DNA from: Candidatus Wildermuthbacteria bacterium
GTDB lineage: Bacteria; Patescibacteriota; Minisyncoccia; Minisyncoccales; PEYH01
DNA length: 64,000 nt
NCBI GenBank assembly: GCA_037445205.1
Contig: JBBIKX010000001.1
Coordinates: forward strand, 8,767 to 72,766
Direction of reading: 5' to 3'
Part shown: one piece after another, positions 1 to 64,000 of the stretch
Layout of the letters: each line of letters opens with the position of its first letter
Numbering within the stretch: the first letter of the stretch is position 1
Translations under genes and position numbers: made by a program
Notes under the pieces: model-generated
The model's input: the letters and a program-made list of their open reading frames with translations, nothing else
Database searches by the model: none
Told to the model about the DNA's origin: nothing

Positions 1-121
1 GGGCGGAAAGGTGAAGGATTTGCCGGGCATAAGATATAAAATAGTAAGGGGAAGGCTGGATACTGCGGGCGTTGAGGGGAGGAAACAATCGCGCAGCAGG
101 TACGGCGCAAAGAAAGGATAA
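1..121 (+). CDS. rpsL: 30S ribosomal protein S12, C-terminal fragment (gene starts upstream of window)
   Basis: Frame 2 translates to [39 protein letters not shown], the conserved S12 C-terminus; followed by rpsG-fusA as in the str operon. Confidence 0.85.
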
Positions 122-131
122 TTTTTAGAAA

Positions 132-590
132 ATGTCAAAAAGCAAAAAGAAAAGAGAAGTTGATCCGGATTATCTTTATGGAAGCTCTACAGTTGCCAAG
201 CTCATTAATTACATAATGAGAAAGGGCAAAAAAACCACAGCCCAGAAAATTGTTTATGGCGCTTTTGAGGTTTTAAAAGAAAAAACCAAGAAAGATCCGC
301 TTGAGGTTTTTGAAAGCGCTTTGCAAAATGCAGCGCCGATTTTGGAGGTAAGACCAAAAAGGATTGGGGGAGCGACATATCAGGTGCCAGTGGAAGTAAC
401 GCCCAAAAGAAGATTGATTCTGGCAACTCGCTGGATTATAGCGGCTGCGAAAACAAGGAAGGGGCCTATGAAAAATAATCTGGCGACAGAGATTCTTGAA
501 GCGGCCAACAATACAGGATCGGCAATCAGAAAGAAAGAAAACACTCATAAAATGGCCGAGGCAAACCGCGCTTTCGCTCATTTTGCCTAA
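132..590 (+). CDS. rpsG: 30S ribosomal protein S7
   Basis: 152 aa; S7 family motifs; str operon context. Confidence 0.95.
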
Positions 591-651
591 TATGGTAAAT
601 ATTTGCATTTAAGGCAGAACTGCCTTTTTTAATTGTAAAATTATAAAACTT

Positions 652-2772
652 ATGCCAAGAACCCATTCCTTAGAAAGATATAGAAATATAGGCATTATTG
701 CCCACATTGACGCAGGAAAAACAACAGTTTCCGAACGCGTTTTATTTTACACGGGAATTTCTCACAAAATCGGAGAAGTTCATGAAGGAGCAACAATTAT
801 GGATTGGATGGAGCAGGAAAGGGAAAGGGGGATTACCATCACCGCGGCCGCCACCACTTGTTTTTGGGTTCCGGTTGAAAAAGAAACCGGACAGGATAAT
901 CAGGAAAGGCAAAAAAATCAGTATAGAATAAATATTATTGATACTCCCGGGCATATTGATTTTACAGCGGAGGTGCAGAGATCTTTGAGAGTGCTGGACG
1001 GGGCAGTGGTTGTGTTTGACGGAGTGGCGGGGGTTGAAGCGCAATCAGAAACCGTCTGGCGCCAAGCCGACAAGTTTAAAGTTCCAAGAGTCTGCTTCAT
1101 AAACAAATTAGACAGAATGGGCGCTTCGTTTGAAAACAGCCTGCAGTCAATTCGGGACAAGCTCACTCCCAATGCCGTGGCTATTCAAATTCCCATCGGC
1201 ATTGAATCCACTTTTAAAGGAGTGATAAATCTTATTACAATGAAGGCCTTAAGGTTTGAGGGAGAGCATGGAGAAAAAGTGATTATAGAAGAAATCCCTC
1301 AAGATTTGAAGGAAGAAGCGAATAAACGGAGAAAGCAAATGCTTGAAAAAATAGTTGCCGAAGATCATGATTTGCTTGAAAAATATCTGGCCAACCAAGA
1401 AATTTCTCCCTCAGAAATAAGAAACACCTTAAGAAAAAGCGTCATCAACTACAAATTAGTTCCCGTACTTTGTGGTTCCGCCCTGAAGAACAAAGGAGTG
1501 CAGGGATTGCTTGATGCCGTTATTTATTATCTTCCAAATCCTCTTGATTTGCCTCCGGTTCAGGGGACTGATCCAAAAACAGGAGAAATAGTTGAGAGAA
1601 AATCAGAAGACAATGAGCCATTTTCTGCTCTGGCTTTTAAAATTGCCACAGACCCATTCGTGGGAACATTAACTTATTTTAGAGTTTATTCAGGAACGCT
1701 TAAGGCGGGTTCCACTATTTTTAACACTACCACCCAAGAAAAAGTGCGACTTGGAAGAATTGTAAGAATGCATGCCAATCACAGAGAAGACATAACAGAG
1801 CTTTATGCGGGAGATCTGGCAGCGGCTGTCGGTTTAAAAAATGTAAGCACCGGTCATACTCTGTGCGATATGGATCGTTTGATCGTTCTTGAAAAAATAA
1901 CCTTTCCCGAGCCGGTTATTTCTATCAGAATTGAGCCCAAGACCAAGGCCGATCAGGAAAAAATGGATACTGCCCTTAGAAAATTGGCTGAAGAAGATCC
2001 GACTTTCAGAATTAAAGTTGATCCCGAAACTGAAGAGACCATTATTTCCGGCATGGGAGAACTTCATTTGGAAATTATCGTTGAAAGAATGAAAAGAGAA
2101 TTTCAGGTTGAAGCCAATGTTGGAAAACCCCAAGTTGCTTATAAAGAAACAATTACCATGCAGGCCGAAGCAGAAGGAAAATATATCAGGCAGAGTGGAG
2201 GCAGGGGGCAGTATGGTCATGTCTGGATTACTGTTGAGCCAAGAGAGAGGGGAGAAGGATATGAATTCGTTGATAAAATCAAGGGAGGCATTATTCCAAG
2301 AGAATTTATTCCCGCCGCAGAAAAAGGGATAAAAGAGGCGCTGGAGAAAGGAGTAGTCGCAGGGTACCCTTTGGTTGATATTTTGGTTACTCTTTTTGAT
2401 GGTTCTTTTCACGATGTCGATTCGTCGGAAGCTGCTTTTAAAATCGCAGGTTCCATTGCCCTGCAGGATGCGGTTAAAAAAGCAAAGCCGGTGCTTTTGG
2501 AGCCCGTTATGAAGCTTGAAGCGGCTTTTCCTTCGGAATATTTTGGAAGCGTAATCGGCGATTTAAATTCCCGGAGAGGAAAAGTCTTTGAGACGCTGGA
2601 CAGAATGAATTTAAAAATCGCCAGAGCATATCTGCCCTTGGCGGAAATGTTTGGCTATGCGACCACGATCAGATCATTGACTCAGGGGCGCGGATCATTT
2701 ACTATGGAATTTGACCATTATGCGCAGGTTCCATCAAACATCGCGCAAAATTTAATGGGAGTAAAAAAATAA
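652..2772 (+). CDS. fusA: Elongation factor G
   Basis: 706 aa; [13 protein letters not shown]1 motif, DTPGHIDF; EF-G domain order. Confidence 0.97.
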
Positions 2773-2776
2773 ACAT

Positions 2777-3049
2777 ATGGATTTCAGCTTGATTAAAAGA
2801 ATACTGGCCAAAGAAAAAACAAAAATTGTCATCGTGGAAAACGGCGTACCCACAATGATTATTTCAAGCATTGAAGATTATCTTTCAGGAGAAGAGAAAA
2901 CCGCCAAAGAAAAAATCGGCATGGAAAAAATCGGCATGGAGGAAAAAAAAGAAAGCTTTTTATCCGCTCCCAAGAGAGAAGAAGATGTTTTTTTGCCCAA
3001 AAGCGGGGAATTTACCGAGGAGCTGACTATTGATGATTTGCCTCTTTAG
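2777..3049 (+). CDS. Small acidic hypothetical protein; N-terminus resembles Phd/YefM antitoxin fold (weak)
   Basis: 90 aa ORF between fusA and tuf; N-terminal KIVIVENGVPTMIISSIEDY pattern; acidic C-terminal tail; contains EKIGMEKIGME tandem duplication. Confidence 0.4.
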   Translation: MDFSLIKRILAKEKTKIVIVENGVPTMIISSIEDYLSGEEKTAKEKIGMEKIGMEEKKESFLSAPKREEDVFLPKSGEFTEELTIDDLPL

Positions 3050-3093
3050 TGCTATATTCTGTATGAGCGTCACTTGATGATTGATTTCTGTTA

Positions 3094-3130
3094 TCAATCC
3101 TTGGGCGCAAAAAGGATTGACTTTTATTTT
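3094..3130 (+). terminator. Intrinsic terminator after small ORF (stem TCAATCCTT/AAGGATTGA plus T-run)
   Basis: 9-bp perfect stem, 9-nt loop, followed by CTTTTATTTT. Confidence 0.55.
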
Positions 3131-3144
3131 AAAAATAATATAAT
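3117..3144 (+). promoter_or_regulatory. Sigma70-like promoter for tuf (TTGACT - 16 nt - TATAAT)
   Basis: Near-consensus -35/-10 hexamers about 30 nt upstream of tuf ATG. Confidence 0.5.
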
Positions 3145-3172
3145 TAAAAAAAATTAAACAAAATTAATACAT

Positions 3173-4372
3173 ATGGCAGAAAAAGAAAAATTTGAGCGCA
3201 CAAAACCGCACCTTAATGTAGGAACCATTGGGCATGTTGATCATGGAAAAACTACACTAACGGCTGCAATTTTAAAAGTCCTGAAACTTAAGGGTCTTAG
3301 AGCGTCTGAAAAAGACGTTGATCAAATTGACTCGGCGCCGGAAGAAAAAGCGAGAGGACTTACAATCAACATCACTCACGTTGAATATGAAAGCGACAAA
3401 AGGCATTACGCCCACATTGACTGTCCGGGGCACGCCGATTACATCAAAAATATGATTACAGGCGCAGCCCAGATGGATGGGGCTGTTCTTGTTGTTTCAG
3501 CGGTGGATGGCCCGATGCCTCAAACTCGCGAACACATACTTTTAGCAAGACAGGTGGGCGTTCCCGCAATCGTTGTATTCTTAAACAAATGCGATTCGGT
3601 GGATGATCCAGAAATGATTAATCTTGTGGAATCTGAGATAAGAGAGCTTTTGAAGAAATATAATTTCCCCGGAGATCAGACTCCCATTATCAGGGGATCT
3701 GCGCTTAAAGCCCTTGAGGCAAAATCTGCTGATGATGAATCTGCAAAGCCCATTCTTGAATTGGCAAAAGCACTTGATGAACACGTGCCTGAGCCGGTCA
3801 GAGAAAAAGACAAGCCATTTTTAATGGCCGTTGAAGATGTTTTCTCAATTGCGGGCAGAGGCACTGTTGCTACAGGAAGAGTTGAAAGGGGAATGGTAAA
3901 ATCCGGCGAGGAAATAGAAATAGTCGGGATCAAGCCCACAAGCAAAACAACGGTTGTGAGCATTGAGATGTTTAATAAAATCCTTGACGAAGGATTTGCC
4001 GGAGACAATGTTGGAATTCTTTTAAGGGGTCTTAAAAAGGAGGACATCGAGAGAGGGCAGGTTTTGGCAAAAACCGGCTCAATCACCCCTCATGCCGAAG
4101 TTGATGCAGAGGTTTATATTTTGACAAAAGAAGAGGGCGGAAGACACACGCCGTTTTTTGCCGGCTACAAGCCCCAATTTTACGCCCGAACAGCGGATAT
4201 TACCGGAGAGGTGACTCTTCCTCAGGGAACAGAAATGGTTATGCCCGGTGATACCGTCAATTTGAAAATTAAATTGATTGTGCCGGTGGCCATTGAAGAA
4301 AAACAAAGATTTGCCATCAGAGAAGGAGGAAAAACAGTGGGCGCGGGAGTAGTCACAAAAATAATCAATTAG
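3173..4372 (+). CDS. tuf: Elongation factor Tu
   Basis: 399 aa; [22 protein letters not shown] motifs. Confidence 0.97.
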
Positions 4373-4396
4373 TTCTGGATTTTAAAAAATAAATAA

Positions 4397-4732
4397 ATGA
4401 TAGCCAAGAAAAAGCAAGAAGAAACAGTCAAGCCGCGACTTAGGATTAAGCTTAGGGCTTACGATTATAAAGTTTTAGACAAGAGCAGTCATCAAATAGT
4501 GGAAACTGCCTTGCGTCACGGCATTGAATTTTGCGGGCCTATTCCTTTGCCCACGGAAATTCACAAATACACCGTTAATCGCTCAAGCTTTATTCATAAA
4601 GACGCGAGAGAGCAGTTTGAAATGAGAATTCACAAAAGATTGATAGATGTTTCAAGCCCCAGCCAGAAGTTTATTGAAGCGCTGACAAGTCTGACTTTGC
4701 CGAGCGGAGTGGATGTACAGATCAAGATGTAG
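4397..4732 (+). CDS. rpsJ: 30S ribosomal protein S10
   Basis: 111 aa; RIKLRAYDYKVLD motif. Confidence 0.95.
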   Translation: MIAKKKQEETVKPRLRIKLRAYDYKVLDKSSHQIVETALRHGIEFCGPIPLPTEIHKYTVNRSSFIHKDAREQFEMRIHKRLIDVSSPSQKFIEALTSLTLPSGVDVQIKM

Positions 4733-4805
4733 AAAAAAGAGAAAAAATTAATTATGAGCAAATCATCTTAGGTTAAAAGAGGATTTTGGCAGCCACAAAG
4801 GTAAA

Positions 4806-4832
4806 ATACCGGGCGCAAAACCCGGTATTTCG
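4806..4832 (+). promoter_or_regulatory. Stem-loop (ATACCGGG/CCCGGTAT) plus U-tract between rpsJ and rplC; possible attenuator/terminator
   Basis: 8-bp perfect stem, 7-nt loop, then TTCGTTAAAAAG, in a 123-nt intergenic gap inside the S10 operon. Confidence 0.4.
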
Positions 4833-4855
4833 TTAAAAAGATATCAAAATAATTT

Positions 4856-5446
4856 ATGCCGTTTATCTTGGGAAAAAAAATTGGGATGGCGCAAGTGTGG
4901 CGGGACAAAAAGGTGGTGCCGGTTACAATTATCGGGGCCGGGCCTTGCGTTGTTACCCAATTAAAAAATCAGCGAAAAGACGGATATCAATCAATACAGA
5001 TCGGCTTTGAGAAAATCACCAAGGAAAAAAAGATTAAAAAAACGCAGAAAAACAAGCCATATAGATGGTTAAGGGAGTTCAAAAAAGATCCGGGCGAATA
5101 TAAGTTGGGCGATGTTCTGGACGTTTCAAGGTTTAAGATTGGAGAGAAAGTAAAGATTTCGGGCATTTCGAAAGGGAAAGGATTCCAGGGAGGAGTAAAA
5201 AGGTGGGGATTCGCGGGAAGGAATGCCACCCATGGAGTAAAGCATGAACATAGAACAATTGGTTCCACGGGGAGTTGTTTGCCCGAAAGAGTGAGAAAAG
5301 GAAAAAAAATGCCCGGCAGAATGGGACAGGACAGGATAACGGTAAAAAATCTGGAGATTATGGAAATTGATCAAGAGAAAAACTTGATTGCCGTCAAAGG
5401 AGCGGTTCCGGGCAGCAAAGATACATTATTAGAAATCAGGAATTAA
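4856..5446 (+). CDS. rplC: 50S ribosomal protein L3
   Basis: 196 aa; L3 family, operon position. Confidence 0.95.
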   Translation: MPFILGKKIGMAQVWRDKKVVPVTIIGAGPCVVTQLKNQRKDGYQSIQIGFEKITKEKKIKKTQKNKPYRWLREFKKDPGEYKLGDVLDVSRFKIGEKVKISGISKGKGFQGGVKRWGFAGRNATHGVKHEHRTIGSTGSCLPERVRKGKKMPGRMGQDRITVKNLEIMEIDQEKNLIAVKGAVPGSKDTLLEIRN

Positions 5447-5477
5447 ATAAAAACGGGGCAGTTTGTATTAAAATTTT

Positions 5478-6119
5478 ATGTTGACAGACGTTTACAATCA
5501 AAAAGGCGAAAAAACAGGGCAAGCGCAACTGCCCAAGGAGATTTTTGGAGTAAAATTCAGAGCTGATTTGGTGCATCAGGTGTTTTCTTCCATGGTTTCA
5601 AACAAAAGAAGGCCCATCGCTCACGCAAAAGACAGGGGAGAGGTGAGGGGCGGAGGGAAAAAGCCCTGGCGCCAGAAAGGAACGGGCAGGGCAAGACATG
5701 GTTCGATCAGGTCTCCTTTATGGAGAGGCGGCGGGGTTACTTTTGGTCCAAGAAACGAAAGAAATTTTAAAAAAAGCATACCTAAAAAAATGAAAAGGTC
5801 AGCGCTCTTTTCCGTTTTGTCAGCCAAATTAAAAGATAATGAAATTATTGTTTTAGATAATCTTTTCCTGAAAGAACCCAAAACAAAATTAATGGACGAA
5901 ATCCTTGATAATCTTAAAAAAGCCGGTTTAAAGCAAAAAAACTGCTTGATTATTCTTCCAAAAAAGGATAAAAATATAGGACTGGCAGCAAGGAATATCG
6001 CGAAAATAAAAACCGCCCAAATAAATAATTTTAACATTTTAGACATACTTTCGTTTAAATACCTGCTTTTTACAAAAGAAACCATCGGCGCGATGAAAGA
6101 AACATTGATAAAAGATTAA
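5478..6119 (+). CDS. rplD: 50S ribosomal protein L4
   Basis: 213 aa; operon position after L3. Confidence 0.93.
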   Translation: MLTDVYNQKGEKTGQAQLPKEIFGVKFRADLVHQVFSSMVSNKRRPIAHAKDRGEVRGGGKKPWRQKGTGRARHGSIRSPLWRGGGVTFGPRNERNFKKSIPKKMKRSALFSVLSAKLKDNEIIVLDNLFLKEPKTKLMDEILDNLKKAGLKQKNCLIILPKKDKNIGLAARNIAKIKTAQINNFNILDILSFKYLLFTKETIGAMKETLIKD

Positions 6120-6120
6120 T

Positions 6121-6525
6121 ATGGCTCCATTGAGAATTTTTAAACAAAAAAAAGAAAGCCCCAAAGAAAAAAAGAAAGAAGAAAAGAAAGAAACCGCAGA
6201 GAAGGTTGTCAAACAGGAAATTTCCAAACCAAGCAAAGTAAGAATGATTGCGTGGAGGGTTGTAAAAGCGCCTCATATTACAGAAAAGGCGACCATCGGG
6301 GAAGAAAGCCGCAGGTATATCTTTAAAATTTTTGAAAGGGCTAATAAGACTGAAACCAAAAAAGCCATTGAAGAAATTTTTAATGTGAAGGTTGAGAAAG
6401 TGAGGATTATTAATGTCCCAAGAAAAAAAAGACAGCGGGGAAGAGTGCGCGGATGGAAGGGGGGATATAAAAAAGCGATAGTGACGTTAAAAGAAGGATA
6501 TAAAATTGAAATTTTATCACGATGA
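6121..6525 (+). CDS. rplW: 50S ribosomal protein L23 (Lys-rich N-terminal extension)
   Basis: 134 aa; L23 core after K/E-rich N-terminus. Confidence 0.9.
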   Translation: MAPLRIFKQKKESPKEKKKEEKKETAEKVVKQEISKPSKVRMIAWRVVKAPHITEKATIGEESRRYIFKIFERANKTETKKAIEEIFNVKVEKVRIINVPRKKRQRGRVRGWKGGYKKAIVTLKEGYKIEILSR

Positions 6526-7352
6526 TAGGGTTTGGCAAAAAAAACATAAGCAGAGGGAAAAAGCTAAAAAGGATTGATCTTTCGGGATTATCTAAAAAGA
6601 AACCCCAAAAAAGCTTGATTTTTTCTTTGAAAAAAAAGTCGGGCAGAAATTTTCAGGGAAGGATTACAGTAAGGCATCGGGGCGGAGGATCAAAAAAATT
6701 TTATCGCATGATTGATTTTTCCCAGAAGAAAATGAACATTGCGGGAAAGGTAGCGGCCATTGAATATGATCCAAACAGGACGGCTTTTATTGCCTTGATA
6801 GAGTACCAAGACAAAACCAAGGGATATATTTTGGCTCCTCAAAAGCTGAAAGAGGGCGATGAGATAATAGTGTCTGAATCAGCGCCTATAAATCCCGCCA
6901 ACAGAATGAAGCTGAAAAATATACCCGTTGGAACAGAAGTCCATAACATTGAATTGCAGCCCTTTGGCGGGGGAAAAATTGTTCGCTCCGCGGGCAGCTC
7001 TGCAACTGTTTTGGCGCAGGAAGGAGGATATGCTCACCTTTTATTGCCCTCAAAAGAAATAAGGAAAATTCATAGCGAATGTTTTGCAAGCATCGGAGCG
7101 CTTTCTCATCAGGAGCATAGATTTATCCGCATTCCCAAAGCAGGCACGATGCGTCTTAAAGGCAGAAGGCCGCAGGTCAGGGGCACTGCGATGAATCCGG
7201 TTGATCATCCCCATGGCGGCGGAGAAGGAAGAACAGGAATTGGCATGCCCCATCCAAAAACTCCTTGGGGAAAGCCGGCCTTGGGAGTAAAAACAAGAAA
7301 GAGAAAACATACCAACCAGTTTATCCTTCAGAGAAGGTCAAAGAAAAAATAA
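6522..7352 (+). CDS. rplB: 50S ribosomal protein L2
   Basis: 276 aa; GRNxxGRITxRHRGGG motif. Confidence 0.95.
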   Translation: MIGFGKKNISRGKKLKRIDLSGLSKKKPQKSLIFSLKKKSGRNFQGRITVRHRGGGSKKFYRMIDFSQKKMNIAGKVAAIEYDPNRTAFIALIEYQDKTKGYILAPQKLKEGDEIIVSESAPINPANRMKLKNIPVGTEVHNIELQPFGGGKIVRSAGSSATVLAQEGGYAHLLLPSKEIRKIHSECFASIGALSHQEHRFIRIPKAGTMRLKGRRPQVRGTAMNPVDHPHGGGEGRTGIGMPHPKTPWGKPALGVKTRKRKHTNQFILQRRSKKK

Positions 7353-7388
7353 CAAACAACCAACAATTAATAAATTATTTTAATTATT

Positions 7389-7730
7389 ATGGCGAGATCA
7401 TTAAAGAAAGGCCCATACATTGATAAAAAACTGATAGAAAAGATTAAAAAAACTGCGCCGGATTCGAAAACCATTATCAAAACATGGGCAAGGGATTGCA
7501 CCATTGTTCCGGAGATGATCGGGCGGTCCATTAATGTCCATAACGGGAAAGATTTTATAACCGTAAAGATAAGCGAAGAAATGGTTGGACATAGATTGGG
7601 AGAGTTTTCGCCGACTACGAAATTCGTAAGGCATGGAGGGAAAATGCAGAGAGATTTAGAGGCAAAAACCGAAGCAAGGGCGTTGCCTCAAAAAGAGACA
7701 GCAGGATTGCCCAAAGATAACAAAAAATAA
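7389..7730 (+). CDS. rpsS: 30S ribosomal protein S19
   Basis: 113 aa; MARSLKKGPYID N-terminus. Confidence 0.95.
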   Translation: MARSLKKGPYIDKKLIEKIKKTAPDSKTIIKTWARDCTIVPEMIGRSINVHNGKDFITVKISEEMVGHRLGEFSPTTKFVRHGGKMQRDLEAKTEARALPQKETAGLPKDNKK

Positions 7731-7738
7731 TCGCTTGT

Positions 7739-8161
7739 ATGGAAAAAAAAGATGTAGTGGCAAAATTAAATCATTTGAGGGTCGCGCCAAGAAAAGCAAT
7801 GCTTGTGGTTGATTTGATAAGGGGAAAGTCAATTAAAGAGGCGCTTGCTGTTTTGGATTTAGCCAATAAAAAATCAGCCCTGCCCGTTAAGAAATTATTG
7901 AACTCCGCCCTTGCCAACGCTAAAAATAATTTTCATTTAAGCGAAGAAAATTTATATATTTCAAAAATAGTCGTCAATCAGGGCCCAAAATTAAAAAGGT
8001 GGATTGCAAGGTCAAGAGGGCAGGCAAATGAAATCCAGAAGAAGACCAGCCATATTATTCTCGTGCTTTCAGAAAAAAAGAAACCAAAAAGCCCAAAAGA
8101 AAGGAAAATTGACAAAGGCGATAAAAAGCAAATTAAAAATAAAAAGAAGTGGAATAAGTAG
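7739..8161 (+). CDS. rplV: 50S ribosomal protein L22 (Lys-rich C-terminal tail)
   Basis: 140 aa; L22 core; operon position. Confidence 0.93.
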   Translation: MEKKDVVAKLNHLRVAPRKAMLVVDLIRGKSIKEALAVLDLANKKSALPVKKLLNSALANAKNNFHLSEENLYISKIVVNQGPKLKRWIARSRGQANEIQKKTSHIILVLSEKKKPKSPKERKIDKGDKKQIKNKKKWNK

Positions 8162-8175
8162 CATTTATTTATCTT

Positions 8176-8874
8176 ATGGCACACAAGGCTAATCAAAAAA
8201 GTTTAAGAATTGGATATATCGAGGGTTGGGATTCGCGCTGGATAAGCAATCAAAAGTTTCCCAAATATCTGGAGGAGGATTTTTTGATCCGCCGATTTCT
8301 TGAGAAAAAGCTGAGAGATGGAGCGGTGGAGAAGATAGAGATAGAGCGTTTCCCCGGGAAATTGAATATTGCCATTAATACTGCCAGACCGGGCTTGATA
8401 ATCGGGAGGGGAGGAAGGGGAGTTGAGGATCTGAAGGTTGCCATAGAAAAACTTTTGCTCAAAAAAAATGATTCAAAAAAAGAAGCAAGAGGAGTAAGAA
8501 TAGAGATAAAGGAAATAAAGAATCCCTGGATCAGCGCTCCTGTTGTCGCCCAGTGGGCGGCCCAGAGAATAGAAAAAAGATTACCTTATAGAAGAGTGTT
8601 GAAAGAGGCATTATCCAGAGTGATTAATTATAAAGAAGTTCAGGGAGTAAAAATTGAAGTATCAGGGAGACTAAACGGAGTTACCATTGCAAGAAGGGAA
8701 TGGATGCAGAAAGGCAAATTGCCAAGGCAAACTCTGAGGGCAGATATTGATTATGGCTTTGCGCAGGCATATTGCACTTACGGAGTAATAGGAGTAAAAG
8801 TATGGATATATAAAGGAGAGAAGTTTCAACCCCAAGGATTAAAAAACCACAATGCTTTATCCAAAAAAGGTTAA
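8176..8874 (+). CDS. rpsC: 30S ribosomal protein S3
   Basis: 232 aa; KH domain region GLIIGRGG. Confidence 0.95.
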
Positions 8875-9259
8875 ATATAGGAAAATGCAGAGAGGAAAAA
8901 GCAAAGGCATAGAGAGCCGGGGCGTAGATTTGTCCTTTGGTCAGTTTGGATTGAAAGCGCTTGAAGCCCAGTGGATAACGGCGCGCCAGCTTGAAGCGGC
9001 AAGAAGAACAATAGTTTACTATCTTAGAAAGGGCGGAAAGCTTTGGATAAGAATTTTTCCCGATAAACCTGTTACCAGCAAAGGCGTTGAAGTTCCCATG
9101 GGCGGAGGGAAGGGAGCGGTAAGTCATTATGTTTTTTCCGTGAGGCCGGGTAGAATTATTTTTGAGTTGGCAGGCGTTGATGAAAGTATTGCGCGGGAAG
9201 CTTTCACAAAAGCGGCGGCAAAATTCCCCATTAAAACAAAGTTTATAAAAAAGGATTAA
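8852..9259 (+). CDS. rplP: 50S ribosomal protein L16
   Basis: 135 aa; [12 protein letters not shown]-terminus. Confidence 0.95.
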
Positions 9260-9325
9260 TCCCCGCGTCCGGAGGAGCATTGACAGAAACGGTAAAAATC
9301 ATTATGAAAGAGTTTTAAAATATAA

Positions 9326-9532
9326 ATGATAAAAACAAAGATAAAAGAATTAAGAAGTAAAAATAAAGAAGATTTAGGTCGGCTGCTTTTAAACTTGCGA
9401 GAAAAGCTAAGGCAATTAAAATTTGATTTGGCTTCGGGGAAAATTAAGAATGTAAGCGAAATAAGAAAAATAAGAAAAGAAATAGCCCAGATTTTGACGG
9501 TTCTTGAAGAACATACGGATCAAAAAGTTTAA
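9326..9532 (+). CDS. rpmC: 50S ribosomal protein L29
   Basis: 68 aa helical protein; operon position. Confidence 0.85.
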   Translation: MIKTKIKELRSKNKEDLGRLLLNLREKLRQLKFDLASGKIKNVSEIRKIRKEIAQILTVLEEHTDQKV

Positions 9533-9553
9533 TAATTTTTACATACAGCCAAT

Positions 9554-9787
9554 ATGGCAAAAAAGAAATTAATCGGAAAAATCGTCTCTTCTAAAATGCA
9601 GAAAACAGTCGTTGTAGAGGTTGAAAGAATGAAATTTCATTCCAAGTTTAAAGTGCGCCATAAAATGCATAAGAGGTATAAAGTTCATAATGAGGATCCA
9701 GAATATAAGGTGGGGGATAGGGTGATTATTGAAGAATCTTTGCCAATCAGCAAAGAAAAGAGATGGAGGATTATAAATAAGGTTTAA
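9554..9787 (+). CDS. rpsQ: 30S ribosomal protein S17
   Basis: 77 aa; operon position. Confidence 0.9.
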   Translation: MAKKKLIGKIVSSKMQKTVVVEVERMKFHSKFKVRHKMHKRYKVHNEDPEYKVGDRVIIEESLPISKEKRWRIINKV

Positions 9788-9815
9788 TTTTTAATTCAAG
9801 GCGATAATCAAAGCT

Positions 9816-10187
9816 ATGATTCAATTAAGAACAATGCTGACCGTTGCGGACAATACCGGAGCAAAAATAGTGCAGTGCATCCGTGTTTTGGGCGGGAGTA
9901 CGCGCCGATACGCTCGATTGGGTGATATCATAGTTGCGGCTGTCAAAAAAGCAGAACCAAGAAAAATTGTTAAAAACCACGAGGTAGTAAGGGCGGTAGT
10001 GGTCAGGCAAAGGAAAGCGTATAGAAGGGTTGATGGTTCTTACATAAAGTTTGATGAAAATGCGGTGGTGATTTTAGATGGCAAAACAAAAAATCCAAAA
10101 GGGGGGAGAATTTTCGGACCGATCCCCCGCGAGATAAAAGAAAAAGGTTTTGAAAAAATTATAACCCTTTCTCCGGAAGTTGTATAA
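9816..10187 (+). CDS. rplN: 50S ribosomal protein L14
   Basis: 123 aa; [17 protein letters not shown]. Confidence 0.95.
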
Positions 10188-10211
10188 ATTTAAGACGATA
10201 AACTAATTTTT

Positions 10212-10520
10212 ATGAAGTTGAAAAAAAGCGATACAGTATTAATAATATCGGGAGATGACAGGGCAAAGAAGGGAAAGATCATAAAAGTTATACCATCAAA
10301 GCAAAAAATTGTGGTGGAGGGCGTGAGCATTCAGAGGAGACATCAGAGGCCGAAAAAAGAAGGAGAAAAAGGGCAAATTGTAGAAAAGCCGGCGCCTATT
10401 TCTGCCTCTAATGCAAAATTGATTTGCCCGCGATGTCAAAAACCAACCATGATATCGCGAAAAATAATGCAGAATAAAAAAAGAAGAGTGTGTAAAAAGT
10501 GCAATCAAATGATTGACTAA
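10212..10520 (+). CDS. rplX: 50S ribosomal protein L24 with C-terminal Cys4 zinc-ribbon in place of the usual tail
   Basis: 102 aa; KOW N-terminus; C-terminal CPRC...CKKC. Confidence 0.85.
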   Translation: MKLKKSDTVLIISGDDRAKKGKIIKVIPSKQKIVVEGVSIQRRHQRPKKEGEKGQIVEKPAPISASNAKLICPRCQKPTMISRKIMQNKKRRVCKKCNQMID

Positions 10521-11088
10521 AGATATGACCGTAAGAATAAAAGAACAATTTGGAGAAAAGATAAACCTGAAAATGAAGGAGCTTTTTGGATATCGAAGCC
10601 GTCTTTCAGCGCCCAAGATAAAAAAGGTTGTTGTAAATGTCGGATTCGGAAATTTGGTGGCTAACAAATCAAAGCAAGAGAGAGAAAAAATATACGAAGA
10701 AATAGCCAAAGATTTAGCGATCATAACCGGGCAGAAACCGATTGCCACCAGAGCAAAAAAATCCATTGCGGCTTTTAAAGTAAGAAGCGGCATGGCTTTA
10801 GGCGCCAAAGTAACTCTTAGGCGCCAGAAAATGAATGATTTTTTGGAAAGATTGATTAATATCGCCCTTCCCCGCACAAGGGATTTTAAGGGCATTGATC
10901 TTAAATGTATTGATCAGGGAGGCAATTTGAATTTTGGAATTAAAGAGCAGATTTCTTTTCCCGAGATTGCCCCGGAAAAGATTAAAAGAATTTTTGGTTT
11001 TGAAATTACCATAGTGACAAGCGCAAAAAGCCCAAAAGAGGCGATAGAATTATTTAAACTGCTTGGCTTTCCCTTAAAAAATCAATAA
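10513..11088 (+). CDS. rplE: 50S ribosomal protein L5
   Basis: 191 aa; operon position. Confidence 0.93.
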   Translation: MTKDMTVRIKEQFGEKINLKMKELFGYRSRLSAPKIKKVVVNVGFGNLVANKSKQEREKIYEEIAKDLAIITGQKPIATRAKKSIAAFKVRSGMALGAKVTLRRQKMNDFLERLINIALPRTRDFKGIDLKCIDQGGNLNFGIKEQISFPEIAPEKIKRIFGFEITIVTSAKSPKEAIELFKLLGFPLKNQ

Positions 11089-11097
11089 GATTTAAAT

Positions 11098-11283
11098 ATG
11101 GCTACAGAAGCGCAAATATACAAATCTTTAAAAAATCCGAAATTCAGCTCAAGAATTATGAGAAGATGTTTTAGATGCGGAAGAAAAAAGGGATATCTGA
11201 GAAAATTTGGCCTTTGTAGAATTTGTTTCAGAGAATTAGCGCATAAAGGCCTTATTCCCGGAATCAGAAAATCAAGCTGGTAA
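11098..11283 (+). CDS. rpsN: 30S ribosomal protein S14, zinc-binding type Z
   Basis: 61 aa; [20 protein letters not shown] zinc motif. Confidence 0.9.
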
Positions 11284-11305
11284 ATTACATTTATTAAAAA
11301 AAGAT

Positions 11306-11692
11306 ATGGATTCAATCGCAGAAATGCTAATTAGGATAAAAAACGCCCAATCCGCAGGGAAGCCGACGGTGGATGTTGATTATTCTTCCGTAAAATATCA
11401 AATAGCGAATATTCTTGTAAAGAAGGATTTTCTTGAGGCGGTGGAGCGGAAATTCAAAAAGCAAAAAAAGTTTTTAAGATTAATTTTAAAATATGTAGAC
11501 AAAGAGCCGAAAATGAGGGGAGTAAAAAGGATTTCCAAGCCGGGGAGAAGAGTTTATTTGCCGTCTAAAAAAATAAAATCTTCAAAAGGAGTTTTTAGCG
11601 TTGTTATTGTCTCTACCTCTCAGGGGATAATGTCTCACATAGACGCGCGAAAGAAGAATTTGGGAGGAGAAATTATTTGTGAAGTCTGGTAA
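11306..11692 (+). CDS. rpsH: 30S ribosomal protein S8
   Basis: 128 aa; operon position. Confidence 0.93.
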   Translation: MDSIAEMLIRIKNAQSAGKPTVDVDYSSVKYQIANILVKKDFLEAVERKFKKQKKFLRLILKYVDKEPKMRGVKRISKPGRRVYLPSKKIKSSKGVFSVVIVSTSQGIMSHIDARKKNLGGEIICEVW

Positions 11693-11694
11693 AT

Positions 11695-12246
11695 ATGTCC
11701 CGCTTATCAAAAAAACCAATTGTTATTCCCGCCGGCATAGAAGCCGAGATTTTGCAAGGCACGATTAGGATAAAAGGCCCCAAGGGCGAGCTTTCTTTTA
11801 CTTTACATCCAAAGATAGAGATTTTAAAAGAGAGCAAAAAAATAAAAATTAAGACAAAAACCCTGACAAAGAAAACGAAATCTCTTTTGGGCCTTAGTAT
11901 AAGAATGATTTGCGCAATGATTGAGGGGGTTATTAAGGGATATGAAAAACAGTTAATAATAGAAGGAGTTGGATATAAGGCGAACGTAGAAGGAGAAGAT
12001 TTGATTTTGGAGGCGGGCTTCTCTCATAAGGTGAAAATGAAAATTCCCGAGGGCCTGAAAATAACTGTTGCCAAGAATGTTATCAGCATCTTGGGCGCAG
12101 ACAAGCAGGTTGTTGGCGAATTTGCCGCCAGAATTAAAAAAATAAAACCGCCCGAGCCGTATAAAGGAAAGGGGATTAGATATGCAAACGAAAAAATCAA
12201 AAAGAAATTTAGCAAAAAAGCAACTGCGGCCGCCAGCGCCGCTTAG
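11695..12246 (+). CDS. rplF: 50S ribosomal protein L6
   Basis: 183 aa; operon position. Confidence 0.93.
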   Translation: MSRLSKKPIVIPAGIEAEILQGTIRIKGPKGELSFTLHPKIEILKESKKIKIKTKTLTKKTKSLLGLSIRMICAMIEGVIKGYEKQLIIEGVGYKANVEGEDLILEAGFSHKVKMKIPEGLKITVAKNVISILGADKQVVGEFAARIKKIKPPEPYKGKGIRYANEKIKKKFSKKATAAASAA

Positions 12247-12262
12247 CGGATTCATATAAAAA

Positions 12263-12688
12263 ATGCCCAGCAAATTATCAAAAATTAAAAAAAGAATAAG
12301 AAGGCATAAAAGATGCAGAGCAAAGATTTTTGGCACGGCGCTAAAACCGCGACTTTGCGTTTTTCGCTCAAATAAACATATTTATGCGCAGTTGATTGAT
12401 GATGAAAAAAGAAAAGTATTGCTGTCGGCAAGCGATTTTGAAGTTAAGGGCCAAAAAAACAAAGCGCCATCTTTAAAAATTAAGGATAAAAACAAAAATG
12501 ATTCAAAAAAAGAGGATATTTTGCAAAGCGTTAAAAGGTCTATTGCTTATAAGGTTGGAGCTTTAATCGCCCAAAAAGCTTTTGCCAAAAAAATCAAAAA
12601 AATAGTCTTTGACAGGGGCGGATATAAATATCATGGCCGGGTTAGAGCGCTTGCAGAGGGAGCGCGCAACGAAGGTCTGGAATTTTAA
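12263..12688 (+). CDS. rplR: 50S ribosomal protein L18
   Basis: 141 aa; operon position. Confidence 0.9.
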   Translation: MPSKLSKIKKRIRRHKRCRAKIFGTALKPRLCVFRSNKHIYAQLIDDEKRKVLLSASDFEVKGQKNKAPSLKIKDKNKNDSKKEDILQSVKRSIAYKVGALIAQKAFAKKIKKIVFDRGGYKYHGRVRALAEGARNEGLEF

Positions 12689-12693
12689 TTTTT

Positions 12694-13170
12694 ATGGAAA
12701 AAAAAGGTTTTAGAAAATTTAATCAAAAGCCGGCGGATGATTTTGTTTCCGAGTTTTTGGAAGTGAGGAGGGTGACAAAGGTTACAACCGGAGGGAAGAA
12801 ATTAAGATTTCGCGGCATTGTTGTTATAGGCGATAAGAAGGGAAAGGTTGGTTTGGGAGTGGCAAAGGGAAAAGATGTCGCCCAGGCGATTGAAAAAGCA
12901 GAAGCATCGGCAAGAAAAAATATAATTGATGTGCCCATCGTTGAGGGAACCATACCGCACGAAGTTATGGCAAAATTCGGCGCGGCAGTTATTCTTTTAA
13001 GACCCCAAAGAAAAGGAAGGGGGTTGGTTGCGGGCGGAACAGTGAGGGTTATTTGTCAGCTTGCAGGCATTAAAAACATTTCTTCAAAAACCCTTGGAAC
13101 AACAAGAAACAAGCTGAATAACGCCCGGGCAACTCTTAGAGCGATAAAGCAATTAAGGATAAAAAAGTAG
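12694..13170 (+). CDS. rpsE: 30S ribosomal protein S5
   Basis: 158 aa; followed directly by L15 (no L30). Confidence 0.93.
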   Translation: MEKKGFRKFNQKPADDFVSEFLEVRRVTKVTTGGKKLRFRGIVVIGDKKGKVGLGVAKGKDVAQAIEKAEASARKNIIDVPIVEGTIPHEVMAKFGAAVILLRPQRKGRGLVAGGTVRVICQLAGIKNISSKTLGTTRNKLNNARATLRAIKQLRIKK

Positions 13171-13173
13171 TTT

Positions 13174-13617
13174 ATGCAAATTCACCAGATTAAGCCAAAA
13201 AATCCCCGCAAAAGGAAAAAACGGATCGGAAGGGGAGGCAAAAGAGGGGTTTTTTCCGGAAAGGGAACCAAAGGACAGAAATCGCGCGCAGGAAGAAGAA
13301 TGCAGCCCCTTATCAGAACCCTCATTAAAAAATATCCAAAACTCAGAGGATATAGCTTTAAGGCAAAAAATAAAAATCAAAATTCAAAAATCGCCGCTTT
13401 GAATATAGAAACCTTAGAAAAACAATTTCAAGACGGGGATAAGGTTTCTTTTAAGAGTTTGCTTGAAAAAAGAATAATTCGTAAAATAAAAGGAGCAGCG
13501 CCCAGAGTAAAAATTTTAGGAAGGGGCAATTTAAACAAAAAAATTACAATTGAAAAATGCATGGTTTCCAAAACCGCCCGGGAGAAAATTAAAAAAACGG
13601 GCGGAAAGATTTTATAA
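13174..13617 (+). CDS. rplO: 50S ribosomal protein L15
   Basis: 147 aa; Gly/Lys-rich N-terminus. Confidence 0.9.
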   Translation: MQIHQIKPKNPRKRKKRIGRGGKRGVFSGKGTKGQKSRAGRRMQPLIRTLIKKYPKLRGYSFKAKNKNQNSKIAALNIETLEKQFQDGDKVSFKSLLEKRIIRKIKGAAPRVKILGRGNLNKKITIEKCMVSKTAREKIKKTGGKIL

Positions 13618-13620
13618 TTT

Positions 13621-14913
13621 TTGAAAATGTGGTCTGGCAAGCTTTTACAAATTTTTAAAATACGCGATTTAAGGAAAAAGATTTTCTTCGTTTTGCTGAT
13701 TTTTATTGTTTTCAGAATGATGGCAAACATTCCCGCGCCGGGAGTAAATACGGAAAATTTAAAAGAATTCTTTCAAAGATTTCAGGTCTTTGGCCTGATG
13801 AATATTTTTGCGGGCGGGGCGATGGAAAATGTTTCTATCGCCATGCTTGGATTGGGTCCCTATATTACAGCTACCATTATTTTTCAGCTCTTAACCCTTA
13901 TTTTTCCAGCTCTTGAGAGAATGTATAAGGAAGAAGGCGATGCGGGGAGAAAAAAATTCAATCAATATGCAAGAATTGTAACTGTGCCGCTGGCTCTTGT
14001 TCAGGCATATGCGATGCTTTCCTTTTTTCAAAAACAGAACGCGGTGAGTTTTGATTCTTCGTTTTCTCTTTTGGCGTCTGTGGTGGCGGTGACGGCGGGC
14101 AGTATTTTTCTGATGTGGCTTGGAGAATTAATTACAACAAGGGGTATCGGCAATGGCGTATCCCTTTTAATTTTTGCGGGAATTGTCGCGCGCCTGCCCC
14201 TAAATATCTGGGAAATAATGGTGAAATGGGAACGTTCCCAAATTCCATTCTATGCTTTGTTTTTGGCATCAATATTCGCGATTATATTCGGAGTTGTTTT
14301 TGTGACAGAGGCCAGAAGGAATATTCCCGTCTCCTACGCCAAAAGGGTGAGAGGGTCAAAAATTTATGGAGGGGTTTCTACGTATCTTCCTATGAGTGTT
14401 AATCCTGCGGGGGTTATTCCGATTATTTTCGCCCTTTCCATTATGATTTTTCCGGGGATGATCGCTAATTTTTTAACGGGCGCAGGGGGCAAAGTTGGTC
14501 TTGTTGCTCAGGCAATAGCGAATTTTTTTGATCCCCAAAAACATCCCTTTGGGCATGGCGCTATGTATTTCGCCCTTGTTTTCATCTTCACATATTTTTA
14601 TACGATGGTTACTTTTGATCCCAAAACTATTTCTTCTAACTTGCAAAAAATGGGCGGATTTGTTCCCGGTATTAGGCCCGGAACATCAACGGTGCAACAT
14701 CTTTCATTCATACTGCACAGGGTTTTATTTATCGGAGCCCTTTTTCTAGCCGCGATCGCTGTCATGCCTTCTATTATTCAGGGAATAACAAGAATAACTG
14801 CTCTGCAGTTTCTAATCGGGGGTACTTCTGTTTTGATTATGGTGAGCGTTATTTTGGAAATGGTGAAGCAGATTAATTCTCAGCTCCAGATGCGGGAGTA
14901 CGAAACAATTTAA
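13621..14913 (+). CDS. secY: Preprotein translocase subunit SecY
   Basis: 430 aa, 10 TM. Confidence 0.95.
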   Translation: MKMWSGKLLQIFKIRDLRKKIFFVLLIFIVFRMMANIPAPGVNTENLKEFFQRFQVFGLMNIFAGGAMENVSIAMLGLGPYITATIIFQLLTLIFPALERMYKEEGDAGRKKFNQYARIVTVPLALVQAYAMLSFFQKQNAVSFDSSFSLLASVVAVTAGSIFLMWLGELITTRGIGNGVSLLIFAGIVARLPLNIWEIMVKWERSQIPFYALFLASIFAIIFGVVFVTEARRNIPVSYAKRVRGSKIYGGVSTYLPMSVNPAGVIPIIFALSIMIFPGMIANFLTGAGGKVGLVAQAIANFFDPQKHPFGHGAMYFALVFIFTYFYTMVTFDPKTISSNLQKMGGFVPGIRPGTSTVQHLSFILHRVLFIGALFLAAIAVMPSIIQGITRITALQFLIGGTSVLIMVSVILEMVKQINSQLQMREYETI

Positions 14914-14936
14914 TTGCGCCTCTTTTGACCTAAAAC

Positions 14937-15656
14937 ATGTCGGAGTTAAAAAAAATAGACAGCCAGAGGATTATTATTGTTATTGGACCTCCGGGATCGG
15001 GCAAGGGAACTCAGGCAATTCTTCTTGCCGATAAATTGGGGTTATATTATTTTGAAACAAGCAAAATAATAGAGCTTAACGTGATGAATGCAAAGAAAGG
15101 AGAGTGGCAGATGGTTGAGGGTAAAAAATATTTTCTTGAAAACGAAAAAATAATATGGGAGAAAGGGGGATTGTGCAGTCCGCCGATAGTAACTTTTTGG
15201 GTCAAGGAAAAAATTAAAAATTTGGCAAACGAAAATCAAGGTATTATTTTTGCGGGTAGTCCTAGAACTATTTACGAAGCAGAAAACCTAATGCCTCTGC
15301 TGGAAAAACTTTATAAAAAAGAAAATATCAAGATTGTTTTGTTAGATTTGCCCCCGGAGCAGACATTGTGGCGCAATTCAAGAAGAAAAATCTGCACATT
15401 AATGCGCCATCCGATTATTTATCATCAGGAAACAAAAAAACTGAAAATTTGCCCGCTCGACGGCTCTAAGCTGGTGACAAGAGTGGGGCTTGACAGTAAA
15501 AAATCAATCAAATTAAGAGTTGAACAGTATCAAATCAGAACCTTTCCGGTTATAGACTATCTCAAGAAAAACCAATACGAAGTTGTAAAGATAAACGCGA
15601 TGCCCGCTCCATCAATAGTTTTTTCCGATATTTGCGACGCACTTGATATAAAATGA
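14937..15656 (+). CDS. adk: Adenylate kinase (with internal insertion)
   Basis: 239 aa; IIVIGPPGSGKGTQA P-loop. Confidence 0.9.
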   Translation: MSELKKIDSQRIIIVIGPPGSGKGTQAILLADKLGLYYFETSKIIELNVMNAKKGEWQMVEGKKYFLENEKIIWEKGGLCSPPIVTFWVKEKIKNLANENQGIIFAGSPRTIYEAENLMPLLEKLYKKENIKIVLLDLPPEQTLWRNSRRKICTLMRHPIIYHQETKKLKICPLDGSKLVTRVGLDSKKSIKLRVEQYQIRTFPVIDYLKKNQYEVVKINAMPAPSIVFSDICDALDIK

Positions 15657-16405
15657 GAGAAATTCCCGTTAAAACCAAAGAAGAAATAGAAATTATGGCC
15701 AGGGCCGGAAAAATCCTGGCTTTAATTTTAGATTCTTTAAAAAAAGAGATTCGAGCCGGCATAAAAACAAAAGATTTAGACTTAAAGGCCCGTCAATTAA
15801 TTAATTTTTACAAAGCGAAGCCAGCTTTTCTGGGATACGATAATTTTCCGGCTGTTTTATGCGTTTCCGTGAACGACATAATCGTCCACGGAGTGCCCTC
15901 TGATCATCAATTAAAAACAGGGGATATTATAAGCCTGGATCTTGGAATAAAATATGGCGGTTTTTATGTTGATATGGCGGTTACGATGCCGGTTGGAAAA
16001 GTTGATTCCGAGGCCTTAAGATTGATAAAAACCACAAAAAAAGCGCTCAAAAGAGCAATCAAAAAAGTCAGGCCCGGGAACACTTTTGGCGATGTCAGCA
16101 ACACTATTCAAAGATATATTGAGAAGCGGGGATTTTTTGTGATAAAAGATCTGTGCGGGCATGGCATCGGGAAAAAGCTTCACGAACCGCCGGAAATTTT
16201 AAATTATGGCAAAAGAAAAACAGGTCCTTTGTTGCGCGAAGGAATGGTTTTTTGTATAGAGCCAATGGCTTCAATCAGCGCTGAAAAAACAAAAAAATCC
16301 GATGATATCTGCGGATACAAAACGATTGATGGATCTCTGTCCGCCCATTTTGAACATACAGTGGCAGTGACAAAAAATGGGGCAAGGATTCTCACTAAAA
16401 TTTGA
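15653..16405 (+). CDS. map: Methionine aminopeptidase type I
   Basis: 250 aa; pita-bread fold metal ligands. Confidence 0.93.
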   Translation: MREIPVKTKEEIEIMARAGKILALILDSLKKEIRAGIKTKDLDLKARQLINFYKAKPAFLGYDNFPAVLCVSVNDIIVHGVPSDHQLKTGDIISLDLGIKYGGFYVDMAVTMPVGKVDSEALRLIKTTKKALKRAIKKVRPGNTFGDVSNTIQRYIEKRGFFVIKDLCGHGIGKKLHEPPEILNYGKRKTGPLLREGMVFCIEPMASISAEKTKKSDDICGYKTIDGSLSAHFEHTVAVTKNGARILTKI

Positions 16406-16461
16406 CGATTGGATCATATTATATTACTATAAAGAATCCCAAAAAAGATAAGGAGGTAGTG
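16402..16461 (+). promoter_or_regulatory. Promoter (TTGACG - 17 nt - TACTAT) plus conserved leader ending in AAGGAGGTAG for cassette A
   Basis: Leader ATATTATATTACTATAAAGAATCCCAAAAAAGATAAGGAGGTAG is near-identical to the leader at 56351-56387. Confidence 0.45.
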
Positions 16462-16839
16462 ATGAGAAGGATAACGCTTTTAGTAGGACTAGTTCCGCTT
16501 TCGCTCTGCACGGTTTTGGCGAGTCATTTCCTTGAGCTGCGCGGTTTCCATTACGAGCAAGCCGCTGTCTTATTTCTTCCTTTCTTAATATGGCTGACCT
16601 TATTGCGGCTTGTGGAAGGGTCAAGGGCTTGGATAGCTTGGATCGGATTTGGAACCGCCAGCGCATTGGGCGGTTTCGTTGTTTTTTCGGTGGTTCTGCA
16701 TCATCTTGCAGAGTGGAAAATAGGCCTTTGTCTCATCATGTTAGTTGCCTACTGTTTTGCCTGTGGGTTCGTTGGCCTGCTTGGTTACGATATCTGGAAG
16801 CTACAGCGCCACAATCGCGACAAGAAGAAAAAATCGTAA
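16462..16839 (+). CDS. GC-rich small membrane protein (about 4 TM), cassette A
   Basis: 125 aa from ATG 16462, 8 nt after AAGGAGG; GC far above flanks; hydrophobic. Confidence 0.6.
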   Translation: MRRITLLVGLVPLSLCTVLASHFLELRGFHYEQAAVLFLPFLIWLTLLRLVEGSRAWIAWIGFGTASALGGFVVFSVVLHHLAEWKIGLCLIMLVAYCFACGFVGLLGYDIWKLQRHNRDKKKKS

Positions 16840-16882
16840 CAAAGCAGAGCCGGGCAGATGGGGAAATTGAGGTTGGGATGTC

Positions 16883-16916
16883 GGGGGCATAGCTAGGCCC
16901 CCTTTTTCTTTTTTTG
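16883..16916 (+). terminator. Intrinsic terminator (GGGGGC/GCCCCC stem plus T-run) ending cassette A
   Basis: GC hairpin followed by TTTTTCTTTTTTT. Confidence 0.55.
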
Positions 16917-16961
16917 AAAAAGATGATAGAATAAAAAAGATAAAGAATTAATTTAAAAAAA

Positions 16962-17696
16962 ATGAAACTATCAATAATTATTCCCGCGTACAACGAAGAA
17001 AAAAGACTGCCCAAAACGCTTTTATCGATAGATAAGCATTTGAAAGGACAATCTTATGAATATGAGATTATTGTTGTAAGCGATGGTTCAAAAGACGACA
17101 CCGCAAAGATGGCTAATGATTTAAAGCCCAATGTTTCAGGCCTGAAAGTGATTGACAACAAGGAAAATCACGGCAAGGGATATGTCGTGAGGCAGGGAAT
17201 GCTTGAGGCAAGAGGAGATTATCGCATTTTCAGCGATGCTGATAATTCTACCACCATTGATCAGGTTGAAAGAATGTGGCCTTGGTTTGAAAAAGGATAC
17301 GACATCGTCATAGGATCAAGAGATGTTGAGGGTTCTGTTTTAAATCCTCCCCAGCCCTGGCTCAGAAAAGTTATCTTTGGAGGAGGGTTCAAGCTGGTCA
17401 GAAAATTTATAATCGGCCTTTGGAATATAAATGATACCCAGTGCGGCTTTAAATGCTTTACAAAAAAAGCCGCGGAAGACATTTTCTCTTCTTCAAAAAT
17501 TGACGGCTTTGCGTTTGATGTGGAAATACTGGTTTTGGCGAAGAGAATGAAGCATAAAATCAAAGAAATACCAATTACCTGGATAAATGACGTTGAGTCA
17601 AAAGTGAAATTAAAACATGTTTTCAAAATGTTTTTGGAAATGCTTAAATTGAGAAAGGATTTAGTTTTTGGAAAATATGGAAAAAGAAGAATCTAA
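16962..17696 (+). CDS. Family 2 glycosyltransferase (dolichyl-/polyprenyl-phosphate sugar transferase-like)
   Basis: 244 aa; IIIPAYNEE...VVSDGSKDDT, DxD-type GT-A signatures. Confidence 0.8.
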   Translation: MKLSIIIPAYNEEKRLPKTLLSIDKHLKGQSYEYEIIVVSDGSKDDTAKMANDLKPNVSGLKVIDNKENHGKGYVVRQGMLEARGDYRIFSDADNSTTIDQVERMWPWFEKGYDIVIGSRDVEGSVLNPPQPWLRKVIFGGGFKLVRKFIIGLWNINDTQCGFKCFTKKAAEDIFSSSKIDGFAFDVEILVLAKRMKHKIKEIPITWINDVESKVKLKHVFKMFLEMLKLRKDLVFGKYGKRRI

Positions 17697-18726
17697 TCCA
17701 TTTCCGTCACAGCTGCGCTATGATTTGGTTTCAAAAGACTGGGTAATTATCGCCACGGGCCGGGCAAAAAAACCCCAGCTTTTTAAGCAGGCAAGAAAAC
17801 CCCAACAAGCAGTCAGGAGAAAAGATTGCCCATTTTGCAAAACAGAAACGCAATTGTTGCCCACCCTTGTTTTTTCCAATGGAAAAAGACAAGACCTGAA
17901 AAAAAACAATGGCAAAATTCCAAAAAATTGGACAACCGTCGTTATTCCCAACAAATACCCGGCCCTTTTACCCCACCCCGATCTTGGTAAAAAAATGGAA
18001 GGCGGGCTTTATCAAACAATGAACGCGGTCGGTTTTCACGAGGTTGTGGTTACCAGAAATCATCAAAAAACAATGGCAAAGTTTTCTTTAAAGGAAGCAA
18101 AAGAACTTATGGATGTTTATCAGGCAAGATATCTTGATTTAATGAAGAAAAAATTCGTAAATTATATTTCCATATTTCATAACCATGGCCAGGCGGCCGG
18201 CGCCTCCATAGAACATCCTCACTCTCAAATTATTACAACGCCCCTGATCGATTCGGATTTAAACAAAGCGCTTATCAACGGCCATAGATATTTTAAGAAA
18301 TTCAAAGAATGCATCTATTGCAGGATGAATAGATGGGAAATAAGAGCGAAAAAAAGAATTATTTTTGAAAATAAAAATTTTATTGCCGTTTGCCCTTTTG
18401 CCTCTAAAGCCGCTTTTCAGGTCATTATATCGCCCAAAAAACACCTTTCTTATTTTGAGCGAATAACAGAAAAAGAAAAAATTGATTTGGCAGATGCTTT
18501 TAGAACGGCTTGCGCAAAGCTTGAAAAAGGCCTAAATAGCCCCGCTTATAATTTTTATCTTCACACCGCCCCTTGCGACAGAAAAAAATATCCCTTTTAT
18601 CATTGGCACTGGACTATTATTCCCAAGACATCGACTTGGGCCGGTTTTGAAATCGGCACAAGAATTGAAATTTCCACCATTGAGCCCGAAAAAGCAGCGC
18701 AGTATTTAAGAGAACAAAGGACTTAA
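17668..18726 (+). CDS. galT: Galactose-1-phosphate uridylyltransferase-like HIT-family nucleotidyltransferase
   Basis: 352 aa; N-terminal RYDLVSKDWVIIATGRAKKP, CPFC zinc motif, HPHSQ active-site motif. Confidence 0.7.
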   Translation: MENMEKEESNPFPSQLRYDLVSKDWVIIATGRAKKPQLFKQARKPQQAVRRKDCPFCKTETQLLPTLVFSNGKRQDLKKNNGKIPKNWTTVVIPNKYPALLPHPDLGKKMEGGLYQTMNAVGFHEVVVTRNHQKTMAKFSLKEAKELMDVYQARYLDLMKKKFVNYISIFHNHGQAAGASIEHPHSQIITTPLIDSDLNKALINGHRYFKKFKECIYCRMNRWEIRAKKRIIFENKNFIAVCPFASKAAFQVIISPKKHLSYFERITEKEKIDLADAFRTACAKLEKGLNSPAYNFYLHTAPCDRKKYPFYHWHWTIIPKTSTWAGFEIGTRIEISTIEPEKAAQYLREQRT

Positions 18727-18840
18727 GTTTTTTGTAATGGGGAAAAATATATCTGGAAAGCATAGAGGGGGTTGGCACGAGATTTACGCTTGTTTTTCCG
18801 TTTGCAAGACAGAGCTACTTAAAATCAGCTCAAAAGTCTT

Positions 18841-19587
18841 ATGAATAAAACAATAATTATAGCAAACTGGAAATGCAATCCGAATTCTCTAAAAGAGGCA
18901 AAAAATATTTTTGGAAAAATCAAAAAATCCCTTAGCCGTTTTAAAAAGATAGAAATAGTGGTTTGCGCGCCATTTGTCTATCTTTTTTCTTTAAAAAATA
19001 TCGCGGGAGGGAATATTCTTCTGGGCGCCCAAGATGTTTTTTGGGAAGAGGGGGGAGCGTTTACAAGCCAAATTTCTTCTTTAATGCTTAAAGACGCCGG
19101 ATGCAAATACGTGATAATTGGCCATAGCGAAAGAAGGAGATTCGGAGAGAGCGATGTAACGATAAATAAAAAGATTAAGAAGGCGATTTCTTTTGGGTTA
19201 AATGTTATTTTTTGTGTTGGGGAAACAAAGGAGGAAAGAGAAAAAGGAAGGACGTTTGAAGCGGTGTCAGGGCAGTTAAAAATTGGGTTGGGCGGTGTAT
19301 CAAAAAACTTGACGAAAAATATCATTATCGCCTATGAGCCGGTTTGGGCGATAAATCCGGGAAAACCCTGTTTATATGACGACGCCATGACAATGAATAT
19401 TTTTATTAAAAAAAATCTTGTTAAAATTTTTGGAAAGAATTTTTCCCAGAAAATAAGAATAATTTACGGAGGGAGCGTTGATTCCCAAAACGCAAAAGAT
19501 TATATAGAAAAAACGCTTATGAAAGGATTATTGGTTGGATCCGCTTCTTTAACAGAAGATTTTATAAAGATAGCAAAAAAAATATAA
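18841..19587 (+). CDS. tpiA: Triosephosphate isomerase
   Basis: 248 aa; IIANWKCN, IIGHSERR, AYEPVWAI. Confidence 0.9.
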   Translation: MNKTIIIANWKCNPNSLKEAKNIFGKIKKSLSRFKKIEIVVCAPFVYLFSLKNIAGGNILLGAQDVFWEEGGAFTSQISSLMLKDAGCKYVIIGHSERRRFGESDVTINKKIKKAISFGLNVIFCVGETKEEREKGRTFEAVSGQLKIGLGGVSKNLTKNIIIAYEPVWAINPGKPCLYDDAMTMNIFIKKNLVKIFGKNFSQKIRIIYGGSVDSQNAKDYIEKTLMKGLLVGSASLTEDFIKIAKKI

Positions 19588-19635
19588 TTTCTTGTTTTCG
19601 CCTGACCTTTTTGATAGTATATACAAAGAAATTTT

Positions 19636-20145
19636 ATGAAAGACATAACTTTCGGAAGGTTTTTTAATCCCACAAAGGGCTATATTGATTTTTCAGAAGT
19701 TTTAAATGAAATCTTTTTTTATTTTCAGGAGAGGCCGGAAAAATTTTATGAAGTTGTTTTGGGCTGCGATTCGTCTTCCCAAAAAGAGCCATTTTTTCCT
19801 GTGGCCATTGTTGTTTTAAGAAGAGGGGAGGGCGGAAGGTTTTTTTTGAAAAAAATCAAATATCGCCATAGAAAATTTTATAATCATCAACAAAGGATTT
19901 TAGAAGAAGTTTTTTTGTCCTGTCAGATGGCGCTTATCATAAAAGATAGGATTAACAATGAAATCAGGGGGAAAATACCAAATTTAAAATTGGAATTTAA
20001 ATATATCCATGCCGATGTGGGAACAAATGGATTGACCCGCGATATGATAAAGGAAGTGGTTGGATTGATCAAGGGGAACGGATTCGAGGCAAAAATCAAG
20101 CCCGAATCTTTTGCGGCTACGATTGTAGCCGATCGCTACTCCTAA
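19636..20145 (+). CDS. Hypothetical protein, possibly DUF458/YkuK RNase H-like family
   Basis: 169 aa; GCDSS...VAIVVLRRGEGGRFF pattern; assignment from memory only. Confidence 0.55.
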   Translation: MKDITFGRFFNPTKGYIDFSEVLNEIFFYFQERPEKFYEVVLGCDSSSQKEPFFPVAIVVLRRGEGGRFFLKKIKYRHRKFYNHQQRILEEVFLSCQMALIIKDRINNEIRGKIPNLKLEFKYIHADVGTNGLTRDMIKEVVGLIKGNGFEAKIKPESFAATIVADRYS

Positions 20146-20164
20146 AAAATCAATAAAAAAGCCA

Positions 20165-21970
20165 ATGAACAGCGCAGGCAAGATTCGTCAAAAATTTCTT
20201 AAGTTTTTTGAAAAAAGGGGACACAAAATCGTGCCATCATCTTCTCTTTTGCCCGCTGACCCTTCCGTTCTTTTTACCACCGCCGGCATGCAGCAATTTA
20301 AGCCCTACTTTTTGGGGGAAGAATCGCCCCACGGGGACAAGACGACAAGCTGCCAGAAATGCTTGCGCACTTCAGATATAGAGAGCGTGGGCGATGAAAG
20401 CCATCTGACATTTTTTGAAATGCTTGGAAATTTCAGCTTCGGAACTTATTTTAAAAAAGAGACTATAAAGATGGCGATTGATTTTTTAGTTGAAGAATGT
20501 AAATTGCCGATTAAAAATATTTGGGTAACAGTTTTTGGAGGAGAGGCTGGTATGCCGCCGGATGAAGAATCTCCGAAAATCTGGCAGGAGATTGGGATTC
20601 CTCCAGAAAGAATTTATTCTTTTGGAAAAAAAGATAATTTTTGGGGGCCTACGGGAAAAGAAGGTCCCTGCGGCCCGACTACTGAAATCCACTATGATTT
20701 GAGAGGCGGTTTTTGTTCCAAAAAAGAAAAATGCATGCCCGGCTGTAAATGCCAGAGATTTGTAGAGGTTTGGAATTTGGTGTTTAACCAGCACTATCAA
20801 AATGAGGACGGAAGCCTTGAGGCGTTAAGAAAAATTGGAGTTGATACGGGTATGGGACTGGAAAGATTAACGATGATCCTCCAAAACAAAAAATCAGTTT
20901 TTGAATCAGATCTTTTTTGGCCGATAATGAAAGTGATTGAGTCCAATTGCAAAAAAAAATATGAAACAGCGCCAAGACATTTCAGAATTATTGGCGATCA
21001 CCTGAAGTCATCTTGTTTTCTGATATCAGAGGGGATAACGCCCTCTAAAATTGAAAGAGGATATGTTTTAAGGCGTCTTTTGAGAAGATCTATGCGTTAT
21101 GGTAAAATGATAGAGTTAAAAGAAGAAGGATGGAGGCAAATTCTTGGCCAGATAATTGATCTTTATAAAAAAGATTATCCCGATATTTTTTACAATCAAA
21201 AGAAAATTTTTTCCATAATATCCGAGGAAAAAAGCAGATTTGACAAAACAATTCAGGAGGGAATCAGGGATTTTGAGAGATTAATCGCCGATTCTAATGG
21301 AAAAATAACGGGCAAAGAGCTCTTTGATCTTTCTGCAACGCATGGCCTTCCCTTGGATTTGATTCAGGATATTGCTTTTGAGCGGGGCATTCAATTTGAT
21401 AAAGACGGCTTTAACAGGGCGTTAAAAAAACATCAGGAGGTTTCGCGCGCCGGAGCAAAGAAAAAATTTGGAGGTCTCGGGGTGGACAGTTTGGAAAATG
21501 AACAGGAAATCAAAGAAGCAAAAAAACTTCACACGGCAACCCATATTCTTCACGCCGCGCTAAGAGAAATTTTGGGCAAAGAGGTAAAACAGATGGGTTC
21601 TGACATTACTCCTCAGAGGTTAAGATTTGATTTCTCTTTTAAAAGAAAGCTTGAAAAAGACGAGCTTGAGAAGATAGAAAGCTTTGTAAATAAGAAAATT
21701 AAGGCAAATCTTTCGGTCTCTAAAAAAGCAATGCCCTTAAAAAAAGCCCTTAGCGTCGGAGCGCTCGCTTTTTTTAAAGAAAGGTATCCGCAAACCGTAA
21801 ATGTTTATTTGATAAGAGATCCAGAAGGCAAAGCGGGATTTCTTTCAAGGGAAATTTGCGCAGGTCCTCATGTAAACGGAACTTTAGAGATAGGAGGGTT
21901 TAAAATCCTCAAAGAAGAAGCAGTGGGTTTAGGAATCAGAAGAATCAGGGCAGTAGTCGGAAAAAAATAA
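20165..21970 (+). CDS. alaS: Alanyl-tRNA synthetase (compact: catalytic + editing, no C-Ala domain)
   Basis: 601 aa; TTAGMQQFKPYFLG; editing HxxxH (HTATHILH) and CAGPHV motifs. Confidence 0.93.
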   Translation: MNSAGKIRQKFLKFFEKRGHKIVPSSSLLPADPSVLFTTAGMQQFKPYFLGEESPHGDKTTSCQKCLRTSDIESVGDESHLTFFEMLGNFSFGTYFKKETIKMAIDFLVEECKLPIKNIWVTVFGGEAGMPPDEESPKIWQEIGIPPERIYSFGKKDNFWGPTGKEGPCGPTTEIHYDLRGGFCSKKEKCMPGCKCQRFVEVWNLVFNQHYQNEDGSLEALRKIGVDTGMGLERLTMILQNKKSVFESDLFWPIMKVIESNCKKKYETAPRHFRIIGDHLKSSCFLISEGITPSKIERGYVLRRLLRRSMRYGKMIELKEEGWRQILGQIIDLYKKDYPDIFYNQKKIFSIISEEKSRFDKTIQEGIRDFERLIADSNGKITGKELFDLSATHGLPLDLIQDIAFERGIQFDKDGFNRALKKHQEVSRAGAKKKFGGLGVDSLENEQEIKEAKKLHTATHILHAALREILGKEVKQMGSDITPQRLRFDFSFKRKLEKDELEKIESFVNKKIKANLSVSKKAMPLKKALSVGALAFFKERYPQTVNVYLIRDPEGKAGFLSREICAGPHVNGTLEIGGFKILKEEAVGLGIRRIRAVVGKK

Positions 21971-21979
21971 TTTTAAATT

Positions 21980-23215
21980 ATGGCCAATATAAAAATTTAT
22001 GATATACGTCCGCCAAGGAAAGTAAAAAAAATAAGCCCGGATAAGGAAGTTTTAAAACAGCCAAAAAAATCCGACGCGAAAGCAAATATCAAAAAAATAT
22101 CAATAATATTTATTTTTTTTATCATTCTTTCCTTGGTTGTCATACAATTTTTTAACGCCTCAAAAGCGACTATATCAATATGGCCAAAAACTCAGGAAAA
22201 TGAATATCAGGTTTTTATAACAGCCGTTCCTCAGCAAAAAGAATTTGATGTTCTTGCCCAAACAATTCCCGCAACTGTTTTAGAAAAAGAAGAAGTGTTA
22301 ATAAAGGAATTTCAGTCGCCCAAGATTAATATTGGAGAAAAAGCGAAGGGCACGATCCGCGTCCACAGCAAACATCATTTGCCGACAACCCTTATCGCCA
22401 ATACAAGATTTTTGTCTTCCACCGAACCGACCCGTCAATTCGTCGCTTTAAAGCGATTTACGGTTCCGGCGGGAGGTTACGTGGATGTGGATGTTGTCGC
22501 CAGCGAGGCGGGAAGCGATTATAACATAGGACCCTCCACTTTTTCCATTCCGGGATTAAGAAATTTTTCTCCTCCGGAACTGTATTATAATCTTTACGGA
22601 AAATCCTCGGAAGAAATGACAGGAGGCGGCAATAAGGAAATTTTTAAAATTGACAAAAAGGCTGTTGAAAAAGCAAAAGAGGTTGCAGAAAAAGAAGCCC
22701 GGGAAATGATACAAAAAGAATTAGAAAAGCTTGCCGGTCAAGACAAATTATTGCAAAAAAGCATTTATAAAGAAATATTAGAATCATCTGCGCCATCCGC
22801 CCAAGAGCAGGAACAAAAAGAATTTTTCACATACAAAGTAAAGATTAGGGGCAAGGCTTTGATTGTTAAAAATTCCCAACTTTCGGATTTCATTATAAAA
22901 TATCTTTCGCTTAAAATGCCTCGTGATAAAGATGTCAACAAAGAAAAAATTGCCATAAAAAATTTTTCTGAAAATATTGATAAGGAAAATAACATCACCA
23001 TTGATTTGACCATTGCGTCTTATATCTTTTCTAAAATAGAAGATATGGCTATAAAAGAGATGAGTCGCAACCAGAGAGTGTCTAACATCAAGCGATACTT
23101 AACAGAAATTTATCCCCAGATGCAAAAAGAGCCCAAAATCAAAACCTCTCCATTTTTTCTAAAAAAACTTCCCGAGAGCTCCGAAAGCGTGGAAATTCAA
23201 ATTAAATTCGAATGA
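21980..23215 (+). CDS. Hypothetical N-terminally membrane-anchored (predicted extracytoplasmic) protein
   Basis: 411 aa; single TM near residues 40-58; no recognisable domain. Confidence 0.7.
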   Translation: MANIKIYDIRPPRKVKKISPDKEVLKQPKKSDAKANIKKISIIFIFFIILSLVVIQFFNASKATISIWPKTQENEYQVFITAVPQQKEFDVLAQTIPATVLEKEEVLIKEFQSPKINIGEKAKGTIRVHSKHHLPTTLIANTRFLSSTEPTRQFVALKRFTVPAGGYVDVDVVASEAGSDYNIGPSTFSIPGLRNFSPPELYYNLYGKSSEEMTGGGNKEIFKIDKKAVEKAKEVAEKEAREMIQKELEKLAGQDKLLQKSIYKEILESSAPSAQEQEQKEFFTYKVKIRGKALIVKNSQLSDFIIKYLSLKMPRDKDVNKEKIAIKNFSENIDKENNITIDLTIASYIFSKIEDMAIKEMSRNQRVSNIKRYLTEIYPQMQKEPKIKTSPFFLKKLPESSESVEIQIKFE

Positions 23216-23218
23216 TGC

Positions 23219-23247
23219 TTGACCTTTTTGTGCAATATTGCTATACT
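23219..23247 (+). promoter_or_regulatory. Sigma70-like promoter for infA (TTGACC - 17 - TATACT)
   Basis: Hexamers with 17-nt spacing about 45 nt upstream of infA; TTGTC/GACAA inverted repeat follows. Confidence 0.45.
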
Positions 23248-23292
23248 TTTTTACATTGTCCGGATTTAAAAAGACAATTTAGGAAGTAGCAA

Positions 23293-23511
23293 ATGTCTAA
23301 AAACAAAGCCCACAAGGTAGACGGAATGGTAATTGAATCTCTGCCCAATGCAACTTTTAGGGTCAAGCTTGATGATGGAAGGGAAATTTTGGCGCATCTT
23401 GCGGGCAAATTAAGAATATATAGAATAAGGGTTCTGCCCGGAGACAGGGTTGTGGTAGAACTACCATCTTTACAAGACCTAAGAGGCAGAATCACATACA
23501 GAAAAAAATAA
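23293..23511 (+). CDS. infA: Translation initiation factor IF-1
   Basis: 72 aa; S1-like OB fold. Confidence 0.93.
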   Translation: MSKNKAHKVDGMVIESLPNATFRVKLDDGREILAHLAGKLRIYRIRVLPGDRVVVELPSLQDLRGRITYRKK

Positions 23512-23525
23512 AGTTTTTTTGAAAT

Positions 23526-23639
23526 ATGAAGGTGAGACCATCAGTAAAAAAAATTTGTCAAAAATGCAAAATCGTCAGAAGAAAAGGACGAATTTATGTT
23601 ATTTGCGAAAATAAAAAACATAAGCAAAGACAGGGATAA
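23526..23639 (+). CDS. rpmJ: 50S ribosomal protein L36 (zinc-ribbon type)
   Basis: Manual translation [37 protein letters not shown] (37 aa, below ORF-track cutoff); classic infA-rpmJ-rpsM order. Confidence 0.9.
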
Positions 23640-23641
23640 TT

Positions 23642-24031
23642 ATGGCCAGAATTTCAGGGATAAATCTCCCCGACAATAAAAAAATAGAAGTTGGATTGTC
23701 CTATATATACGGAATAGGCCCTTCTTTGAGCAAAAAAATTATAAAAGAGACCAAGATCAGCGCCGCTAAAAAAGTTTCTGAACTTAGCGCCGAAGAAGTC
23801 AGCAGAATTCAGGATTACATCATTAAAAACTTTAAAGTTGAGGGGGATTTGAAAAGAGAAACGATGATGAATATCAAAAGATTAAAGGAAATCAGTTGCT
23901 GGCGCGGGATAAGACATATAAAGAAATTGCCGACAAGAGGCCAGACTACCAGAGTGAATTCAAGAACCGTCAGGGGAAACGTGAGAAAGACGGTTGGTTC
24001 GGGGAGAAAACCGCCTCCCGCTCCTACCTAA
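23642..24031 (+). CDS. rpsM: 30S ribosomal protein S13
   Basis: 129 aa; MARISGINLP N-terminus. Confidence 0.95.
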   Translation: MARISGINLPDNKKIEVGLSYIYGIGPSLSKKIIKETKISAAKKVSELSAEEVSRIQDYIIKNFKVEGDLKRETMMNIKRLKEISCWRGIRHIKKLPTRGQTTRVNSRTVRGNVRKTVGSGRKPPPAPT

Positions 24032-24045
24032 TAAACTAAATTAAT

Positions 24046-24498
24046 ATGGGAAAGAAAAAAGTCATTAAACAAACAGAAGAAGAAGTTTTAAAAGAGAGAG
24101 AAGAGCTTGAAACAAAGATTCAAAAAATTTCTCCGACAAAATCAATAAAGAAGATTAATTCAGGCATAATTTTTATTACTTCTACTTACAATAATACAAT
24201 CCTTACGCTGACCGACCGCAAGGGCAATGTTTTGTCTTGGGTTAGCGCGGGCAAAATAGGATTTAGGGGGACAAAAAAAGGAACTCCTTACGCGGCGGTA
24301 AAAGCCGCAGAGGTTCTGGTTGGCGCAATAGAGAAAATAAAACTGGACGAGGTTGAGGTAAAGATAAAAGGCATTGGAACAGGCAGAGAATCAGCCCTGA
24401 GAACTTTAGCGGGAAGGGGAGTGAATATTGTTTCCATAGAAGACATCACACCTATTCCTCATAATGGTTGCAAAAGGCCCAAGCCCCGCAGAGTTTAA
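24046..24498 (+). CDS. rpsK: 30S ribosomal protein S11
   Basis: 150 aa; operon position. Confidence 0.95.
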   Translation: MGKKKVIKQTEEEVLKEREELETKIQKISPTKSIKKINSGIIFITSTYNNTILTLTDRKGNVLSWVSAGKIGFRGTKKGTPYAAVKAAEVLVGAIEKIKLDEVEVKIKGIGTGRESALRTLAGRGVNIVSIEDITPIPHNGCKRPKPRRV

Positions 24499-24524
24499 AC
24501 AACAAGGATTAATCATGGATAAAA

Positions 24525-25169
24525 ATGGAAAAAAAACCACAATGCAGAATTTGTAGAAGAAGGCAGAAAAAGCTTTTCTTAAAGGGAGATAAGTGCAATT
24601 CTCCCAAATGTCCCATTATAAAAAAACCATATCCCCCCGGCACGAAAAAGAAAAGAAGGATGGGCGGTTTTTCCGAATATGCCAAAGAGTTGCAGGAAAA
24701 GCAAAAATTAAAGAATTATTATAATTTAAGCGAGAAACAGCTTAATAAATACATCAAAGATATTTTGGAGAAAAGCCGCAAGGGATCTTGGAAGGCCCAA
24801 GACGCCACAGAATCTTTAATAAAAAGATTAGAATTGCGCTTGGACAACGTTGTTTATCAAATGGGATTGGCAGAATCAAGAAAGGCGGCCAAGCAAGTCG
24901 TTTCACATGGCCATCTTTGGGTTAATGGAAAATCAATAGACATACCCAGCATTGAACTTAAAAAGGGAGACAAGATAAGCGTTAGGCCCCATTCCCTTAA
25001 AAAGAATATATTCAAAGACAAGGAAGCTTTGATAAAAAAACATCAACCTCCAGTTTGGATTAAATTTGATGCGGAAAAGTGGAGCGGGGAAATTATTGGT
25101 TTCCCCTCGGTAGAGGTTGCGGCCCCGCCGGCGGATATTACTGTCGTTTTCGAATTCTATTCGAAATAA
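24525..25169 (+). CDS. rpsD: 30S ribosomal protein S4 (with N-terminal zinc ribbon)
   Basis: 214 aa; CRICRR...CNSPKC; S4 domain. Confidence 0.95.
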   Translation: MEKKPQCRICRRRQKKLFLKGDKCNSPKCPIIKKPYPPGTKKKRRMGGFSEYAKELQEKQKLKNYYNLSEKQLNKYIKDILEKSRKGSWKAQDATESLIKRLELRLDNVVYQMGLAESRKAAKQVVSHGHLWVNGKSIDIPSIELKKGDKISVRPHSLKKNIFKDKEALIKKHQPPVWIKFDAEKWSGEIIGFPSVEVAAPPADITVVFEFYSK

Positions 25170-25198
25170 AAATTTAAAATTAATTCATAAACAAAAAT

Positions 25199-26152
25199 AT
25201 GATTCCCTTGCCCACTATTATGAAAATAACGCAGAAAAATGAAAATTATGCTGAATTTATGATCGAGCCGCTTTATCCGGGATATGGCATTACTCTTGGC
25301 AATACTCTCCGCAGAGCGCTTTTTTCCTCGCTGGAGGGAGCGGCGCCGACAGAGGTTAAAATTAAGGGAGTGCAGCACGAATTCTCTACTATTCCGGGAG
25401 TCATAGAAGATGTGATTCACATTTGCTTAAACTTAAAAAAACTTAGATTCAAAATTTTTGGCGATGAACCAATAAGGGCAACGCTGAAAATAAAAGGGCA
25501 GAAAGAAGTAAAGGGGGGCGATTTTGAATTGCCTTCTCAACTGGAATTAGTGAATAAAAACCAGCATATCGCCAGTTTGACCAAAAAAGACGCAGAATTG
25601 GAAATGGAAATTATAGTGAAAAATGGCATTGGCTATGAAACCAGGGAAATGAGATCAAAGGAAAAACTGCCCGTAGGTCAAATATCACTGGATGCAATTT
25701 ATACACCCATAAGAAGGGTTAATTTCAGGATAGAAAATATGCGCTTTGGCGAAAGAACAGATTTTGATCGGTTATTTGTTGAAATTGAAACCGACGGCAC
25801 TATACAGCCCCAAGAAGCGCTTTTGAAAGCAAACGATGTTTTAATAAAGCATTTTCAATTTGTAGCCAATGAAGGGGTGGGATTTTTAACAGACAAGGCC
25901 TCGGAAGAGAAAAAAGAAAAAAAGAAAACTGCAAAAAAAGAAGAATTTCAAGATATTTCTAAAATGCCGATATCCCAGCTTAAGCTGTCCAACAGAACCA
26001 TTAATGCTTTGTCGGGCGCGCACATTAAGACAGTTGGAGGGCTTTTAAAGAAAAAAGAAAAAGATCTTCTTGGGCTTGAGGGCTTGGGGCAAAAGGGGAT
26101 TGAGGAAATCAAAAAAATACTAAAAACATTAGATATAGAGATAAAGAAATAG
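25199..26152 (+). CDS. rpoA: DNA-directed RNA polymerase subunit alpha
   Basis: 317 aa; NTD dimerisation and CTD. Confidence 0.95.
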   Translation: MIPLPTIMKITQKNENYAEFMIEPLYPGYGITLGNTLRRALFSSLEGAAPTEVKIKGVQHEFSTIPGVIEDVIHICLNLKKLRFKIFGDEPIRATLKIKGQKEVKGGDFELPSQLELVNKNQHIASLTKKDAELEMEIIVKNGIGYETREMRSKEKLPVGQISLDAIYTPIRRVNFRIENMRFGERTDFDRLFVEIETDGTIQPQEALLKANDVLIKHFQFVANEGVGFLTDKASEEKKEKKKTAKKEEFQDISKMPISQLKLSNRTINALSGAHIKTVGGLLKKKEKDLLGLEGLGQKGIEEIKKILKTLDIEIKK

Positions 26153-26158
26153 AGGTTT

Positions 26159-26509
26159 ATGTGGAAAAGAAAAAAAGGAAGAAAATTTCATAGAGAGAAA
26201 GATCAGAGGAAGGCCTTTATAAAGTCTTTGCTTGGGGCGTTGATTATGAAAGAAAGAATTGAAACAACGCAAGCCAGAGCCAAAGAAATTTCCGGATTGG
26301 CGGAGAAATTAATCACCAAAGCCAAAGCGGGAGGCTTAAGTTCAAGGAGATTAACATCCAAAATTTTATCATACAAAGCGTCCAAGAAATTATTTGAGAA
26401 ATTAGCGCCTCAATATAAAGACAGGAAAGGAGGATATACCAGAGTTTTAAAAACAGGTCATAGGAAAGGAGATGGCGCCAAAAAAGCAATTATTGAATTC
26501 GTAAAATAG
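26159..26509 (+). CDS. rplQ: 50S ribosomal protein L17
   Basis: 116 aa; after rpoA. Confidence 0.9.
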   Translation: MWKRKKGRKFHREKDQRKAFIKSLLGALIMKERIETTQARAKEISGLAEKLITKAKAGGLSSRRLTSKILSYKASKKLFEKLAPQYKDRKGGYTRVLKTGHRKGDGAKKAIIEFVK

Positions 26510-26513
26510 TTAT

Positions 26514-26888
26514 ATGAAAAGCATTATCAAGAGAAAAACACACATCATTGACGCCAAAGATCGATCGCTTGGGAGATTGGCCAGCGAAATTGCGCTTTTG
26601 CTTCAGGGAAAGCACAAACCCGATTACGCTCCTCACAAAGATATAGGCGATAGGGTAGTTATCAGAAATTTGGATAAAATTAAATTTAGCGGACGAAAAA
26701 TTGACAAGAAAAATTTTTACTATCACACAACTTTTCCCAAGGGCTTGAAAACAACCCCTCTTAGAAAGTTTTTGGAGAAAAACCCATTTAAAGTTTTAGA
26801 GCTGGCTGTTTTGGGAATGCTCCCCAAGAATAAACTTAGAAAAAGAATGATCAGCAGGTTAAAGATTGAAGATTTTTCTAAAAATTAA
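26514..26888 (+). CDS. rplM: 50S ribosomal protein L13
   Basis: 124 aa; L13-S9 pair. Confidence 0.93.
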   Translation: MKSIIKRKTHIIDAKDRSLGRLASEIALLLQGKHKPDYAPHKDIGDRVVIRNLDKIKFSGRKIDKKNFYYHTTFPKGLKTTPLRKFLEKNPFKVLELAVLGMLPKNKLRKRMISRLKIEDFSKN

Positions 26889-26893
26889 ATCAT

Positions 26894-27367
26894 ATGCCAA
26901 GAAAAAAAACTAAAAAAACAAAAGATCCGGTAAAAGTCAAGGCGAAAGAGGAATTGAAGCAGAAGAAAAGCAAAGAAGATCGCTATATAGAAGCTGTTGG
27001 TCGCCGAAAAAGAGCAATTGCAAGATTAAGATTTAAAAAACACGAAGGGAAGGAAATTTTTATAAACGATAAAAAATTATTTGAATATTTTCCCCCAAAA
27101 GAATTGCAAGAAATTGTTTTTTCTCCTCTTTACAAAATAAATCTTTCTGAAAACTTTAAAATTACAATCAAGGTCAAGGGCGGGGGAGTCCGCGCGCAGG
27201 CAGAGGCAATAAGGCATGCATTGGCGCGGGCGCTTGTTAAGAGCAATGAAGATTTCAAAAAAAGATTAAAAAAGGCAGGATTCCTTACGCGAGATCCCCG
27301 CGAAAGAGAAAGAAAAAAGTTTGGACTTAAGCGGGCAAGGAGAGCTCCGCAGTGGTCTAAACGATAA
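26894..27367 (+). CDS. rpsI: 30S ribosomal protein S9 (Lys-rich N-terminal extension)
   Basis: 157 aa; C-terminal ...GLKRARRAPQWSKR. Confidence 0.93.
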   Translation: MPRKKTKKTKDPVKVKAKEELKQKKSKEDRYIEAVGRRKRAIARLRFKKHEGKEIFINDKKLFEYFPPKELQEIVFSPLYKINLSENFKITIKVKGGGVRAQAEAIRHALARALVKSNEDFKKRLKKAGFLTRDPRERERKKFGLKRARRAPQWSKR

Positions 27368-27389
27368 AGACTTAATTTTTAAACGCAAC

Positions 27390-27415
27390 AAACCCCGCTC
27401 CTAAGCGGGGTTTTG
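27390..27415 (+). terminator. Intrinsic terminator after rpsI (CCCCGCT/AGCGGGG plus TTTT)
   Basis: 7-bp GC stem and U-tract. Confidence 0.6.
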
Positions 27416-27419
27416 GCAC

Positions 27420-27447
27420 TTGATCGCGGCTGAGAATAGGCTATAAT
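27420..27447 (+). promoter_or_regulatory. Sigma70-like promoter (TTGATC - 16 - TATAAT) for HTH gene
   Basis: Consensus -10, good -35, 20 nt upstream of ATG. Confidence 0.5.
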
Positions 27448-27467
27448 TAATGTAATTCGTAAAAATA

Positions 27468-27710
27468 ATGGAAAACAATCAAAAAGAGCCAAAAAAAATT
27501 CCGTTATTTAATACTTCAAGGCATGCAAGGAAAATAAAAGCGACAACTCTTTTAACGCCACAAGAAGTGGCAGAAAGATTAAGGTTAAAGCGCTCTACCA
27601 TTTGGGAATATATTCGCAAGGGAAAAATAAAAGCAATAAGATTCAATAAAAGAACTTGGCGCATTCTGGAAAAAGATCTTAATAGGTTTCTGAAGCAATG
27701 CAGGCGATAG
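27468..27710 (+). CDS. Small helix-turn-helix DNA-binding protein, excisionase/MerR-like (HTH_17-type)
   Basis: 80 aa; LLTPQEVAERLRLKRSTIWEYIRKGKIKAIRFNKRTWRI matches the excisionase-family HTH pattern. Confidence 0.65.
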   Translation: MENNQKEPKKIPLFNTSRHARKIKATTLLTPQEVAERLRLKRSTIWEYIRKGKIKAIRFNKRTWRILEKDLNRFLKQCRR

Positions 27711-27807
27711 ATATATTTTGCTATATTGACTCAGGTCAAATCAATCGTATCTGAACTTTTTGATTTCATATGGTTTTTTGGGCTTTTGTCCGGGCGCAGC
27801 AGTGAAT

Positions 27808-27840
27808 GCCCTCCGAGCAATCGGAGGGCTCTTCTTCTTT
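27808..27840 (+). terminator. Intrinsic terminator (GCCCTCCGA/TCGGAGGGC plus TCTTCTTCTTT)
   Basis: 9-bp perfect stem, GCAA loop. Confidence 0.6.
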
Positions 27841-27860
27841 CAAGAATTAAAATTTAAAAG

Positions 27861-29303
27861 CTATCTTAAAATCTCATTATTTGAATAAAACTTGTCTTTT
27901 TCCAAAACAAAAAGAGTTTTTTTCTCGCCAATCCATAAAATCTTTGCGTTGTTAAACTCTGATATTTGCCAGATATTGACCGGTTTTCTATCATCAATTT
28001 CTATTATAAAAATTCCGCTGCGCCCGGAAAAAATTAAATGATTCAAGCCCAGCCAAAAAATTTCATTCACTGGTTCCTTAAATTCAGCCAATTTGACGAT
28101 TTCCATTTCTTGGCGATGGGGTTGCTCATATTCTTTTTCTAAATAAAAAATTTCTATTTGATTGCCTTTCAAGATAGATATTTTTCTGTTTTCTTTATCC
28201 GCCAAAACCTTGTTTACATTTTCAGAGACTTTGTAAAAAATATGCGTTTTTGGATTTATATAGTAAAGATTCTCATCGCCCAGGACAAAAAACCGGGAAT
28301 TTGGGTAAGCAAAAATTTTATAACTTTTTTCATTCATTTCCAGGGGTTTCAAATTCAATATTTCCGAAACAATAATGATATGGTCTCTTATAAATGTTTT
28401 GTACAAAAAACCGCTGCTGCCCAGTAAAATCAAATCGCCGTTTAAAAAAGAAAAATCCATTATTTGGTCATCAAAAAAGGCTTCATTCATTAGCGATATT
28501 TGGTTAAGCTGTTCGTCAAGCGTCCAAAGGCGATCTTTTTTATTGTTTTTTACATCATCGCCGATAAAAACAATTTCGTTTTGATTTTGAGGATTAAATT
28601 TGGCTGATTTTAGGGAAAACTCAATTTCAATGGGAATTAATTTGTTTTGAGAGATATCTACTAAAAATATCCTTTTCTGTTTATCAAGGGCTGCCTCAAA
28701 AATAATTTTTTTTTCGTCCCCTGACCAGATGACTTCGTTTATGGTCAAAGATGTTTTTGGCTTTTTTATCTTGAAATGCGGGATTAGCTGGTCTTCTGAA
28801 AAAAGCTGGCTGATTTTCGAGTCAAAATGGCTCAATAGCAATATTCTCCTTTCTTCCTTTTCTGCTCCTTGGTCTGCGACAGAAAAACGCCCCGAGGGAG
28901 AGAAAAATATTTCTTTAATGTTTTCATAAGAAAAGGAAAAATTTATATTTTGAGGGATAAGAAGGATATTTTTCGCTTCAGTCACCATTGATTCTTCTAT
29001 GGTAAGAATTTTTTCCCATTTTTGATAATTATCCCTTTCTATCCTTATATGATAATCTCCGGGCAAAAGGTTATTCAAAAAAACCGAACTAAAAATTGGG
29101 TTTGTTTTTTTAATAAGGCGGTCGTTTATATAAATTTTGGCTGTTGATGGTTCGCTTTTAAGATAAAGTCCTCCCAAATGAACGATTTTATATGAAGCGA
29201 AATCAAAACGATATCCGTTTATATAAAAAAGAGTCAAGGGGGCGCAAGTTAAAAAAGCCAACGAAAGCGCTAAAAGCAGAATTTTTTTATGAAGCTTTTT
29301 CAT
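27861..29303 (-). CDS. Secreted/membrane-anchored PEGA-domain protein with beta-propeller-like repeats
   Basis: 480 aa; N-terminal signal/TM; PEGA-like segment KSEPSTAKIYINDRLI...LPGDYHIRIERDNY. Confidence 0.7.
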   Translation of the reverse strand: MKKLHKKILLLALSLAFLTCAPLTLFYINGYRFDFASYKIVHLGGLYLKSEPSTAKIYINDRLIKKTNPIFSSVFLNNLLPGDYHIRIERDNYQKWEKILTIEESMVTEAKNILLIPQNINFSFSYENIKEIFFSPSGRFSVADQGAEKEERRILLLSHFDSKISQLFSEDQLIPHFKIKKPKTSLTINEVIWSGDEKKIIFEAALDKQKRIFLVDISQNKLIPIEIEFSLKSAKFNPQNQNEIVFIGDDVKNNKKDRLWTLDEQLNQISLMNEAFFDDQIMDFSFLNGDLILLGSSGFLYKTFIRDHIIIVSEILNLKPLEMNEKSYKIFAYPNSRFFVLGDENLYYINPKTHIFYKVSENVNKVLADKENRKISILKGNQIEIFYLEKEYEQPHRQEMEIVKLAEFKEPVNEIFWLGLNHLIFSGRSGIFIIEIDDRKPVNIWQISEFNNAKILWIGEKKTLFVLEKDKFYSNNEILR

Positions 29304-29384
29304 AATTTAACTTATTCTATCATAAAATATCCTTTTTTGAAGCAATTGCCAAAAATGCTTTTTTAGTTTAAGATTAAAAAATCT

Positions 29385-30653
29385 ATGGACGAAAAATTTA
29401 TCATTGCCGGCAATAAACCGCTGAAAGGAGAAATTGAGGTCGGCGGCGCGAAAAACGCCACCTTTCCAATCTTGGCCGCCTCTCTTTTAACCGAAAAGCC
29501 ATGCGTTATAGACAATATACCTCTTATAGAAGACATTCTTAAAATGATAGAAATCATTAAAGAGTTGGGAGCAGAGGTTTTTTGGCTTGGAGATCGGAAG
29601 ATAAAGATCGTTGCGCGAAACATAGATCTTAAAAAACTAAACGAAGGTTTAGTGAAGAAATTAAGAGGATCGGTGCTTATTGCGGGATCTCTTTTGGCCC
29701 GATTTGGGGAAATAAAAATTCCCCAGCCGGGCGGATGTTTAATCGGCGCAAGGTCTATTTCCACCCACCTTGATTTATTTTCCCAATTGGGCGTAAAAAT
29801 AGATTTTCAGGATGATGGGTTTTTATTCCAAGCTCCTTTAAATATTTCTGCAAAAGAAGTTATTTTAAACGAATGCAGCGTTACTACCACCGAAAATGCC
29901 TTGCTTTTTCTCGCAAACAGACCGCAAGAAATTATTATTAAAAACGCTGATGGAGATTATCCCGTGCAAGAGCTGGCAAGGGTTTTGCAAAAAATGGGCG
30001 TCAAGATAGGGGGTTGGGGGACTCATACTATTTTGATTAAGGGAGCTAAAAAATTAGAGGGATTTGAACATAAAATAATGTATGATCCTTTAGAAGCAGG
30101 GACGTTTATTCTGCTTGCCGCAGCCACCAAGAGCAATATAATTATAAAAAATGTTGAGTTCAGATTTTTGGAAATGGTCTTGAAAAAATTAAAAGATTTC
30201 GGATTGCCGTTCGAAATTATTGATGAGAAAACAATTAAAGTTAGTCCGTGGCATCATTTAATTTTGGACAAATTGCAGGCTCTTCCGTACCCGGGCCTGC
30301 CCACAGACCTTCTGCCATTATTTGGCGTTTTGGCTACTCAGGCCGAGGGGCTGACGCTTTTACACGATCCTCTTTATGAAAATAGATTGAAATATTTAGA
30401 AGAATTAAATAAAATGGGAGCGCAGATTATTTTTGCCGATCCTCATCGGGCGATTGTAAAAGGTCCTACTGCGCTTTTTGGGATAGAAATTAACAGTCCG
30501 GATATAAGAGGCGGGGCTTCCCTGATTGTCGGCGCCTTGCTCGCCAAGGGGAAGACAATCATAAGTAATATTCATCAGATAGACAGGGGATACGAAAAAA
30601 TTGAAGAAAAGCTTCAAAAAATCGGCGCTGATATAAAAAGAGTAAAAGAATAA
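29385..30653 (+). CDS. murA: UDP-N-acetylglucosamine 1-carboxyvinyltransferase
   Basis: 422 aa; KGEIEVGGAKNA, EPSP-synthase fold. Confidence 0.93.
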   Translation: MDEKFIIAGNKPLKGEIEVGGAKNATFPILAASLLTEKPCVIDNIPLIEDILKMIEIIKELGAEVFWLGDRKIKIVARNIDLKKLNEGLVKKLRGSVLIAGSLLARFGEIKIPQPGGCLIGARSISTHLDLFSQLGVKIDFQDDGFLFQAPLNISAKEVILNECSVTTTENALLFLANRPQEIIIKNADGDYPVQELARVLQKMGVKIGGWGTHTILIKGAKKLEGFEHKIMYDPLEAGTFILLAAATKSNIIIKNVEFRFLEMVLKKLKDFGLPFEIIDEKTIKVSPWHHLILDKLQALPYPGLPTDLLPLFGVLATQAEGLTLLHDPLYENRLKYLEELNKMGAQIIFADPHRAIVKGPTALFGIEINSPDIRGGASLIVGALLAKGKTIISNIHQIDRGYEKIEEKLQKIGADIKRVKE

Positions 30654-30671
30654 TCCAAAACAATAAAAATT

Positions 30672-31679
30672 ATGATTGTAAGAAAAATAGGAATAGATCT
30701 GGGGACCTGCAATTCATTGGTTTATATTCCCAAAAAAGGAGTGATGCTTAATGAGCCGACAGTTGTTGCCGTATCTATGGATGATAATAAAATTTTGGCG
30801 GTAGGCAGGGCGGCCAAAGAAATGACGGGCCGCACGCCAGATACTATAAGAGTTTATCGCCCTCTAAAAGATGGCGTAATCGCCGATTATACGGTCACTT
30901 TGGTGATGCTTAAATATTTTATTAACAGCACAAAACCATGGTATCAGGTTTTTAAGCCAGAACTTGTTATTTCTGTGCCTGCGGGTATTACCTCCACCGA
31001 AAAGAGAGCAGTGATAGAGGCTGCTATGGAAGCGGGCGCAAAGGCGGCTTATGTCGCAAAAGAACCCATTTTGGCAGCCATAGGGGCCGGTATCCCCATT
31101 AACAGCTGTTCGGGCCATCTGATCATTGATATTGGCGGAGGAACCACAGAGGTGGCTGTTATATCTCTTGGCGGGATAGTAACCGCGCATTCGGTGCGTA
31201 TGGCGGGAGATAAAATGAATGCGGCCATATCCGACTATATAAAAAAGAAATACAACTTGGCGATAGGCGAACAAACCGCAGAAGATATAAAAATAAAAAT
31301 CGGCACTGCTCTTTCTGAAAGAAAAGAAATGTTTATAGAGGCAAAAGGAAGAGATTTGATTTCCGGACTTCCAAGGGTGATAAAATTTTCATCAAATGAG
31401 GTATGCGAGGCCATTTCAAACGTTTTAAGCGATATAGTTCAGGCAGTAAAAATGGTTTTAAAAGAAACGCCCCCTGAGCTTGCCGCAGATATTATGGATA
31501 AGGGGATGGTGCTTTCCGGAGGCGGTGCGCTGCTCAGGAACATAGATCAATTAATTGCGAAAATGACAGGAGTGCCTTGTTTTGTGGCGGATGAACCGCT
31601 ATTTTGCGTTGTAAAAGGAACGGGAGTGGTTTTGGAAAATTTGGAGACATATAAAAAGAGCATTATGACAAAACATTAA
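30672..31679 (+). CDS. mreB: Rod shape-determining protein MreB (paralog 1)
   Basis: 335 aa; IGIDLGTCNSLVY, actin-fold motifs. Confidence 0.9.
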   Translation: MIVRKIGIDLGTCNSLVYIPKKGVMLNEPTVVAVSMDDNKILAVGRAAKEMTGRTPDTIRVYRPLKDGVIADYTVTLVMLKYFINSTKPWYQVFKPELVISVPAGITSTEKRAVIEAAMEAGAKAAYVAKEPILAAIGAGIPINSCSGHLIIDIGGGTTEVAVISLGGIVTAHSVRMAGDKMNAAISDYIKKKYNLAIGEQTAEDIKIKIGTALSERKEMFIEAKGRDLISGLPRVIKFSSNEVCEAISNVLSDIVQAVKMVLKETPPELAADIMDKGMVLSGGGALLRNIDQLIAKMTGVPCFVADEPLFCVVKGTGVVLENLETYKKSIMTKH

Positions 31680-31686
31680 TAATTTT

Positions 31687-32598
31687 ATGATTATAGGACA
31701 CCAAAAAGAATGGGAGTTCTTAAAAAAAAGCGCAGAGAAAAGAAGCTTATCCCATGCCTATCTTTTTTATGGGCCCCAAAGCGTGGGCAAGAGGAAAGTG
31801 GCAATGGAATTTGCAAAATATCTTAATTGTAAAGATCATATTAAAAATAACCCATGCCAGAAGTGCATAGTCTGTTATCAGATAGAAGGAAAATTTTATC
31901 CGGACCTGTCTTTGGTGGAAAAAAAATTGGACGAACAAGCAATAGGCATAGAGCAGATAAAAGATTTAAAAGCGAAACTTTCTTTATCCTGCGCTCTTGA
32001 AGGTCATAAGACAGCGATAATTGATCAAGCCCATCTTATGACCCACGATGCGCAAAACGCCCTTTTAAAACAGCTAGAAGAACCCAAAGGCAAAACGATT
32101 ATTATCTTGATTGCAGAGCATCCTCATCGTCTTCTGGGAACAGTTCTTTCAAGATGCCAAAAAATAAGATTTTCCCCCGTGCCTTCATATTTAATAAAAG
32201 AATATTTTCCGAAAAACGAAGCGTTAAAAGAAAATCATTTATATGCATTGGGGAGGCCCGGAATTGTTTTTGGTGCCTTAGCCAATCCCCAAACAGACGC
32301 CAAAAGAAAAAAACTGGAACAAGATATGATACAATTAAAACAGGCAAGTTTTCATGAAAGATTCTCTTATGCAAAAAAAATAATTAAAAACGGCGGGGAA
32401 ATCTCTGAAATATTTGGAATTTGGATTCTTTATCTAAGAAACCTTATGCAAAATTATTTAGAGAAGAAAAAAAACAATATTTGGAATTTAAAAGAATTAA
32501 GAAAAATTATATCTTTGGCTCAGGAAATGCAACATCTTATAGATACCTCTAATGTGAACAAACAATTAGCGCTAGAATTATTTTTAATGGAAATATGA
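31687..32598 (+). CDS. holB: DNA polymerase III delta-prime subunit
   Basis: 303 aa; AYLFYGPQSVGKRKVA Walker A, zinc-module C-x2-C. Confidence 0.85.
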   Translation: MIIGHQKEWEFLKKSAEKRSLSHAYLFYGPQSVGKRKVAMEFAKYLNCKDHIKNNPCQKCIVCYQIEGKFYPDLSLVEKKLDEQAIGIEQIKDLKAKLSLSCALEGHKTAIIDQAHLMTHDAQNALLKQLEEPKGKTIIILIAEHPHRLLGTVLSRCQKIRFSPVPSYLIKEYFPKNEALKENHLYALGRPGIVFGALANPQTDAKRKKLEQDMIQLKQASFHERFSYAKKIIKNGGEISEIFGIWILYLRNLMQNYLEKKKNNIWNLKELRKIISLAQEMQHLIDTSNVNKQLALELFLMEI

Positions 32599-33149
32599 AC
32601 AATTTAGTGAACAATTTTAAAAACGAGATGGAAAAAATATCAACTTTTTTTAGAAACGAATTGCAAAGATTAAGAACGGGCAGAGCGAGCCCCCTCATCG
32701 TGGAAGATATTTTAGTGGATTGTTACAACACAAAAATGAAGTTAAAACAGGTGGCGGCTATTTCTTGTCCGGAGCATCGCCAGATTCTTATCCAACCATG
32801 GGACAGGACAATCACAGAGCATATTGTTAAAGCCCTTAGCGCAAGCGATCTTGGCACAAGTCCGATTGTAGACAAGCAGTTTATCAGGATTAACTTGCCC
32901 TCGCTCACAGAAGAGTTTCGCAAGAATTTAATAACCCAGATTTCCAGAAAAGAAGAAGAATCCAGGGAGGCAATTAGAAAATGGAGAGATTATTTCTTAA
33001 AAGAATTACAAAAGCAGTTTCAAGAAAAGCAGATTTCCGAAGACGATAAATTCAGGACAAAAGATGAAATACAAAAAATAGTGGATGAATACAACAAAAA
33101 ATTAGCGGATATTGCCAAATTAAAAGAAAAAGAAATTTTAGAATCCTAA
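32595..33149 (+). CDS. frr: Ribosome recycling factor
   Basis: 184 aa; RRF family. Confidence 0.93.
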   Translation: MNNLVNNFKNEMEKISTFFRNELQRLRTGRASPLIVEDILVDCYNTKMKLKQVAAISCPEHRQILIQPWDRTITEHIVKALSASDLGTSPIVDKQFIRINLPSLTEEFRKNLITQISRKEEESREAIRKWRDYFLKELQKQFQEKQISEDDKFRTKDEIQKIVDEYNKKLADIAKLKEKEILES

Positions 33150-33152
33150 TTT

Positions 33153-34274
33153 ATGATTGCTTTTATCGTTGCTATTTTTATTTTAAGCTTCCTTATTTTT
33201 ATCCACGAACTTGGGCATTTTCTTGCCGCAAAAAAAGCCAATATTTTGGTTGAAGAGTTTGGATTTGGATACCCGCCAAGAATATTTGGAAAGAAAATCG
33301 GCGAAACGATATATTCGCTAAACATTATTCCCTTCGGGGGTTTTGTAAAAATCAGGGGAGAGAGCGGGCCCTTAGAAGACAAAAATGCGGACAAAAGGAG
33401 TTTTTTCTTGCAAAAGCCAAAAATGAAGGCAAAAATTCTTTTAGCGGGCGTTTTGGCGAACGCTTTTTTGGCGGTAGTTATTTTTTATTTTATTCTGATA
33501 AGCCAAAATTTCTCCTTTCATCTTCCGTCTTTTTATAATCATCGCTTTATTTTCGGGGAGCAGAAAAGTTTTCCCGCAGTGGCGCTGGTGCTTGATGATT
33601 CCCCCGCCCAAGAATCAGGGCTTAGGATATACGATTTGATTATTTCAGCCAATGATCAGTATATTTCAGGTGCCCGTCAATTTATTGATTTTATCAACCA
33701 AAGAAAGGGCGAGACAGTCGCGCTTCATGTTAGGAATTTAAATGATAATCTGGAAAAGACGATTATGGTGTCTTTGCCTATCAATGCGCCAGATAAAAAA
33801 GTCTTGGGGGCGGGAATTCAGGATATGATAAATATAAGATACAATTCTGGCTTAGAAAAAATCTTTTCGGGATTTTTTCATTCAATTAATATCATTGATT
33901 ATTCCTTCGCCATCTCGGGAAATTTGATTAAACAATCATTTGCTACAAAAGAGATAGCTCCTCTCGCGAATTTGGCAGTAGGTCCGGTGGGCATAATCGC
34001 TTTGACAAAAAATATTCTTAGCGGAGGGGTTTTGGCGCTTTTGAATTTCTTGGCAATTTTTTCGCTGGGCTTGGCGCTGGTAAACGTCCTGCCCATTCCG
34101 GCGGCAGACGGGGGAAGATTGGTTTTTGTAGCATATGAGGCCATATTCAAAAAAACCGCTCCGCCTAAATTTGAAAGGAATTTCAACCTTGTGGGATATA
34201 TTTTCCTTATTGTATTGTCAATTATCATCGCCGCAAAAGATATTATCCAATTTAGGGATATTTTATTTAAATAA
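33153..34274 (+). CDS. rseP: Site-2 protease RseP-like zinc metalloprotease (with PDZ)
   Basis: 373 aa; HELGHFLAAK HExxH in TM; PDZ-like middle. Confidence 0.85.
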   Translation: MIAFIVAIFILSFLIFIHELGHFLAAKKANILVEEFGFGYPPRIFGKKIGETIYSLNIIPFGGFVKIRGESGPLEDKNADKRSFFLQKPKMKAKILLAGVLANAFLAVVIFYFILISQNFSFHLPSFYNHRFIFGEQKSFPAVALVLDDSPAQESGLRIYDLIISANDQYISGARQFIDFINQRKGETVALHVRNLNDNLEKTIMVSLPINAPDKKVLGAGIQDMINIRYNSGLEKIFSGFFHSINIIDYSFAISGNLIKQSFATKEIAPLANLAVGPVGIIALTKNILSGGVLALLNFLAIFSLGLALVNVLPIPAADGGRLVFVAYEAIFKKTAPPKFERNFNLVGYIFLIVLSIIIAAKDIIQFRDILFK

Positions 34275-34286
34275 CCTTGTTTTTAT

Positions 34287-35540
34287 ATGAGGCAATCGCA
34301 ATTATTTTATAAAACAGAAAAAGTTTTGCCGGACAAAAAAGAGGCGATATCCCATGAGCTTTTAAAAAAAGCCGGCTTTATAAACCAATTGGCTTCAGGG
34401 CTTTATAGTTTATTGCCGCTGGGGTTTTTAGTCCATAAAAAAATTGAAAATATCATTCGCGAAGAAATGAAGAATATCGGCGCCCAAGAAGTATTTTTGC
34501 CCGCCCTGCAGCCAAAAGAAATTTGGGAAAAGACAAAAAGATGGAATACTATTGATCCTCCGCTCTTTAAGCTAAAAGACAGGCACCAAAAAGAATTTGC
34601 CCTTGGGTCTACGCATGAGGAAGTAATCAGCGATCTTGCGCGCCTTAAAATTAAATCTTACCGAGATTTGCCGGCGGCGCTTTTTCAGATTCAAACAAAA
34701 TTCAGAAACGAATTAAGATTTTCCGGGGGTCTTTTAAGGGCCAGAGAGTTTGTTATGAAAGATCTTTACAGCTTCCATCGAGATAAAGAAGATTTTGAGA
34801 AATATTATAAAAAGGCTATGGGCGCCTATCTTAAAATTTTTAAGCGATGCGGACTTAGGGCGGTTGTAACAGAAGCTTCGGGACAGGGATTTACAAAATC
34901 CGCTACTCACGAATTTCAGATTTTAACGCCGGCCGGCGAAGATAAAATAATTTTTTGCAAAAATTGTGCTTTTTCTCAAAATCAAGAAATCGCCCGGCAA
35001 AATGAAGGAGAAAAATGTTTAAATTGCAATAAGGGCGTTTTAGAGCTTAAGAGGGGAATAGAGGTGGGAAACATTTTTCCTTTGGAAGATAAGTATTCCA
35101 ATGATTTTGACCTTTATTTTGTTGATAAAGACAATAAAAAAAAGCCCGTTATTATGGGATGTTATGGAATCGGACTGGGAAGGTTGATGGCCGCCGCTGT
35201 TGAGATAAACTGCGATAAAAAAGGAATTGTCTGGCCAAAAGAGATAGCGCCCTACAGCGTGCATTTGCTTGCCATAGATTTAAAAGATAAAAAAGTTTTT
35301 CATCAGGCGGAAAGTTTTTATCAAAGTTTACAAGGCGCGGGTATGGGGGTATTATATGACGACAGACCGCAGACAAGCGCAGGAGAGAAATTTTTTGAAT
35401 CAGATTTGATAGGGATACCCAAAAGAATTGTTATCAGCAAAAAAACGCTGGGCGGGAATAAAATAGAATTAAAAGAGCGAAAGAGCGACAATTTGAAACT
35501 GATCAGCCGGAAACAGGCGTTAGGAGAATTAAAATTATGA
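34287..35540 (+). CDS. proS: Prolyl-tRNA synthetase (short form without editing insertion)
   Basis: 417 aa; class II aaRS motifs. Confidence 0.9.
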   Translation: MRQSQLFYKTEKVLPDKKEAISHELLKKAGFINQLASGLYSLLPLGFLVHKKIENIIREEMKNIGAQEVFLPALQPKEIWEKTKRWNTIDPPLFKLKDRHQKEFALGSTHEEVISDLARLKIKSYRDLPAALFQIQTKFRNELRFSGGLLRAREFVMKDLYSFHRDKEDFEKYYKKAMGAYLKIFKRCGLRAVVTEASGQGFTKSATHEFQILTPAGEDKIIFCKNCAFSQNQEIARQNEGEKCLNCNKGVLELKRGIEVGNIFPLEDKYSNDFDLYFVDKDNKKKPVIMGCYGIGLGRLMAAAVEINCDKKGIVWPKEIAPYSVHLLAIDLKDKKVFHQAESFYQSLQGAGMGVLYDDRPQTSAGEKFFESDLIGIPKRIVISKKTLGGNKIELKERKSDNLKLISRKQALGELKL

Positions 35541-36604
35541 TAAAAAATTTATTTTCAAACTTTGGAAAAGATATTGCCATAGATCTGGGTACGGCCAATA
35601 CGCTGGTTTATGTGAAAGGAGAGGGGATAGTAATTCGGGAACCCTCGGTTGTGGCGCTCAACCAAAAAACTGGAAAAATTTTGGCAATTGGACAAGAGGC
35701 AAAGAAAATGATCGGCCGCACGCCTTCCCATATTTTGGCAATCAAACCGCTAAGGAATGGCGTCATATCCGATTTTGAAGTGGCAGAGCAGATGTTAAGG
35801 TATTTTATTCAGAAATCATATAAAAGGAATATTGTTTTTCCAAGGCCCCGAATTATTATTGGCATTCCATGCGGGCTGACAGACGTAGAAAGAAGGGCAG
35901 TCAGAGATGCCGCAAAAAATACCGGAGCAAAAAGCGTATTCTTGGTGGAACAGCCGATGGCCAGCGCAATCGGCGCAAGGCTGCCCGTTAACGACCCCGG
36001 AGGAAATTTTGTTGTTGACATTGGGGGAGGCACTACTGAAATAGCCGTTATATCTCTTGGCGGGATAGTTCTTTCCAAGAGCTTGAAAATCGCGGGAGAT
36101 AAATTAAACGACGATATCATCAATTATGTCCAAGAAGAATATCGTCTTTTGATAGGGGAAAGAACCGCAGAGCAGATAAAAATGCATCTTGGAAGCGCTT
36201 GCCATGTAAAAGAAAAAGAAGGCGCTCCCGTAAAAAAGGAATTGCCAATGAGGGGGCGAAATCTTATTACCGGCCTTCCCGAAGAAGTAATTATTACGCA
36301 AGATGACGTGCGCAGGTCTCTTGAGAAATCAATAAAAGAGGTTGTTATGGCAGTAAAGGATACAATCGAGGCAACCCCTCCCGAGCTTGTTTCCGATATT
36401 ATGACTAAAAATATTTATCTCTCAGGAGGAGGAGCGCTTTTGAAGGGAATAGATGTTTTGATATCAAAGGAAACGAGGATTCCGACAAAAATTGTGGAAG
36501 ATCCCTTAACTGCGGTTGTGAGAGGTGCGGGCATGGTTTTGGAAAATCTTGAGATATTCAAAGATGTTTTAACCCAGCCCCAAGAAGTTCAGATTCCGCA
36601 ATAA
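35537..36604 (+). CDS. mreB: Rod shape-determining protein MreB/Mbl (paralog 2)
   Basis: 355 aa; IAIDLGTANTLVYV. Confidence 0.9.
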   Translation: MIKNLFSNFGKDIAIDLGTANTLVYVKGEGIVIREPSVVALNQKTGKILAIGQEAKKMIGRTPSHILAIKPLRNGVISDFEVAEQMLRYFIQKSYKRNIVFPRPRIIIGIPCGLTDVERRAVRDAAKNTGAKSVFLVEQPMASAIGARLPVNDPGGNFVVDIGGGTTEIAVISLGGIVLSKSLKIAGDKLNDDIINYVQEEYRLLIGERTAEQIKMHLGSACHVKEKEGAPVKKELPMRGRNLITGLPEEVIITQDDVRRSLEKSIKEVVMAVKDTIEATPPELVSDIMTKNIYLSGGGALLKGIDVLISKETRIPTKIVEDPLTAVVRGAGMVLENLEIFKDVLTQPQEVQIPQ

Positions 36605-36611
36605 TAAAAAA

Positions 36612-36899
36612 ATGATCACAGAAAAAGAAGTAATACATATTGCAGGGCTCGCGCGCATTAATCTTTCAGAAAAAGAAATTGAAAAGATGAAAAATGAACT
36701 TTCTTTGATTTTGGAATACATCAAGAAATTAAAAGAGCTTGATTTAGAAAATGTTTTGCCGACCACGCACTGCGCGGAATTAAAAAATATTACAAGAGAG
36801 GACATTTCGTCCAAAAGAGACGAGAGGGTGGCTGACTCTTTAAAAAATCTGGCTCCTCAAAAAGAGCAGAAATATATTAAAACAAAATCAGTTTTTTGA
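36612..36899 (+). CDS. gatC: Asp/Glu-tRNA amidotransferase subunit C
   Basis: 95 aa; precedes gatA. Confidence 0.85.
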   Translation: MITEKEVIHIAGLARINLSEKEIEKMKNELSLILEYIKKLKELDLENVLPTTHCAELKNITREDISSKRDERVADSLKNLAPQKEQKYIKTKSVF

Positions 36900-36900
36900 A

Positions 36901-38340
36901 ATGAATTTTTCTGACCTATCTATAAAGGAGATTCATAATGGGTTAAAAAGCAAAAAATTTTCCTGCCGGGAGTTAACCGATTTTTATTTGAGCAAAATTG
37001 AAGAGTGGAATCCGAAAATCAATGCCTATCTTTGGATTTTTTTTGATCAGGCGCGCTATCTTGCTCAAGAAATTGATGAATTAATAGCGCAGGAGAAAGA
37101 GATCCATCTTCTTTCGGGAATTCCCTGCGCGATCAAAGACAATATTGCAATAAGGGGCCAAAAAGCGAGCGCCGGCTCCAAAATACTCAAAAATTATATT
37201 GCACCCTATGATGCGTTCGTTATAGAAAAGTTGAAGTCAAAAAATAGCGTTATACTCGGGAAAACTAATTTAGATGAGTTTGCGGTGGGCTCTTCGGGAG
37301 AACATTCCGCATACGGGCCCACAAAAAATCCCTTAGACCATAAACTTGTTCCGGGCGGATCATCTTCGGGATCAGCGGCGGCAGTCAGCCAAAAAATGTG
37401 CGTTTTTTCATTGGGTTCGGACACGGGCGGATCCGTGAGGCAGCCCGCCTCATTTTGCGGAGTTGTGGGATTAAAACCAACCTATGGGGCGGTTTCTCGG
37501 CATGGATTGATAGCTATGGCTTCATCGCTGGATCAAATAGGCCCCATCGCAAAAACAGTTGAAGATGCAGAAATCGTTTTTGAGGCGATTAGAGGACAAG
37601 ACAAAATGGATTCAACCAGCTTTGAAAAAAAAGAAGAAGATTTTGAAAAGAAGCTTCAGGCAGAGAAATTTAAAATCGGAATCGTGAAAGAAGGGATGGG
37701 CGAGGGGATAGACAATGAAGTTCTTGCGTCTTTTAAAAAAACGATAGAAAATATAAGAAAAGAAGGAGTCAGCCTGGAAGAAATTAGCCTGCCCCACCTG
37801 CATTACGGACTCGCCTGTTATTATATTTTGATGACTGCGGAAGTTTCAAGCAATCTTGCAAGGTATGATGGAATAAAATATGGCCAATCAAAGAAAGACG
37901 CAAAAAATCTTTTAGATATTTATTTTGAAACAAGGAAAGAGTTTTTTGGACCGGAGGTGAAGCGAAGAATAATGCTTGGGACTTACTGTCTGTCATCGGG
38001 CTATTACGAGTCTTATTATTTAAAAGCCCAAAGAACAAGGACAAAAATAGTAGAGGATTTCAAAAGCGCATTCAAAAAAGTGGATTTGCTGTTAATGCCC
38101 ACCTCCTCCACTCTTCCATTCAGATTGGGCGAGAGGATAGACAATCCTTTGTCAATGTATCTTGCAGATTTGTTAACCGTTCCTGTTAATCTTTCAGGGC
38201 TTCCCGCCATTTCCATCCCTTTCAAGGACAAAAAGAAATTTCCGATAGGCATTCAGCTTATTGCTCCGGCCTTTGGAGAAAAAAAGATATTTGAATTTGG
38301 AAAATTTTTTGAGAAAATATGTCAATCCAAAACAACATAA
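36901..38340 (+). CDS. gatA: Asp/Glu-tRNA amidotransferase subunit A
   Basis: 479 aa; amidase signature GGSSGGSAAAV. Confidence 0.93.
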   Translation: MNFSDLSIKEIHNGLKSKKFSCRELTDFYLSKIEEWNPKINAYLWIFFDQARYLAQEIDELIAQEKEIHLLSGIPCAIKDNIAIRGQKASAGSKILKNYIAPYDAFVIEKLKSKNSVILGKTNLDEFAVGSSGEHSAYGPTKNPLDHKLVPGGSSSGSAAAVSQKMCVFSLGSDTGGSVRQPASFCGVVGLKPTYGAVSRHGLIAMASSLDQIGPIAKTVEDAEIVFEAIRGQDKMDSTSFEKKEEDFEKKLQAEKFKIGIVKEGMGEGIDNEVLASFKKTIENIRKEGVSLEEISLPHLHYGLACYYILMTAEVSSNLARYDGIKYGQSKKDAKNLLDIYFETRKEFFGPEVKRRIMLGTYCLSSGYYESYYLKAQRTRTKIVEDFKSAFKKVDLLLMPTSSTLPFRLGERIDNPLSMYLADLLTVPVNLSGLPAISIPFKDKKKFPIGIQLIAPAFGEKKIFEFGKFFEKICQSKTT

Positions 38341-38945
38341 TCAATATTCCCAATTACGATTTTGAGGGGTTATTTTCTTATCTTTTAAGGATTGTTCAGG
38401 GATTTAAAATTCCCTTCATTGTTGTTTCTTTAATATTGCTTGCCGGAATTGTATATTTTATGGTTTTTACGGATTATCTTTATTACAAATACTTTGAGCA
38501 ATGGGAGGAATATACCAAATGGAAAGCGATGCATAAAATTCCCCGCAGAAAAAAAAGGAAAATCATCCAAAAGGAAAATCCGCTCTCCATGGCGCCGTCC
38601 CTGCCCGCAGAAGAGTCAATCATAAAAGAATCAAAACCGCCGGGGGAGTGGGAAAGGATTTTTGAAAAGCTTAAAAGCCAAAAAGGCATTGATTATAAAT
38701 TGGCGCTTGTTGACGCAGACAGATTGCTTGCCAAAAAATTAGAAGAAGCGGGAATCGCGGGAAGGAATTTAGATCAGCAAATAGAAAATGTTCCTCCGGA
38801 TTTTAAAATGGATTTGTCCCAGATTAAAAAGGCGCGAAATCTTTTAAAAGAGGTATTTTTGGAAGAAAAAAAGAAGACTGCGAAAAGCTCTGTTAAAGAG
38901 GCAATTGAGGTGTATAAAAATGCGTTTGACGCAGTAAAAATTTGA
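38319..38945 (+). CDS. Hypothetical membrane-anchored protein
   Basis: 208 aa; one TM; overlaps gatA end by 22 nt. Confidence 0.6.
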   Translation: MSIQNNIINIPNYDFEGLFSYLLRIVQGFKIPFIVVSLILLAGIVYFMVFTDYLYYKYFEQWEEYTKWKAMHKIPRRKKRKIIQKENPLSMAPSLPAEESIIKESKPPGEWERIFEKLKSQKGIDYKLALVDADRLLAKKLEEAGIAGRNLDQQIENVPPDFKMDLSQIKKARNLLKEVFLEEKKKTAKSSVKEAIEVYKNAFDAVKI

Positions 38946-38976
38946 TTTTTTCTAAAAATCAATATATAAATACGAT

Positions 38977-39050
38977 AGCGGGGTGGACCAGTAGTAGGTC
39001 GCGGGTCTCATAAGCCCGAAGCGTTGGTGCAATTCCAGCCCCCGCTACCA
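38977..39050 (+). tRNA. tRNA-Met (anticodon CAT; could be initiator, elongator or Ile2-lysidine type) with encoded CCA
   Basis: Hand-folded cloverleaf: acceptor AGCGGGG/CCCCGCT, anticodon loop CTCATAA, ends ACCA. Confidence 0.85.
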
Positions 39051-39084
39051 GTTTAAAAATAAAAAATTTTAATTTTTCTCTGTG

Positions 39085-39156
39085 GCCGGTGTAGCTCAGT
39101 GGCAGAGCAAACGTTTCATAAGCGTTGGGTCGTTGGTTCAATTCCAACCACCGGCA
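39085..39156 (+). tRNA. tRNA-Met (anticodon CAT), second copy/isoacceptor, no encoded CCA
   Basis: Acceptor GCCGGTG/CACCGGC, anticodon loop TTCATAA, T-loop TTCAATT. Confidence 0.85.
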
Positions 39157-39175
39157 AAAATTGAGAATATATTAT

Positions 39176-39250
39176 GGACCCATGGTGTAGCCCGGTTAAC
39201 ACATCTCCCTGTCACGGAGAAGATCAGGGGTTCAAATCCCCTTGGGTCCG
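39176..39250 (+). tRNA. tRNA-Asp (anticodon GTC)
   Basis: Acceptor GGACCCA/TGGGTCC, anticodon loop CTGTCAC, T-arm AGGGG-TTCAAAT-CCCCT. Confidence 0.9.
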
Positions 39251-39253
39251 CAA
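39235..39253 (+). repeat. Direct repeat copy 1 (AATCCCCTTGGGTCCGCAA) = 3' end of tRNA-Asp; putative attL
   Basis: Identical 19-mer recurs at 40465-40483. Confidence 0.7.
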
Positions 39254-39305
39254 TACGAGATTTGTCAAAGATTCTGTTTCGCAATCAACGCGGAAGTGAC
39301 AATTT

Positions 39306-40373
39306 ATGAAAATTTCTGATTTAAATTTTAGTAATTTCAATAGACAAATTAAATTTTCAATGAAAGCAATACTAAGCGATTTTAAATATTTCTATTTATC
39401 GATTTTTTTCTTTGGAATTCTTTTGTTTTTCATTCCTGAAATTTGTAGCGCTAATTTCCTTATAGGAGGATTTTTTATGTATAGTTTCTCTTTGTTGGCG
39501 CCCGTTATTTTCACGGGCGTTTGGGCCATAGAAGCCTTAACTATCAAGAATAAATTAGGGGGGACGCCACAAAAAGCACTATTTACTGCTTTAGTGGTAA
39601 ATTTGGCCACCAGCCTATCGGGCTTTGTTTTGGTTAAAAAAAACTTCTTGGCGGAATACACCCTATATAACGAATCTCTTACATTAATGATTTTTTTCCT
39701 TCTATCTGTTTTTGTTGAAATGTTAATGTTGCATTTTTGCTATAGAGAAGAATCTTGGCATAAAGTAATTATTGCTAGCTTTTTAATGAATCTGAAATCT
39801 TACTTTTTTTTAGCGTTTTTCTTGATAGGAGATTTTACAATCATAGGCGGGGCTATTATTTTAGTTATTGTCGTCCCCTATTTTTTCACAAAAGCTTTTA
39901 GGATGTTAGCCCCGGACAGAGAGTTTTTAAAATTTTTTAAAATAAGATCAGGCATCTTAATTCATTTCCTTTCCATTGTTCTAATCGGTTTGGTGTTTAT
40001 AGGAACCATAAAGGCGATAGATAAAGCGTTTCTTAAGCAAAGAAGAGAGGTGATAAAAGAGCATGAGGTAATGTCTAACATGCTTCAGATAAGCTCCAAG
40101 GCAGAATTGATCTATGCATACAAAGGAAGTTATGAATCATTAAATTGCGACTATGACGAAGAAATAAAAAGTGCTTGCAAGAATATTGAAAAGAAGACAG
40201 GCGCCAGGCTCACTATTCATACATCTGAAAACAGATATTGCGCCTATATTAAATTAATTTATTCTGAAAAATGGTATTGCGCAGATAATATTTCTGGACT
40301 TATCCCTGGGAAAATTAATATTAATCCCTCTATTTTGGGGTATTGTGATGGTAAGACTTTTATTTGTCCATAA
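39306..40373 (+). CDS. Polytopic membrane protein with Cys-rich C-terminal extracytoplasmic domain (island 1 cargo)
   Basis: 355 aa; 6-8 TM then a about 100-aa domain with 8 Cys. Confidence 0.7.
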   Translation: MKISDLNFSNFNRQIKFSMKAILSDFKYFYLSIFFFGILLFFIPEICSANFLIGGFFMYSFSLLAPVIFTGVWAIEALTIKNKLGGTPQKALFTALVVNLATSLSGFVLVKKNFLAEYTLYNESLTLMIFFLLSVFVEMLMLHFCYREESWHKVIIASFLMNLKSYFFLAFFLIGDFTIIGGAIILVIVVPYFFTKAFRMLAPDREFLKFFKIRSGILIHFLSIVLIGLVFIGTIKAIDKAFLKQRREVIKEHEVMSNMLQISSKAELIYAYKGSYESLNCDYDEEIKSACKNIEKKTGARLTIHTSENRYCAYIKLIYSEKWYCADNISGLIPGKININPSILGYCDGKTFICP

Positions 40374-40464
40374 ATATTAGCTTATTTGTAAGAATTAGAT
40401 GTGTTGTCCACAATTTTTTAGAGTAAAAATAATTGATTAATTTTTCCATCGGTATCAGATTATT

Positions 40465-40483
40465 AATCCCCTTGGGTCCGCAA
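40465..40483 (+). repeat. Direct repeat copy 2 of tRNA-Asp 3' end; putative attR of island 1 / attL of island 2
   Basis: Perfect 19-nt match to 39235-39253; the GC-rich block starts immediately after. Confidence 0.7.
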
Positions 40484-40503
40484 CGATACAAATTTCTTAC
40501 CTT

Positions 40504-40531
40504 AAAGCCGCGCTCCAGCGTGGCTTTTTTT
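40504..40531 (+). terminator. Intrinsic terminator (AAAGCC GCGCT..AGCGT GGCTTT plus T7)
   Basis: GC-rich hairpin and TTTTTTT directly after the repeat. Confidence 0.55.
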
Positions 40532-40589
40532 GGTTGAAATTTTTTTTGATTCTGATAGATTGAAAAAATAACCAAAAGGAGGTGAGACA

Positions 40590-41588
40590 GTGTCTTGCGA
40601 TACAGCCGTTATCGTGAATGTGCAGGCGGGCGCGGGAATGACTCGCTGGAAGTTGGCGCATCTTATGCGCCAGTTAAACCGCATTCTTTCTGTGCCCAAG
40701 AGTTGTGTCTGGCTGACTCGGGAAACCGGCGAGAGCAGCGCCACATCCCTGGCATCTTTTGCCCAAAGCAGAGGGGCCAAAGCAGTGATTGTCTTTGGCG
40801 GAGACGGCACGGTTCATCAGGCAGTAAACGGCCTGAAACTGCCCGATCCTTCAATCTCTGTTGGCATTGTGCCCTGCGGTACGGCCAACGTGGTTGCTTC
40901 CTGCCTTGGAATGCCAAGAAATGTCAAAGCGGCGCTGGAAGTCATAAGGGCCGGAATGACAAGAAAGATCGATCTGGGAATCCTGGAGGGAGATGGCCTT
41001 CCAAGATACGCGGTTTCCACGCTAAGCGTGGGACTTGACGCGATGATAAACGAACTGGCGCATCGTGTTAAGCCCCTGTTTCGGAAATACCATCTGCCAT
41101 CCATCTTGGGCTACATTCCGCCTCTTCTTAGATACACTCTTAATGAAGTTCCGCTCTACGATGTAGCTGTCAAAAAGGATGGATTGGTTTTTTGCGAAAG
41201 GATATCCTTTCTGGCAGTAACAAACACTCCATGGTATGGAGGCGGATTGGTGGACAGAACTGCCAAGCTTGACGACGGGCTGTTTAACATGATATGCGCC
41301 AGAAAGATCAGGTCCCGCGATCTTCCCTGGTGGATGTTTCAGATGTGGCAGGGAAATCACATCTATTATCCCAAGGTTTTTCTGCCCTGCTCTTCGTTTT
41401 CAGGATTAAGCATAAGTTCTGACTTTCCCTTGCCCGCGCAGATTGACGGACAGATTCTGCCCGCCCGGAAGAACATCGCAATCTCTGTCGTTCCCCGCCT
41501 CCTGCAGGTTTTCGCACCTTTGCCCCAACCAGAAAGAACAAAGCATTCTGGTTGGGGTTGTTTTTTTGATATGTCCAGGTTCAGATAG
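40590..41588 (+). CDS. Lipid kinase of the YegS/BmrU/DgkB family (diacylglycerol-kinase catalytic domain)
   Basis: 332 aa, GTG start 8 nt after AGGAGGTG; VIVFGGDGTVHQAVNGL (GGDG) and VTNTPWYGGGL; about 57% GC. Confidence 0.8.
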   Translation: MSCDTAVIVNVQAGAGMTRWKLAHLMRQLNRILSVPKSCVWLTRETGESSATSLASFAQSRGAKAVIVFGGDGTVHQAVNGLKLPDPSISVGIVPCGTANVVASCLGMPRNVKAALEVIRAGMTRKIDLGILEGDGLPRYAVSTLSVGLDAMINELAHRVKPLFRKYHLPSILGYIPPLLRYTLNEVPLYDVAVKKDGLVFCERISFLAVTNTPWYGGGLVDRTAKLDDGLFNMICARKIRSRDLPWWMFQMWQGNHIYYPKVFLPCSSFSGLSISSDFPLPAQIDGQILPARKNIAISVVPRLLQVFAPLPQPERTKHSGWGCFFDMSRFR

Positions 41589-41647
41589 ATATTGACCAAA
41601 ATATTCTTTTATGATATAATTTGGATATCCTAAGGAGGTGATGCGTG

Positions 41648-41815
41648 ATGAAGGCGGGTATAGTGATTTTCCGGCATACACAAGTAGAAACGCTGCAGGC
41701 GACGGTTAACGCGTTTCTCAAGGTTCACGCTCCACATATGGAGAACCTTGAGCATCAGCTGGTAGTGACTCCAGACGGCACTATCGTCTTGACCCTGCTT
41801 TATCGGGCTAAGTAG
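41648..41815 (+). CDS. Small GC-rich hypothetical protein (55 aa)
   Basis: Manual translation MKAGIVIFRHTQVETLQATVNAFLKVHAPHMENLEHQLVVTPDGTIVLTLLYRAK; TAAGGAGGTG SD 6 nt upstream; below ORF-track cutoff. Confidence 0.5.
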   Translation: MKAGIVIFRHTQVETLQATVNAFLKVHAPHMENLEHQLVVTPDGTIVLTLLYRAK

Positions 41816-41837
41816 GGTTCGTAAGGAGGGAGGAACG

Positions 41838-42101
41838 ATGCGTAAGCTCTTTGCGGCGATTGTCGGACTCTACCGTCGGCTCTGGATGATTGAGCCCCGC
41901 CGTTTCAAACGGGGACAAATCATCCAGTTCGAAGACTGGCGCGATGGCATTAGAGTTGCCAAAGCCAGATACCTGGTTCTCGGCAATACACCCTCCGAGA
42001 AGAGGTACGTCCTGGAGGGTGTTGGGCCCGGCAACAAGGGGAGGCGCGAGCGCCTTCGCTTCCGCTGGGTTGACAAACACGCACATTTGGTGCGCGGCTG
42101 A
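41838..42101 (+). CDS. GC-rich hypothetical basic protein (87 aa)
   Basis: GTAAGGAGGGAGG SD; no known domain. Confidence 0.55.
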   Translation: MRKLFAAIVGLYRRLWMIEPRRFKRGQIIQFEDWRDGIRVAKARYLVLGNTPSEKRYVLEGVGPGNKGRRERLRFRWVDKHAHLVRG

Positions 42102-42111
42102 AATGCCTGTT

Positions 42112-42155
42112 CCGCCCGGGACTAAGGAGGAGTTCCGGGCGGTTGTTGTTTTTTG
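42112..42155 (+). terminator. Intrinsic terminator (CCGCCCGG/CCGGGCGG plus TTGTTGTTTTTTG)
   Basis: 8-bp GC stem, long loop, U-tract after the 87-aa ORF. Confidence 0.6.
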
Positions 42156-42204
42156 ATGAAGTTTCTGGTATCGTATCAAGTATCGCACATTGGGAGGTGG
42201 AACG

Positions 42205-42348
42205 GTGCACAAATGGGTAATCTTTGCGGTAGTGGTGATCCCAAGCATTCTCATCGGTTCCCTTATCTGCCTTTTCCAAGGAAAGGGCAGAAGAGTGTGG
42301 TCCTTCGCTAAGGGGAGAGTCTTTGCTTGGGCGGAAACGGATTGGTGA
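42205..42348 (+). CDS. Tiny hydrophobic membrane peptide (47 aa), GTG start
   Basis: VHKWVIFAVVVIPSILIGSLICLFQGKGRRVWSFAKGRVFAWAETDW; GGGAGGTGG SD 5 nt upstream; hairpin AACCGGC...GCCGGTT downstream. Confidence 0.4.
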   Translation: MHKWVIFAVVVIPSILIGSLICLFQGKGRRVWSFAKGRVFAWAETDW

Positions 42349-42352
42349 ACAC

Positions 42353-42369
42353 AATCCTCTTGGCACTTG
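42353..42369 (+). repeat. Degenerate third copy of the tRNA-Asp 3' repeat (AATCCTCTTGGCACTTG, 11/17 match) at the right edge of the GC-rich island
   Basis: Aligned by eye to AATCCCCTTGGGTCCGC; sits where GC-rich DNA reverts to AT-rich. Confidence 0.3.
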
Positions 42370-42439
42370 TTAACCGGCGCATCTTCTGATGGGCCGGTTC
42401 ATCTTTTAACAAAAAATGCTCCATTTTTTGATTTGATTT

Positions 42440-43519
42440 TTGTTTGTTTTTGAATTAGAATTAATATATAAAATGGATTTAAAAAGCATTAAAAAGAAAG
42501 CAAAAAAGGAGATTGAATCGGCAAAAGATTCTGTTGCGCTAAAGCATATTTTTCAAGATTTTTTCGGCAAAAAGGGCGAGATTGCCGTCATTTTAAGCTC
42601 TCTTAAAAATCTTCCCCAAAAAGAAAGAAAGGACAAGGGAAAAATTATAAATGAAGTAAAAAAAGAGGTTCTGGAAATGATTGCAAAAAAAGAAAATAAT
42701 TTGAAAAAAATTGAGGCGGCTTTGGACGCAAAAGAGGAGTGGATTGATATAAGCTTTCCCTCAAAAAAAATTCCTCTGGGACATCTTCACCCCCTTACCC
42801 AAGCCAGAAGAAAAACAGAGGAAATTTTTGAAAAACTTGGATTTTCTGTGATTGAAGGACCCCAGATAGAAACAGAGTGGTATAATTTTGACGCCCTAAA
42901 CATTCCCAAAGATCATCCCGCGCGGGACAGGTGGGACACTTTTTGGCTCAGGGAGTCAGAAAGTCAAAAGTCAAAGGTCAAAAGTCAAAGGTTATTGTTA
43001 AGAACCCACACAAGTCCGGTTCAAATCCGCTATATGGAAAAAAACAATCCTCCCTTGCGGATTATTGTTCCAGGCAGAATATTCAGATACGAGGCGACAG
43101 ACGCTTCTCATGAAATAAACTTTTACCAGCTGGAAGGATTAATGGTTGATTCAAAAGTAACCCTTGCCGACTTTAAAGGAGTGATGGAAAAATTTTTCCA
43201 GATGTTTTTTGGCGATGAGGCCAAGATCCGGCTAAGGCCCAGCTATTTTCCCTTTACCGAACCGAGCGTTGAAATTGATATTAGCTGCCGGATATGCAAA
43301 CAAGAGGGATGCAGCGCTTGCGGCCGGAAGGGCTGGGTTGAAATAGCGGGCGCAGGCATGGTTCACCCAAATGTTTTTAAAGCAGCCAACCTTAACCCTA
43401 AAAATTGGCAGGGATTTGCGTTTGGAATAGGTCTTGATAGGTTGGCTATGATGAAATACAGGATTAATGATATAAGATTGTTCTATGGGGGAGATCTGCG
43501 GTTTCTTGAGCAATTTTAA
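42440..43519 (+). CDS. pheS: Phenylalanyl-tRNA synthetase alpha subunit
   Basis: 359 aa; class II motifs; internal ESQKSKVKSQ insert encoded by a short tandem repeat. Confidence 0.93.
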   Translation: MFVFELELIYKMDLKSIKKKAKKEIESAKDSVALKHIFQDFFGKKGEIAVILSSLKNLPQKERKDKGKIINEVKKEVLEMIAKKENNLKKIEAALDAKEEWIDISFPSKKIPLGHLHPLTQARRKTEEIFEKLGFSVIEGPQIETEWYNFDALNIPKDHPARDRWDTFWLRESESQKSKVKSQRLLLRTHTSPVQIRYMEKNNPPLRIIVPGRIFRYEATDASHEINFYQLEGLMVDSKVTLADFKGVMEKFFQMFFGDEAKIRLRPSYFPFTEPSVEIDISCRICKQEGCSACGRKGWVEIAGAGMVHPNVFKAANLNPKNWQGFAFGIGLDRLAMMKYRINDIRLFYGGDLRFLEQF

Positions 43520-43528
43520 TTTAACATA

Positions 43529-45595
43529 ATGATATTTTCGTATAACTGGATACAGTCATTTTTTACTGAAAAACTGCCCAAGCCTCAAGCATTGGCAGAG
43601 CTTTTGGAGCTTCACAGCTTTGAAGTAAAAGAGACAAAAAAAATCGGGAGAGATTTTTCGCTTGATATAGATATAATGCCGAACAGGCCCGACTGTTTTT
43701 CTCATTTGGGCATTGCAAGAGAATGTTCTGCCATTCTTGGATTAAAAACCAAGAATAATCAGCCAAAAATAGTTTCAGAATTTTCGTTTAAAAATCTCAA
43801 AAAGAAATCTAATCTGATTTCCGTGGAAATTAAAGATCAAAACGATTGTTTTAGATATACGGGGGCGTTTGTCGGGGGCATTAGTGTTGGTTTTTCTCCG
43901 AAATGGATGCAGCAAAGACTTTCCGTTTGCAATATTCAGCCGATTAACGGCATAGTTGATGTGGCGAACTACACAATGCTTGAAACGGGCCAGCCCATAC
44001 ATATTTTTGATTATGATAAAATCGCGGGCAAAAAAATTGTCGTAAGACGCGCCCGAAAAAACGAGAAAATTTCCGCTCTTGATGGGAAAGAATATAGCCT
44101 CGATCAGGATATTTTGGTAATTTCCGATGAAAAACAACCTTTGGCGATAGCGGGAATTAAAGGCGGAAATATCGCAGCAATTGACGAAAAAACAAAAAAC
44201 ATCTTTATTGAATCCGCGACTTTTGACCCTTTGGTTATAAGAAAGGCGTCTTATAAGCTGAAATTGAAAACAGATGCTTCTTTGAGATTTGAGCACGGGC
44301 TTGATTACAATATGACGGAATCGGCGATCAATAAAGCGATATCTTTTGTAAAAAAAACTTCGTCCAAGGATGCTAAAATTTTCAAAATAGATATTTTTGA
44401 GAAGTGTCCGCCCAAAAAAATTATAAAACTTGATTTTAACTTTGCAGAAAAACTCTTGGGCGTAAAAATTTCTCCAAAAAATACAGAGAACATATTAAAA
44501 ACGCTTGGAATAAAAGTTTTTAAAAAAACGAACAGCACTTTTGATTTAGAGATTCCCTTTGAAAGGGGCGATCTCTGCCTGCCCTCCGACATCGCGGAAG
44601 AAATTATAAGAATTTACGGATTAGAAAGAATAAAACCCACTTTGCCCCTTGGAGTTTTAGTCCCTCCCCAAAAAAACGACGAACTTTTTTGGGAAAACCA
44701 GGTTAAAAATTCTTTGAAAGAAATGAATTTCTTTGAAATTTACAATTATTCTTTCATCAAAAAAAACGATGGAAAAAATTATTTTTCTCTTGTTGAGCTT
44801 GAAAATCCGGCAAGCGAACAATTCCAATATCTCAGGCCAACGCTTTTAACGGGGCTTATAGAAAATTTAAAAATCAACACTCCAAATTACAAGGAAATAA
44901 AAATTTTTGAGCTGGAAAAAGTTTTCCAAAAATCAATCAGCGGAGAAATTTTTGAAAAGAAAATGTTGTCTGGCCTGATTTGGGAAAAAGGGGCAAAAAA
45001 GGGGAGATTGGAAAACGAATTCGCCCATATCAAGGGAATTTTAGACACGCTTTTGAATAATTTGGGGATAAGCGATTATTATTTTAACGAATACAAACCA
45101 AATCCTTCGGAGATGAAATTATCATTTTGGGATAAAAACCGCGTAGCAGAAATTTCTCTTATGAGCGGGAAAAAAATTGGATTTCTGGGAGCGATTTCTT
45201 TGGATATTCTTGGGGGCTATAAAATTGAGGAACCGGTTATGGCTTTTGACATAGATTTTGAAAAGCTTTGGACGGAGTGCAGCGAAGAGTGCGAATATCG
45301 TCCTGCCTCAAATTATCCCTGCGCTATACGCGATATTGCGGTTTTAGTTCCAAGAGAAACAAAAATAGGCGAGGTTTTAAATGCAATACAGAAAGCCGGC
45401 GGAGAAAAGATAAGAGATGTGGATTTGTTTGATTTCTACGAGGGGTCTCAAATTCCCCAAGGAAAGAAGAATCTTGCATTCCATATCATATTTCAATCAG
45501 ACGATAAAACATTAAGCGGCAAGGAAGTTGATTCATTGCATAAAAAAATAATCGGTTTTCTTGAGAAAAAAGAAGGATGGGCGGTGAGAAAATAA
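43529..45595 (+). CDS. pheT: Phenylalanyl-tRNA synthetase beta subunit (compact)
   Basis: 688 aa; B3/B4 and B5 domains; follows pheS. Confidence 0.93.
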   Translation: MIFSYNWIQSFFTEKLPKPQALAELLELHSFEVKETKKIGRDFSLDIDIMPNRPDCFSHLGIARECSAILGLKTKNNQPKIVSEFSFKNLKKKSNLISVEIKDQNDCFRYTGAFVGGISVGFSPKWMQQRLSVCNIQPINGIVDVANYTMLETGQPIHIFDYDKIAGKKIVVRRARKNEKISALDGKEYSLDQDILVISDEKQPLAIAGIKGGNIAAIDEKTKNIFIESATFDPLVIRKASYKLKLKTDASLRFEHGLDYNMTESAINKAISFVKKTSSKDAKIFKIDIFEKCPPKKIIKLDFNFAEKLLGVKISPKNTENILKTLGIKVFKKTNSTFDLEIPFERGDLCLPSDIAEEIIRIYGLERIKPTLPLGVLVPPQKNDELFWENQVKNSLKEMNFFEIYNYSFIKKNDGKNYFSLVELENPASEQFQYLRPTLLTGLIENLKINTPNYKEIKIFELEKVFQKSISGEIFEKKMLSGLIWEKGAKKGRLENEFAHIKGILDTLLNNLGISDYYFNEYKPNPSEMKLSFWDKNRVAEISLMSGKKIGFLGAISLDILGGYKIEEPVMAFDIDFEKLWTECSEECEYRPASNYPCAIRDIAVLVPRETKIGEVLNAIQKAGGEKIRDVDLFDFYEGSQIPQGKKNLAFHIIFQSDDKTLSGKEVDSLHKKIIGFLEKKEGWAVRK

Positions 45596-45631
45596 CTTCA
45601 AAATTAAGTTTTGATAATAAAAATATAATAT

Positions 45632-47557
45632 ATGACAAAAAAAGATAAGGCCTCGGAGGGTTATAGTGCAAAAGATATTTTTGTATTGAAAGGATTGGAG
45701 CCGGTGCGCAAAAGACCGGCGATGTATATTGGCTCAACGGGGCCAGACGGGCTTCATCATCTAATTTGGGAATGTTTGGACAATGCCATTGATGAGGCGA
45801 TGGGAGGATACGCTACAGAAATTGAAGTGGTTTTATTGCCCAAAAACCGGGTAAAGGTTACTGACAACGGCCGCGGGATTCCTGTTGATATTCATCCCCA
45901 GACCAAAAAATCTGCCCTTGAAACGGTGATGACGACCCTTCATGCAGGCGCAAAATTTGACAGGAAAGTATACCAAATTTCAGGGGGACTGCATGGAGTC
46001 GGAGTTTCTGTCGTATGCGCTCTTTCTTCCTGGATGAGGGTTGAAGTATGCCGTCAGGGACATCGCCATTCCCAAGAATACGAGAAAGGCAAGCCCCAGA
46101 CGAAAGTGAAAAAAGAAGGAACTTGCAGACAATCCGGCACCGCTGTAATTTTTGATGCCGACCCGGAAATTTTTTCTCAAATCAAATATGACAGAAAAAG
46201 GGTCATTTCTCATTTGAGGAGACAGGCATATCTTACAAAAGGCGTGAGAATAAAATTCAAGGATTTGCGCGAAGGAGAATTTGAATACACTTTTTATTTT
46301 GAAGGCGGGCTCCGTTCCTACATAAAGTTTTTAATCGGCAACAATACTCCTCTTCATCAGGGCGTTTTTTACGTCCAAAAGGAAAAGGACGGAATTATTT
46401 CAGAGGCCGTATTCCAGTATACGCAGGAAAGAGAGGGCTGGGAGGAGGGTTTCGCGAATAACATTTATACAGTTGAGGGAGGTAGCCATTTAACCGGCTT
46501 TCGCTCCGCCTTAACGCGCAGCCTGAATGATTACGCCAAAAAGAATAACTACATAAAACCAGAAGAAGATGGTTTTTCCGGCCAAGACGTGAGAGAGGGT
46601 TTGAACGCGGCTGTTTCCGTGAAAATTAAAGAACCGCAGTTTGAGGGCCAGACAAAAACAAAACTTGGAAATCCCGAGGCAAAATCGGCGGTAGAGTCAG
46701 TTGTGGGAGAGGTGCTCAGCGATTTTTTGGAGAGAAATCCCCAAGATGCCCGGTTAATTGTGGAAAATTGTCTTTTAGCCGCAAAAGCGCGTCAGGCGGC
46801 AAGGGCGGCGCGCCAGACAATCCTTCGCAAGGGTATTTTAGATGGATTGAGCCTTCCCGGAAAACTGGCCGATTGCATTATGCGCAATCCGAGCCAAGCA
46901 GAGCTTTTTATCGTAGAGGGAGAGAGCGCGGGCGGCTCTGCAAAAATGGGAAGAGATAGGAAATTTCAGGCGATCCTCCCCCTTAGGGGAAAAATTTTAA
47001 ATGTTGAAAGGGCGAGGCTTGATAAAATTTTGTCATCTGAAGAAATCAAAGCGCTTGTAATTGCATTAGGCACTGCCATTTCTCAGGATTTTGAAATAGA
47101 CAAGATAAGGTATCATAGGATTATCATTATGACCGATGCGGATGTAGATGGCGCTCATATAAGAACTCTTCTTTTAACGCTTTTTTACAGATATTTTAAG
47201 CCGGTGATAGATATGGGATATCTTTATATCGCCCAGCCTCCGCTTTATAAAATCCAATCGGGAAAGATTGTAAAATATGCCTACACAGAGGGTCAGAAAG
47301 AAAAATTCATAAAAGAGATCCAGAAAGGAGAAGTGAAAAATATTAATATACAAAGGTATAAAGGTTTGGGAGAAATGAACCCCGATCAGCTCTGGGAAAC
47401 GACAATGAATCCTTCCCAGAGAATGTTAATGCGGGTAGCAATTGAAGAGGCCAAAGAAGCCGATAAGATATTTGATATTCTGATGGGCAAGGAGGTTTTT
47501 CCAAGAAAAAAATTCATTCAGGCGCACGCCAAAAGCGTCAAAAACTTAGATATTTAA
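45632..47557 (+). CDS. gyrB: DNA gyrase subunit B
   Basis: 641 aa; GHKL ATPase, TOPRIM EGDSAGG, PLRGKILNVE. Confidence 0.95.
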   Translation: MTKKDKASEGYSAKDIFVLKGLEPVRKRPAMYIGSTGPDGLHHLIWECLDNAIDEAMGGYATEIEVVLLPKNRVKVTDNGRGIPVDIHPQTKKSALETVMTTLHAGAKFDRKVYQISGGLHGVGVSVVCALSSWMRVEVCRQGHRHSQEYEKGKPQTKVKKEGTCRQSGTAVIFDADPEIFSQIKYDRKRVISHLRRQAYLTKGVRIKFKDLREGEFEYTFYFEGGLRSYIKFLIGNNTPLHQGVFYVQKEKDGIISEAVFQYTQEREGWEEGFANNIYTVEGGSHLTGFRSALTRSLNDYAKKNNYIKPEEDGFSGQDVREGLNAAVSVKIKEPQFEGQTKTKLGNPEAKSAVESVVGEVLSDFLERNPQDARLIVENCLLAAKARQAARAARQTILRKGILDGLSLPGKLADCIMRNPSQAELFIVEGESAGGSAKMGRDRKFQAILPLRGKILNVERARLDKILSSEEIKALVIALGTAISQDFEIDKIRYHRIIIMTDADVDGAHIRTLLLTLFYRYFKPVIDMGYLYIAQPPLYKIQSGKIVKYAYTEGQKEKFIKEIQKGEVKNINIQRYKGLGEMNPDQLWETTMNPSQRMLMRVAIEEAKEADKIFDILMGKEVFPRKKFIQAHAKSVKNLDI

Positions 47558-47561
47558 GGTT

Positions 47562-49058
47562 ATGAGCTATATTGTTAAAATAATATTTTTTTGGAAAAGA
47601 ATTTATTTGCTGATAATGATTATCTGTTTTTCTTTATTCGCAGAGTTTGCGTTGGCAGAAGAAATTAAACAAGAAATATATGTCCCCAAAATAGAAATAG
47701 GCGATGGAATTACTCATTTAGCCAGAAAAACAATAATTGAATTTATAAAAAGAGAGGGTATTGACCCCAGAATTACGGTTCCGCACTTGGTTTATATTGA
47801 GGATCGTCTTGCGATAGAAAAAGGAAAGAAAACTATTTATTTAAAAGATTTTTCGCCAATAAATTTTTCCAGTGAAGAAATATCTAGGGCGATAAATAAA
47901 GCGTTGCTGCTTAACGAAAAGCAGATTTTAAGCTTAGAGCACTACGCTCTGTCCGTAAGCGCATATTTTGACTTAATAGTTAATAATAAGTTGCGGTTTA
48001 ATATAAAAAAAATTTCCGATTATAATTTGCCCCAGATAACCGGATTAGGATATCGCTTTATTGTTTACAAAGACAATATTTTTTTATTAGACATAGAGAA
48101 AAAAATAATGATTTTAGATATAGCGAATTCTAAAACCCCGAAGTTAATTGCCGAATTTTCTCCACCCCCTGGGGCTCGATGTAATAATCTTGCCTCTCTA
48201 CAAGACAATTTGATCGCTCTTTTTTGCTGGAATTCTTTTTCCGAGAGAATAATCTATTTTCTCGAGGTAGACAATCCTTTTGATTTGAAAATTATTTCAG
48301 AGTATAAGTTCGGCAAGGGAAATCTTATGGGAAATGCCGCTATAAAAGATTCTTTGCTTTTTTTGAGCGATTATAATCTATTTGAGGCAATAGACGTAGG
48401 CGATATTAAAACACCAAAATTAATTTTTAAACATGAATTTGATGATAGCTTTGAGCCGGTGAATATAACAAAAAAAGATAATCTTTTAATAGTCGGCTAT
48501 GATAAAAACTCTCCCCAGATCTTATGGTTGTTTGATGCCAAAAATTTTGAAATAAAAGAATTAGAAATACAAAACGAGAAAGCGATAAAACATCGCTATT
48601 TTTGGAGAAGCAGGGAAGGAAAAAACTGGCTCTTGGGTTCGCCCAGTATTTATTATTATTTTCCTTCATTGCTATTTATCAACTCCAAGGATATTTCTTT
48701 GGGAAAAAATAGCGGAATCTTGAACGTTAAGCCCTTTGAATTTCAATGTCCTTTATTAGAAAATCCAATTTTTGACTATGATAGCAAAGATGATGTCGTA
48801 TATCTTTATGTTCGCAGCCGCTATTTGAGAGACCCGACAAACAATATAACAGAATGTTGTGATGAGAATCTTTATATTTTGGATTTTAATGCTATTGGAG
48901 AAGAGCCACTAAAAGAGATTATAAATATCGGAAAATCCCCAGTTCTATTTAAAAATATGAACCTACAAAAGAGTAGATTATTTACTGTAACCGACTCCTT
49001 AACGACTTCTTGGCAAAAACTGGAAATTTATCAATTAATAAAAACTATCCATCCTTGA
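47562..49058 (+). CDS. Secreted beta-propeller protein with LVIVD-like repeats
   Basis: 498 aa; N-terminal TM/signal; repeated ...D(I/V)xxxKTPKLI... blades. Confidence 0.7.
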   Translation: MSYIVKIIFFWKRIYLLIMIICFSLFAEFALAEEIKQEIYVPKIEIGDGITHLARKTIIEFIKREGIDPRITVPHLVYIEDRLAIEKGKKTIYLKDFSPINFSSEEISRAINKALLLNEKQILSLEHYALSVSAYFDLIVNNKLRFNIKKISDYNLPQITGLGYRFIVYKDNIFLLDIEKKIMILDIANSKTPKLIAEFSPPPGARCNNLASLQDNLIALFCWNSFSERIIYFLEVDNPFDLKIISEYKFGKGNLMGNAAIKDSLLFLSDYNLFEAIDVGDIKTPKLIFKHEFDDSFEPVNITKKDNLLIVGYDKNSPQILWLFDAKNFEIKELEIQNEKAIKHRYFWRSREGKNWLLGSPSIYYYFPSLLFINSKDISLGKNSGILNVKPFEFQCPLLENPIFDYDSKDDVVYLYVRSRYLRDPTNNITECCDENLYILDFNAIGEEPLKEIINIGKSPVLFKNMNLQKSRLFTVTDSLTTSWQKLEIYQLIKTIHP

Positions 49059-49092
49059 CAGGGAATAAAAGAGGGATTATTCTAAAGCAATA

Positions 49093-49114
49093 AGCCCCAA
49101 AAAAGGGCTTTTAA
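49093..49114 (+). terminator. Intrinsic terminator (AGCCC/GGGCT plus T-run)
   Basis: Short hairpin and TTTT after the LVIVD gene. Confidence 0.5.
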
Positions 49115-49163
49115 AAAATGCGTTTATCGTCCTAAATTCCCCCTAGATTCTTTTAATAAAAAT

Positions 49164-49364
49164 ATGAATTTCTCATCTTTTCCCAAAAAGATCCTTAATT
49201 ATTTCAAAGAGGTCAAAACAGAAACAAAAAAAGTCAATTGGCCTACAAAAAAAGAAGCGACTAAATACACCTTAATTGTTATTGCTGTTATTGTTGTTGT
49301 TTCTGTCTTTCTGGGCTTTTTGGACATTATTTTTACCCTTATTTTAGATAAATTCATTTTTTAA
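49164..49364 (+). CDS. secE: Preprotein translocase subunit SecE
   Basis: 66 aa; single C-terminal TM; precedes nusG. Confidence 0.85.
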   Translation: MNFSSFPKKILNYFKEVKTETKKVNWPTKKEATKYTLIVIAVIVVVSVFLGFLDIIFTLILDKFIF

Positions 49365-49367
49365 ACT

Positions 49368-49913
49368 ATGCCCAAGCAACAATTGCCCGAACAGCGAAAA
49401 TGGTACGCAATCCACACATATTCGGGATATGAAGATGCGGTTTCAAGAAATCTCAAGCAGAGGATTGAGTCTTTGGGAATGGAAGATAAAATTTTCAGCG
49501 TTCTGGTTCCCAAAGAAAAAAAAATTAAAATTAAGAACGGAAAACGATATTCCATTGAAGAAAAAATTTATCCGGGATATGTTTTGGTAGAAATGATTGT
49601 CACAGACGATTCTTGGTATGTGGTCAGAAACACTCCCAATGTTACGGGATTCGTCGGCGCTGGCACTACGCCCGTGCCTCTTTCCGAAGAGGAAATATCG
49701 GTTCTGAAAAATAGGATGGAGGGAGAGACGCCCAAATACCAGATAAGTTTTAAAATAAGCGACCATGTAAAAATTATTGATGGCCCTTTCAAAGATTACG
49801 AAGGAAAGGTTTCAGAAATAAATCAAGACGAGGGAAAAATTAAGGTAATGATAAATCTATTTGGAAGAGATACGCCAGTTGAATTAGATTCCCTGCAAGC
49901 CAAAAAAATATGA
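49368..49913 (+). CDS. nusG: Transcription antitermination factor NusG
   Basis: 181 aa; NGN and KOW domains. Confidence 0.93.
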   Translation: MPKQQLPEQRKWYAIHTYSGYEDAVSRNLKQRIESLGMEDKIFSVLVPKEKKIKIKNGKRYSIEEKIYPGYVLVEMIVTDDSWYVVRNTPNVTGFVGAGTTPVPLSEEEISVLKNRMEGETPKYQISFKISDHVKIIDGPFKDYEGKVSEINQDEGKIKVMINLFGRDTPVELDSLQAKKI

Positions 49914-49990
49914 TTCCCGCCTTCGGCAGGACCCCGTCTTTCTCTAACGAGAAATTATGATTCCCGCCTTCGGCAGGACCCCGTCTTTCT
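49909..49990 (+). repeat. Tandem direct repeat: 35-nt unit TATGATTCCCGCCTTCGGCAGGACCCCGTCTTTCT x2 (period 47 nt) in the nusG-rplK spacer
   Basis: Copies at 49909-49943 and 49956-49990; each opens a mini-[14 protein letters not shown]... Confidence 0.7.
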
Positions 49991-50006
49991 AAAAACTTTA
50001 AAAATT

Positions 50007-50429
50007 ATGAAAAAAATACAAACAAAAGTTAAACTCCATATCGCCGCCGCTCAGGCTAATCCCGCCCCTCCTATCGGTCCCGCCCTTGCGCAACACGGAA
50101 TAAACATCGCTGACTTTTGCCAGAAGTTTAATGCCGCAACTAAAAATCTGGCAGGTTATCAGATTCCTGTTGAAATATCAATATACGAGGACAGGACTTT
50201 TAATTTTAAAATAAAACAGCCCCTTGTCAGCGATCTTTTAAAAAAGGCAGCGGGCATTGAGAAAGGGTCGGGCGAGCCGAATAAAATTAAGGCTGGAATA
50301 ATCACCAAAGAGCAGTTAAAAGAGATTGCCCAGAAGAAATTAGACGATTTAAACACAAAAAACATTGATGCCGCAATGAAAATTATTGAAGGACAGGCAA
50401 GATCAATGGGAATTGAAATTAAAAATTAG
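50007..50429 (+). CDS. rplK: 50S ribosomal protein L11
   Basis: 140 aa; [14 protein letters not shown] motif. Confidence 0.95.
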
Positions 50430-50434
50430 TTTTT

Positions 50435-51265
50435 ATGACCCAGTTTGACGAGCAGTATAAACAAGCAATCTGGGAAGTAATGAACGGAGGTACGGAAATT
50501 TACAGCGCAAGACAGAAATGTCATACCAAAGCTTTTCCGGGCATAACCTTTAATTTAGACAAAGGATTTCCTCTGCTTACTTTGAGAAAAATTCCTGTTA
50601 AAATTTTTGTCGCTGAACAATTCTGGTTTTTGATGGGCGAAAAAGACCCCAAGGTTTTTTTAAAAAAATTTACTGCCATATGGGATGATTTTGCCGATCA
50701 AAATGGATTAGTTTTGGGCGCTTATGGCTATCGCTGGAGGAAGCATTTTGGGAAAGATCAAATAGCCAATTTGTTGAGCCTTCTTTCCCAGGATCCAAGT
50801 TCGCGTCACGGAGTTGTGGTGGCGTGGGATCCCTCAGACGACATCAGGACCCTTGATTCAAAAAAGAAAAACGTTCCCTGCCCCTATACTTTCACTGTTA
50901 ATATTATCGGCAATAAGCTTCATATTCATATTATTATAAGGTCAAACGATATGATTCTTGGCTGTCCTCACGATATTGCGGGATTTGCGCTTTTGCAAAG
51001 GATTTTGGCCGGAAAGCTGGGGGTAAAGACAGGAAAGCTTACTTGTTCCATCAGCAATGCCCACATTTACGATATTCATTACAATGCGGCATGGGAGATG
51101 CTTGAAAGAAAAAACAATCATCCCGAAATTATTTTGGACGCAGAAGAAAATTGGTTTGACAGGGCGGAGAAGGGAGATGAATCGCTTGCTCAAGAAATTA
51201 TAGATACCATTGCAAGACAATATAGCCCGATGAATCCCATTAAGGGCTTAAAAATTATTTTATAA
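50435..51265 (+). CDS. thyA: Thymidylate synthase (ThyA type)
   Basis: 276 aa; folate-dependent TS motifs. Confidence 0.93.
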   Translation: MTQFDEQYKQAIWEVMNGGTEIYSARQKCHTKAFPGITFNLDKGFPLLTLRKIPVKIFVAEQFWFLMGEKDPKVFLKKFTAIWDDFADQNGLVLGAYGYRWRKHFGKDQIANLLSLLSQDPSSRHGVVVAWDPSDDIRTLDSKKKNVPCPYTFTVNIIGNKLHIHIIIRSNDMILGCPHDIAGFALLQRILAGKLGVKTGKLTCSISNAHIYDIHYNAAWEMLERKNNHPEIILDAEENWFDRAEKGDESLAQEIIDTIARQYSPMNPIKGLKIIL

Positions 51266-51270
51266 ATTAT

Positions 51271-51777
51271 ATGAAAATAATTTTAGTAATGGCAATCACG
51301 CTTGATGGGAAAATTGCCAAGACAAAAGACCATTTTCCAAACTGGACGTCAAAGGAGGATAAAAACTTCTTTGCCAAAATTTCAAAAAAGCACAAGGTCG
51401 TCTTAATGGGAAAGAACACTTTTGATACCTTCAAAAAACCGCTCAAAGACAGATTAAATGTGGTTTTTACAAATAAAAAAAATCTGGCGAAGATAAAAAA
51501 TGTAATGTGGGTTTCGGGCAAAATAAGTCCGATTTTAAAAAAGCTGGAAAAGAGGGGATATAAATCGGCGGTTCTTGGCGGAGGAGCAATGTTGAACGCA
51601 GAGTTCTTAAAGGAAAAATTGATAGATGAGGTTATAGTCACAATCAATCCCAAAATCTTTGGGCGAGGGATATCTTTGTTTGAAGGAGATTTTGATATTG
51701 ATTTAAAACTTTTAAAAGTGGAAAATATTAATAAAGATACGATAGCTCTTCGTTATAGGCCGGTGTTTTGTAATTAA
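51271..51777 (+). CDS. folA: Dihydrofolate reductase
   Basis: 168 aa; MKIILVMAITLDGKIA N-terminus; adjacent to thyA. Confidence 0.85.
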   Translation: MKIILVMAITLDGKIAKTKDHFPNWTSKEDKNFFAKISKKHKVVLMGKNTFDTFKKPLKDRLNVVFTNKKNLAKIKNVMWVSGKISPILKKLEKRGYKSAVLGGGAMLNAEFLKEKLIDEVIVTINPKIFGRGISLFEGDFDIDLKLLKVENINKDTIALRYRPVFCN

Positions 51778-51786
51778 ATTAAAAAT

Positions 51787-52443
51787 ATGCCCCTATCAAA
51801 ACCTGAAATCATAAAATCCATCCAAGAAGAGAAAATTAAATTTGAACCGTCTCTTGATAAATTTCAGCTTCAGCCCCATTCCATTGATTTGCGGCTTGGT
51901 TGGAATTTTTATATACCAAAAAACTGGGCAATCACGGAAAAGGGAAGGGTTGGCGTAAGTATTGATTATTTGGACACGCAATCCCAAAAAGACAACTTTG
52001 ATTTAATCAAATTAAAACCCGGTCAGTATTTTGAAATTTTGCCAAAAGAATTCATTATTGCTTCGACAATGGAAAAGGTGGTTATAGAAGCCGATAAGCT
52101 AATGGCATTGTTGTATCCCAGAAGCTCTTTTACAAGAAAAGGGTTGTTCATTGCCAGCGGAATCGTTGATGTAAAATACAGCGGATATCTGGCTCTTTCA
52201 GTGATAAACAATACAGAAACCCAGATTATAAGGCTATATCCGGGCGAAAGAGTGTGCCAGCTGGTCTTTCATTTTTTAAGCTCTGCTTTGTCGCCAGAAG
52301 AGGCAATTAAGCACGGGATAAGCGATTCCAAATATTTAAAAGCGGCTCCTTATTCTCTTGAGGCAAAAAGCGACAATCAGGAAGAAATAGATCTAATCAG
52401 ATTTGGAAAGATTGGCGAATTGAAAGAAAAATTCAAATTATAA
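51787..52443 (+). CDS. dcd: dCTP deaminase
   Basis: 218 aa; dUTPase-like fold. Confidence 0.9.
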   Translation: MPLSKPEIIKSIQEEKIKFEPSLDKFQLQPHSIDLRLGWNFYIPKNWAITEKGRVGVSIDYLDTQSQKDNFDLIKLKPGQYFEILPKEFIIASTMEKVVIEADKLMALLYPRSSFTRKGLFIASGIVDVKYSGYLALSVINNTETQIIRLYPGERVCQLVFHFLSSALSPEEAIKHGISDSKYLKAAPYSLEAKSDNQEEIDLIRFGKIGELKEKFKL

Positions 52444-52449
52444 AAGCCG

Positions 52450-52908
52450 ATGGGAAAAGAAGGAATAAAATATCCCTATTTGCCGGAAGCAAGAGAAATA
52501 AAATTTGTTTCAGAAAAAAATATTTTTATCAGGGAGGCGAAGAAAATTTGCAAAAAGAAAGGATGCATTGCGCATCCAACAGGGGCGGTTTTGGTCAAAA
52601 AGAATAAAATCATAGGGAAGGGGACTAACGCCGCAAAAAAAATAAAAGATTGTCCAAGGGCTTTGAAAAAAAGCAAGACCGGCCAAGATTATCATTTATG
52701 CAAAAAAATTTGCCTGCAGGAAGGACACGCAGAAGCGATGGCGATTAAAAGCGCAAAAGAAAAAAAGGAGAAAATCAGAGGAGCAGATTTATATCTTTAT
52801 GGCCATTGGTGGTGCTGTAAAGATTGTTGGGATAAAATCATCAAAGAAGGGATAGGAGAGGTTTATTTAATTGAAAACGCTTTTGATAAATTTCATAAGC
52901 GAATATGA
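52450..52908 (+). CDS. Deoxycytidylate (dCMP) deaminase, CDA zinc family
   Basis: 152 aa; HAEAMAI and CCKDC zinc ligands. Confidence 0.8.
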   Translation: MGKEGIKYPYLPEAREIKFVSEKNIFIREAKKICKKKGCIAHPTGAVLVKKNKIIGKGTNAAKKIKDCPRALKKSKTGQDYHLCKKICLQEGHAEAMAIKSAKEKKEKIRGADLYLYGHWWCCKDCWDKIIKEGIGEVYLIENAFDKFHKRI

Positions 52909-53540
52909 AAAAAAATCCTTATCTTGGAAAATTCATAGTTTTTGAAGGGCTGGACGGGTCCGGACAAAGCACCCAAGCATCAAAACTGGTGGATTATTTC
53001 AATGAAAAAAACCAGATATTTAAATTTGGGCATACCGGAGCGCATCTTACCAAAGAGCCGACATCCGGAATTATTGGAGGATTAATCAGGGGCCAGCTAT
53101 CTTTTGACTGGAAATCTTCTCAAGAATGCCTCCAGCTTTTATTTGCGGCAGATCGGGCGTACCATCTAGAAAAGGAGATTTTGCCTCTTTTGGAAATGGG
53201 CGTAACGGTGGTTTGCGATCGTTATTTTTTTTCTTCTTGCGCCTTCGGGGCGCTGGAGGCCGATCAGGAATGGCTTTTAAAAATCAATGAAAAGTTTCTT
53301 TTGCCTGATTTGATATTCCTGCTTGCTGTTTCTCCCAAAATCTGCATTGAAAGAATAAAAAGAAATCGTTTTGAAATAAATCTTTTTGAAAACGAAGAAA
53401 TATTAAAAAATGTGTGGGAGAAATACTTGATATTGGCACATCAAAATAAAAACACGCATATTATAGACGGGGAACGGCCGATCAATGAGATTTTTGAGGA
53501 GATTAAAGAAATAACTGATAGGAAATTTAACCAACGATGA
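52905..53540 (+). CDS. tmk: Thymidylate kinase
   Basis: 211 aa; FIVFEGLDGSGQSTQ P-loop. Confidence 0.9.
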   Translation: MKKNPYLGKFIVFEGLDGSGQSTQASKLVDYFNEKNQIFKFGHTGAHLTKEPTSGIIGGLIRGQLSFDWKSSQECLQLLFAADRAYHLEKEILPLLEMGVTVVCDRYFFSSCAFGALEADQEWLLKINEKFLLPDLIFLLAVSPKICIERIKRNRFEINLFENEEILKNVWEKYLILAHQNKNTHIIDGERPINEIFEEIKEITDRKFNQR

Positions 53541-55024
53541 TAAATTCATCAAAAAAATATATTCCCGTCATCGGGCTTGAAATACATACGGAATTAAAAA
53601 CTAATTCCAAAATGTTTTGCGGGTGCAAAAACGATTCGCAGGAAAAAGAAGCGAATTTGAATATTTGTCCTGTTTGCATGGGTCATCCCGGCACTCTCCC
53701 CGTTATAAACAAAACAGCGATTCGTTTTGTCATAAAAACAGGGATTGCTCTGAATTGTAAAATTACAAAAGAGTCGCGATTTGAAAGAAAAAATTATTTT
53801 TATCCCGATCTTCCAAAAGGATATCAGATTTCTCAATACAAAGAGCCGTTTTGTTTTAATGGCTTTTTAAAAATAAATAATAAAAAAATAAGAATTAGAA
53901 GGGTTCATTTGGAAGAAGATACTGCCCGCCTGATACACTCCAAAAATGGATATTCGCTGATTGATTTCAACCGCGCCGGCATTCCTTTAATGGAGCTTGT
54001 AACGGAGCCGGACATAGAATCTTCTAAAGAGGCATCAGACTTCGCAAAAAAACTTCAGTTGATCCTGAGATATTTAAATGTTTCCAGCGCTGACATGGAA
54101 AAAGGGCAATTGAGAGTGGAGGCAAATATTTCATTAATAAACGCAAATTTTAAAGCAAAAAACGCAAAACTAGGAACAAAGGTGGAGATCAAAAATTTAA
54201 ATTCGTTTAGGGCAGTTGAGAGGGCGATAGAATATGAAATAGAAAGGCAAAAGGAGTTACTATTAAATGATGAGAGGGTGGCGCAGGAAACAAGAGGATG
54301 GGATCCTCAATCAGAAAGAACCTTTCCCCAGAGAGAAAAAGAAGAGGCGCATGATTACCGCTACTTTCCAGAGCCGGATTTGCCCCAGATTTATATAAAA
54401 AAAGACTATCTGGAGGCGATAAAAAAAGGAATTCCCGAACTTCCCGATCAAAAAATAAAAAGATTAAAAGAAGAATTTTTTGTTAACGAACAATCAGCCC
54501 AGATTCTTGTCTCTAACAGAGATTTAAGCGAGTATTTTGAAAAATCGGCAAGCGAGCTTTTAAGATGGTCAAAAGACAAAAGATTAGATCAAAAGAGCCA
54601 AAAAGAATTGATACAGAGCGCCGCCAACTATCTTTTGACAGATTTACTCGGCTGTCTTTCAGGGAAAGAATTTTCAGAAAAAGATTTTCCCATAACGCCT
54701 GAAAATTTCGGAGAGTTTATCGCTCTTGTCCGCGATAAAAAATTCACAAGCAAAATGGCAAAAATTCTTTTAGGAGAGATGTTTGATTCCGGCCAAGATC
54801 CCTCAACCATAATAAAAAAAAGAGGATTAATCCAGACGGACAACGAAGATGAGATTAAAAAAATAGTGCAAAAAATAATTTCATCAAATCCTCGGGCATT
54901 TGAAGATTATAAAAAAGGAAAAGAAAATGCTCTTCAATTCATGATTGGACAAATGATGAAAGAAACTAAAGGCACTATAAATCCCCAGATGGCAAAGAAA
55001 GCGTTGATTGATTTTTTAAAATAA
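53537..55024 (+). CDS. gatB: Asp/Glu-tRNA amidotransferase subunit B
   Basis: 495 aa; IGLEIHTELKT...MFCGC N-terminus. Confidence 0.95.
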   Translation: MINSSKKYIPVIGLEIHTELKTNSKMFCGCKNDSQEKEANLNICPVCMGHPGTLPVINKTAIRFVIKTGIALNCKITKESRFERKNYFYPDLPKGYQISQYKEPFCFNGFLKINNKKIRIRRVHLEEDTARLIHSKNGYSLIDFNRAGIPLMELVTEPDIESSKEASDFAKKLQLILRYLNVSSADMEKGQLRVEANISLINANFKAKNAKLGTKVEIKNLNSFRAVERAIEYEIERQKELLLNDERVAQETRGWDPQSERTFPQREKEEAHDYRYFPEPDLPQIYIKKDYLEAIKKGIPELPDQKIKRLKEEFFVNEQSAQILVSNRDLSEYFEKSASELLRWSKDKRLDQKSQKELIQSAANYLLTDLLGCLSGKEFSEKDFPITPENFGEFIALVRDKKFTSKMAKILLGEMFDSGQDPSTIIKKRGLIQTDNEDEIKKIVQKIISSNPRAFEDYKKGKENALQFMIGQMMKETKGTINPQMAKKALIDFLK

Positions 55025-55135
55025 TATATAATACTTAAAATCCAGAATAAGGAGGTGGTCGCCGGGATACAGTCCAAAGAGGGCGAGGGGCGTTTTCGGA
55101 AGCAAAACCGGATCTTTCTTGCGAAAGGAGCATCG

Positions 55136-55333
55136 ATGCCAGCAGTAAATCTTGTTAACGTGGCGAGGTCATTGCCGGACGAAGAGGCGGAGAGGCTTTT
55201 GCTCATCGAGCAAAGCAATCCTGATTGCCTCAGGGCGCTTTTTGCGGTCGTTCTGAGCGCCGGAACGCTGGAAAAAGCTGTTCCTCTGATCCAACGAGTT
55301 CTTGCTGGCGCACCCTTGTTTCCGGGCGGATGA
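55136..55333 (+). CDS. GC-rich small hypothetical protein (65 aa), cassette C
   Basis: MPAVNLVNVARSLPDEEAERLLLIEQSNP...; AAAGGAG SD 7 nt upstream; second AAGGAGGTGG at 55050; shares locus with the miaA 3' end on the opposite strand. Confidence 0.45.
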   Translation: MPAVNLVNVARSLPDEEAERLLLIEQSNPDCLRALFAVVLSAGTLEKAVPLIQRVLAGAPLFPGG

Positions 55334-56341
55334 AACTGGATGGGGCTCCCTTCGGGAGCCCCCTTGTTTTGTTAAAAAAGTATTTATTATTTTTCTGGCT
55401 TTTTTTTTATCCCCAACCCAATTTACTCTTTTGTCTTTTTTAAACCAGGTTATTTGTCTTTTGGCGTAACTTTCAATTGCTTTTTGGAGCATTCCGACCA
55501 TTTCATCATAGCCAATTTTTTTTTGAAGATAGCAAGCAATATATCTGTATTCCAATCCAAATTCTTCAAGCCGTTTCCAGGAAACGCCGTCTTTTCTTAG
55601 CGCTCTGACCTCTTTTATCATCCCCTGATTTAATCTTTTGTATAGCCGTTTTCTGATTAAATTTTTTAGCTCTTTTTTTTCTTTCTTGATGCCGATAATG
55701 AGCAAATCAAACAATTGGCTTTTTTTTATGACGGGTACCGGTTTTTTTGATTTCAAAACTATTTCAATTGCCCGGATTAATCTGCGGGGATTTTTTTTAT
55801 CAATAATTTTTGCCCGCCGCGGGTCCAGTTTTTTTAACATTTGATAAAGCTGGTTTGGCAATTTTTTTTCCAGTTTTTTCCTTAATTTCCAGTCCGGCGG
55901 AATTTTTGGGATGACGATTCCGTCAACGACTGATTGAATATAGAATCCGGTGCCGCCGCAAAGAATGGGCAGCTTATTTCTCTTATGGATTTCCCTTATT
56001 TTTTTTAATGCCATTTTTTGATACTGGGCGACCGTAAATTTCCTTTTTGGAGAAGCAACATCCAAAAGATGATGTTGGATGCCTCTATAAAGATATGACT
56101 GTTTTGAAATTTGAGATTTAGGACTTGGAGTTTGTTTAGAAATTAGAAATTTGGAATTAGAAATTTTATCTCGTGGAACCTTCCCGGTTCCGATATCCAT
56201 TTTGCGATAAACCTGACGGGAATCGGCCGAAATCACCTCTCCGTTAAAATTTTTTGCCAGTGCTACCGCCAAATCGCTTTTTCCCGAAGCAGTGGGTCCA
56301 AGAATAACTAACAATATTTTTCGGTCCGTTTTTTTTGACAT
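55169..56341 (-). CDS. miaA: tRNA dimethylallyltransferase with about 75-aa aberrant C-terminal extension read through a GC-rich cassette
   Basis: 390 aa; ILGPTASGKSDLA P-loop; canonical C-terminus (...RQITWFKK...) reached about 75 aa before the stop. Confidence 0.88.
   Translation of the reverse strand: MSKKTDRKILLVILGPTASGKSDLAVALAKNFNGEVISADSRQVYRKMDIGTGKVPRDKISNSKFLISKQTPSPKSQISKQSYLYRGIQHHLLDVASPKRKFTVAQYQKMALKKIREIHKRNKLPILCGGTGFYIQSVVDGIVIPKIPPDWKLRKKLEKKLPNQLYQMLKKLDPRRAKIIDKKNPRRLIRAIEIVLKSKKPVPVIKKSQLFDLLIIGIKKEKKELKNLIRKRLYKRLNQGMIKEVRALRKDGVSWKRLEEFGLEYRYIACYLQKKIGYDEMVGMLQKAIESYAKRQITWFKKDKRVNWVGDKKKARKIINTFLTKQGGSRREPHPVSSARKQGCASKNSLDQRNSFFQRSGAQNDRKKRPEAIRIALLDEQKPLRLFVRQ
55342..55374 (+). 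terminator. Intrinsic terminator with UUCG tetraloop (GGGGCTCCC-TTCG-GGGAGCCCC plus CTTGTTTTGTT)
   Basis: 9-bp GC stem, TTCG loop, U-tract; lies inside the extended miaA reading frame on the other strand. Confidence 0.6.
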
Positions 56342-56387
56342 AATCCCAAGAATATTATATCATTATAAATCCCAAAAAGGAGGTGGT
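56335..56387 (+). promoter_or_regulatory. Promoter (TTGACA - 17 - TATCAT) plus conserved leader and AAGGAGGTGG for cassette B
   Basis: Consensus -35; leader ATATTATATCATTATAAATCCCAAAAAGGAGGTGG is near-identical to the cassette A leader. Confidence 0.45.
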
Positions 56388-56389
56388 TA

Positions 56390-56683
56390 ATGTCGTATTA
56401 TTTAGCAATAATGTTTATGTTGCTAAGCGCAGGCTTTGCAAGTGCGGGGTTTAGGGTGATCCGTTATGCCCTTCGAGGAAAGCTGACAGGCACTATGCTT
56501 GATAGAGGCATGATACTCGGTACTGTCATCGTGCTTGTTGGAGTGGGGCTCGCCACGATTCCCATCATCTTCCAGAGCGGGATAAGATGGTGGTGTCTTG
56601 CGCTGGCGCTTGTGGAGGCAGTGGTCTGTATTGGGCTCTGGATGCTGCATGTCTTCTCGTCTGCGTCAATGGATTCACCCTAA
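56390..56683 (+). CDS. GC-rich small membrane protein (3 TM), cassette B
   Basis: 97 aa; strong SD; about 50% GC; opposite orientation between miaB and miaA. Confidence 0.6.
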   Translation: MSYYLAIMFMLLSAGFASAGFRVIRYALRGKLTGTMLDRGMILGTVIVLVGVGLATIPIIFQSGIRWWCLALALVEAVVCIGLWMLHVFSSASMDSP

Positions 56684-56694
56684 GGCGTGGATTG

Positions 56695-56730
56695 CGAGGG
56701 CTCTCTTGTGCGGGGGCCCTCCTTTTTTAT
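56695..56730 (+). terminator. Intrinsic terminator (GAGGGC/GCCCTC plus T6) ending cassette B; the miaB stop codon sits in its T-tract
   Basis: GC hairpin and TTTTTT. Confidence 0.55.
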
Positions 56731-58061
56731 TCCATCAATTTTCCTCTCAGTCCGTATGGACCAATGTTTATTATTTTGGCTTTAACAAAATTTCCTAAAA
56801 TATTTTTATCTGATTTCAATCTAATGGTTTGATAATGCCTTGTTTTTCCGACATAAAAATCATTTTTTTTGGTGAGTATCAAAACTTCCGCGGTTTTTTT
56901 AAAAAACTTCTTGTTAAAATTTAAAATGGTTTTTTTTAATACTTTGAATAATTCTTTTTCTCTTGTTTTTTTCTTAAAGTTGGGGACATCGTCGTTTAAA
57001 TGAAGGGCGGCTGTTTGAGGCCTTTTAGAATAAGCCGCAATATATCCAAACGCAAATCCGATTTTTTCAAAATTATTTTTTGTATTTTCAAATTGTTTTT
57101 TGGTCTCGCCGGGAAATCCTACAATTACATCAGAAGATACAGCCACTTCTTTTTCGATGCCGCATCTGTATTTTTTAAAATTATTTCTTATTTTTTTAAT
57201 AAGCGCTTTATATTGAGATACAGTGTAGGGCCTATTCATTTTTTTAAGGATTTCATTGTCTCCTGATTGAATTGGAAGATTAATATAGGGCGTTACTTTA
57301 TGGCATTTTGCCATTGTTTTAATTAGTTCGTCGCTTAAATCTTTTGGATGAGAAGAGGTAAATCTTATCCAAAAATTCCCCTCAATATCATTTATCATTT
57401 TAAGAAGCGTTGGAAAATTTATTTCTTTTTCTTTTTTCACTTTAAGGTTTGTGTTTTGGATTTTACCATTATAGGAATTGACATTCTGTCCCAACAGCCA
57501 TACTTCTTTTGCTCCGCTTAAAACGGCCTTTTTTATTTCACAAATAATATCTTGGGCCGGCCTTGAGATTTCTTTTCCTCTTACATAAGGTACGACGCAA
57601 TAACTGCAGAAATTATTGCACCCGGTCATTATCGGAATATAGGCAACAACAGGGGATTGATATTTAGGCATTAATTCAAAATAGTGTTTTTTTTTGAATT
57701 CAACCGACCTAATTTTAAAACCAAGCTTTTTTAATATCTCGGGCAATTTGGGAAGCTCATTTATGTCAAAGATTTCATCGCAGAATTTATTAAGTTCTTT
57801 TTTGTCTTTTTCTAAGATACATCCCGTTAAAATAATTTTATATTTTATATTTTTATTTTCATATTTGAGCCTTATCTTTTTAATTCGAGCGCTTGCTCGA
57901 TCTATCGCCGACTGTCTGACTGAACAGATATTAAACACTATCAAATCCACCCCATCGCATTTATTGGCATGATTAAATCCTGATTTTTCCAAAACGCCTG
58001 CGATTCTTTCGGAGTCAGATTTATTCATTTGGCACCCAAAAGTGATAATATGATATTTCAT
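56727..58061 (-). CDS. miaB: tRNA methylthiotransferase (MiaB/RimO radical-SAM family)
   Basis: 444 aa; MTTF CxxxC and radical SAM CNNFCSYC motifs, TRAM C-terminus. Confidence 0.9.
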   Translation of the reverse strand: MKYHIITFGCQMNKSDSERIAGVLEKSGFNHANKCDGVDLIVFNICSVRQSAIDRASARIKKIRLKYENKNIKYKIILTGCILEKDKKELNKFCDEIFDINELPKLPEILKKLGFKIRSVEFKKKHYFELMPKYQSPVVAYIPIMTGCNNFCSYCVVPYVRGKEISRPAQDIICEIKKAVLSGAKEVWLLGQNVNSYNGKIQNTNLKVKKEKEINFPTLLKMINDIEGNFWIRFTSSHPKDLSDELIKTMAKCHKVTPYINLPIQSGDNEILKKMNRPYTVSQYKALIKKIRNNFKKYRCGIEKEVAVSSDVIVGFPGETKKQFENTKNNFEKIGFAFGYIAAYSKRPQTAALHLNDDVPNFKKKTREKELFKVLKKTILNFNKKFFKKTAEVLILTKKNDFYVGKTRHYQTIRLKSDKNILGNFVKAKIINIGPYGLRGKLME

Positions 58062-58092
58062 ATCTTTTCTTTAAGATAAACGCTAAAGAATA

Positions 58093-58536
58093 TTATTCTC
58101 CGATTATTTGAATCTGGATATTTCTTTTTTTAGGATAAGCGAGTTCTATGAAAAGAATGCTCTGCCATAAGCCGAGCTGCAGCTTTCCTTCAATTATATT
58201 TAGGCAGACGCTTGTTGGTATATGCAATGCTCTGCAATGAGAGTGGGCGTTCGGTTTCTCATCCGGACACATATTTACGGTTCTTATTTCAAAATTATTG
58301 TGATTATACGCTTTATTTTTCGGAGAACAATGCTCTAAGTGTTCTTTAATGTCCTGTAAAAGCAACGGTTCGTTTTCATTTACAAAAACAGAGGCGGTTG
58401 TGTGAAGAGACTGAATATTAATAATTCCGTTTTTTACCGCAGTTTTTTTGGTTATTTCTTTAATCCTTTCCGTGATATCGATAATTTGAAGTTCTTCGAC
58501 GGTATCAATAGAGATAATCGAATTTTTGATAATCAT
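58093..58536 (-). CDS. YjbQ/UPF0047 family protein (secondary thiamine-phosphate synthase-like)
   Basis: 147 aa; HTTASV motif, size typical. Confidence 0.75.
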   Translation of the reverse strand: MIIKNSIISIDTVEELQIIDITERIKEITKKTAVKNGIINIQSLHTTASVFVNENEPLLLQDIKEHLEHCSPKNKAYNHNNFEIRTVNMCPDEKPNAHSHCRALHIPTSVCLNIIEGKLQLGLWQSILFIELAYPKKRNIQIQIIGE

Positions 58537-60287
58537 TTTTTTTCTTTGATTTCTTTTTTTATTTTTTCAATGAAATCACGCAATGAAATAACACCTAAAT
58601 TTCCTTTTTCTCTGCTTCTCATGCTTATTTTTTGTTCTTTTTCTTCTTTATCCCCGGCAACAACAACGTAAGGAATTTTTTGAATTTCAGCTTCCCTTAT
58701 TTTTTTAGAAAGCGTTTCATTATCGTCTTTAATTTCCACTCTGATACTTTCTTTTTCTAATGCGTTTTTTATTCCTTGGGAATAAATCAAATGCCTTTGA
58801 GCAATCGGCATTATTGAAACCTGGACCGGAGAAAGCCAAAGGGGCAAAGCGCCTTTATAATGCTCTAATAAAAACGCAATGGTTCTTTCAATCGCGCCGA
58901 TTGAAGAACGATGAATCACAATCGGTTCTTTTTTTGAGCCGTCTTGGTCGATATAAGAAAGATTGAATCTTTTTGAGGCTAAAAAATCGTATTGCACGGT
59001 AAAAGCGGTTTCTTCTTTGCCGGCGAAATTTTTTATTTGAATATCTATTTTGGGCCCATAGAAAGCGGCTTCACCCTTTGCCTCAAAAAAAGGAGATTTT
59101 CTTTCGATTAAAACATCTCGCAAAATATTTTCCGCGAGAAGCCAGGATTTTTTATCCTGATAATATTTTTTAGCATTTTTTAGGTCGCCCAAAGACAATC
59201 TGTATCTGTAATTTTTATTTTTTTCCAAGCCCAGGGCGAAAGATACGCATTCTATCAAATCCAGAACTTTTTTAATTTCTTCTTTTGCCATTTCTTTTTG
59301 GCAGATGATATGGGAATCCGCCAAACAAAAAGATCGCACCCTCATCAGACCGGTTAATTCCCCGGATTTTTCGTATCTATACTGCTTTGCCAATTCGGCC
59401 AAGCGGAAAGGAAGATCTCTGTAAGATCTTGGAGCGTCAAGGTAAAGTTGATAATGATGCGGGCAGGTCATTGGTCTTAGAATCAGCTTTTCTTCGTCAA
59501 CCTGCATCACTGGATACATCGCATCTTTATAATAAGGGTAATGTCCGGAAACTTCATATAGAGCAACGCGAGCCAGATCGGGTGTGTAAATATGCATATA
59601 GCCCCTTTTAATTTCTTCTTCAACTATAAACCTTTCCAGTTCTCTTCTGATTATTGATCCCTTGGGCGTGAAAAGGGGTAATCCTTTGCCTACCAATTCG
59701 GAGAATGTGAACAAATTAAGCTTTTTTCCAATTATCCTATGGTCTCTTTTTTCCGCTTCTTTAATCAGTTCAAAGTGATTATCCAGTTCTTTTTTATTTT
59801 TAAAAGCAACCCCATAAATTCTTGTCATCATTTTATTCTTTTCGCTGCCCCTCCAATAAGCGCCCGCAATCTTAGTTAATTTAAAACAATCTTCTGGAAT
59901 TTCTTTTGTTGATTTTATATGCGGACCTCCGCACAAATCAATAAAATTTCCTGATTCATATATCGTAACCATTTTTTCTTTAAGCTCTTTGATCAGTTCA
60001 ATTTTATACGGTTGATTTTTAAAGATCTTTTTTGCTTCAATTTTAGAAACAAATCTTTTTTTAAATTTGATATTTTGTCGAATTAATTCTTTCATTTTTG
60101 TCTCAATTCTTGATAAATCATCAACGCTAAATCCGCTCCCATCTGAAGTCGTAGCGGGCAAGTCAAAATCATAATAAAATCCATTTTCAATAACCGGACC
60201 TATGCCAAACTTTGCTTTAGGATAAAGTTCTTTAACCGCATGCGCCATTATATGCGCCAGCGAATGTCTGATGGTGTCTAATTTCAT
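58533..60287 (-). CDS. thrS: Threonyl-tRNA synthetase (no N-terminal TGS domain)
   Basis: 584 aa; HSLAHIMAHAV editing motif; class II core. Confidence 0.95.
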   Translation of the reverse strand: MKLDTIRHSLAHIMAHAVKELYPKAKFGIGPVIENGFYYDFDLPATTSDGSGFSVDDLSRIETKMKELIRQNIKFKKRFVSKIEAKKIFKNQPYKIELIKELKEKMVTIYESGNFIDLCGGPHIKSTKEIPEDCFKLTKIAGAYWRGSEKNKMMTRIYGVAFKNKKELDNHFELIKEAEKRDHRIIGKKLNLFTFSELVGKGLPLFTPKGSIIRRELERFIVEEEIKRGYMHIYTPDLARVALYEVSGHYPYYKDAMYPVMQVDEEKLILRPMTCPHHYQLYLDAPRSYRDLPFRLAELAKQYRYEKSGELTGLMRVRSFCLADSHIICQKEMAKEEIKKVLDLIECVSFALGLEKNKNYRYRLSLGDLKNAKKYYQDKKSWLLAENILRDVLIERKSPFFEAKGEAAFYGPKIDIQIKNFAGKEETAFTVQYDFLASKRFNLSYIDQDGSKKEPIVIHRSSIGAIERTIAFLLEHYKGALPLWLSPVQVSIMPIAQRHLIYSQGIKNALEKESIRVEIKDDNETLSKKIREAEIQKIPYVVVAGDKEEKEQKISMRSREKGNLGVISLRDFIEKIKKEIKEKK

Positions 60288-60329
60288 AACGATTAATTAT
60301 ATTATTAATTTTTCAGGATTTTTTCAAAT

Positions 60330-61928
60330 TTAGGAAAGAGGGATATTGATGTAAAACAAAGAACCCTTCTCTGTTTTTTTGGGGGTTGCCCAGACAATTC
60401 CCCTATGAAGTTCGGTAAACTTTCTTGCGATATAAAGACCCAGCCCCGCCCCTCCTGTCCAGCTTTCTTCGCCCGCTTTTCCCCGCATAAAGCTTTGGAA
60501 GAGATTTGCAGCTTCTTCTTCGCTCATTCCAAGCCCCGTGTCAGAAATTTTTATAAGCGCCCTGTTTTCTTTAACAGTGCTGATAATTTCTATCCCGCCC
60601 TTCTCTGTGTATTTGATTGCGTTATCAATAATATTTATAAAAACCTGCCTTATTTTTTCTTTGTCTAACGACATTAAAGGAAGAGGAATATTCTTTTTAT
60701 ATCTTAAATACAGATCTTTCTGATGGGCGGCAATTTTTAATTGTTCCACCACTTCTCCAATTAAATCCTCAAGCGAGGTTTTTTCAATGTTCATTTCCAT
60801 TTTTCCCGCTTCAATCCGGGAGATGTCTAAAAGATCCTGCACAAGCTTATTAAGCTGGGAAACCACCTGAAAAGAATTTTTTATTGGTTTTTTGATTCCC
60901 CGCGAAACTTCTCCGTAGTTTTCTTCAAGAACCATTGAAAGGTAGCCGCGAACGATGGTTAAAGGGGTTCTCAATTGGTGCGAGGCAATAGAAATAAATT
61001 CTGTTTTCGCCTTGTCCAGCTCCGATAATTTTTCATAAGCAATTTTCAGTTTTTTCGCCATTTCCTCCATTTCTTTCCTCTGCTTTATTTCCCTGAGAAC
61101 GCTTCTTATAAGCAAAACTCCAAAAATCAAAAAAACAAAAAACACAAATCCCTTCCACATATACTGCCAGAGGTGAACCGCGTCAAAAATGTTAAAAAAC
61201 AAAACGATGCTTATAATGCCTACAATCAGGGCGGCAATTACAACCTTTATGTCAAAAAGTCGGTGCTTGACGATGGCATAGGAGAGTATTAGCGGGTAAA
61301 ACGCAACAAAAAAATTTCCATAGGGCGGAAAAGAAATTCCATACCACAATGGAAAATTTGTTGCGCCCCCTCCAAACCCAATTATTATTGCCAGAAAAAT
61401 ATATTTTATCTGGTTGCGGATATCGTTAGATGATTTTTTATAGACTTTTAAAAGTTCGTAGCAGGTGTAAGCAATTATCGCGCCGTATGCCCCAAAAAGA
61501 TAAATGGTGTAGACAGGTCCGGCTATCGGCCACCAGGGAAAATTAAGCTGGGGTTTTACATTTTTTACAAAAAGAGGGCTGAAGCTGAATAGAAATAAAA
61601 TTGCTGTAAGCAGGTATCCAGAAATAATGACCGCCCTTCTTTTTTTATGTAAATCATAAATTGTAAAAATCCAATGAAGGAATGTTATCGGTATGAAAGT
61701 TGATCCAATACTTAAGCATTTCGCCCAAAATAACGCAGTTTCTTTATTAAGACTTAGCTGCCAGAAACCGTAACTGACTCCCCAAAAAACAAGCGCGACA
61801 TTCATTAGCAAAAAAGTTTTATGGGAAAGCTTTTTTGGATTTTTATAGAATACAAAAAAACCGAAAATTATAGCCGATAGTCCGTTGATAAAACCAGATA
61901 AAGCGAATATATTCATATACAAAAACAA
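60330..61928 (-). CDS. Membrane sensor histidine kinase (multi-TM sensor, HisKA, HATPase_c); no cognate regulator in window
   Basis: 532 aa; about 6 N-terminal TM; ASHQLRTPLT H-box; G1/G2 boxes. Confidence 0.85.
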   Translation of the reverse strand: MFLYMNIFALSGFINGLSAIIFGFFVFYKNPKKLSHKTFLLMNVALVFWGVSYGFWQLSLNKETALFWAKCLSIGSTFIPITFLHWIFTIYDLHKKRRAVIISGYLLTAILFLFSFSPLFVKNVKPQLNFPWWPIAGPVYTIYLFGAYGAIIAYTCYELLKVYKKSSNDIRNQIKYIFLAIIIGFGGGATNFPLWYGISFPPYGNFFVAFYPLILSYAIVKHRLFDIKVVIAALIVGIISIVLFFNIFDAVHLWQYMWKGFVFFVFLIFGVLLIRSVLREIKQRKEMEEMAKKLKIAYEKLSELDKAKTEFISIASHQLRTPLTIVRGYLSMVLEENYGEVSRGIKKPIKNSFQVVSQLNKLVQDLLDISRIEAGKMEMNIEKTSLEDLIGEVVEQLKIAAHQKDLYLRYKKNIPLPLMSLDKEKIRQVFINIIDNAIKYTEKGGIEIISTVKENRALIKISDTGLGMSEEEAANLFQSFMRGKAGEESWTGGAGLGLYIARKFTELHRGIVWATPKKTEKGSLFYINIPLS

Positions 61929-61983
61929 ATCCCCCGGAGGTGCGTTAGTTCATTTTAACACCTTTTGGGGGATAGAGACAACG

Positions 61984-62859
61984 TTATGCTGGTTTATAGA
62001 CACGGTTTACCAGCACTTGGCGGGCAAACGTCACCCTCCATGTCGGGCCTACGAATCCGACTTCCCGGAGCAGTTGTTCCCATTGCGGAATTGCGAGGAA
62101 GGTGTATGTTCCTTCTTTTCCCTTTCTTTGTATTTCAAGGGCGTGACGAAGTATGCTTGTGCCCTGAAGAATTCGGCTAAAATCCCGATTTCTTATGTAG
62201 GGCAGAGGATTGAGCATGTCAGGAAGAGAAGCGACAAACACCCATTGGAAGTGAACGTTTTGTCTGGGAGTAGACCAGACGATATGTCCTCCGGGCTTGA
62301 GCACCCTATGCATCTCTCTGAAAACTTCCCTCATGGCCCTTATGCCTTTTTCGCTTCGAAAGTCAGTTGCATAGGGGATAACTAAATTTGCGATAATTCC
62401 ATCAAAGTGGTTATCGTCGAAGGGAAGTTCTTCGCCAAGATGAGCGAAAACAAGATGCATGGGCAACGTGGGGTGAAGAGATTGCGTTTTCCGCGCCGGA
62501 TCAAGAACTATATCCAGACCAACTACCAATTTGATAGTTCTGCCGGATTTGTTCCATGCCAAGAGAGCCATCTTGGCGGGTCCGCAGCCTACATCCAGCC
62601 AAACTTCGTTAGCTTTGGGCTGGATTAATCCGGCGACTGTCGTTGTAAGGTTGTGGTAGGGTCTTGCCTTTTCCAGGTTTTTGTAAATCCTTGCGTAATC
62701 CCTCCAAAACGCCAACTCTTGTCCCCAAGAGCGGATCCTTCCTCTTGTGAAGGGCGAAAGCCCGTTCTCATTTGCTTCCAGCCACTCTTCTATGCTCTCC
62801 GTGCTTAATCCTTCTCCAAAGCACGGCCCAAGGATCTCTGATATGCTTTTGGTTTTCAT
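61984..62859 (-). CDS. GC-rich class I SAM-dependent methyltransferase (small-molecule/UbiE-like rather than DNA MTase)
   Basis: 291 aa; LDVGCGPAKMA motif I; no (D/N)PP(Y/F); own TTGACA-17-TATAAA promoter and AAGGAGGTAAGGA SD upstream. Confidence 0.8.
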   Translation of the reverse strand: MKTKSISEILGPCFGEGLSTESIEEWLEANENGLSPFTRGRIRSWGQELAFWRDYARIYKNLEKARPYHNLTTTVAGLIQPKANEVWLDVGCGPAKMALLAWNKSGRTIKLVVGLDIVLDPARKTQSLHPTLPMHLVFAHLGEELPFDDNHFDGIIANLVIPYATDFRSEKGIRAMREVFREMHRVLKPGGHIVWSTPRQNVHFQWVFVASLPDMLNPLPYIRNRDFSRILQGTSILRHALEIQRKGKEGTYTFLAIPQWEQLLREVGFVGPTWRVTFARQVLVNRVYKPA

Positions 62860-62939
62860 TCCTTACCTCCTTGCTTGCCCGATAAATCAAAGGGCTGTGT
62901 TTATTTTTTATAGCCGTATAGCAGGAATTTGTCAATTTT

Positions 62940-64000
62940 CTATTCTTCAATGATTTCTTCTATTTCCTCGGCAATAATTTTTGGGATTTCGTTTTCAAAA
63001 TTAACGCGGCCCGAAATGAAAACAACTTTATTTTCCTGCAGGGCGGCCGGATTTTTTTCAATGATGCTTGGAAAAATAACCGTTTCTATTTTCTCTGAAA
63101 GGTCCTCAATTTCAACAAAAAGCATTGGTTTGCCGTTCTTGGTGATAATTCTTTTTATTTTGTTGATGAGTCCGCCAATCTTTATTCTGGTCCCCGGCAT
63201 AATTTTTTTGACAAACGAGATGGGAAAATTATTTTCTTTATTTACGCCATTTTGGTAAATCTTTACTATGGGAGTTGTTTTTTCAGCGATTATTTTCTCC
63301 ATAGACCTTAGAGGATGTCCGGAAATATAAAGGCCCAGCAGTTCTTTTTCCCACAAAAGCTTTTCTTTTTCATGGGCATCTTGGCAATCTTCCATTTTCA
63401 GGCCGGGATTAATTTTGGGCAATCCGTCAAAAAGCCCTTTTTGCCCGTTAGATTTTGACTTTTTAAGCTCTCTATTATATTCAAGCAATCTCTCCAAATT
63501 TTTCAAAAGCTTGTTTCTTTTTTCGAGGTTGTCAAAAGCTCCCGCCTTGATAAGCGCCTCCATTGATTTTTTATTGAGATCTTTGCAATCTATGCGATGG
63601 ATAAAATCGCTGATTGATTGGTACTTGCCATTTGATTTTCGTTCTTTGACGATTGTTTCTACGATATTGTGCCCCACGTTCTTAATCGCCAAAAGCCCAA
63701 AGCGGATCTGATTTTTTCCTACCACGCTGAAGTTTTCAAAGCTTTCATTGATGTCGGGACCAAAAACTTCAATTTTCATTCTTTTGCATTCTTCCAAAAG
63801 AAAAGCGATTCTTTCCACGTCCTGTTTTTCGCAAGCCAAAACAGACGCCATAAACTCCACCGGAAAATGCGCTTTTAAATACGCGGTTTGATGCGCAATT
63901 GTCGCGTATCCGACGCTGTGGCTTTTGTTGAATCCATAACTTGCGAACGGCAAAAACCATTGCCATATTTTCTGGGCGATTTCTTTTTTAATGTCTTGAG
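62940..64000 (-). CDS. dnaE: DNA polymerase III alpha subunit, C-terminal portion (gene continues beyond window end)
   Basis: YGFNKSHSVGYA motif; reading frame stays open upstream to the window edge; OB-fold tail. Confidence 0.85.
   Translation of the reverse strand, partial: QDIKKEIAQKIWQWFLPFASYGFNKSHSVGYATIAHQTAYLKAHFPVEFMASVLACEKQDVERIAFLLEECKRMKIEVFGPDINESFENFSVVGKNQIRFGLLAIKNVGHNIVETIVKERKSNGKYQSISDFIHRIDCKDLNKKSMEALIKAGAFDNLEKRNKLLKNLERLLEYNRELKKSKSNGQKGLFDGLPKINPGLKMEDCQDAHEKEKLLWEKELLGLYISGHPLRSMEKIIAEKTTPIVKIYQNGVNKENNFPISFVKKIMPGTRIKIGGLINKIKRIITKNGKPMLFVEIEDLSEKIETVIFPSIIEKNPAALQENKVVFISGRVNFENEIPKIIAEEIEEIIEE

What the first reader, a model, noticed from the sequence alone, without database searches (positions are those of the whole stretch)
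40484..42352. GC-rich (~55-58%) foreign island encoding a YegS/DgkB-type lipid kinase plus three tiny ORFs, all with strong AGGAGG Shine-Dalgarno sites
The block's base composition, codon use (GC3-rich), GTG starts and canonical AGGAGGTG ribosome-binding sites all differ from the surrounding AT-rich, SD-less CPR genes. It has its own GC-rich terminators (40504-40531 and 42112-42155). Its cargo is a lipid/diacylglycerol-type kinase followed by a 55-aa protein, an 87-aa basic protein and a 47-aa membrane peptide of no recognisable family. The organisation, kinase-small-small-terminator-membrane peptide, looks like a compact acquired operon. It could be an uncharacterised membrane-lipid-modifying or signalling module, perhaps taken from a high-GC host or phage.
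Basis: partly seen in the sequence, partly recalled or inferred. Interest (0 to 1): 0.72.

Follow-up and report, generated by a model that had tools for sequence, protein, structure and literature searches.

The report
Old GC-rich lipid-kinase block in Parcubacteria
The GC-rich stretch is real, but it is not a fresh import: it is a lipid-kinase gene plus small orphan genes that a small group of ultra-small (CPR) bacteria has carried at this spot since before they diverged.

Summary
Window 40484-42352 is 50.8% GC against 38.7% for the window. No equally long stretch elsewhere exceeds 44.0%. It holds a DgkB/YegS-type lipid kinase and three small ORFs, all with strong Shine-Dalgarno sites.

The reading as a recently acquired operon from a high-GC host or phage does not hold.
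- The kinase sits at the same place (tRNA-Met/Met/Asp, kinase, pheST) in three related Parcubacteria contigs.
- It diverges at synonymous sites like its housekeeping neighbours.
- Its nearest homologues (33-36% identity) are in AT-rich Parcubacteria, three of the four directly upstream of pheS.
- No donor outside CPR was found.

The block is three transcription units, not one operon. The first terminator belongs to the tRNA operon. The 19-nt tRNA-Asp repeat ending at 40483 bounds a different, AT-rich 1.2-kb insertion upstream.

Only the kinase and the 47-aa membrane peptide are conserved in relatives. The 55-aa and 87-aa proteins are orphans.

The tRNA-Asp to pheS gap is a variable slot across the group.

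Excess GC falls from +13 points here to +6 in relatives. That fits an ancient transfer that is slowly ameliorating, but selection is not excluded. Every strong-SD gene in the window is GC-rich.

It is a new member of a known kind, of moderate interest.

The parts
39176..39251 (+). tRNA-Asp(GTC), last gene of the tRNA-Met/tRNA-Met/tRNA-Asp cluster that anchors the locus
   Evidence: ARAGORN and Rfam. The same cluster precedes pheS in many related genomes.
39235..39253 (+). Direct repeat copy 1 (AATCCCCTTGGGTCCGCAA), the 3' end of tRNA-Asp
   Evidence: Exact 19-nt repeat. There are two copies in the window; 0.03 are expected by chance.
39254..40464 (+). AT-rich insertion (about 32% GC) carrying a 355-aa (or 298-aa) multi-pass membrane ORF at 39306-40373. 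It is not part of the GC-rich block.
   Evidence: Bounded by the 19-nt repeats. Absent from L002 and L004, where the kinase starts about 130 nt after tRNA-Asp. A 64% homologue in L175 lies next to a large serine recombinase and a tRNA-Asp.
40465..40483 (+). Direct repeat copy 2 (att-like remnant of the tRNA-Asp 3' end)
40504..40527 (+).
   Evidence: Hairpin of -18.5 kcal/mol, z = -4.1, followed by a U-tract. Relatives have an equivalent hairpin plus T-run right after tRNA-Asp.
40534..40561 (+). Putative kinase promoter (TTGAAA-16-TAGATT with TG). Conservation with the 72%-identical relative L167 starts at 40528.
   Evidence: Consensus scan. blastn of L167 and L168 against the window starts at 40528 and 40526.
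40576..40585 (+). Shine-Dalgarno site AAGGAGGTGA of the kinase
   Evidence: Sequence. SD-like sequences are kept in L002, L003, L004, L167 and L169.
40590..41588 (+). Soluble DgkB/YegS-type lipid kinase, 332 aa, GTG start, 51.6% GC
   Evidence: PF00781 plus PF19279. Best solved relative is S. aureus DgkB 2qv7, E = 4e-19. Orthologues P0001-P0005. Purifying selection is like pheS and pheT.
41522..41567 (+). Terminator T1 of the kinase unit. It lies inside the last 22 codons of the kinase ORF.
   Evidence: Hairpin of -22.5 kcal/mol, z = -4.1, plus a U-tract. Conserved in L167, where the stop codon precedes it.
41592..41620 (+). Near-consensus promoter (TTGACC-17-TATAAT, extended -10 TG) of the middle unit
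   Evidence: 11 of 12 matches, the best in the region. Conserved in L168 and recognisable in L002.
41648..41815 (+). 55-aa orphan protein (56 aa if it starts at GTG 41645), SD AAGGAGGTGA at 41632-41641
   Evidence: AlphaFold2 single-sequence model with pLDDT 95 and a beta-alpha-beta-beta fold. No homologue among 1.84 billion representatives. Weak fold similarity to Cse60-like phage proteins.
41838..42101 (+). 87-aa basic orphan protein (22 K+R, 8 D+E), SD AAGGAGGGAGG at 41823-41833
   Evidence: Only itself was found in 5.8 billion proteins. Model pLDDT 57. No significant similarity to ORFs at the same position in relatives.
42112..42152 (+). Terminator T2 of the middle unit. Its loop carries AAGGAGGA.
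   Evidence: 12-bp stem, -23.7 kcal/mol.
42146..42174 (+). Putative promoter of the peptide unit (TTGTTT-17-TATCGT), placed by comparison with TTGTGT-17-TATTAT in L002 and L003
   Evidence: Read from the sequences. Weak match; inferred.
42205..42348 (+). 47-aa single-pass membrane peptide (MHKW...IP...LFQG+GR+.W), GTG start, SD GGGAGGTG at 42192-42199
   Evidence: Conserved in length and motifs in L002 (11592-11735) and L003 (1441-1584). Hydropathy 2.85 over residues 5-23.
42372..42407 (+). Terminator T3, the right edge of the GC-rich block
   Evidence: Hairpin of -19.8 kcal/mol, z = -4.9. Contigs of 97%-identical strains start at 42401 and 42424.
42433..43519 (+). pheS promoter (TTGATT-17-TAGAAT) and pheS (ATG 42473), the native right flank
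   Evidence: The promoter region is conserved in relatives.

Best explanation
The block is an old, lineage-specific accessory gene set. It sits in a variable slot between the tRNA-Met/Met/Asp cluster and pheST in a small clade of Parcubacteria.

It has three separate transcription units:
1. a soluble DgkB/YegS-type lipid kinase;
2. two orphan small proteins of 55 and 87 aa, driven by a near-consensus promoter;
3. a 47-aa single-pass membrane peptide.

Shown:
- The kinase was already at this site before the window's lineage split from L002, L003 and L004.
- It has been inherited vertically since then.
- It is under purifying selection.

Inferred:
- The kinase docks on the membrane by itself, through a Trp/Phe-rich helix (DLPWWMFQMWQG).
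- It uses ATP to phosphorylate diacylglycerol or a similar lipid. That would feed salvaged lipid back into phospholipid synthesis in an organism thought unable to make lipids from scratch.
- The 47-aa peptide is a membrane partner or modulator. The two orphans are fast-evolving, possibly strain-specific add-ons.
- The GC-rich composition is the fading signature of an ancient transfer from a GC-richer donor.
- The strong SD sites are kept because GC-rich mRNAs in this otherwise SD-poor, AT-rich genome need them to start translation.
For: Synteny. The order tRNA cluster, kinase, pheS, pheT is seen in L002, L003 and L004.

Co-divergence. Four-fold-site identity of the kinase against housekeeping genes is 0.46 against 0.37-0.42 for W-L002. 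It is 0.61 against 0.66-0.69 for L002-L003, and 0.50 against 0.42-0.49 for L002-L004. Amino-acid distances rank the pairs the same way.

Purifying selection. Against a 96%-identical strain the kinase has 25 synonymous and 15 non-synonymous codon changes, similar to pheS and pheT.

Family. Pfam domains and DgkB 2qv7 at E = 4e-19, with GGDGT, PxGTxN and DDG conserved.

Membrane docking. In the alignment, DgkB T237 and S240 correspond to F250 and W253 here. Hydrophobic substitutions at T237 and S240 let S. aureus DgkB bind membranes without its recruiter (PMC11962490).

Unit structure. Promoters, SD sites and four hairpin terminators.

Peptide conservation.

Variable slot. The tRNA-Asp to pheS gap ranges from 86 nt to 3.2 kb with unrelated cargo in GTDB relatives.

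Amelioration series. Kinase GC3 minus native GC3 is about +0.17 (W), +0.15 (L002), +0.11 (L003) and +0.04 (L004). Relative to pheS and pheT, the kinase shows an excess of GC-to-AT changes in L002, L003 and most strongly L004.

SD and GC. All 7 strong-SD gene starts in the window are in genes of 0.48-0.59 GC.
Against: - No donor was found. The closest homologues are AT-rich Parcubacteria kinases: directly upstream of pheS in L085, L086 and L169, about 2.6 kb upstream in L077. That fits an even older residency, and simple neutral amelioration should by then be complete.
- My back-of-envelope amelioration estimate needs the transfer to fall shortly before the W/L002 split.
- GC at four-fold sites hardly differs from native genes. 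The excess lies in two-fold codons and in amino-acid make-up. Selection could produce that.
- The polarised substitution counts are biased by parsimony and composition.
- The window's kinase has DGQ where relatives and DgkB have DGE.
- Its ORF runs through its own terminator.
- Substrate, expression and any link between the kinase and the small proteins are untested.
- L004 keeps the kinase without any of the small genes.
Confidence: 0.55

Rival explanations
1. This is the first reader's view: a recently acquired foreign island, taken as one compact operon from a high-GC host or a phage and inserted next to tRNA-Asp.
For: Composition, codon use and SD sites are atypical. The block lies downstream of a tRNA gene that carries an att-like repeat. 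PHROG 8777 matches the kinase at E = 6e-20, so some phages carry such kinases.
Against: - Orthologues sit at the same site in L002, L003 and L004, with synonymous divergence equal to the flanking genes.
- The nearest homologues are CPR; all others are 31% identity or less.
- Viral contigs gave nothing above 26% identity.
- There is no integrase and there are no flanking repeats around the GC block.
- The att-like repeat bounds the AT-rich insertion instead.
- The block is three transcription units.
Confidence: 0.05
2. The block is native. Its GC-rich, SD-led make-up is held in place by selection, for example on expression level, mRNA structure or protein composition. It would belong to a genome-wide class of SD-dependent GC-rich genes rather than being a relic of transfer.
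For: - Every strong-SD gene start in the window is GC-rich: 16462-16839, 56390-56683, 61984-62859 and the four block genes. The same holds in L002, L085, L006 and L008.
- The SD is conserved across kinase orthologues.
- The nearest kinase relatives are CPR, mostly at the same locus.
- The GC excess is mainly in two-fold codons (AAG, AAC, TAC, ATC) and in amino-acid composition, not at four-fold sites.
Against: - L004, L085, L086 and L169 kinases are close to native composition, so high GC is not needed for function.
- L004 shows a strong net loss of GC in the kinase only (48 GC-to-AT against 20 AT-to-GC; pheS 16 against 23).
- The graded series from W through L002 and L003 to L004 looks like decay, not maintenance.
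Confidence: 0.25
3. The part downstream of the kinase (41590-42400) is a strain-variable selfish or conflict cassette, not a partner of the kinase. The 55-aa and 87-aa pair would be a toxin-antitoxin-like or phage-derived pair. The 47-aa hydrophobic peptide would be a type I toxin-like membrane peptide.
For: - The two-gene unit pairs a small neutral protein with a basic one behind a strong promoter.
- Both proteins are orphans.
- The contig of a 96%-identical strain diverges exactly at the SD of the 55-aa ORF. Contigs of 97% relatives begin at the right edge of the block.
- The 55-aa fold resembles Cse60-like phage proteins at E about 1e-3.
- The peptide has its own promoter and terminator.
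Against: - There was no PADLOC, Pfam or NCBIfam match.
- The scan found no antisense promoter over the peptide gene.
- The peptide is kept next to the kinase in L002 and L003 across deep divergence.
- The divergent tail in L168 is exactly 31 nt, which I recall as the assembler's k-mer length (not checked here). It may be a graph artefact.
Confidence: 0.1
4. The small ORFs are not genes. The GC-rich stretch before pheS would be a structured RNA or a pheST leader.
For: Relatives L014 and L016 carry a promoter, about 250 nt of GC-rich sequence with no SD-led ORF, and a terminator at the same position before pheS. GC-rich islands in AT-rich genomes are often RNA genes (general knowledge).
Against: - Rfam finds nothing in the block, even at E up to 1.
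- Each ORF has a strong, correctly spaced SD.
- The codon-position GC pattern is typical of coding sequence.
- The 55-aa ORF folds with pLDDT 95.
- The peptide keeps its frame, length and motifs in three lineages.
- A separate pheS promoter follows T3.
Confidence: 0.04
5. The block is an assembly chimera or contaminant sequence joined into a CPR contig.
For: The composition changes abruptly at the edges. Related assemblies break at the right edge.
Against: A Logan assembly (L001) is 99.99% identical across both junctions. Three other samples show the same arrangement with diverged sequence.
Confidence: 0.01

Closest known systems
DgkB, the soluble diacylglycerol kinase of Gram-positive bacteria (S. 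aureus, PDB 2qv7)
   Same: Two-domain DAGK_cat plus YegS_C architecture. It is the best solved match (E = 4e-19, residues 40-310). The GGDGT, PxGTxN and DDG motifs are kept.
   Different: - Identity is low; only motif-level conservation was confirmed.
- It falls below all NCBIfam equivalog cut-offs.
- The window's copy has DGQ instead of DGE.
- The helix matching DgkB alpha7 is Trp/Phe-rich, like the recruiter-independent state described in PMC11962490.
- The host is a CPR bacterium; I know of no lipoteichoic-acid DAG cycle in CPR, and none was looked for here. The substrate is untested.
YegS/Rv2252/BmrU lipid kinase subfamily (TIGR00147)
   Same: Full-length match, residues 6-310. One relative is annotated with this name by JGI.
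   Different: It scores 98.6 bits against a cut-off of 118.65. The clade (P0001-P0006, L085, L086, L077) is a separate, small Parcubacteria branch.
tRNA-linked genomic islands and integration hotspots
   Same: It lies in a slot after a tRNA gene whose content differs between related genomes. An att-like 19-nt tRNA-Asp repeat is present.
   Different: The repeat flanks the neighbouring AT-rich insertion, not the GC block. There is no integrase in the window. The GC block is old and vertically inherited.
GdpS-DgkB membrane recruitment in Staphylococcaceae (PMC11962490)
   Same: A soluble DAG kinase must reach the membrane. Here membrane-anchored small proteins are encoded next to the kinase.
   Different: There is no GGDEF protein. 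The hydrophobic alpha7-like helix predicts docking without a partner. No interaction was tested.
Cse60-like small proteins of Firmicutes and their phages
   Same: The 55-aa protein has the same predicted beta-alpha-beta-beta fold (TM 0.85 to a phage 'sporulation protein', E about 1e-3).

Membership tests
DAGK_cat / YegS-DgkB soluble lipid kinases | N-terminal DAGK catalytic domain (PF00781) above the gathering score | tested here: met
   87.9 bits against 23.6, residues 6-130
DAGK_cat / YegS-DgkB soluble lipid kinases | C-terminal beta-sandwich domain (PF19279 YegS_C) | tested here: met
   42.4 bits against 27, residues 144-308
DAGK_cat / YegS-DgkB soluble lipid kinases | Conserved nucleotide and catalytic motifs: GGDGT, PxGTxN, DDG, DGE | tested here: inconclusive
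   GGDGT, PCGTAN and LDDG are invariant in the clade. The last motif is DGQ in the window and P0001 but DGE in P0002-P0006 and DgkB. The residue roles are from my recollection of Miller et al. 2008, which I could not read here.
DAGK_cat / YegS-DgkB soluble lipid kinases | ATP-dependent phosphorylation of diacylglycerol or a related lipid | not testable with these tools
   Needs an enzyme assay or complementation.
TIGR00147 YegS/Rv2252/BmrU subfamily and NCBIfam equivalogs (DgkB, YegS, MamU) | Score above the curated whole-protein cut-off | tested here: not met
   TIGR00147 scores 98.6 against 118.65. All equivalogs are far below cut-off, for example PRK13057 at 104 against 274.
Recently acquired genomic island | Atypical base composition and codon use | tested here: met
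Recently acquired genomic island | Absent from the same site in related genomes, or diverging differently from the flanks | tested here: not met
   The kinase is present at the same site in L002, L003 and L004, with synonymous divergence equal to the flanks.
Recently acquired genomic island | Integrase or recombinase and flanking direct repeats around the island | tested here: not met
   No recombinase ORF lies in 39000-44000. The only att-like repeat pair (39235-39253 and 40465-40483) brackets the AT-rich insertion.
Recently acquired genomic island | An identifiable donor lineage | tested here: not met
   The best non-clade hits are 31% identity or less over full length. The nearest are AT-rich Parcubacteria. 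There is no close viral hit.
Single operon | One promoter and one terminator for all genes | tested here: not met
   Strong hairpin terminators follow the kinase, the 87-aa ORF and the peptide. A near-consensus promoter lies at 41592-41620. No transcript data are available.
Type I toxin-antitoxin (for the 47-aa peptide) | Small hydrophobic peptide plus an overlapping or adjacent antisense RNA | tested here: inconclusive
   The peptide feature is met. The scan found no minus-strand promoter in 42150-42400. There was no Rfam match.
Known anti-phage defence systems (PADLOC) | A match of any block protein to a defence-system model | tested here: not met
   The only hit is a chance-level ThsA hit for the 47-aa peptide, E = 0.0034.

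The most novel reading that the evidence does not exclude
The GC-rich, SD-led make-up would be actively maintained rather than a fossil. The kinase, its conserved 47-aa membrane peptide and the fast-evolving small proteins behind a conserved consensus promoter would form a Parcubacteria-specific module for salvaging or remodelling host lipid. That module would belong to a genome-wide class of GC-rich, SD-dependent cassette genes. Such genes are seen at 16.5, 55.1, 56.4 and 62 kb in this window and upstream of pheS in relatives. They would use a different mode of translation initiation from the SD-less AT-rich core genome.
Probability: 0.12. Interest if true: 0.6.

Novelty: new member of a known kind. 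Interest (0 to 1): 0.35.

Why it matters
CPR bacteria are thought to depend on other cells for membrane lipids. A conserved, selected soluble lipid kinase with a built-in membrane-docking helix is therefore a concrete candidate for a lipid-salvage step, and it can be tested.

The locus also gives a method lesson. A sharp GC island beside a tRNA gene looked like a fresh import. It turned out to be old and vertically inherited, while the truly inserted piece is the AT-rich segment next to it.

The tight link between strong SD sites and GC-rich genes in an SD-poor genome could help to sort gene classes in CPR genomes, if it holds more widely. None of this is a new kind of system.

Tried and rejected
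- **Known RNA families.** Rfam gathering on the whole window and E up to 1 on 39200-42600 found only tRNAs. There is no T-box or leader. Relatives gave the same result.
- **Defence and phage libraries.** PADLOC gave nothing meaningful. PHROGs matched only the kinase, to an unnamed family.
- **Viral contigs.** Searches with the kinase profile, the 87-aa protein and the 355-aa protein found no close relatives.
- **JGI metagenome scan with the kinase profile.** Nothing exceeded 40% identity.
- **Homology among the small ORFs at the same position** (W 87 aa, L002 126/114 aa, L085 154 aa, L006 129 aa, L008 94 aa). Only L006 and L008 are related. All other pairs are at shuffle level. I dropped my early impression of a shared motif.
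- **HMM of the 47-aa peptide against all loci.** It found only W, L002 and L003.
- **Direct repeats around the GC block.** Only T-rich terminator and promoter look-alikes turned up.
- **Fold searches.** The fold search of the 55-aa model gave generic hits. The 87-aa model was too poor to search. The afdb50 library was unavailable.
- **Polarised substitution counts.** They are suggestive only, because the outgroups differ in GC.
- **The 31-nt divergent tail of L168.** It was found nowhere else.
- **Literature.** Miller et al. 2008 could not be read.
Full report

Yes. Window 40484-42352 is 50.8% GC against 38.7% for the whole window. Equally long stretches elsewhere average 38.3% (sd 2.3) and never exceed 44.0%. 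300-nt windows reach 59%.

The steep rise begins at about 40575, at the kinase ribosome-binding site, not at 40484. It ends at about 42400.

The four ORFs are there:
- a 332-aa kinase (40590-41588, GTG start);
- a 55/56-aa ORF (41648 or 41645 to 41815);
- an 87-aa ORF (41838-42101);
- a 47-aa hydrophobic peptide (42205-42348, GTG start).

Each is preceded by an AAGGAGGT/GGGAGGTG-type Shine-Dalgarno site.

Codon use is atypical. The block has 274 GC-ending codons against 195 expected from the per-amino-acid usage of 51 native ORFs (z = 7.5). The kinase alone has the highest z of all long ORFs. Amino-acid make-up also differs: Lys 5.2% against 11.1%, Glu 3.3% against 7.3%, Arg 8.3% against 4.8%, Trp 2.7% against 0.9%.

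**2. Anatomy**

The block is not one operon. Four stable hairpins, each followed by a U-tract, divide the region:
- T0, 40504-40527, -18.5 kcal/mol;
- T1, 41522-41558, -22.5 kcal/mol;
- T2, 42112-42142, -23.7 kcal/mol;
- T3, 42372-42399, -19.8 kcal/mol.

A near-consensus promoter (TTGACC-17-TATAAT with an extended -10) lies at 41592-41620, between T1 and the 55-aa ORF. Weaker promoter-like sites precede the kinase (40534-40561) and the peptide.

The units are therefore the kinase, then the 55-aa plus 87-aa pair, then the 47-aa peptide. A separate pheS promoter follows.

T0 is not part of the block. Relatives have the same hairpin and T-run directly after their tRNA-Asp, so T0 terminates the tRNA operon.

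**3. The tRNA-Asp repeat belongs to something else**

The last 19 nt of tRNA-Asp (39235-39253) recur exactly at 40465-40483. The chance expectation is 0.03 copies. The 1.23 kb between the copies is AT-rich, with the ORF at 32% GC. It carries a 355-aa multi-pass membrane ORF.

L002 and L004 lack this segment. Their kinase starts about 130 nt after tRNA-Asp.

A 64%-identical homologue of the membrane protein, in contig L175, lies beside a 517-aa large serine recombinase that abuts a tRNA-Asp.

So the recent insertion at this locus is the AT-rich piece. It is probably a recombinase-less remnant of an element that targets tRNA-Asp.

**4. What the kinase is**

It matches the DAGK catalytic domain (87.9 bits) and the YegS C-terminal domain (42.4 bits), both above Pfam's gathering scores. 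The best solved relative is S. aureus DgkB (2qv7, E = 4e-19, residues 40-310).

It falls below every NCBIfam cut-off, including the YegS/Rv2252/BmrU subfamily (98.6 against 118.65). It is therefore a divergent member of the superfamily.

GGDGT, PCGTAN and LDDG are invariant in the clade. The last motif reads DGQ in the window and its 95% relative, but DGE in the other relatives and in DgkB.

A 2025 study showed that soluble DgkB must dock on the membrane through helix alpha7. Hydrophobic substitutions at T237 or S240 remove the need for the recruiter protein GdpS (PMC11962490). In the alignment those two positions correspond to F250 and W253, within DLPWWMFQMWQG. I therefore infer that this kinase docks on its own.

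Against a 96%-identical strain the kinase shows 25 synonymous and 15 non-synonymous codon changes. That is similar to pheS (15 and 10) and pheT (26 and 26). The gene is therefore under selection, not decaying.

**5. Is it foreign?**

A search of 5.8 billion proteins found only a handful of close relatives: 95%, 72%, 54-56% and 36% identity. Everything else is 31% or less over full length.

The 54-56% relatives lie on Parcubacteria contigs in the same order: gatCA, a hypothetical gene, tRNA-Met/Met/Asp, kinase, pheS, pheT, gyrB.

Kinase identities track those of housekeeping genes:
- W against the others: 54-56% (pheS 61-62%, pheT 45%, gatA 67-69%);
- L002 against L003: 77% (pheS 84%, pheT 80%).

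More tellingly, identity at four-fold degenerate sites of conserved residues is the same for the kinase and its neighbours in every pair. For example, W-L002 is 0.46 against 0.37-0.42, and L002-L003 is 0.61 against 0.66-0.69, with a random expectation of 0.25. This shows that the kinase has co-diverged with the chromosome since the common ancestor of these lineages.

The next-nearest kinases (33-36% identity: L085/L028, L086, L169, L077) are also in AT-rich Parcubacteria. Three of them lie directly upstream of pheS. In a neighbour-joining tree they group with the window's clade. Bootstrap support is 54 for the wider group and 100 for the clade itself.

No Actinobacteria, Chloroflexi or phage donor appears.

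**6. The slot**

A pheS search of GTDB species representatives places the window among Nealsonbacteria-like Parcubacteria, with a best pheS identity of 66%.

The tRNA-Met/Met/Asp to pheS arrangement is widespread. The gap after tRNA-Asp ranges from 86 nt to 3.2 kb. By eye its cargo looks unrelated from genome to genome: phosphoribosyltransferase-like, NUDIX-like and hydrolase-like ORFs, and a likely tyrosine recombinase. Only L028 and L077 among 80 representatives have a kinase there.

In a pheS plus pheT tree, W groups with L002, L003, L016, L006, L008 and L085. L006, L008, L016, L085 and L014 (not in the tree) all have a GC-rich block ending about 100 nt before pheS; W and L002 have the peptide gene at that position. 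The content of these blocks differs and is not detectably homologous, apart from L006 with L008.

**7. The small genes**

The 47-aa peptide is conserved in length, start and motifs (MHKW, IP, LFQG+GR+.W) in L002 and L003. It is absent from L004. Between L002 and L003 it has 7 synonymous and 15 non-synonymous codon changes and no indel. The constraint is therefore mainly on hydrophobic character.

The 87-aa protein matches only itself in 5.8 billion sequences, and its model is poor (pLDDT 57).

The 55-aa protein has no true homologue among 1.84 billion representatives. Even so, it folds with pLDDT 95 as a beta-alpha-beta-beta unit. The fold resembles Cse60-like phage proteins weakly (E about 1e-3) and many unrelated ferredoxin-like halves.

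A contig from a 96%-identical strain (L168) follows the window from 40526 to 41635 and then differs, exactly where the SD of the 55-aa ORF begins. Contigs of two 97%-identical strains begin at 42401 and 42424. This hints that the middle unit varies between strains. However, the divergent tail is 31 nt, which I recall as the assembler's k-mer length (I did not check this). I leave the point open.

**8. Why is it GC-rich?**

The excess shrinks across relatives. Kinase GC against locus GC is 51.6/38.7 (W), 50.1/37.9 (L002), 45.3/35.0 (L003) and 39.2/33.1 (L004). Kinase GC3 is 0.55, 0.49, 0.41 and 0.29. The more distant L085, L086 and L169 kinases are close to native composition.

Polarised substitution counts show relatively more GC-to-AT change in the kinase than in pheS or pheT. 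The effect is clearest in L004: 48 GC-to-AT against 20 AT-to-GC, compared with 16 against 23 in pheS and 27 against 45 in pheT. These counts are biased by outgroup composition.

My rough estimate is that about 0.6-0.75 substitutions per synonymous site per lineage have accumulated since the W/L002 split. On that estimate the present excess fits a gene of about 60-65% GC origin acquired not long before the split. That is inference, not a fitted model.

Two points count against a simple fossil:
- GC at four-fold sites barely differs from native genes.
- The nearest relatives are CPR kinases, mostly upstream of pheS.

I therefore rate ancient transfer with incomplete amelioration as the best explanation, but only at moderate confidence. 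Selection-maintained composition is the main rival.

**9. A wider pattern**

All seven gene starts in the window with a strong SD core, correct spacing and a nearby upstream stop codon belong to genes of 48-59% GC. They are the four block genes, a 125-aa membrane ORF (16462-16839), a 97-aa membrane ORF (56390-56683) and a methyltransferase (61984-62859, minus strand). A further GC-rich small ORF with an SD and a terminator lies at 55055-55333. The same link appears in L002, L085, L006 and L008.

A plausible reason is as follows. AT-rich native mRNAs start translation without an SD because their leaders are unstructured. GC-rich mRNAs would need an SD. This is inference.

**10. Verdict**

The block is a new, divergent member of the soluble DgkB/YegS lipid-kinase family, with lineage-specific small genes. 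It is old and vertically inherited, and it lies in a variable slot after tRNA-Asp.

A diacylglycerol kinase has already been noted as a variable accessory gene in Parcubacteria genomes (PMC11188291). Interest is moderate. The kinase is a testable lipid-salvage candidate, and the link between SD sites and GC content deserves a genome-wide check.

Noticed in passing
window 39235-39253 and 40465-40483; ORF 39306-40373: An exact 19-nt duplication of the tRNA-Asp 3' end brackets a 1.23-kb AT-rich segment. The segment carries a 355-aa multi-pass membrane ORF and is absent from L002 and L004. No recombinase is present in the window.
   Followed up: yes
L175 1-160 and 1205-1365; recombinase 1452-3005; tRNA-Asp 2994-3070 (-): The 64% homologue of that membrane protein is flanked by inverted repeats of about 155 nt, near-perfect by eye. 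The repeats include the gene's own 5' end. It lies next to a large serine recombinase that abuts tRNA-Asp. This could be an invertible segment, an element end or an assembly palindrome.
   Followed up: partly
window 16462-16839 (+), 55055-55333 (+), 56390-56683 (+), 61984-62859 (-): There are other GC-rich genes (0.48-0.56) with strong AAGGAGGT sites in an otherwise SD-poor 38.7% GC window. Two are small membrane ORFs, one is a small ORF with its own terminator, and one is a methyltransferase. Every strong-SD gene start in the window is GC-rich.
   Followed up: partly
window 41519-41588: The kinase ORF runs through its own terminator hairpin and U-tract and stops 19 nt later. In the 72% relative L167 a TAA precedes the hairpin. 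Transcripts ending at T1 would lack a stop codon.
   Followed up: no
window 42120-42130; L002 about 11520-11545; L003 about 1370-1395: The loop of terminator T2 contains AAGGAGGA. The same TTAAGGAGGAATCTTGGGCGGGA stretch is conserved between L002 and L003 upstream of the peptide promoter. Its function is unknown.
   Followed up: no
L168 1112-1142 against window 41636; L165 and L166 starts against window 42401 and 42424: Assemblies of 96-97% identical strains diverge or break exactly at the edges of the two small-gene units (41636-42400). This is either strain variation or a graph artefact.
   Followed up: partly
L016 about 5700-5940; L014 about 3370-3640: Directly before pheS these relatives have a strong promoter, then about 250 nt of 50-55% GC sequence without an SD-led ORF, then a terminator. 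There was no Rfam match. This may be an undescribed small RNA.
   Followed up: partly
L002 9450-9713; L085 3413-3671: An 87-aa GIY-YIG nuclease ORF lies between the two tRNA-Met genes in L002. A group I intron (Rfam, 78.9 bits) lies just upstream of a tRNA in the same cluster in L085.
   Followed up: no
loci L005-L084, gap between tRNA-Asp and pheS: The gap ranges from 86 nt to 3.2 kb. By eye its cargo includes phosphoribosyltransferase-like, NUDIX-like and alpha/beta-hydrolase-like ORFs, and in L034 a likely tyrosine recombinase. None of these was checked with Pfam. The gap is a hotspot for accessory genes in this group.
   Followed up: partly
whole window, native ORFs: In native genes the GC-ending fraction is about 0.36-0.64 at four-fold codon families. 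It is only about 0.2-0.3 for Lys, Asn, Tyr, Ile, Asp, Glu and Phe. Synonymous usage is therefore not set by one uniform mutational bias.
   Followed up: no
L169 1093-1727: Between the 36%-identical kinase and pheS there are about 630 nt of GC-rich sequence. It contains a tRNA-like T-arm motif (GGTTCGAGTCC). I did not analyse it.
   Followed up: no

Follow-up and report, generated by a model that had tools for sequence, protein, structure and literature searches.

Gene organization and conservation of the locus

The window (the whole 64-kb stretch of DNA that was analysed) carries on its + strand secE (49164-49364; PF00584, 70.8 bits; TIGR00964, 62.6 bits), nusG (49368-49913; TIGR00922, 201 bits against a cutoff of 135.7) and rplK (50007-50429), which encodes a full-length ribosomal protein L11 with both Pfam L11 domains (TIGR01632, 189 bits; cutoff 141.85). 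A junction of 5 bp separates rplK from the gene for a ThyA homologue (50435-51265; PF00303, 170 bits), followed on the same strand by genes for a DHFR/RibD_C-type reductase (51271-51777; PF01872, 87.5 bits; PF00186, 53 bits), a Dcd-family protein (51787-52443; PF22769, 102 bits) that exceeds its family cutoff (TIGR02274, 102 bits against 92.8), and a CDA-fold deaminase (52450-52908; PF00383, 50.7 bits). The series continues with tmk, the dTMP kinase gene (52905-53540), which scores above the equivalog cutoff (TIGR00041, 151.6 bits against 83.25), and gatB (53537-55024; NF004012, 613 bits, and synteny). The co-located gene block reported after rplK in the preliminary description stands as far as open reading frames and family matches are concerned, except that the names thyA and dcd go beyond what the sequence supports.

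The spacers from rplK through gatB measure 5, 5, 9, 6, -4 and -4 bp, and no convincing + strand terminator was found upstream of 55342. Owing to these short or overlapping spacers and the lack of such a terminator, the genes from rplK to gatB look like one operon, with gatB, a conserved downstream neighbour in relatives by synteny, as its last gene. The module has chromosomal flanks (gyrB, pheST, gatCA, miaA, miaB and thrS) and a GC content of 0.375, compared with 0.387 for the window; no compositional break was detected at the module, and no integrase or phage gene was found near it.

Relatives of the window ThyA homologue are present in 407 GTDB species genomes, and the best 80 of these 407 loci are all of CPR type. 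Identity to the window protein is 58-85% in at least 120 listed homologues, and all of those with a source name belong to CPR. Among the same best 80 of 407 loci, thyA lies beside a Dcd-like gene in 77, a DHFR gene in 76 and a deaminase gene in 72, and adjoins all three in 69; the cluster also includes a tmk in 54, rplK in 44, SHMT in 30, gatB in 30 and an extra P-loop kinase (AAA_17) in 29. The CPR thyA cluster is often positioned next to secE-nusG-rplK(-rplA). The thymidine-nucleotide block is the normal arrangement across CPR, a housekeeping operon common to hundreds of CPR bacteria, and as a structural statement this conserved operon is near certain. What had been described as an unusually complete block for a reduced genome is usual in CPR, as the 69 of the best 80 loci with all three genes beside thyA demonstrate.

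The resemblance to a phage nucleotide module that had been pointed out is genuine, and lies specifically with the Xp12-type [NTPase]-ThyA(Asp)-deaminase-DHFR module. Since the gene set is like the ThyA-deaminase-DHFR modules of Bradleyvirinae phages, it could be supposed that the five genes were recently acquired, as an island, from a phage nucleotide-metabolism module. However, the nucleotide genes cluster with sister CPR rather than showing phage affinity: they share 58-85% identity, their gene order and their chromosomal neighbours with hundreds of CPR genomes, whereas the best phage match to the window ThyA homologue reaches at most 36% identity, and only 3 of 2.9 million IMG/VR contigs hold a relative of it, in a gene context that differs from that of CPR. 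On these sequence comparisons (CPR against phage identity, and 3 contigs against 407 genomes) a recent phage import is rejected; with the conserved context and the absence of phage genes and of a compositional break, such an island is exceedingly improbable and effectively refuted. An ancient exchange between phages and a CPR ancestor may have occurred. We read the region from rplK to gatB as a housekeeping operon of the CPR chromosome that is inherited vertically and supplies thymidine nucleotides, and not as a phage island.

Absence of rplA from the rplK-thyA junction

The 5-bp rplK/thyA junction (50430-50434, + strand) is the site occupied by rplA in L1-bearing relatives. No gene for L1, L10 or L7/L12 was detected in the 64-kb window by tblastn with the E. 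coli proteins (best E=1.5), and eight L1 queries, five of them from close CPR relatives, gave a best E of 0.10 at 19.5% identity in the same window. The absence of rplA after rplK, as first described, is thereby confirmed, and rplA is near certain to be absent at this locus in the window's clade. The accompanying statement that the rplK-rplA-rplJ-rplL order is broken needs qualification: the break is real but not special to this genome, because in L1-bearing CPR relatives rplA is followed by thyA and not by rplJ. The order rplK-rplA-thyA was observed in the L1-bearing loci L018, L030 and L040 as well as others; rplA lies between rplK and thyA in 18 of the 44 rplK-containing loci and directly 3' of rplK in all 18 L1-bearing loci examined. 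In the window and in loci L014, L015, L016 and L060, rplK is joined to thyA by 5-7 bp, and these five form one clade beside an L1-bearing clade in a neighbour-joining tree of nusG, rplK, thyA and dcd. These arrangements suggest that the ancestral order in this part of the radiation was secE-nusG-rplK-rplA-thyA-..., and that in the small clade of the window rplA was cut out cleanly, bringing rplK and thyA together.

CPR lineages without L1, to which the preliminary description alluded, have been published: the OD1-L1 Parcubacteria (Brown et al., 2015, cited in PMC5220378), which are CPR like the window, also have rplK without rplA after it. The absence of L30 is shared too. In presumed OD1-L1 loci (Paceibacteria-like: Taylor-, Colwellbacteria and others), thyA-DHFR-dcd lie on the opposite strand and run towards rplK, whereas the window keeps the order and orientation of the L1-bearing lineages, minus rplA. 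The likely reason for the missing gene would be loss of L1, as in OD1-L1 but apparently as a separate event: because the window retains the L1-bearing order and orientation and groups beside those lineages in the neighbour-joining tree, the loss in its clade looks independent of that in OD1-L1.

Alternatively, rplA may have been relocated rather than lost, so that the gene resides elsewhere in the genomes of the window's clade and the ribosome keeps L1. The part of the genome visible for this question spans 64 kb, plus about 9 kb upstream in locus L094, which leaves room for such a move. Moreover, rpoBC, rplJ and rplL are absent from their expected places and unrelated genes lie upstream of rpsL, indicating that ribosomal clusters have been rearranged in this lineage. 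Nevertheless, we regard relocation as unlikely, in view of the invariable position of rplA directly after rplK in the 18 L1-bearing loci, the clean junction common to five species-level genomes of the clade, and the genome-wide loss of L1 already documented in CPR.

Active-site signature of the ThyA homologue

The ThyA homologue was aligned by HMMER and MAFFT to E. coli ThyA, T4 gp42 and the Xp12 enzyme. The E. coli residues Cys146 (the catalytic Cys), Arg166, Asp169, His207 and Tyr209 are kept as the invariant Cys149 (50879), Arg169, Asp172, His210 and Tyr212, as in the canonical thymidylate cycle, whereas Asn177, His147 and Leu143 are replaced by Asp180 (50972-50974), Pro150 (50882) and Asn146 (50870), the last within a K-N-V-P-C-P motif identical to that of Xp12. 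Asp occupies the N177 position in 120 of 120 listed close homologues and at 81 of 81 loci. Among the 12 residues around C5, 10 match Xp12 and 6 match E. coli, and BLAST scored the Xp12 enzyme at 147 bits versus 109 bits for E. coli ThyA; overall identity is similar to both classes (~29-34% to canonical ThyA, ~31-34% to Xp12-type proteins). In a neighbour-joining tree (without support values), the window protein and Xp12 fell into a clade of 110 leaves, 100% of them with Asp, and all 20 canonical His/Asn proteins fell outside. Asn177, His147 and Leu143 were present in all 20 canonical representatives sampled; Asp-type proteins almost never combine His147 and Leu143, and His147 occurs in 1 of the 110 members of the window/Xp12 clade. 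The presence of an Asp-type ThyA, as a structural statement, is near certain.

With this residue substituted (N177D/N229D), thymidylate synthase (TS) becomes a dCMP methylase, and homologues that modify cytosine are set apart by position 177 (PMC8670742); in addition, the Xp12 homologue and five of seven Asp-type homologues make 5mdCMP in vivo (bioRxiv 10.1101/2024.12.05.627091). The ThyA homologue at this locus shares the active-site signature of the Xp12 dCMP C5-methyltransferase and would accordingly not be a canonical dUMP thymidylate synthase, a substrate call that extends diagnostic residues from E. coli, L. casei, T4 and Xp12-type enzymes to CPR proteins ~30-35% identical to them. The occurrence in CPR of a ThyA homologue with this Xp12-type signature is the main new result of our analysis.

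An acidic position 143 leads to a hydroxymethyl product and D169N to a 5-hydroxy product (PMC13326640). Judged by its residues, neither rule applies to the window protein, in which position 143 is non-acidic (Asn146) and Asp169 is kept (Asp172). The protein has a full-length TS fold (AF2 pLDDT 91.5; Foldseek TM about 0.8 to TS structures) and a TS-like C-terminus ending in ...IKGLKIIL; given these features and the conserved DHFR and SHMT neighbours, methyl rather than hydroxymethyl is the likeliest predicted product. Like the window protein, the phage dCMP hydroxymethylase T4 gp42 carries Asp at position N177 together with an RSND motif, but in gp42 position 143 is acidic and the C-terminal segment of TS is missing. 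The Asn146 and full TS-like C-terminus of the window ThyA do not fit a T4-type dCMP hydroxymethylase.

Predicted route to thymidine nucleotides

The deaminase carries zinc motifs, His-Ala-Glu at 93-95 and Cys-x-x-Cys (CKDC) at 123-126; C-x-x-C is present in 73 of 74 CPR copies, and H-x-E is conserved. Its best PDB match is a dCMP deaminase (2hvv, E=2e-4), and it scores far below the ComEB equivalog cutoff (TIGR02571, 29 bits against 219). These motifs and scores suggest a zinc-dependent CDA-fold nucleotide deaminase of a CPR-specific subfamily. Phage deaminases encoded beside Asp-type ThyA prefer 5mC nucleotides and have been proposed to make dT nucleotides (bioRxiv 10.1101/2024.12.05.627091). 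The selectivity of deaminases for 5mC is polyphyletic and not readable from sequence. Two observations count against a dCMP route: the CPR deaminase showed no BLAST similarity to the Xp12-type 5mC-selective phage deaminases, and mSCD-B5, a characterised deaminase, acts on triphosphates and not on monophosphates (bioRxiv 10.1101/2024.12.05.627091). The neighbouring DHFR-like reductase, of the RibD_C/DHFR clan, shows 27% identity (E=1e-9) with its DHFR-like counterpart next to the Xp12 ThyA homologue.

In Dcd, Glu138 is taken to be essential for catalysis, although the literature search turned up no publication on this point. The Dcd-family protein of the window has Ser138 at this position (codon 52198), where most CPR copies have Pro, and HMMER alignments to PDB Dcd structures gave the same replacement. 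Of 78 cluster copies, 77 have Pro or Ser as the equivalent residue, and all 120 of the 120 listed homologues have Pro, Ser or Ala there; Glu was found in none of either set. A Glu-less Dcd homologue is, as a structural statement, near certain. With the Dcd/Dut superfamily (monofunctional Dcd, bifunctional DCD-DUT and archaeal Dcd-like dUTPases) it shares the Dcd-type HMM match, the R-S-S motif, the equivalents of Ser111, Arg115 and Asp128, and a Dcd-like C-terminal K-Y motif; in contrast to Dcd, it has Ser for Glu138, as in E. coli Dut. As the catalytic Glu is missing, the protein should be unable to deaminate and is predicted to be probably a dUTP/dCTP pyrophosphatase that removes dUTP and/or supplies dCMP. 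The claim that the cluster covers both routes to dUMP is doubtful on this account, and the ThyA homologue carries the dCMP-specific Asp. A finding that counts against the main reading concerns Dictyostelium Dcd2, a possible member of the Glu-less group: it is reported to nest among Dcd proteins that are mostly from CPR, and it complements an E. coli dcd mutant (PMC10733785).

We propose, with a probability of about 0.5 judged from sequence features, that the most likely route runs from dCMP through 5-methyl-dCMP and dTMP to dTDP. The ThyA homologue would convert dCMP and methylene-tetrahydrofolate into 5-methyl-dCMP and dihydrofolate; the folate would be recycled by the adjacent DHFR-like reductase, with SHMT also in the cluster of relatives; the adjacent deaminase would turn the 5-methyl-dC nucleotide into a dT nucleotide, and dTMP would be phosphorylated by Tmk. 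Gene content, synteny, residue signatures and distribution were observed directly, and from them we infer substrate and product as well as what the deaminase and the Dcd-like protein do. If true, CPR bacteria make thymine nucleotides by an unusual route.

A canonical pathway, with ThyA methylating dUMP despite Asp180, the Dcd-like protein acting as a dUTPase (dUTP to dUMP), an ordinary dCMP deaminase (dCMP to dUMP), DHFR recycling folate and Tmk making dTDP, is possible but doubtful. Every protein exceeds the canonical-family Pfam threshold, and ThyA, with a TS-like overall fold and C-terminus, passes TIGR03284 (122 bits against 108) while falling below NF002497 (144 against 327). A TS beside two dUMP-producing enzymes makes a coherent operon, and in databases all homologues bear the label thymidylate synthase or dCTP deaminase. 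A conserved Dut-like, dUMP-making pyrophosphatase beside ThyA is equally compatible with the canonical pathway and counts against the dCMP route. Families, folate logic and the dTDP/dTTP end product are likewise common to the ThyA-FolA(-GlyA) systems with Dcd/Dut or dCMP deaminase of E. coli and B. subtilis, from which the window differs in the Asp/Pro/Asn triad, the Glu-less Dcd homologue and the deaminase far under the ComEB cutoff. Among natural TS enzymes that methylate dUMP, none is known to us to have Asp at the N177 position. This Asp is invariant in all CPR copies examined, Pro147 and Asn143 vary together with it just as they do in Xp12, and it shifts preference to dCMP in every enzyme tested (PMC8670742; PMC13326640; bioRxiv 10.1101/2024.12.05.627091).

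The signature is also that of Xp12/PaMx74-type enzymes, which come from phages with 5mC in place of every C. Hence 5-methyl-dCMP might serve chiefly as a precursor of 5-methyl-dCTP, giving CPR DNA with nucleotide-level 5-methylcytosine in which C is partly or fully replaced as in Xp12, for instance for nuclease protection, alone or alongside dT supply. The AAA_17 kinase of 29 of the best 80 loci could phosphorylate a modified dNMP, but the window cluster has Tmk only, the deaminase and Tmk in one operon indicate dT as the end product, and literature searches yielded no account of global 5mC in CPR DNA. We consider such DNA modification quite improbable.

The closest known system to the proposed dCMP route is the Xp12/PaMx74-type phage module (bioRxiv 10.1101/2024.12.05.627091; eLife 2021, PMC8670742), comprising a dCMP C5-methyltransferase, a 5mC-selective 'dCMP deaminase' and a DHFR. 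Shared are the Asp/Pro/Asn residues at N177/H147/L143, K-N-V-P-C-P, the retained Asp169, a full-length TS architecture, an adjacent RibD_C-type DHFR, an adjacent CDA-fold deaminase and a nearby dNTP pyrophosphatase function, predicted in the window. Unlike the phage-carried module, the window cluster belongs to a cellular chromosome and is conserved throughout an entire bacterial radiation; its ThyA, a predicted dCMP methyltransferase, is only ~31-35% identical, its deaminase belongs to a different, CPR-specific subfamily, its pyrophosphatase candidate has a Dcd/Dut rather than a MazG/HAD fold, and its operon includes Tmk and gatB, often with SHMT in CPR. The logic of a dCTP to dCMP feed followed by C5 modification is also shared with T4, in which gp42 is paired with the dCTPase gp56; however, gp56, an all-alpha dUTPase_2 protein, has no relationship to the Dcd-like protein of CPR, and T4 needs no DHFR for the C5 modification step, whereas the CPR cluster has one.

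Layout of the thyA-bearing block

On the + strand, secE (49164-49364) and nusG (49368-49913) are followed by rplK (50007-50429), a ThyA-family gene (50435-51265), a DHFR/RibD_C-type reductase gene (51271-51777), a Dcd-family gene (51787-52443), a gene for a CDA-fold deaminase (52450-52908), tmk (52905-53540) and gatB (53537-55024). Open reading frames and family matches agreed with the positions given in the preliminary description for the rplK-to-tmk block. The intergenic gaps from rplK to gatB are, in order, 5, 5, 9, 6, -4 and -4 bp, and no convincing + strand terminator was found before 55342; because of these short or overlapping spacers and the missing terminator, the genes from rplK to gatB look like a single operon. 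The GC content of the module is 0.375, compared with 0.387 for the window, in which no signs of a prophage were found.

Active site of the ThyA homologue and the proposed route

To our knowledge, the synthesis of thymidylate from dUMP by ThyA or ThyX is regarded as universal in cells. The residues of the window ThyA were assigned by HMMER alignments to solved thymidylate synthase (TS) structures and by MAFFT alignments with E. coli ThyA, the T4 dCMP hydroxymethylase gp42 and phage enzymes, and both approaches agreed. The catalytic Cys149 is kept, as are Arg169, Asp172, His210, Tyr212, Glu61, Trp83 and Tyr97. E. coli Asn177 is replaced by Asp180 (within L-G-C-P-H-D-I-A), equivalent to Asp179 of gp42, while His147 is replaced by Pro150 and Leu143 by Asn146 (within K-N-V-P-C-P). 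One automatic alignment placed Leu at position 143 of the CPR proteins and was overruled, as HMMER, local-pair MAFFT and an ungapped alignment anchored at the catalytic Cys each gave Asn. Asp at the Asn177 position was found in all 120 close homologues and at 81/81 loci. Of 150 proteins representing clusters at 50% identity, about 125 are Asp-type; the 20 with the canonical His147 and Asn177 have the lowest scores, and all carry Leu143.

Previous work has shown that TS becomes a dCMP methylase through N177D in E. coli or N229D in L. casei, and that homologues encoded on cytosine-modified phage contigs are told apart best by positions 177 and 147 (PMC8670742). An acidic residue at position 143 marks hydroxymethylases and D169N marks 5-hydroxy-dCMP synthases (PMC13326640), and the window ThyA has neither. 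In addition, 5-methyl-dCMP was made in vivo by the homologue of Xp12, a phage with 5mC DNA, and by 5/7 other Asp-type homologues (bioRxiv 10.1101/2024.12.05.627091). At 12 residues around the substrate C5, the window protein is identical to the Xp12 enzyme at 10 and to E. coli ThyA at 6, and BLAST gave 147 bits to Xp12 vs 109 bits to E. coli ThyA. A neighbour-joining tree (no support values) placed the window and Xp12 proteins within a wholly Asp-type clade of 110 leaves, with all Asn-type proteins outside. Judged by its sequence, the ThyA homologue has the signature of a dCMP methylase. The AF2 model (pLDDT 91.5) has the full-length TS fold, and the C-terminus is TS-like, whereas that of gp42 is truncated; these features, and the conservation of DHFR and SHMT as neighbours, point to reductive methylation, which would yield dihydrofolate, rather than hydroxymethylation. 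That such an enzyme follows the canonical dUMP route despite Asp180 is the main rival reading and seems to us somewhat less likely than dCMP methylation.

The best reading, to which we assign about even odds (roughly 0.5), is a CPR route from dCMP through a 5-methyl-dC nucleotide to a dT nucleotide; we infer all activities in it from gene content, residues and distribution. ThyA(Asp180) would use methylene-THF to convert dCMP to 5-methyl-dCMP and dihydrofolate, the DHFR-like reductase would recycle the folate, the CDA-fold deaminase would convert the 5-methyl-dC nucleotide to the dT nucleotide, Tmk would phosphorylate dTMP, and the Dcd-like protein might remove dUTP and/or supply dCMP. Such a pathway would be the cellular counterpart of the methylation/deamination route that has been proposed so far only for 5mC phages such as Xp12 (bioRxiv 10.1101/2024.12.05.627091).

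Among the partner genes, the window Tmk is canonical, and the RibD_C-type reductase shares 27% identity (E=1e-9) with the DHFR-like protein adjoining the Xp12 enzyme. The Dcd-family protein scores above the Dcd equivalog threshold and keeps the equivalents of E. coli Ser111, Arg115 and Asp128; at the Glu138 position it has Ser138, like E. coli Dut, and the majority of CPR copies have Pro, with Glu in 0/78 cluster copies and 0/120 homologues. Since Glu138 is a catalytic residue in the accepted mechanism of E. coli Dcd, the protein would, by that mechanism, be unable to deaminate dCTP, and its natural reading is a putative dUTP/dCTP pyrophosphatase. However, a dcd mutant of E. coli is complemented by Dcd2 of Dictyostelium, which reportedly nests among the Dcd proteins of CPR (PMC10733785); a literature search for Dcd E138A returned nothing. 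T4 gp56 was rejected as a homologue of the Dcd-like protein, its fold being dUTPase_2.

The deaminase has the zinc motifs HAE and CxxC, and its score falls well short of the ComEB cutoff. The subfamily to which it belongs is specific to CPR and is marked by a Y-L-Y-G-H-W-W-C motif and an insert rich in Cys. The deaminase has no BLAST-level similarity to Xp12-type deaminases, and 5mC selectivity is therefore not transferable by homology. That the 5-methyl-dC nucleotides are bound for DNA, as the 5mC genomes of Xp12-type phages might suggest, seems improbable beside a deaminase and Tmk in one operon, and would in any case be compatible with the methylation/deamination route.

Distribution in CPR and relation to phages

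The database held 2197 relatives of the window ThyA, the best 120 of which are 58-85% identical; every source-named one among these 120 is from CPR (Falkow-, Kuenen-, Uhr-, Moran- and Doudnabacteria and 'Patescibacteria group'). When GTDB was scanned with each species represented by one genome, 407 relatives were found; the top 80 are spread over many CPR lineages, among them the Microgenomates-type Davies-, Woese- and Shapirobacteria. When these 80 loci were annotated by BLASTP against reference proteins, a Dcd-like gene was beside thyA in 77, DHFR in 76, the deaminase in 72 and all three in 69, in addition to a tmk (54, often fused to thymidine kinase), rplK (44), SHMT (30) and gatB (30). 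Because these partners recur, the thyA-DHFR-Dcd-like-deaminase block is a standard CPR arrangement and no peculiarity of the window, and the earlier view that it is unusually complete for a reduced genome did not hold. An extra AAA_17 P-loop kinase occurs in about 29/80 loci (e.g. 12792-16125 of the Falkowbacteria locus L005), and many CPR clusters also have Tmk-thymidine kinase fusions, in some cases with a nucleoside deoxyribosyltransferase as well; the window has a plain Tmk only. Many 'binchicken'/SRP co-assembly MAGs with the CPR operon (L018, L023, L025 and others) are titled 'uncultured Gammaproteobacteria' or 'Candidatus Saccharibacteria', which look like placeholders or errors.

Asp-type ThyA is carried by at least 400 species-level genomes of Parcubacteria- and Microgenomates-type lineages. 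We tentatively propose, with somewhat less confidence than the route itself, that much of CPR may be without any dUMP-dependent thymidylate synthase, all thymidylate arising by dCMP methylation and subsequent deamination of a 5-methyl-dC nucleotide, with a possible 5-methyl-dCTP pool from which nucleotide-derived 5mC could enter DNA. Our literature search returned no paper that ties CPR to Asp-type ThyA, nor anything relevant on thymidylate synthase, ThyX or '5-methyl' in CPR/Patescibacteria. If the CPR enzyme does methylate dCMP, the order of reactions would be different in a radiation that accounts for a large part of bacterial diversity, and CPR would be the first cellular lineage in which thymidylate is made independently of dUMP, by methylation and then deamination. 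By avoiding the dUMP/dUTP pool, such a pathway would suit organisms whose repair is minimal; it would also change metabolic reconstructions of CPR, affect the reading of 5mC signals in CPR DNA and supply dCMP methylases, and perhaps 5mC-selective deaminases, of cellular origin for use in methylome sequencing.

The best phage matches of the window ThyA, from Xanthomonas phage Mallos, Janthinobacterium phage Donnerlittchen and Ruegeria phage Tedan, represent the Xp12-type dCMP-methylase group; the Mallos enzyme is 64% identical to those of Xp12 and PaMx74, another phage with 5mC DNA. At the superfamily level, CPR ThyA appears to sit with phage dCMP methylases. A recent phage origin of the block is ruled out by phage identities to the window ThyA of at most 36% and by the occurrence of relatives on only 3 IMG/VR contigs, at 47-53% identity and in different contexts, and its genes are best read as vertically inherited CPR genes. 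The suggested resemblance to phage nucleotide-metabolism modules is real: ThyA(Asp), a deaminase and a RibD_C-type DHFR form a triad that is met again in phages and on other cellular contigs, but the window's genes themselves are of CPR descent. A PHROGs scan returned generic family names only.

Two contigs illustrate the triad. On a phage-like JGI contig (L100, 3300072492, 153-9628), an Asp-type ThyA with Val at 147, a RibD_C-type DHFR and a dCMP-deaminase homologue are accompanied by DNA polymerase A and a Vsr-type endonuclease. As the T:G mismatch enzyme tied to 5mC deamination, Vsr is, suggestively, a fitting neighbour for a 5mC pathway. A cellular Logan contig (L101, SRR3184710, 6001-9924), with infA, rpsM, rpsK and rpsD nearby, has the order ThyA(Asp, Val147)-deaminase-NDT-DHFR-FolC; its deaminase has the CPR-type Y-L-Y-G-H-W-W-C-C motif, so that the module reaches beyond the window's ThyA clade.

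Absence of rplA and other features of the window

L1 is a near-universal ribosomal protein. In tblastn searches with E. coli and CPR queries, none of L1, L10 and L7/L12 was found encoded in the 64 kb, which bears out the initial remark that rplK is not followed by rplA-rplJ-rplL. Among the 44 rplK-bearing loci, 18 have rplA between rplK and thyA (e.g. Falkowbacteria L005/L030 and Doudnabacteria L007/L044). As thyA, not rplJ-rplL, comes after rplA in these L1-bearing lineages, the separation from rplJ-rplL is old and shared. An exact match of the S7 protein allowed upstream extension into contig CAYLHA010000005.1 (GCA_964383555.1), where rpoBC, rplJ and rplL were not found upstream of rpsL; the genes there are unrelated, and rpoBC, rplJ and rplL therefore lie elsewhere.

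The loci without rplA form three sets: a large Paceibacteria-like clade (Taylor-, Colwellbacteria and others), in which thyA-DHFR-dcd converge on rplK from the opposite strand; one Portnoybacteria locus; and the window with the relatives L014, L015, L016 and L060. The first fits OD1-L1, a group described as L1-less (PMC5220378). The window and its four relatives keep the gene order and orientation of L1-bearing loci, with an rplK/thyA junction of 5-7 bp. Because they form one clade beside the L1-bearing clade in a neighbour-joining tree built on 810 columns of nusG+rplK+thyA+dcd (no support values), we read this as a clean removal of rplA from the locus, probably independent of OD1-L1. At the level of the locus, this would be a probable second, independent loss of L1, with the states before and after preserved in sister lineages.

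The remainder of the window consists of ordinary CPR housekeeping genes, including str/S10/spc/alpha ribosomal clusters starting at base 132 and murA-like, mreB, holB, frr, proS-like, gatCA, pheST, gyrB, miaA, miaB and thrS genes. The two MreB paralogues (30672-31679 and 35537-36604; 438 and 449 bits to PF06723) lie 4 kb apart. Only 3 bp separate S5 (12694-13170) from L15 (13174-13617), and an L30 gene is missing between the two; absence of L30 is a known CPR-wide trait. A conserved small ORF of 85-90 aa without a family lies between fusA and tuf (window 2777-3049, +; 11881-12138 in the locus L094). Between gyrB and secE, a 498-aa ORF (47562-49058, +) has a hydrophobic N-terminus and no Pfam/NCBIfam family; in the relative L003/L015 it is missing and secE directly follows gyrB. 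A GC-rich patch at 40000-43000 (0.46 vs the mean of 0.387) may be foreign DNA; besides a diacylglycerol-kinase-like gene (40590-41588), it contains several ORFs that overlap on both strands and match no family.

Another GC-rich stretch of ~330 nt (55040-55372, +) separates gatB from miaA. A promoter-like site lies at 55004-55032 and a strong terminator-like hairpin at 55342-55362. The stretch has an MFE of -134 kcal/mol (z = -2.5), returned neither an Rfam family nor a blastn match in relatives, and is regarded as a candidate unclassified structured RNA. Since the miaA ORF (390 aa vs 304 aa in a relative) crosses this stretch in antisense, its C-terminal end may be spurious.

Follow-up and report, generated by a model that had tools for sequence, protein, structure and literature searches.

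The window analysed here is a 64,000-nt stretch of a Candidatus Wildermuthbacteria contig (JBBIKX010000001.1). In it gatB (plus strand, ending at 55024) and miaA (minus strand) converge, and a GC-rich plus-strand unit of 335 nt fills the gap between them. The unit is arranged as promoter, leader, 65-aa ORF and terminator hairpin, and has a foreign-like composition, with a GC content of 55.9% over 55049-55372 compared with 38.7% for the window. The miaA ORF spans 55169-56341 (minus strand) and encodes 390 aa, as a preliminary description of this DNA had stated.

Residues 1-325 (55367-56341, minus strand) make up a MiaA core with a complete IPPT domain, defined with PF01715, TIGR00174 and AF2. 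The match to PF01715 covers model positions 1-243 of 243 (E = 1.1e-63), and TIGR00174 scores 226.8 bits against a curated cutoff of 148.65 (E = 3.2e-67), a full-length match that places the protein in the tRNA dimethylallyltransferase family. The P-loop (GPTASGKS), DSRQVY, GGTGFY and related motifs are intact, and every column invariant across 62 orthologs is kept. The Pfam IPPT domain ends at residue 302 and TIGR00174 at residue 311, and the AF2 model, with a pLDDT above 90 across most of the core, has a native C-terminal helix at residues 311-324. Alignments of solved MiaA structures to the window protein reach residue ~335 at most.

The native end was located by aligning the orthologs, a check proposed in the preliminary description. 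In the 62-sequence alignment Trp308 is invariant and the C-terminus lies 14-22 residues beyond it in 57 proteins; the only long ends are those of the window protein (82 residues) and of P0003 (80). Codon-by-codon comparison places CAA (Gln326; 55364-55366, minus strand) where orthologs have their stop. The junction reads ACA AAA CAA GGG GGC in the window, ACA AAA TAA AGG GGC in L096 and CAA AAA AAG TAA GGG GGA in L002; the L096 junction, with TAA, is otherwise near-identical in context to that of the window, with CAA.

From there the read-through tail continues over residues 327-390 to a TGA stop at 55169-55171 (55169-55363, minus strand; from the sequence and comparison with L001). The extra C-terminal codons noticed earlier are real; their number, then put at about 75, is 65 counted from the orthologous stop position (Q326-Q390) and 79 counted from the end of the TIGR00174 match. 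The hairpin supplies the first part of the tail (GGSRREP). The remainder lies opposite codons 65 to 13 of the small ORF in exact codon register and overlaps 53 of its 65 codons, and the TGA is the complement of the TCA codon for Ser12. This agrees with the earlier view that these codons translate the reverse strand of the GC-rich unit. TGA is an ordinary stop in the window genome, ending 13 of 63 genes, and on this ground an alternative genetic code was rejected. Residues Q326-Q390 include a single Cys and a single His and have a net charge near +9; neither a zinc-finger pattern or other motif nor a Pfam domain was found in the tail. Its AF2 pLDDT is 26-55, with only two aligned sequences covering it in the AF2 input, and this low confidence is weak evidence that the tail may be disordered.

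On the plus strand, a promoter-like element, TTGATT-17-TATAAT (55004-55032), overlaps the last gatB codons and stop. It matches the consensus at 10 of 12 positions, which suggests promoter function, and its -10 region is kept in L001 and L002. The 5' leader of ~97 nt (55039-55135, plus strand) opens with AATCCAGAATAAGGAGGTGGT, an extended Shine-Dalgarno (SD)-like motif without a start codon at usable distance. Conservation in L001 and L002 extends over its first ~50 nt, where the alleles show 1-nt indels, and that part is therefore not coding; no conserved structure was found in the leader. A 92-aa ORF from GTG 55055 was rejected as the real start, the GTG overlapping the SD and the leader changing frame through indels among alleles. 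Two AAGGAGG sites had been described in the unit: one is exact (55049), and the other is a weaker SD, AAGGAG, at 55125-55130.

The small ORF (55136-55333, plus strand) starts at ATG and encodes an orphan protein of 65 aa (MPAVNLVNVARSLPDEEAERLLLIEQSNPDC...) with four predicted helices. Gene callers dropped it and kept the extended miaA. All three alleles have an ORF of 61-65 aa preceded by a suitably spaced SD-like site. That of L001 is open and of equal length, with 55% amino acid identity to the window protein; window and L002 share 26% (E = 0.002), and L001 and L002 give no alignment. The GC3 of the ORF is 0.53, and that of the unit stays at ~0.52 in hosts with a GC3 of 0.27-0.39, a high value that could stem from constraint acting in more than one frame. 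Downstream lies an intrinsic terminator of the small gene (55342-55373, plus strand), a 9-bp G+C hairpin (55342-55362; GGGGCTCCC-TTC-GGGAGCCCC, a perfect stem) followed by the U-tract CTTGTTTTGTT, whose complement encodes the last native miaA codons (F-L-T-K). The terminator of the preliminary description is there, with a 3-nt loop in place of the UUCG tetraloop it named; no cUUCGg lies in register. Read directly from the sequence, the minus strand has ATCCAGTTTCATCC after the hairpin, and because this is not a U-tract the hairpin is not a terminator for miaA.

A profile search of 5.8 billion proteins and HMMER on 1.84 billion representatives returned only the L002 allele as a homologue of the small protein, and Pfam, NCBIfam, PADLOC, PHROGs and a PDB fold search gave no family or fold. 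AF2 predicts a compact four-helix model with a pLDDT of 69.5 from essentially a single sequence. The protein is predicted to be soluble, with no membrane-spanning-length segment and no PADLOC hit, and does not fit a type I toxin-antitoxin system. Codon-position skew is weak (16, 18 and 25 differences between window and L001). The coding status of the small ORF is only moderately supported, and we infer a genuine orphan gene under weak constraint.

Relatives show how the slot varies. In a sister strain (L002/L003, flanks 93% identical) a different allele, likewise a GC-rich small-ORF unit, occupies it, and miaA has TAA directly before the hairpin and encodes a normal 317-aa MiaA. The earlier proposal that a cassette landing on the 3' end of miaA created the read-through is not borne out by this strain: the reading frame runs on because the stop is absent at the junction in the window allele (CAA vs TAA), not because a cassette landed. 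P0003/L001, whose MiaA is 66% identical, has the same allele as the window and a homologous 63-aa tail. The tail is alignable at ~50% identity between the two lineages, whose MiaA cores are 66-73% identical, and it ends opposite Ser12 in the window and opposite Ser14 in L001. In L101 the site is empty, with miaA and gatB 16 bp apart. The gap between gatB and miaA is variable, and each relative holds different orphan genes there.

Sliding identity between window and L002 is 0.97-1.0 outside a divergence tract at 54885-55425 (strand unspecified); it drops to 0.7-0.87 at 54885-55033 and 0.2-0.4 at 55095-55365, recovers to 0.6 up to 55424 and is then at least 0.93. Within this tract lie the 3' end of gatB, the entire unit and the final ~20 codons of miaA, and it resembles a tract of allele replacement by recombination. 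Third-position divergence of the allele shared by window and L001 is 0.38, and that of the flanking genes 0.37-0.44, which suggests that the two alleles co-diverged with their flanks rather than being recently transferred. The 3' junction CCCC-TT-N-TTTTGTTAAAAAA is common to the window and an unrelated unit in L096, a sign that content was replaced between conserved ends rather than transposed. Exact-protein look-ups with MiaA and GatB for more strains gave only one Logan contig. The leader pattern GGAGGTGGTNNNCN{4,7}CAGTN{5,10}GGCGAGG had 37 matches in GTDB genomes and 54 in JGI metagenomes, with no new alleles among them and all judged to be chance because they lie in contigs of 50-78% GC; it had no match in IMG/VR.

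Selection in the two overlapping frames, both open in the window, L095 and L001, was compared in one genome pair, window and L001, and has low power. In the small-ORF frame 14 changed codons are synonymous and 29 non-synonymous, against a random expectation of 7.7 ± 2.6 synonymous changes (p = 0.02). The tail frame has 3 synonymous and 40 non-synonymous changes (synonymous fraction 0.06), the fewest synonymous among all six frames (3/43); here the 3 lie below the same 7.7, which comes from random placement in the plus frame and is not an expectation for the tail frame itself. In this pair the added residues thus show no purifying selection of their own, and a signal of purifying selection appears in the plus frame only, in two genomes and at low power. 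The preliminary description held that an extension shared with conserved sequence among orthologs would speak against its reading. One ortholog does share it, P0003/L001, and we attribute the conservation of that tail to constraint on the opposite strand (14 vs 29 in the small-ORF frame; 3 vs 40 in the tail frame).

With the codon usage of GC-rich genes, the probability that an antisense frame stays open over ~50 codons is ~0.3-0.46, and the antisense frames of other GC-rich genes in the window are equally open. The tail has been kept without a new stop over ~30% nucleotide divergence; the neutral probability of this, roughly estimated at 0.1-0.2, is not decisive against a tolerated tail. We interpret the locus as a miaA stop-loss extension into a convergent orphan gene, the tail being tolerated rather than selected, with a probability of about 0.68. 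Extension into a neighbour by stop loss is an ordinary kind of event.

The preliminary description had left a choice between a junk tail and genuinely antisense-overlapping genes, and the former fits better. Under genuine dual coding the tail would be a selected module, such as a basic arm that binds tRNA, with a functional small gene on the opposite strand and both frames maintained. The tail can be aligned across the two lineages, its basic charge would suit a tRNA-binding enzyme, GC3 is high in both hosts, and a functional C-terminal extension exists in eukaryotic tRNA isopentenyltransferases (Mod5/TRIT1, with a C-terminal zinc-finger extension; 3eph, 409 aa). However, the tail frame ranks lowest in synonymous changes, the tail ends unlike in the two genomes and is absent from the 93%-identical sister strain and from the 57 normal-length orthologs, an open frame is expected by chance, and the tail combines low AF2 confidence with no zinc-finger or other motif; we regard dual coding as distinctly unlikely. 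Somewhat less improbable, though still a minority view, is a plus-strand unit that is non-coding, a small RNA or decaying foreign fragment into which miaA reads, the tail again being junk. The near-complete lack of small-ORF homologues among 1.84 billion representative proteins, the weak codon-position skew and the poor or absent alignment of the L002 protein with the other two would fit this, and SD-led initiation may not work here, given that SD sequences precede 7 of 58 genes in the window genome and that the Parcubacteria subgroup of the host often lacks the anti-SD motif (PMC9297842). Against it stand the plus-frame excess of synonymous changes, the 61-65-aa ORF with a well-spaced SD-like site in every allele and the compact four-helix model. 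Nor does the unit resemble a structured RNA: Rfam gave only tRNAs and chance matches (best E 0.56), both across the complete window with gathering thresholds and at 54950-55450 with E values up to 10, the folding energies of the three alleles without the terminator are not unusual (MFE z = -1.2, -1.0 and -0.75), and RNAalifold on two or three sequences found no covariation signal.

A mobile element of MITE, insertion sequence or integron-cassette type, inserted in the 3' end of miaA and displacing its stop, would explain the empty site in L101, where homology breaks right after TTTTTTAA, the TTAAAA hexamer at both edges (55035 and 55372) and the weak AT-rich inverted repeats around the unit (I1, 22 nt, 77% complementary). 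Yet the unit is single-copy in the window, is absent from the GTDB-genome, JGI-metagenome and IMG/VR scans and had no blastn match in phage or plasmid DNA, and its 3' junction is shared with the unrelated L096 unit. The flanking repeats are AT-rich low-complexity sequence, 76-77% matched, with unconvincing target duplications, which does not fit a MITE or insertion sequence. The neighbours are housekeeping genes for ~8 kb in each direction, with no transposase or integrase among them, and the sole strong inverted repeat is the terminator hairpin; judged from these features, there is no indication of an integron cassette. Such an insertion is highly improbable. An artefact is hardly credible, whether a chimeric join or an error in sequencing or assembly that took out the stop or brought in foreign DNA. 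The sharp GC jump at the junction and the source, a metagenome-assembled genome, made it worth considering, and a check for assembly error had been advised. An independent single-run Logan assembly (SRR11582151, L095) is identical across the feature, with 1 mismatch in 10,483 bp, at 56975, outside it; the same architecture occurs in L001, from another sample, and both flanks are collinear with those of relatives.

Under the stop-loss reading, a ribosome translating miaA mRNA would cross the hairpin and follow the antisense frame, which is in register with the small ORF, as far as the TGA. Stops in this frame are possible only opposite TTA, CTA and TCA, codons that GC-rich genes seldom use, and a long open stretch is therefore to be expected once the stop is lost. 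MiaA would be made with a 65-aa arginine-rich, probably disordered tail, tolerated and not selected, and at least 200 nt of the miaA and small-gene mRNAs would be mutually antisense.

C-terminal extension of prokaryotic genes by stop-codon loss or shift was reportedly described by Vakhrusheva et al. in 2011. The window resembles such cases in that the ortholog stop is a sense codon one substitution away (CAA vs TAA) and in that translation enters non-gene sequence to give a low-complexity or disordered tail without constraint of its own. It differs in that the tail derives from the opposite strand of another gene and its terminator hairpin rather than from a non-coding 3' UTR, and is unusually long (65 aa) and common to two rather distant lineages. 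Long 'shadow' ORFs antisense to GC-rich genes lie in the codon-aligned frame, with stops only opposite TTA, CTA and TCA. The frame relation here is the same and the open length is as codon usage predicts, but the shadow frame is continuous with a real upstream gene and is presumably translated. Convergent overlaps are typically a few bases long, whereas here most small-ORF codons are overlapped and purifying selection is seen in one frame only. Rickettsia palindromic elements, which insert in-frame into genes, are multi-copy repeats; there too a foreign-looking hairpin segment joins a housekeeping ORF without destroying it, but the unit studied here occurs once in the window and brings a promoter, ORF and terminator of its own. 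Like Mod5/TRIT1, the window protein is a MiaA-family enzyme with extra C-terminal residues beyond the bacterial core; unlike it, the tail has no zinc-finger pattern and is not conserved across the family, and 3eph gives no sequence match past query residue 301. A yeast analogue of stop-loss C-terminal extension is known (PMC4494051), as are convergent, tail-to-tail overlapping genes in bacteria (PMC4161906), in which, as here, two convergent ORFs share DNA via the 3' extension of one.

In the window genome SD sequences are carried only by GC-rich genes. GC-rich genes of the window include a lipid kinase (40590-41588) and a methyltransferase (61984-62859). The motif AATCC-N3-12-AGGAGGT occurs three times in the window (16435, 55039 and 56368) against 0.03 expected. 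Speculatively, the gatB|miaA gap and the sites at 16435 and 56368 might be slots for exchangeable GC-rich modules of promoter, 5'UTR, small ORF and terminator, with the 5' end AATCC...AAGGAGGT(G/A)GT, and allele 1 on the miaA side might be kept as a dual-coding segment that gives MiaA a basic C-terminal arm. We consider this combined proposal very doubtful; modules with this 5' end, if real, could be a previously undescribed class.

The direct result is modest, a clean and well-dated example in which an enzyme of an essential pathway gains 65 residues through the loss of one stop beside a convergent GC-rich gene. For annotation it carries a caution, as constraint on the opposite strand can mimic conservation of a tail. 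The side observations, the variable gatB|miaA gap and the restriction of SD sequences to GC-rich genes, are more interesting than the stop loss. A reduced, AT-rich and almost SD-free CPR genome holds several GC-rich small genes with perfect SDs and a shared 5' motif, a context that may outweigh the direct result for understanding how CPR bacteria acquire accessory genes and exchange them, and whether initiation led by an SD operates in these cells.

The miaA gene (tRNA dimethylallyltransferase; 55169-56341, minus strand) encodes a protein of 390 aa in a window that is AT-rich (38.7% GC) and looks like part of a CPR/Patescibacteria-type genome; the nearest named matches to the protein are from MAGs of Ca. 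Pacebacteria and Minisyncoccales. The Pfam IPPT match stops at residue 302 and the TIGR00174 match at residue 311, and solved MiaA structures (316-340 aa) can be aligned only as far as about residue 335. In an alignment of 62 orthologues, 57 end 14-22 residues past the invariant Trp308, and the sole proteins to run long are that of the window (82 residues past it) and P0003, encoded on the related contig L001 (80 residues). Counted from the orthologous stop, the extension proper is 65 aa (Q326-Q390; net charge about +9), rather than the ~75 aa of the preliminary description. AlphaFold2, using the 62-sequence alignment, modelled the core mostly with pLDDT >90 and a native C-terminal helix at residues 311-324; the tail scored 26-55 with one weak helix (residues 367-378), which is weak evidence as only two aligned sequences span it. 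A lineage-variable internal insert (residues 57-82, window ~56095-56170, minus strand), containing RDKISNSKFLISKQTPSPKSQISKQSYLY, separates the P-loop region of the protein from the conserved H89; pLDDT is below 50 over residues 61-78, and the insert differs in length among orthologues. In some relatives (proteins P0064 and P0066), MiaA is fused to a radical-SAM MiaB-like domain (654-667 aa; PF01715, PF04055 and PF00919), seemingly through a merger of the neighbouring genes miaB and miaA.

The extension lies on a GC-rich island (55.9% GC, 55049-55372) that, on the plus strand, forms a complete small transcription unit convergent with miaA. It comprises a promoter-like TTGATT-17-TATAAT (55004-55032), a leader of ~97 nt that begins with AATCCAGAATAAGGAGGTGGT, a weaker second SD site (AAGGAG, 55125), a 65-aa ORF starting with ATG (55136-55333) and a perfect 9-bp G+C hairpin followed by a T-run (55342-55373). 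An extended miaA over a GC-rich plus-strand unit had thus been described correctly, small details aside: only one exact AAGGAGG occurs, not two, and the hairpin loop is 3 nt and not a UUCG tetraloop. The unit is present once in the window. Gene calls on public assemblies (L095, L103 and L001) list the extended miaA and leave out the small ORF, and because gene callers do so the family is almost unseen in protein databases.

Setting the miaA 3′ ends of the window and two relatives side by side, codon for codon, locates the lost stop. L096 reads TTT TTA ACA AAA TAA AGG GGC (F L T K stop) and L002 reads TTT TTG CAA AAA AAG TAA GGG GGA (F L Q K K stop), while the window reads TTT TTA ACA AAA CAA GGG GGC TCC CGA AGG GAG CCC (F L T K Q G G S R R E P). 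The U-tract of the convergent terminator is, in the relatives, the complement of the A-rich final miaA codons, and the miaA stop there abuts the terminator hairpin. The window codon at the orthologous stop position is CAA (55364-55366), one substitution from TAA. Past it, the miaA frame runs antisense to the small ORF in codon alignment and ends at a TGA complementary to the Ser12 codon, TCA, of that ORF. Stops in this frame are possible solely opposite TTA, CTA or TCA, which together make up 1.5% of codons in the GC-rich genes of the window; with this codon usage, the probability that ~50 antisense codons stay open is 0.32-0.46, and a long tail is therefore expected once the stop is lost. The antisense frames of two further GC-rich small ORFs in the window are wholly open.

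Comparison with relatives identifies the gap between gatB and miaA as a variable slot, since its contents differ and one site is empty. In the sister strain (L002/L003), MiaA is 93% identical to that of the window and the flanks are 93-100% identical, and the allele in the slot is replaced: a tract of ~540 bp (54885-55425) is strongly divergent in L002, with identity of 0.2-0.4 within the unit and of 0.6 in the final ~20 miaA codons. The L002/L003 allele is likewise GC-rich and shares the start of the leader; its 61-aa ORF in L002 is 26% identical to the small ORF (E = 0.002), and miaA has a normal stop (317 aa). L001, whose MiaA is 66% identical overall and 73% over the core, holds the window's allele (65-aa ORF, 55% aa and 70% nt identity), and its miaA is also stop-less, with a homologous 63-aa tail. 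The site is empty in L101 (987-1004), with 16 bp from miaA to gatB. Unrelated small ORFs of 60-93 aa, all convergent with miaA, occupy the gap in L096 (4970-5855), L097/L098 (L097 4967-5248), L099/L100 (L100 5003-5194) and L102 (4072-4254); the orphan ORFs found in the slot span 60-190 aa in all, and every one has an SD and a terminator of its own. The GC-rich L102 unit (60-aa ORF) and the 70-aa unit of L096 repeat the two-SD arrangement of the window unit; in them a strong SD-like site is followed by a leader of ~35-75 nt and then by a second SD and the ATG. The read-through had been attributed to a cassette landing on the end of miaA; a unit in the slot is not sufficient for this, as miaA keeps a normal stop in L002 and L096, which have other units there.

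Substitutions between the window and L001 over the 198-nt overlap are asymmetric. In the small-ORF frame, 14 changed codons are synonymous and 29 non-synonymous, against 7.7 ± 2.6 synonymous under random placement of as many substitutions (p = 0.02). One other frame is rich in synonymous changes (13), an antisense frame that mirrors the small-ORF signal because their wobble positions coincide. The miaA-tail frame has the lowest synonymous count of the six (3, with 40 non-synonymous), and the synonymous share of changed codons is 0.50-0.52 in the flanking housekeeping genes, 0.33 in the small ORF and 0.06 in the tail. The ~50% identity between the two tails is therefore imposed by the opposite strand and, judged from these sequences, is no evidence for a selected tail. 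A tail shared by an orthologue, named beforehand as what would speak against a read-through extension, does formally exist in P0003, but its identity traces to that opposite-strand constraint. The codon at which the tail ends also differs between the window and L001, and a functional tail is decidedly unlikely.

A non-coding unit, with the tail still junk, is an unlikely account that keeps some weight. The small protein found no match in Pfam, NCBIfam, PADLOC or PHROGs or in a PDB fold search (best E = 5.8), its sole homologue among 1.84 billion representative proteins is the L002 allele, and its model has four short helices (pLDDT 69.5). The unit, for its part, has no match in Rfam, the fold energies of three alleles minus the terminator are unremarkable (z = -1.2, -1.0 and -0.75), nothing informative was found in covariation, and the synonymous excess lies in the ORF frame. 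Insertion of a mobile element is very improbable. No matches to the unit were found in phage and plasmid DNA and no recombinase genes near it, the repeats at its flanks are weak and rich in AT, and the conserved-leader pattern gave chance matches alone, on high-GC contigs, in 185,579 species genomes, JGI metagenomes and IMG/VR. Third-position divergence from L001 is 0.38 in the small ORF and 0.37-0.44 in the flanking miaA, gatB and miaB, which fits co-divergence with the genome and not recent transfer. An assembly error, named earlier as a point to check, is not borne out: L095, assembled independently in Logan from run SRR11582151 alone, has one mismatch in 10,483 bp to window 49961-60443, at 56975 beyond the feature, and gives the same 390-aa MiaA. 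An artefact is hardly tenable.

We favour, with a probability of about 0.68, loss of the miaA stop with a tolerated tail and a translated small ORF. The small unit would be driven by its own promoter and its transcript terminated by the hairpin. As the minus strand has no U-tract after the hairpin, miaA transcripts would not end there, and miaA mRNA would thus overlap the small-gene mRNA in antisense. The 65-aa tail carried by MiaA would be basic, disordered and tolerated, and the small ORF would be translated.

Vakhrusheva et al. 2011 reportedly described C-terminal extensions through stop-codon shift. Open 'shadow' frames opposite GC-rich genes are well known, and the miaA tail frame is likewise one. 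The tail falls in the class of C-terminal extensions by stop-codon shift (PMC4494051), and the miaA/small-ORF pair in that of convergent gene overlaps (PMC4161906). Three features set the case apart from typical ones: the codons gained are antisense to a different gene and to that gene's terminator, the tail itself is long, and two fairly distant lineages share the state.

Other GC-rich genes are scattered through the window. Cassette D (56335-56731, plus strand), flanked by the start of miaA and the end of miaB, has TTGACA-17-TATCAT followed by AATCCCAAAAAGGAGGTGGTTAATG, a 97-aa ORF (56390-56683) that by appearance encodes a membrane protein with three spans, and lastly a hairpin (56696-56721) whose T-run extends into the miaB stop. 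L002/L003 also carry it (102 aa, 87% aa identity); it is missing from L001 and from the gene calls on L095, and looks nearly free of constraint (4 synonymous and 13 non-synonymous changed codons between the window and L002). A third unit with the same 5′ motif (AATCCCAAAAAAGATAAGGAGGTAGTGATG; 16402-16905, plus strand) is flanked by map-like and glycosyltransferase-like genes. Its GC-rich ORF of ~125 aa (ATG at 16462) is for a hydrophobic protein, and a hairpin and T-run lie downstream. A 1.85-kb island of 51% GC (40562-42411, plus strand) separates an AT-rich membrane-protein gene from a pheS-like gene. It contains hairpin terminators, the gene of a lipid kinase of the YegS/DAGK type (332 aa, PF00781, E = 5e-25) and three small ORFs (56, 87 and ~47-52 aa), each with a strong SD. 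A foreign-looking class I methyltransferase gene (61984-62870, minus strand; 291 aa, 49% GC, PF13489 and PF08241), identified by synteny with L002, has AAGGAGGTAAGGA ahead of its ATG. The sole Rfam matches in the window are a tRNA cluster (38977-39251, plus strand) of two tRNA-Met (CAT) and one tRNA-Asp (GTC).

Strong SDs precede all eight GC-rich genes of the window, and the ordinary genes lack SDs almost entirely, with so much as a 4-nt core (-20 to -4) before just 7 of 58. Three copies of the motif AATCC-N3-12-AGGAGGT are present (0.03 expected), a post hoc enrichment as the pattern was drawn up from these sites, each of which heads a GC-rich small-gene unit. The anti-SD motif was found in just 48% of Parcubacteria, and lineages without it overlap the group lacking uL1 (Tsurumaki et al., PMC9297842). 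The window has no 16S gene; its order nusG, rplK (L11), thyA (49368-51265, plus strand), with no rplA (L1) next to L11, fits that uL1-lacking subgroup, and an rplA copy may lie elsewhere in the genome. Whether SDs function on these GC-rich genes in this host is a question of more interest than the miaA tail.
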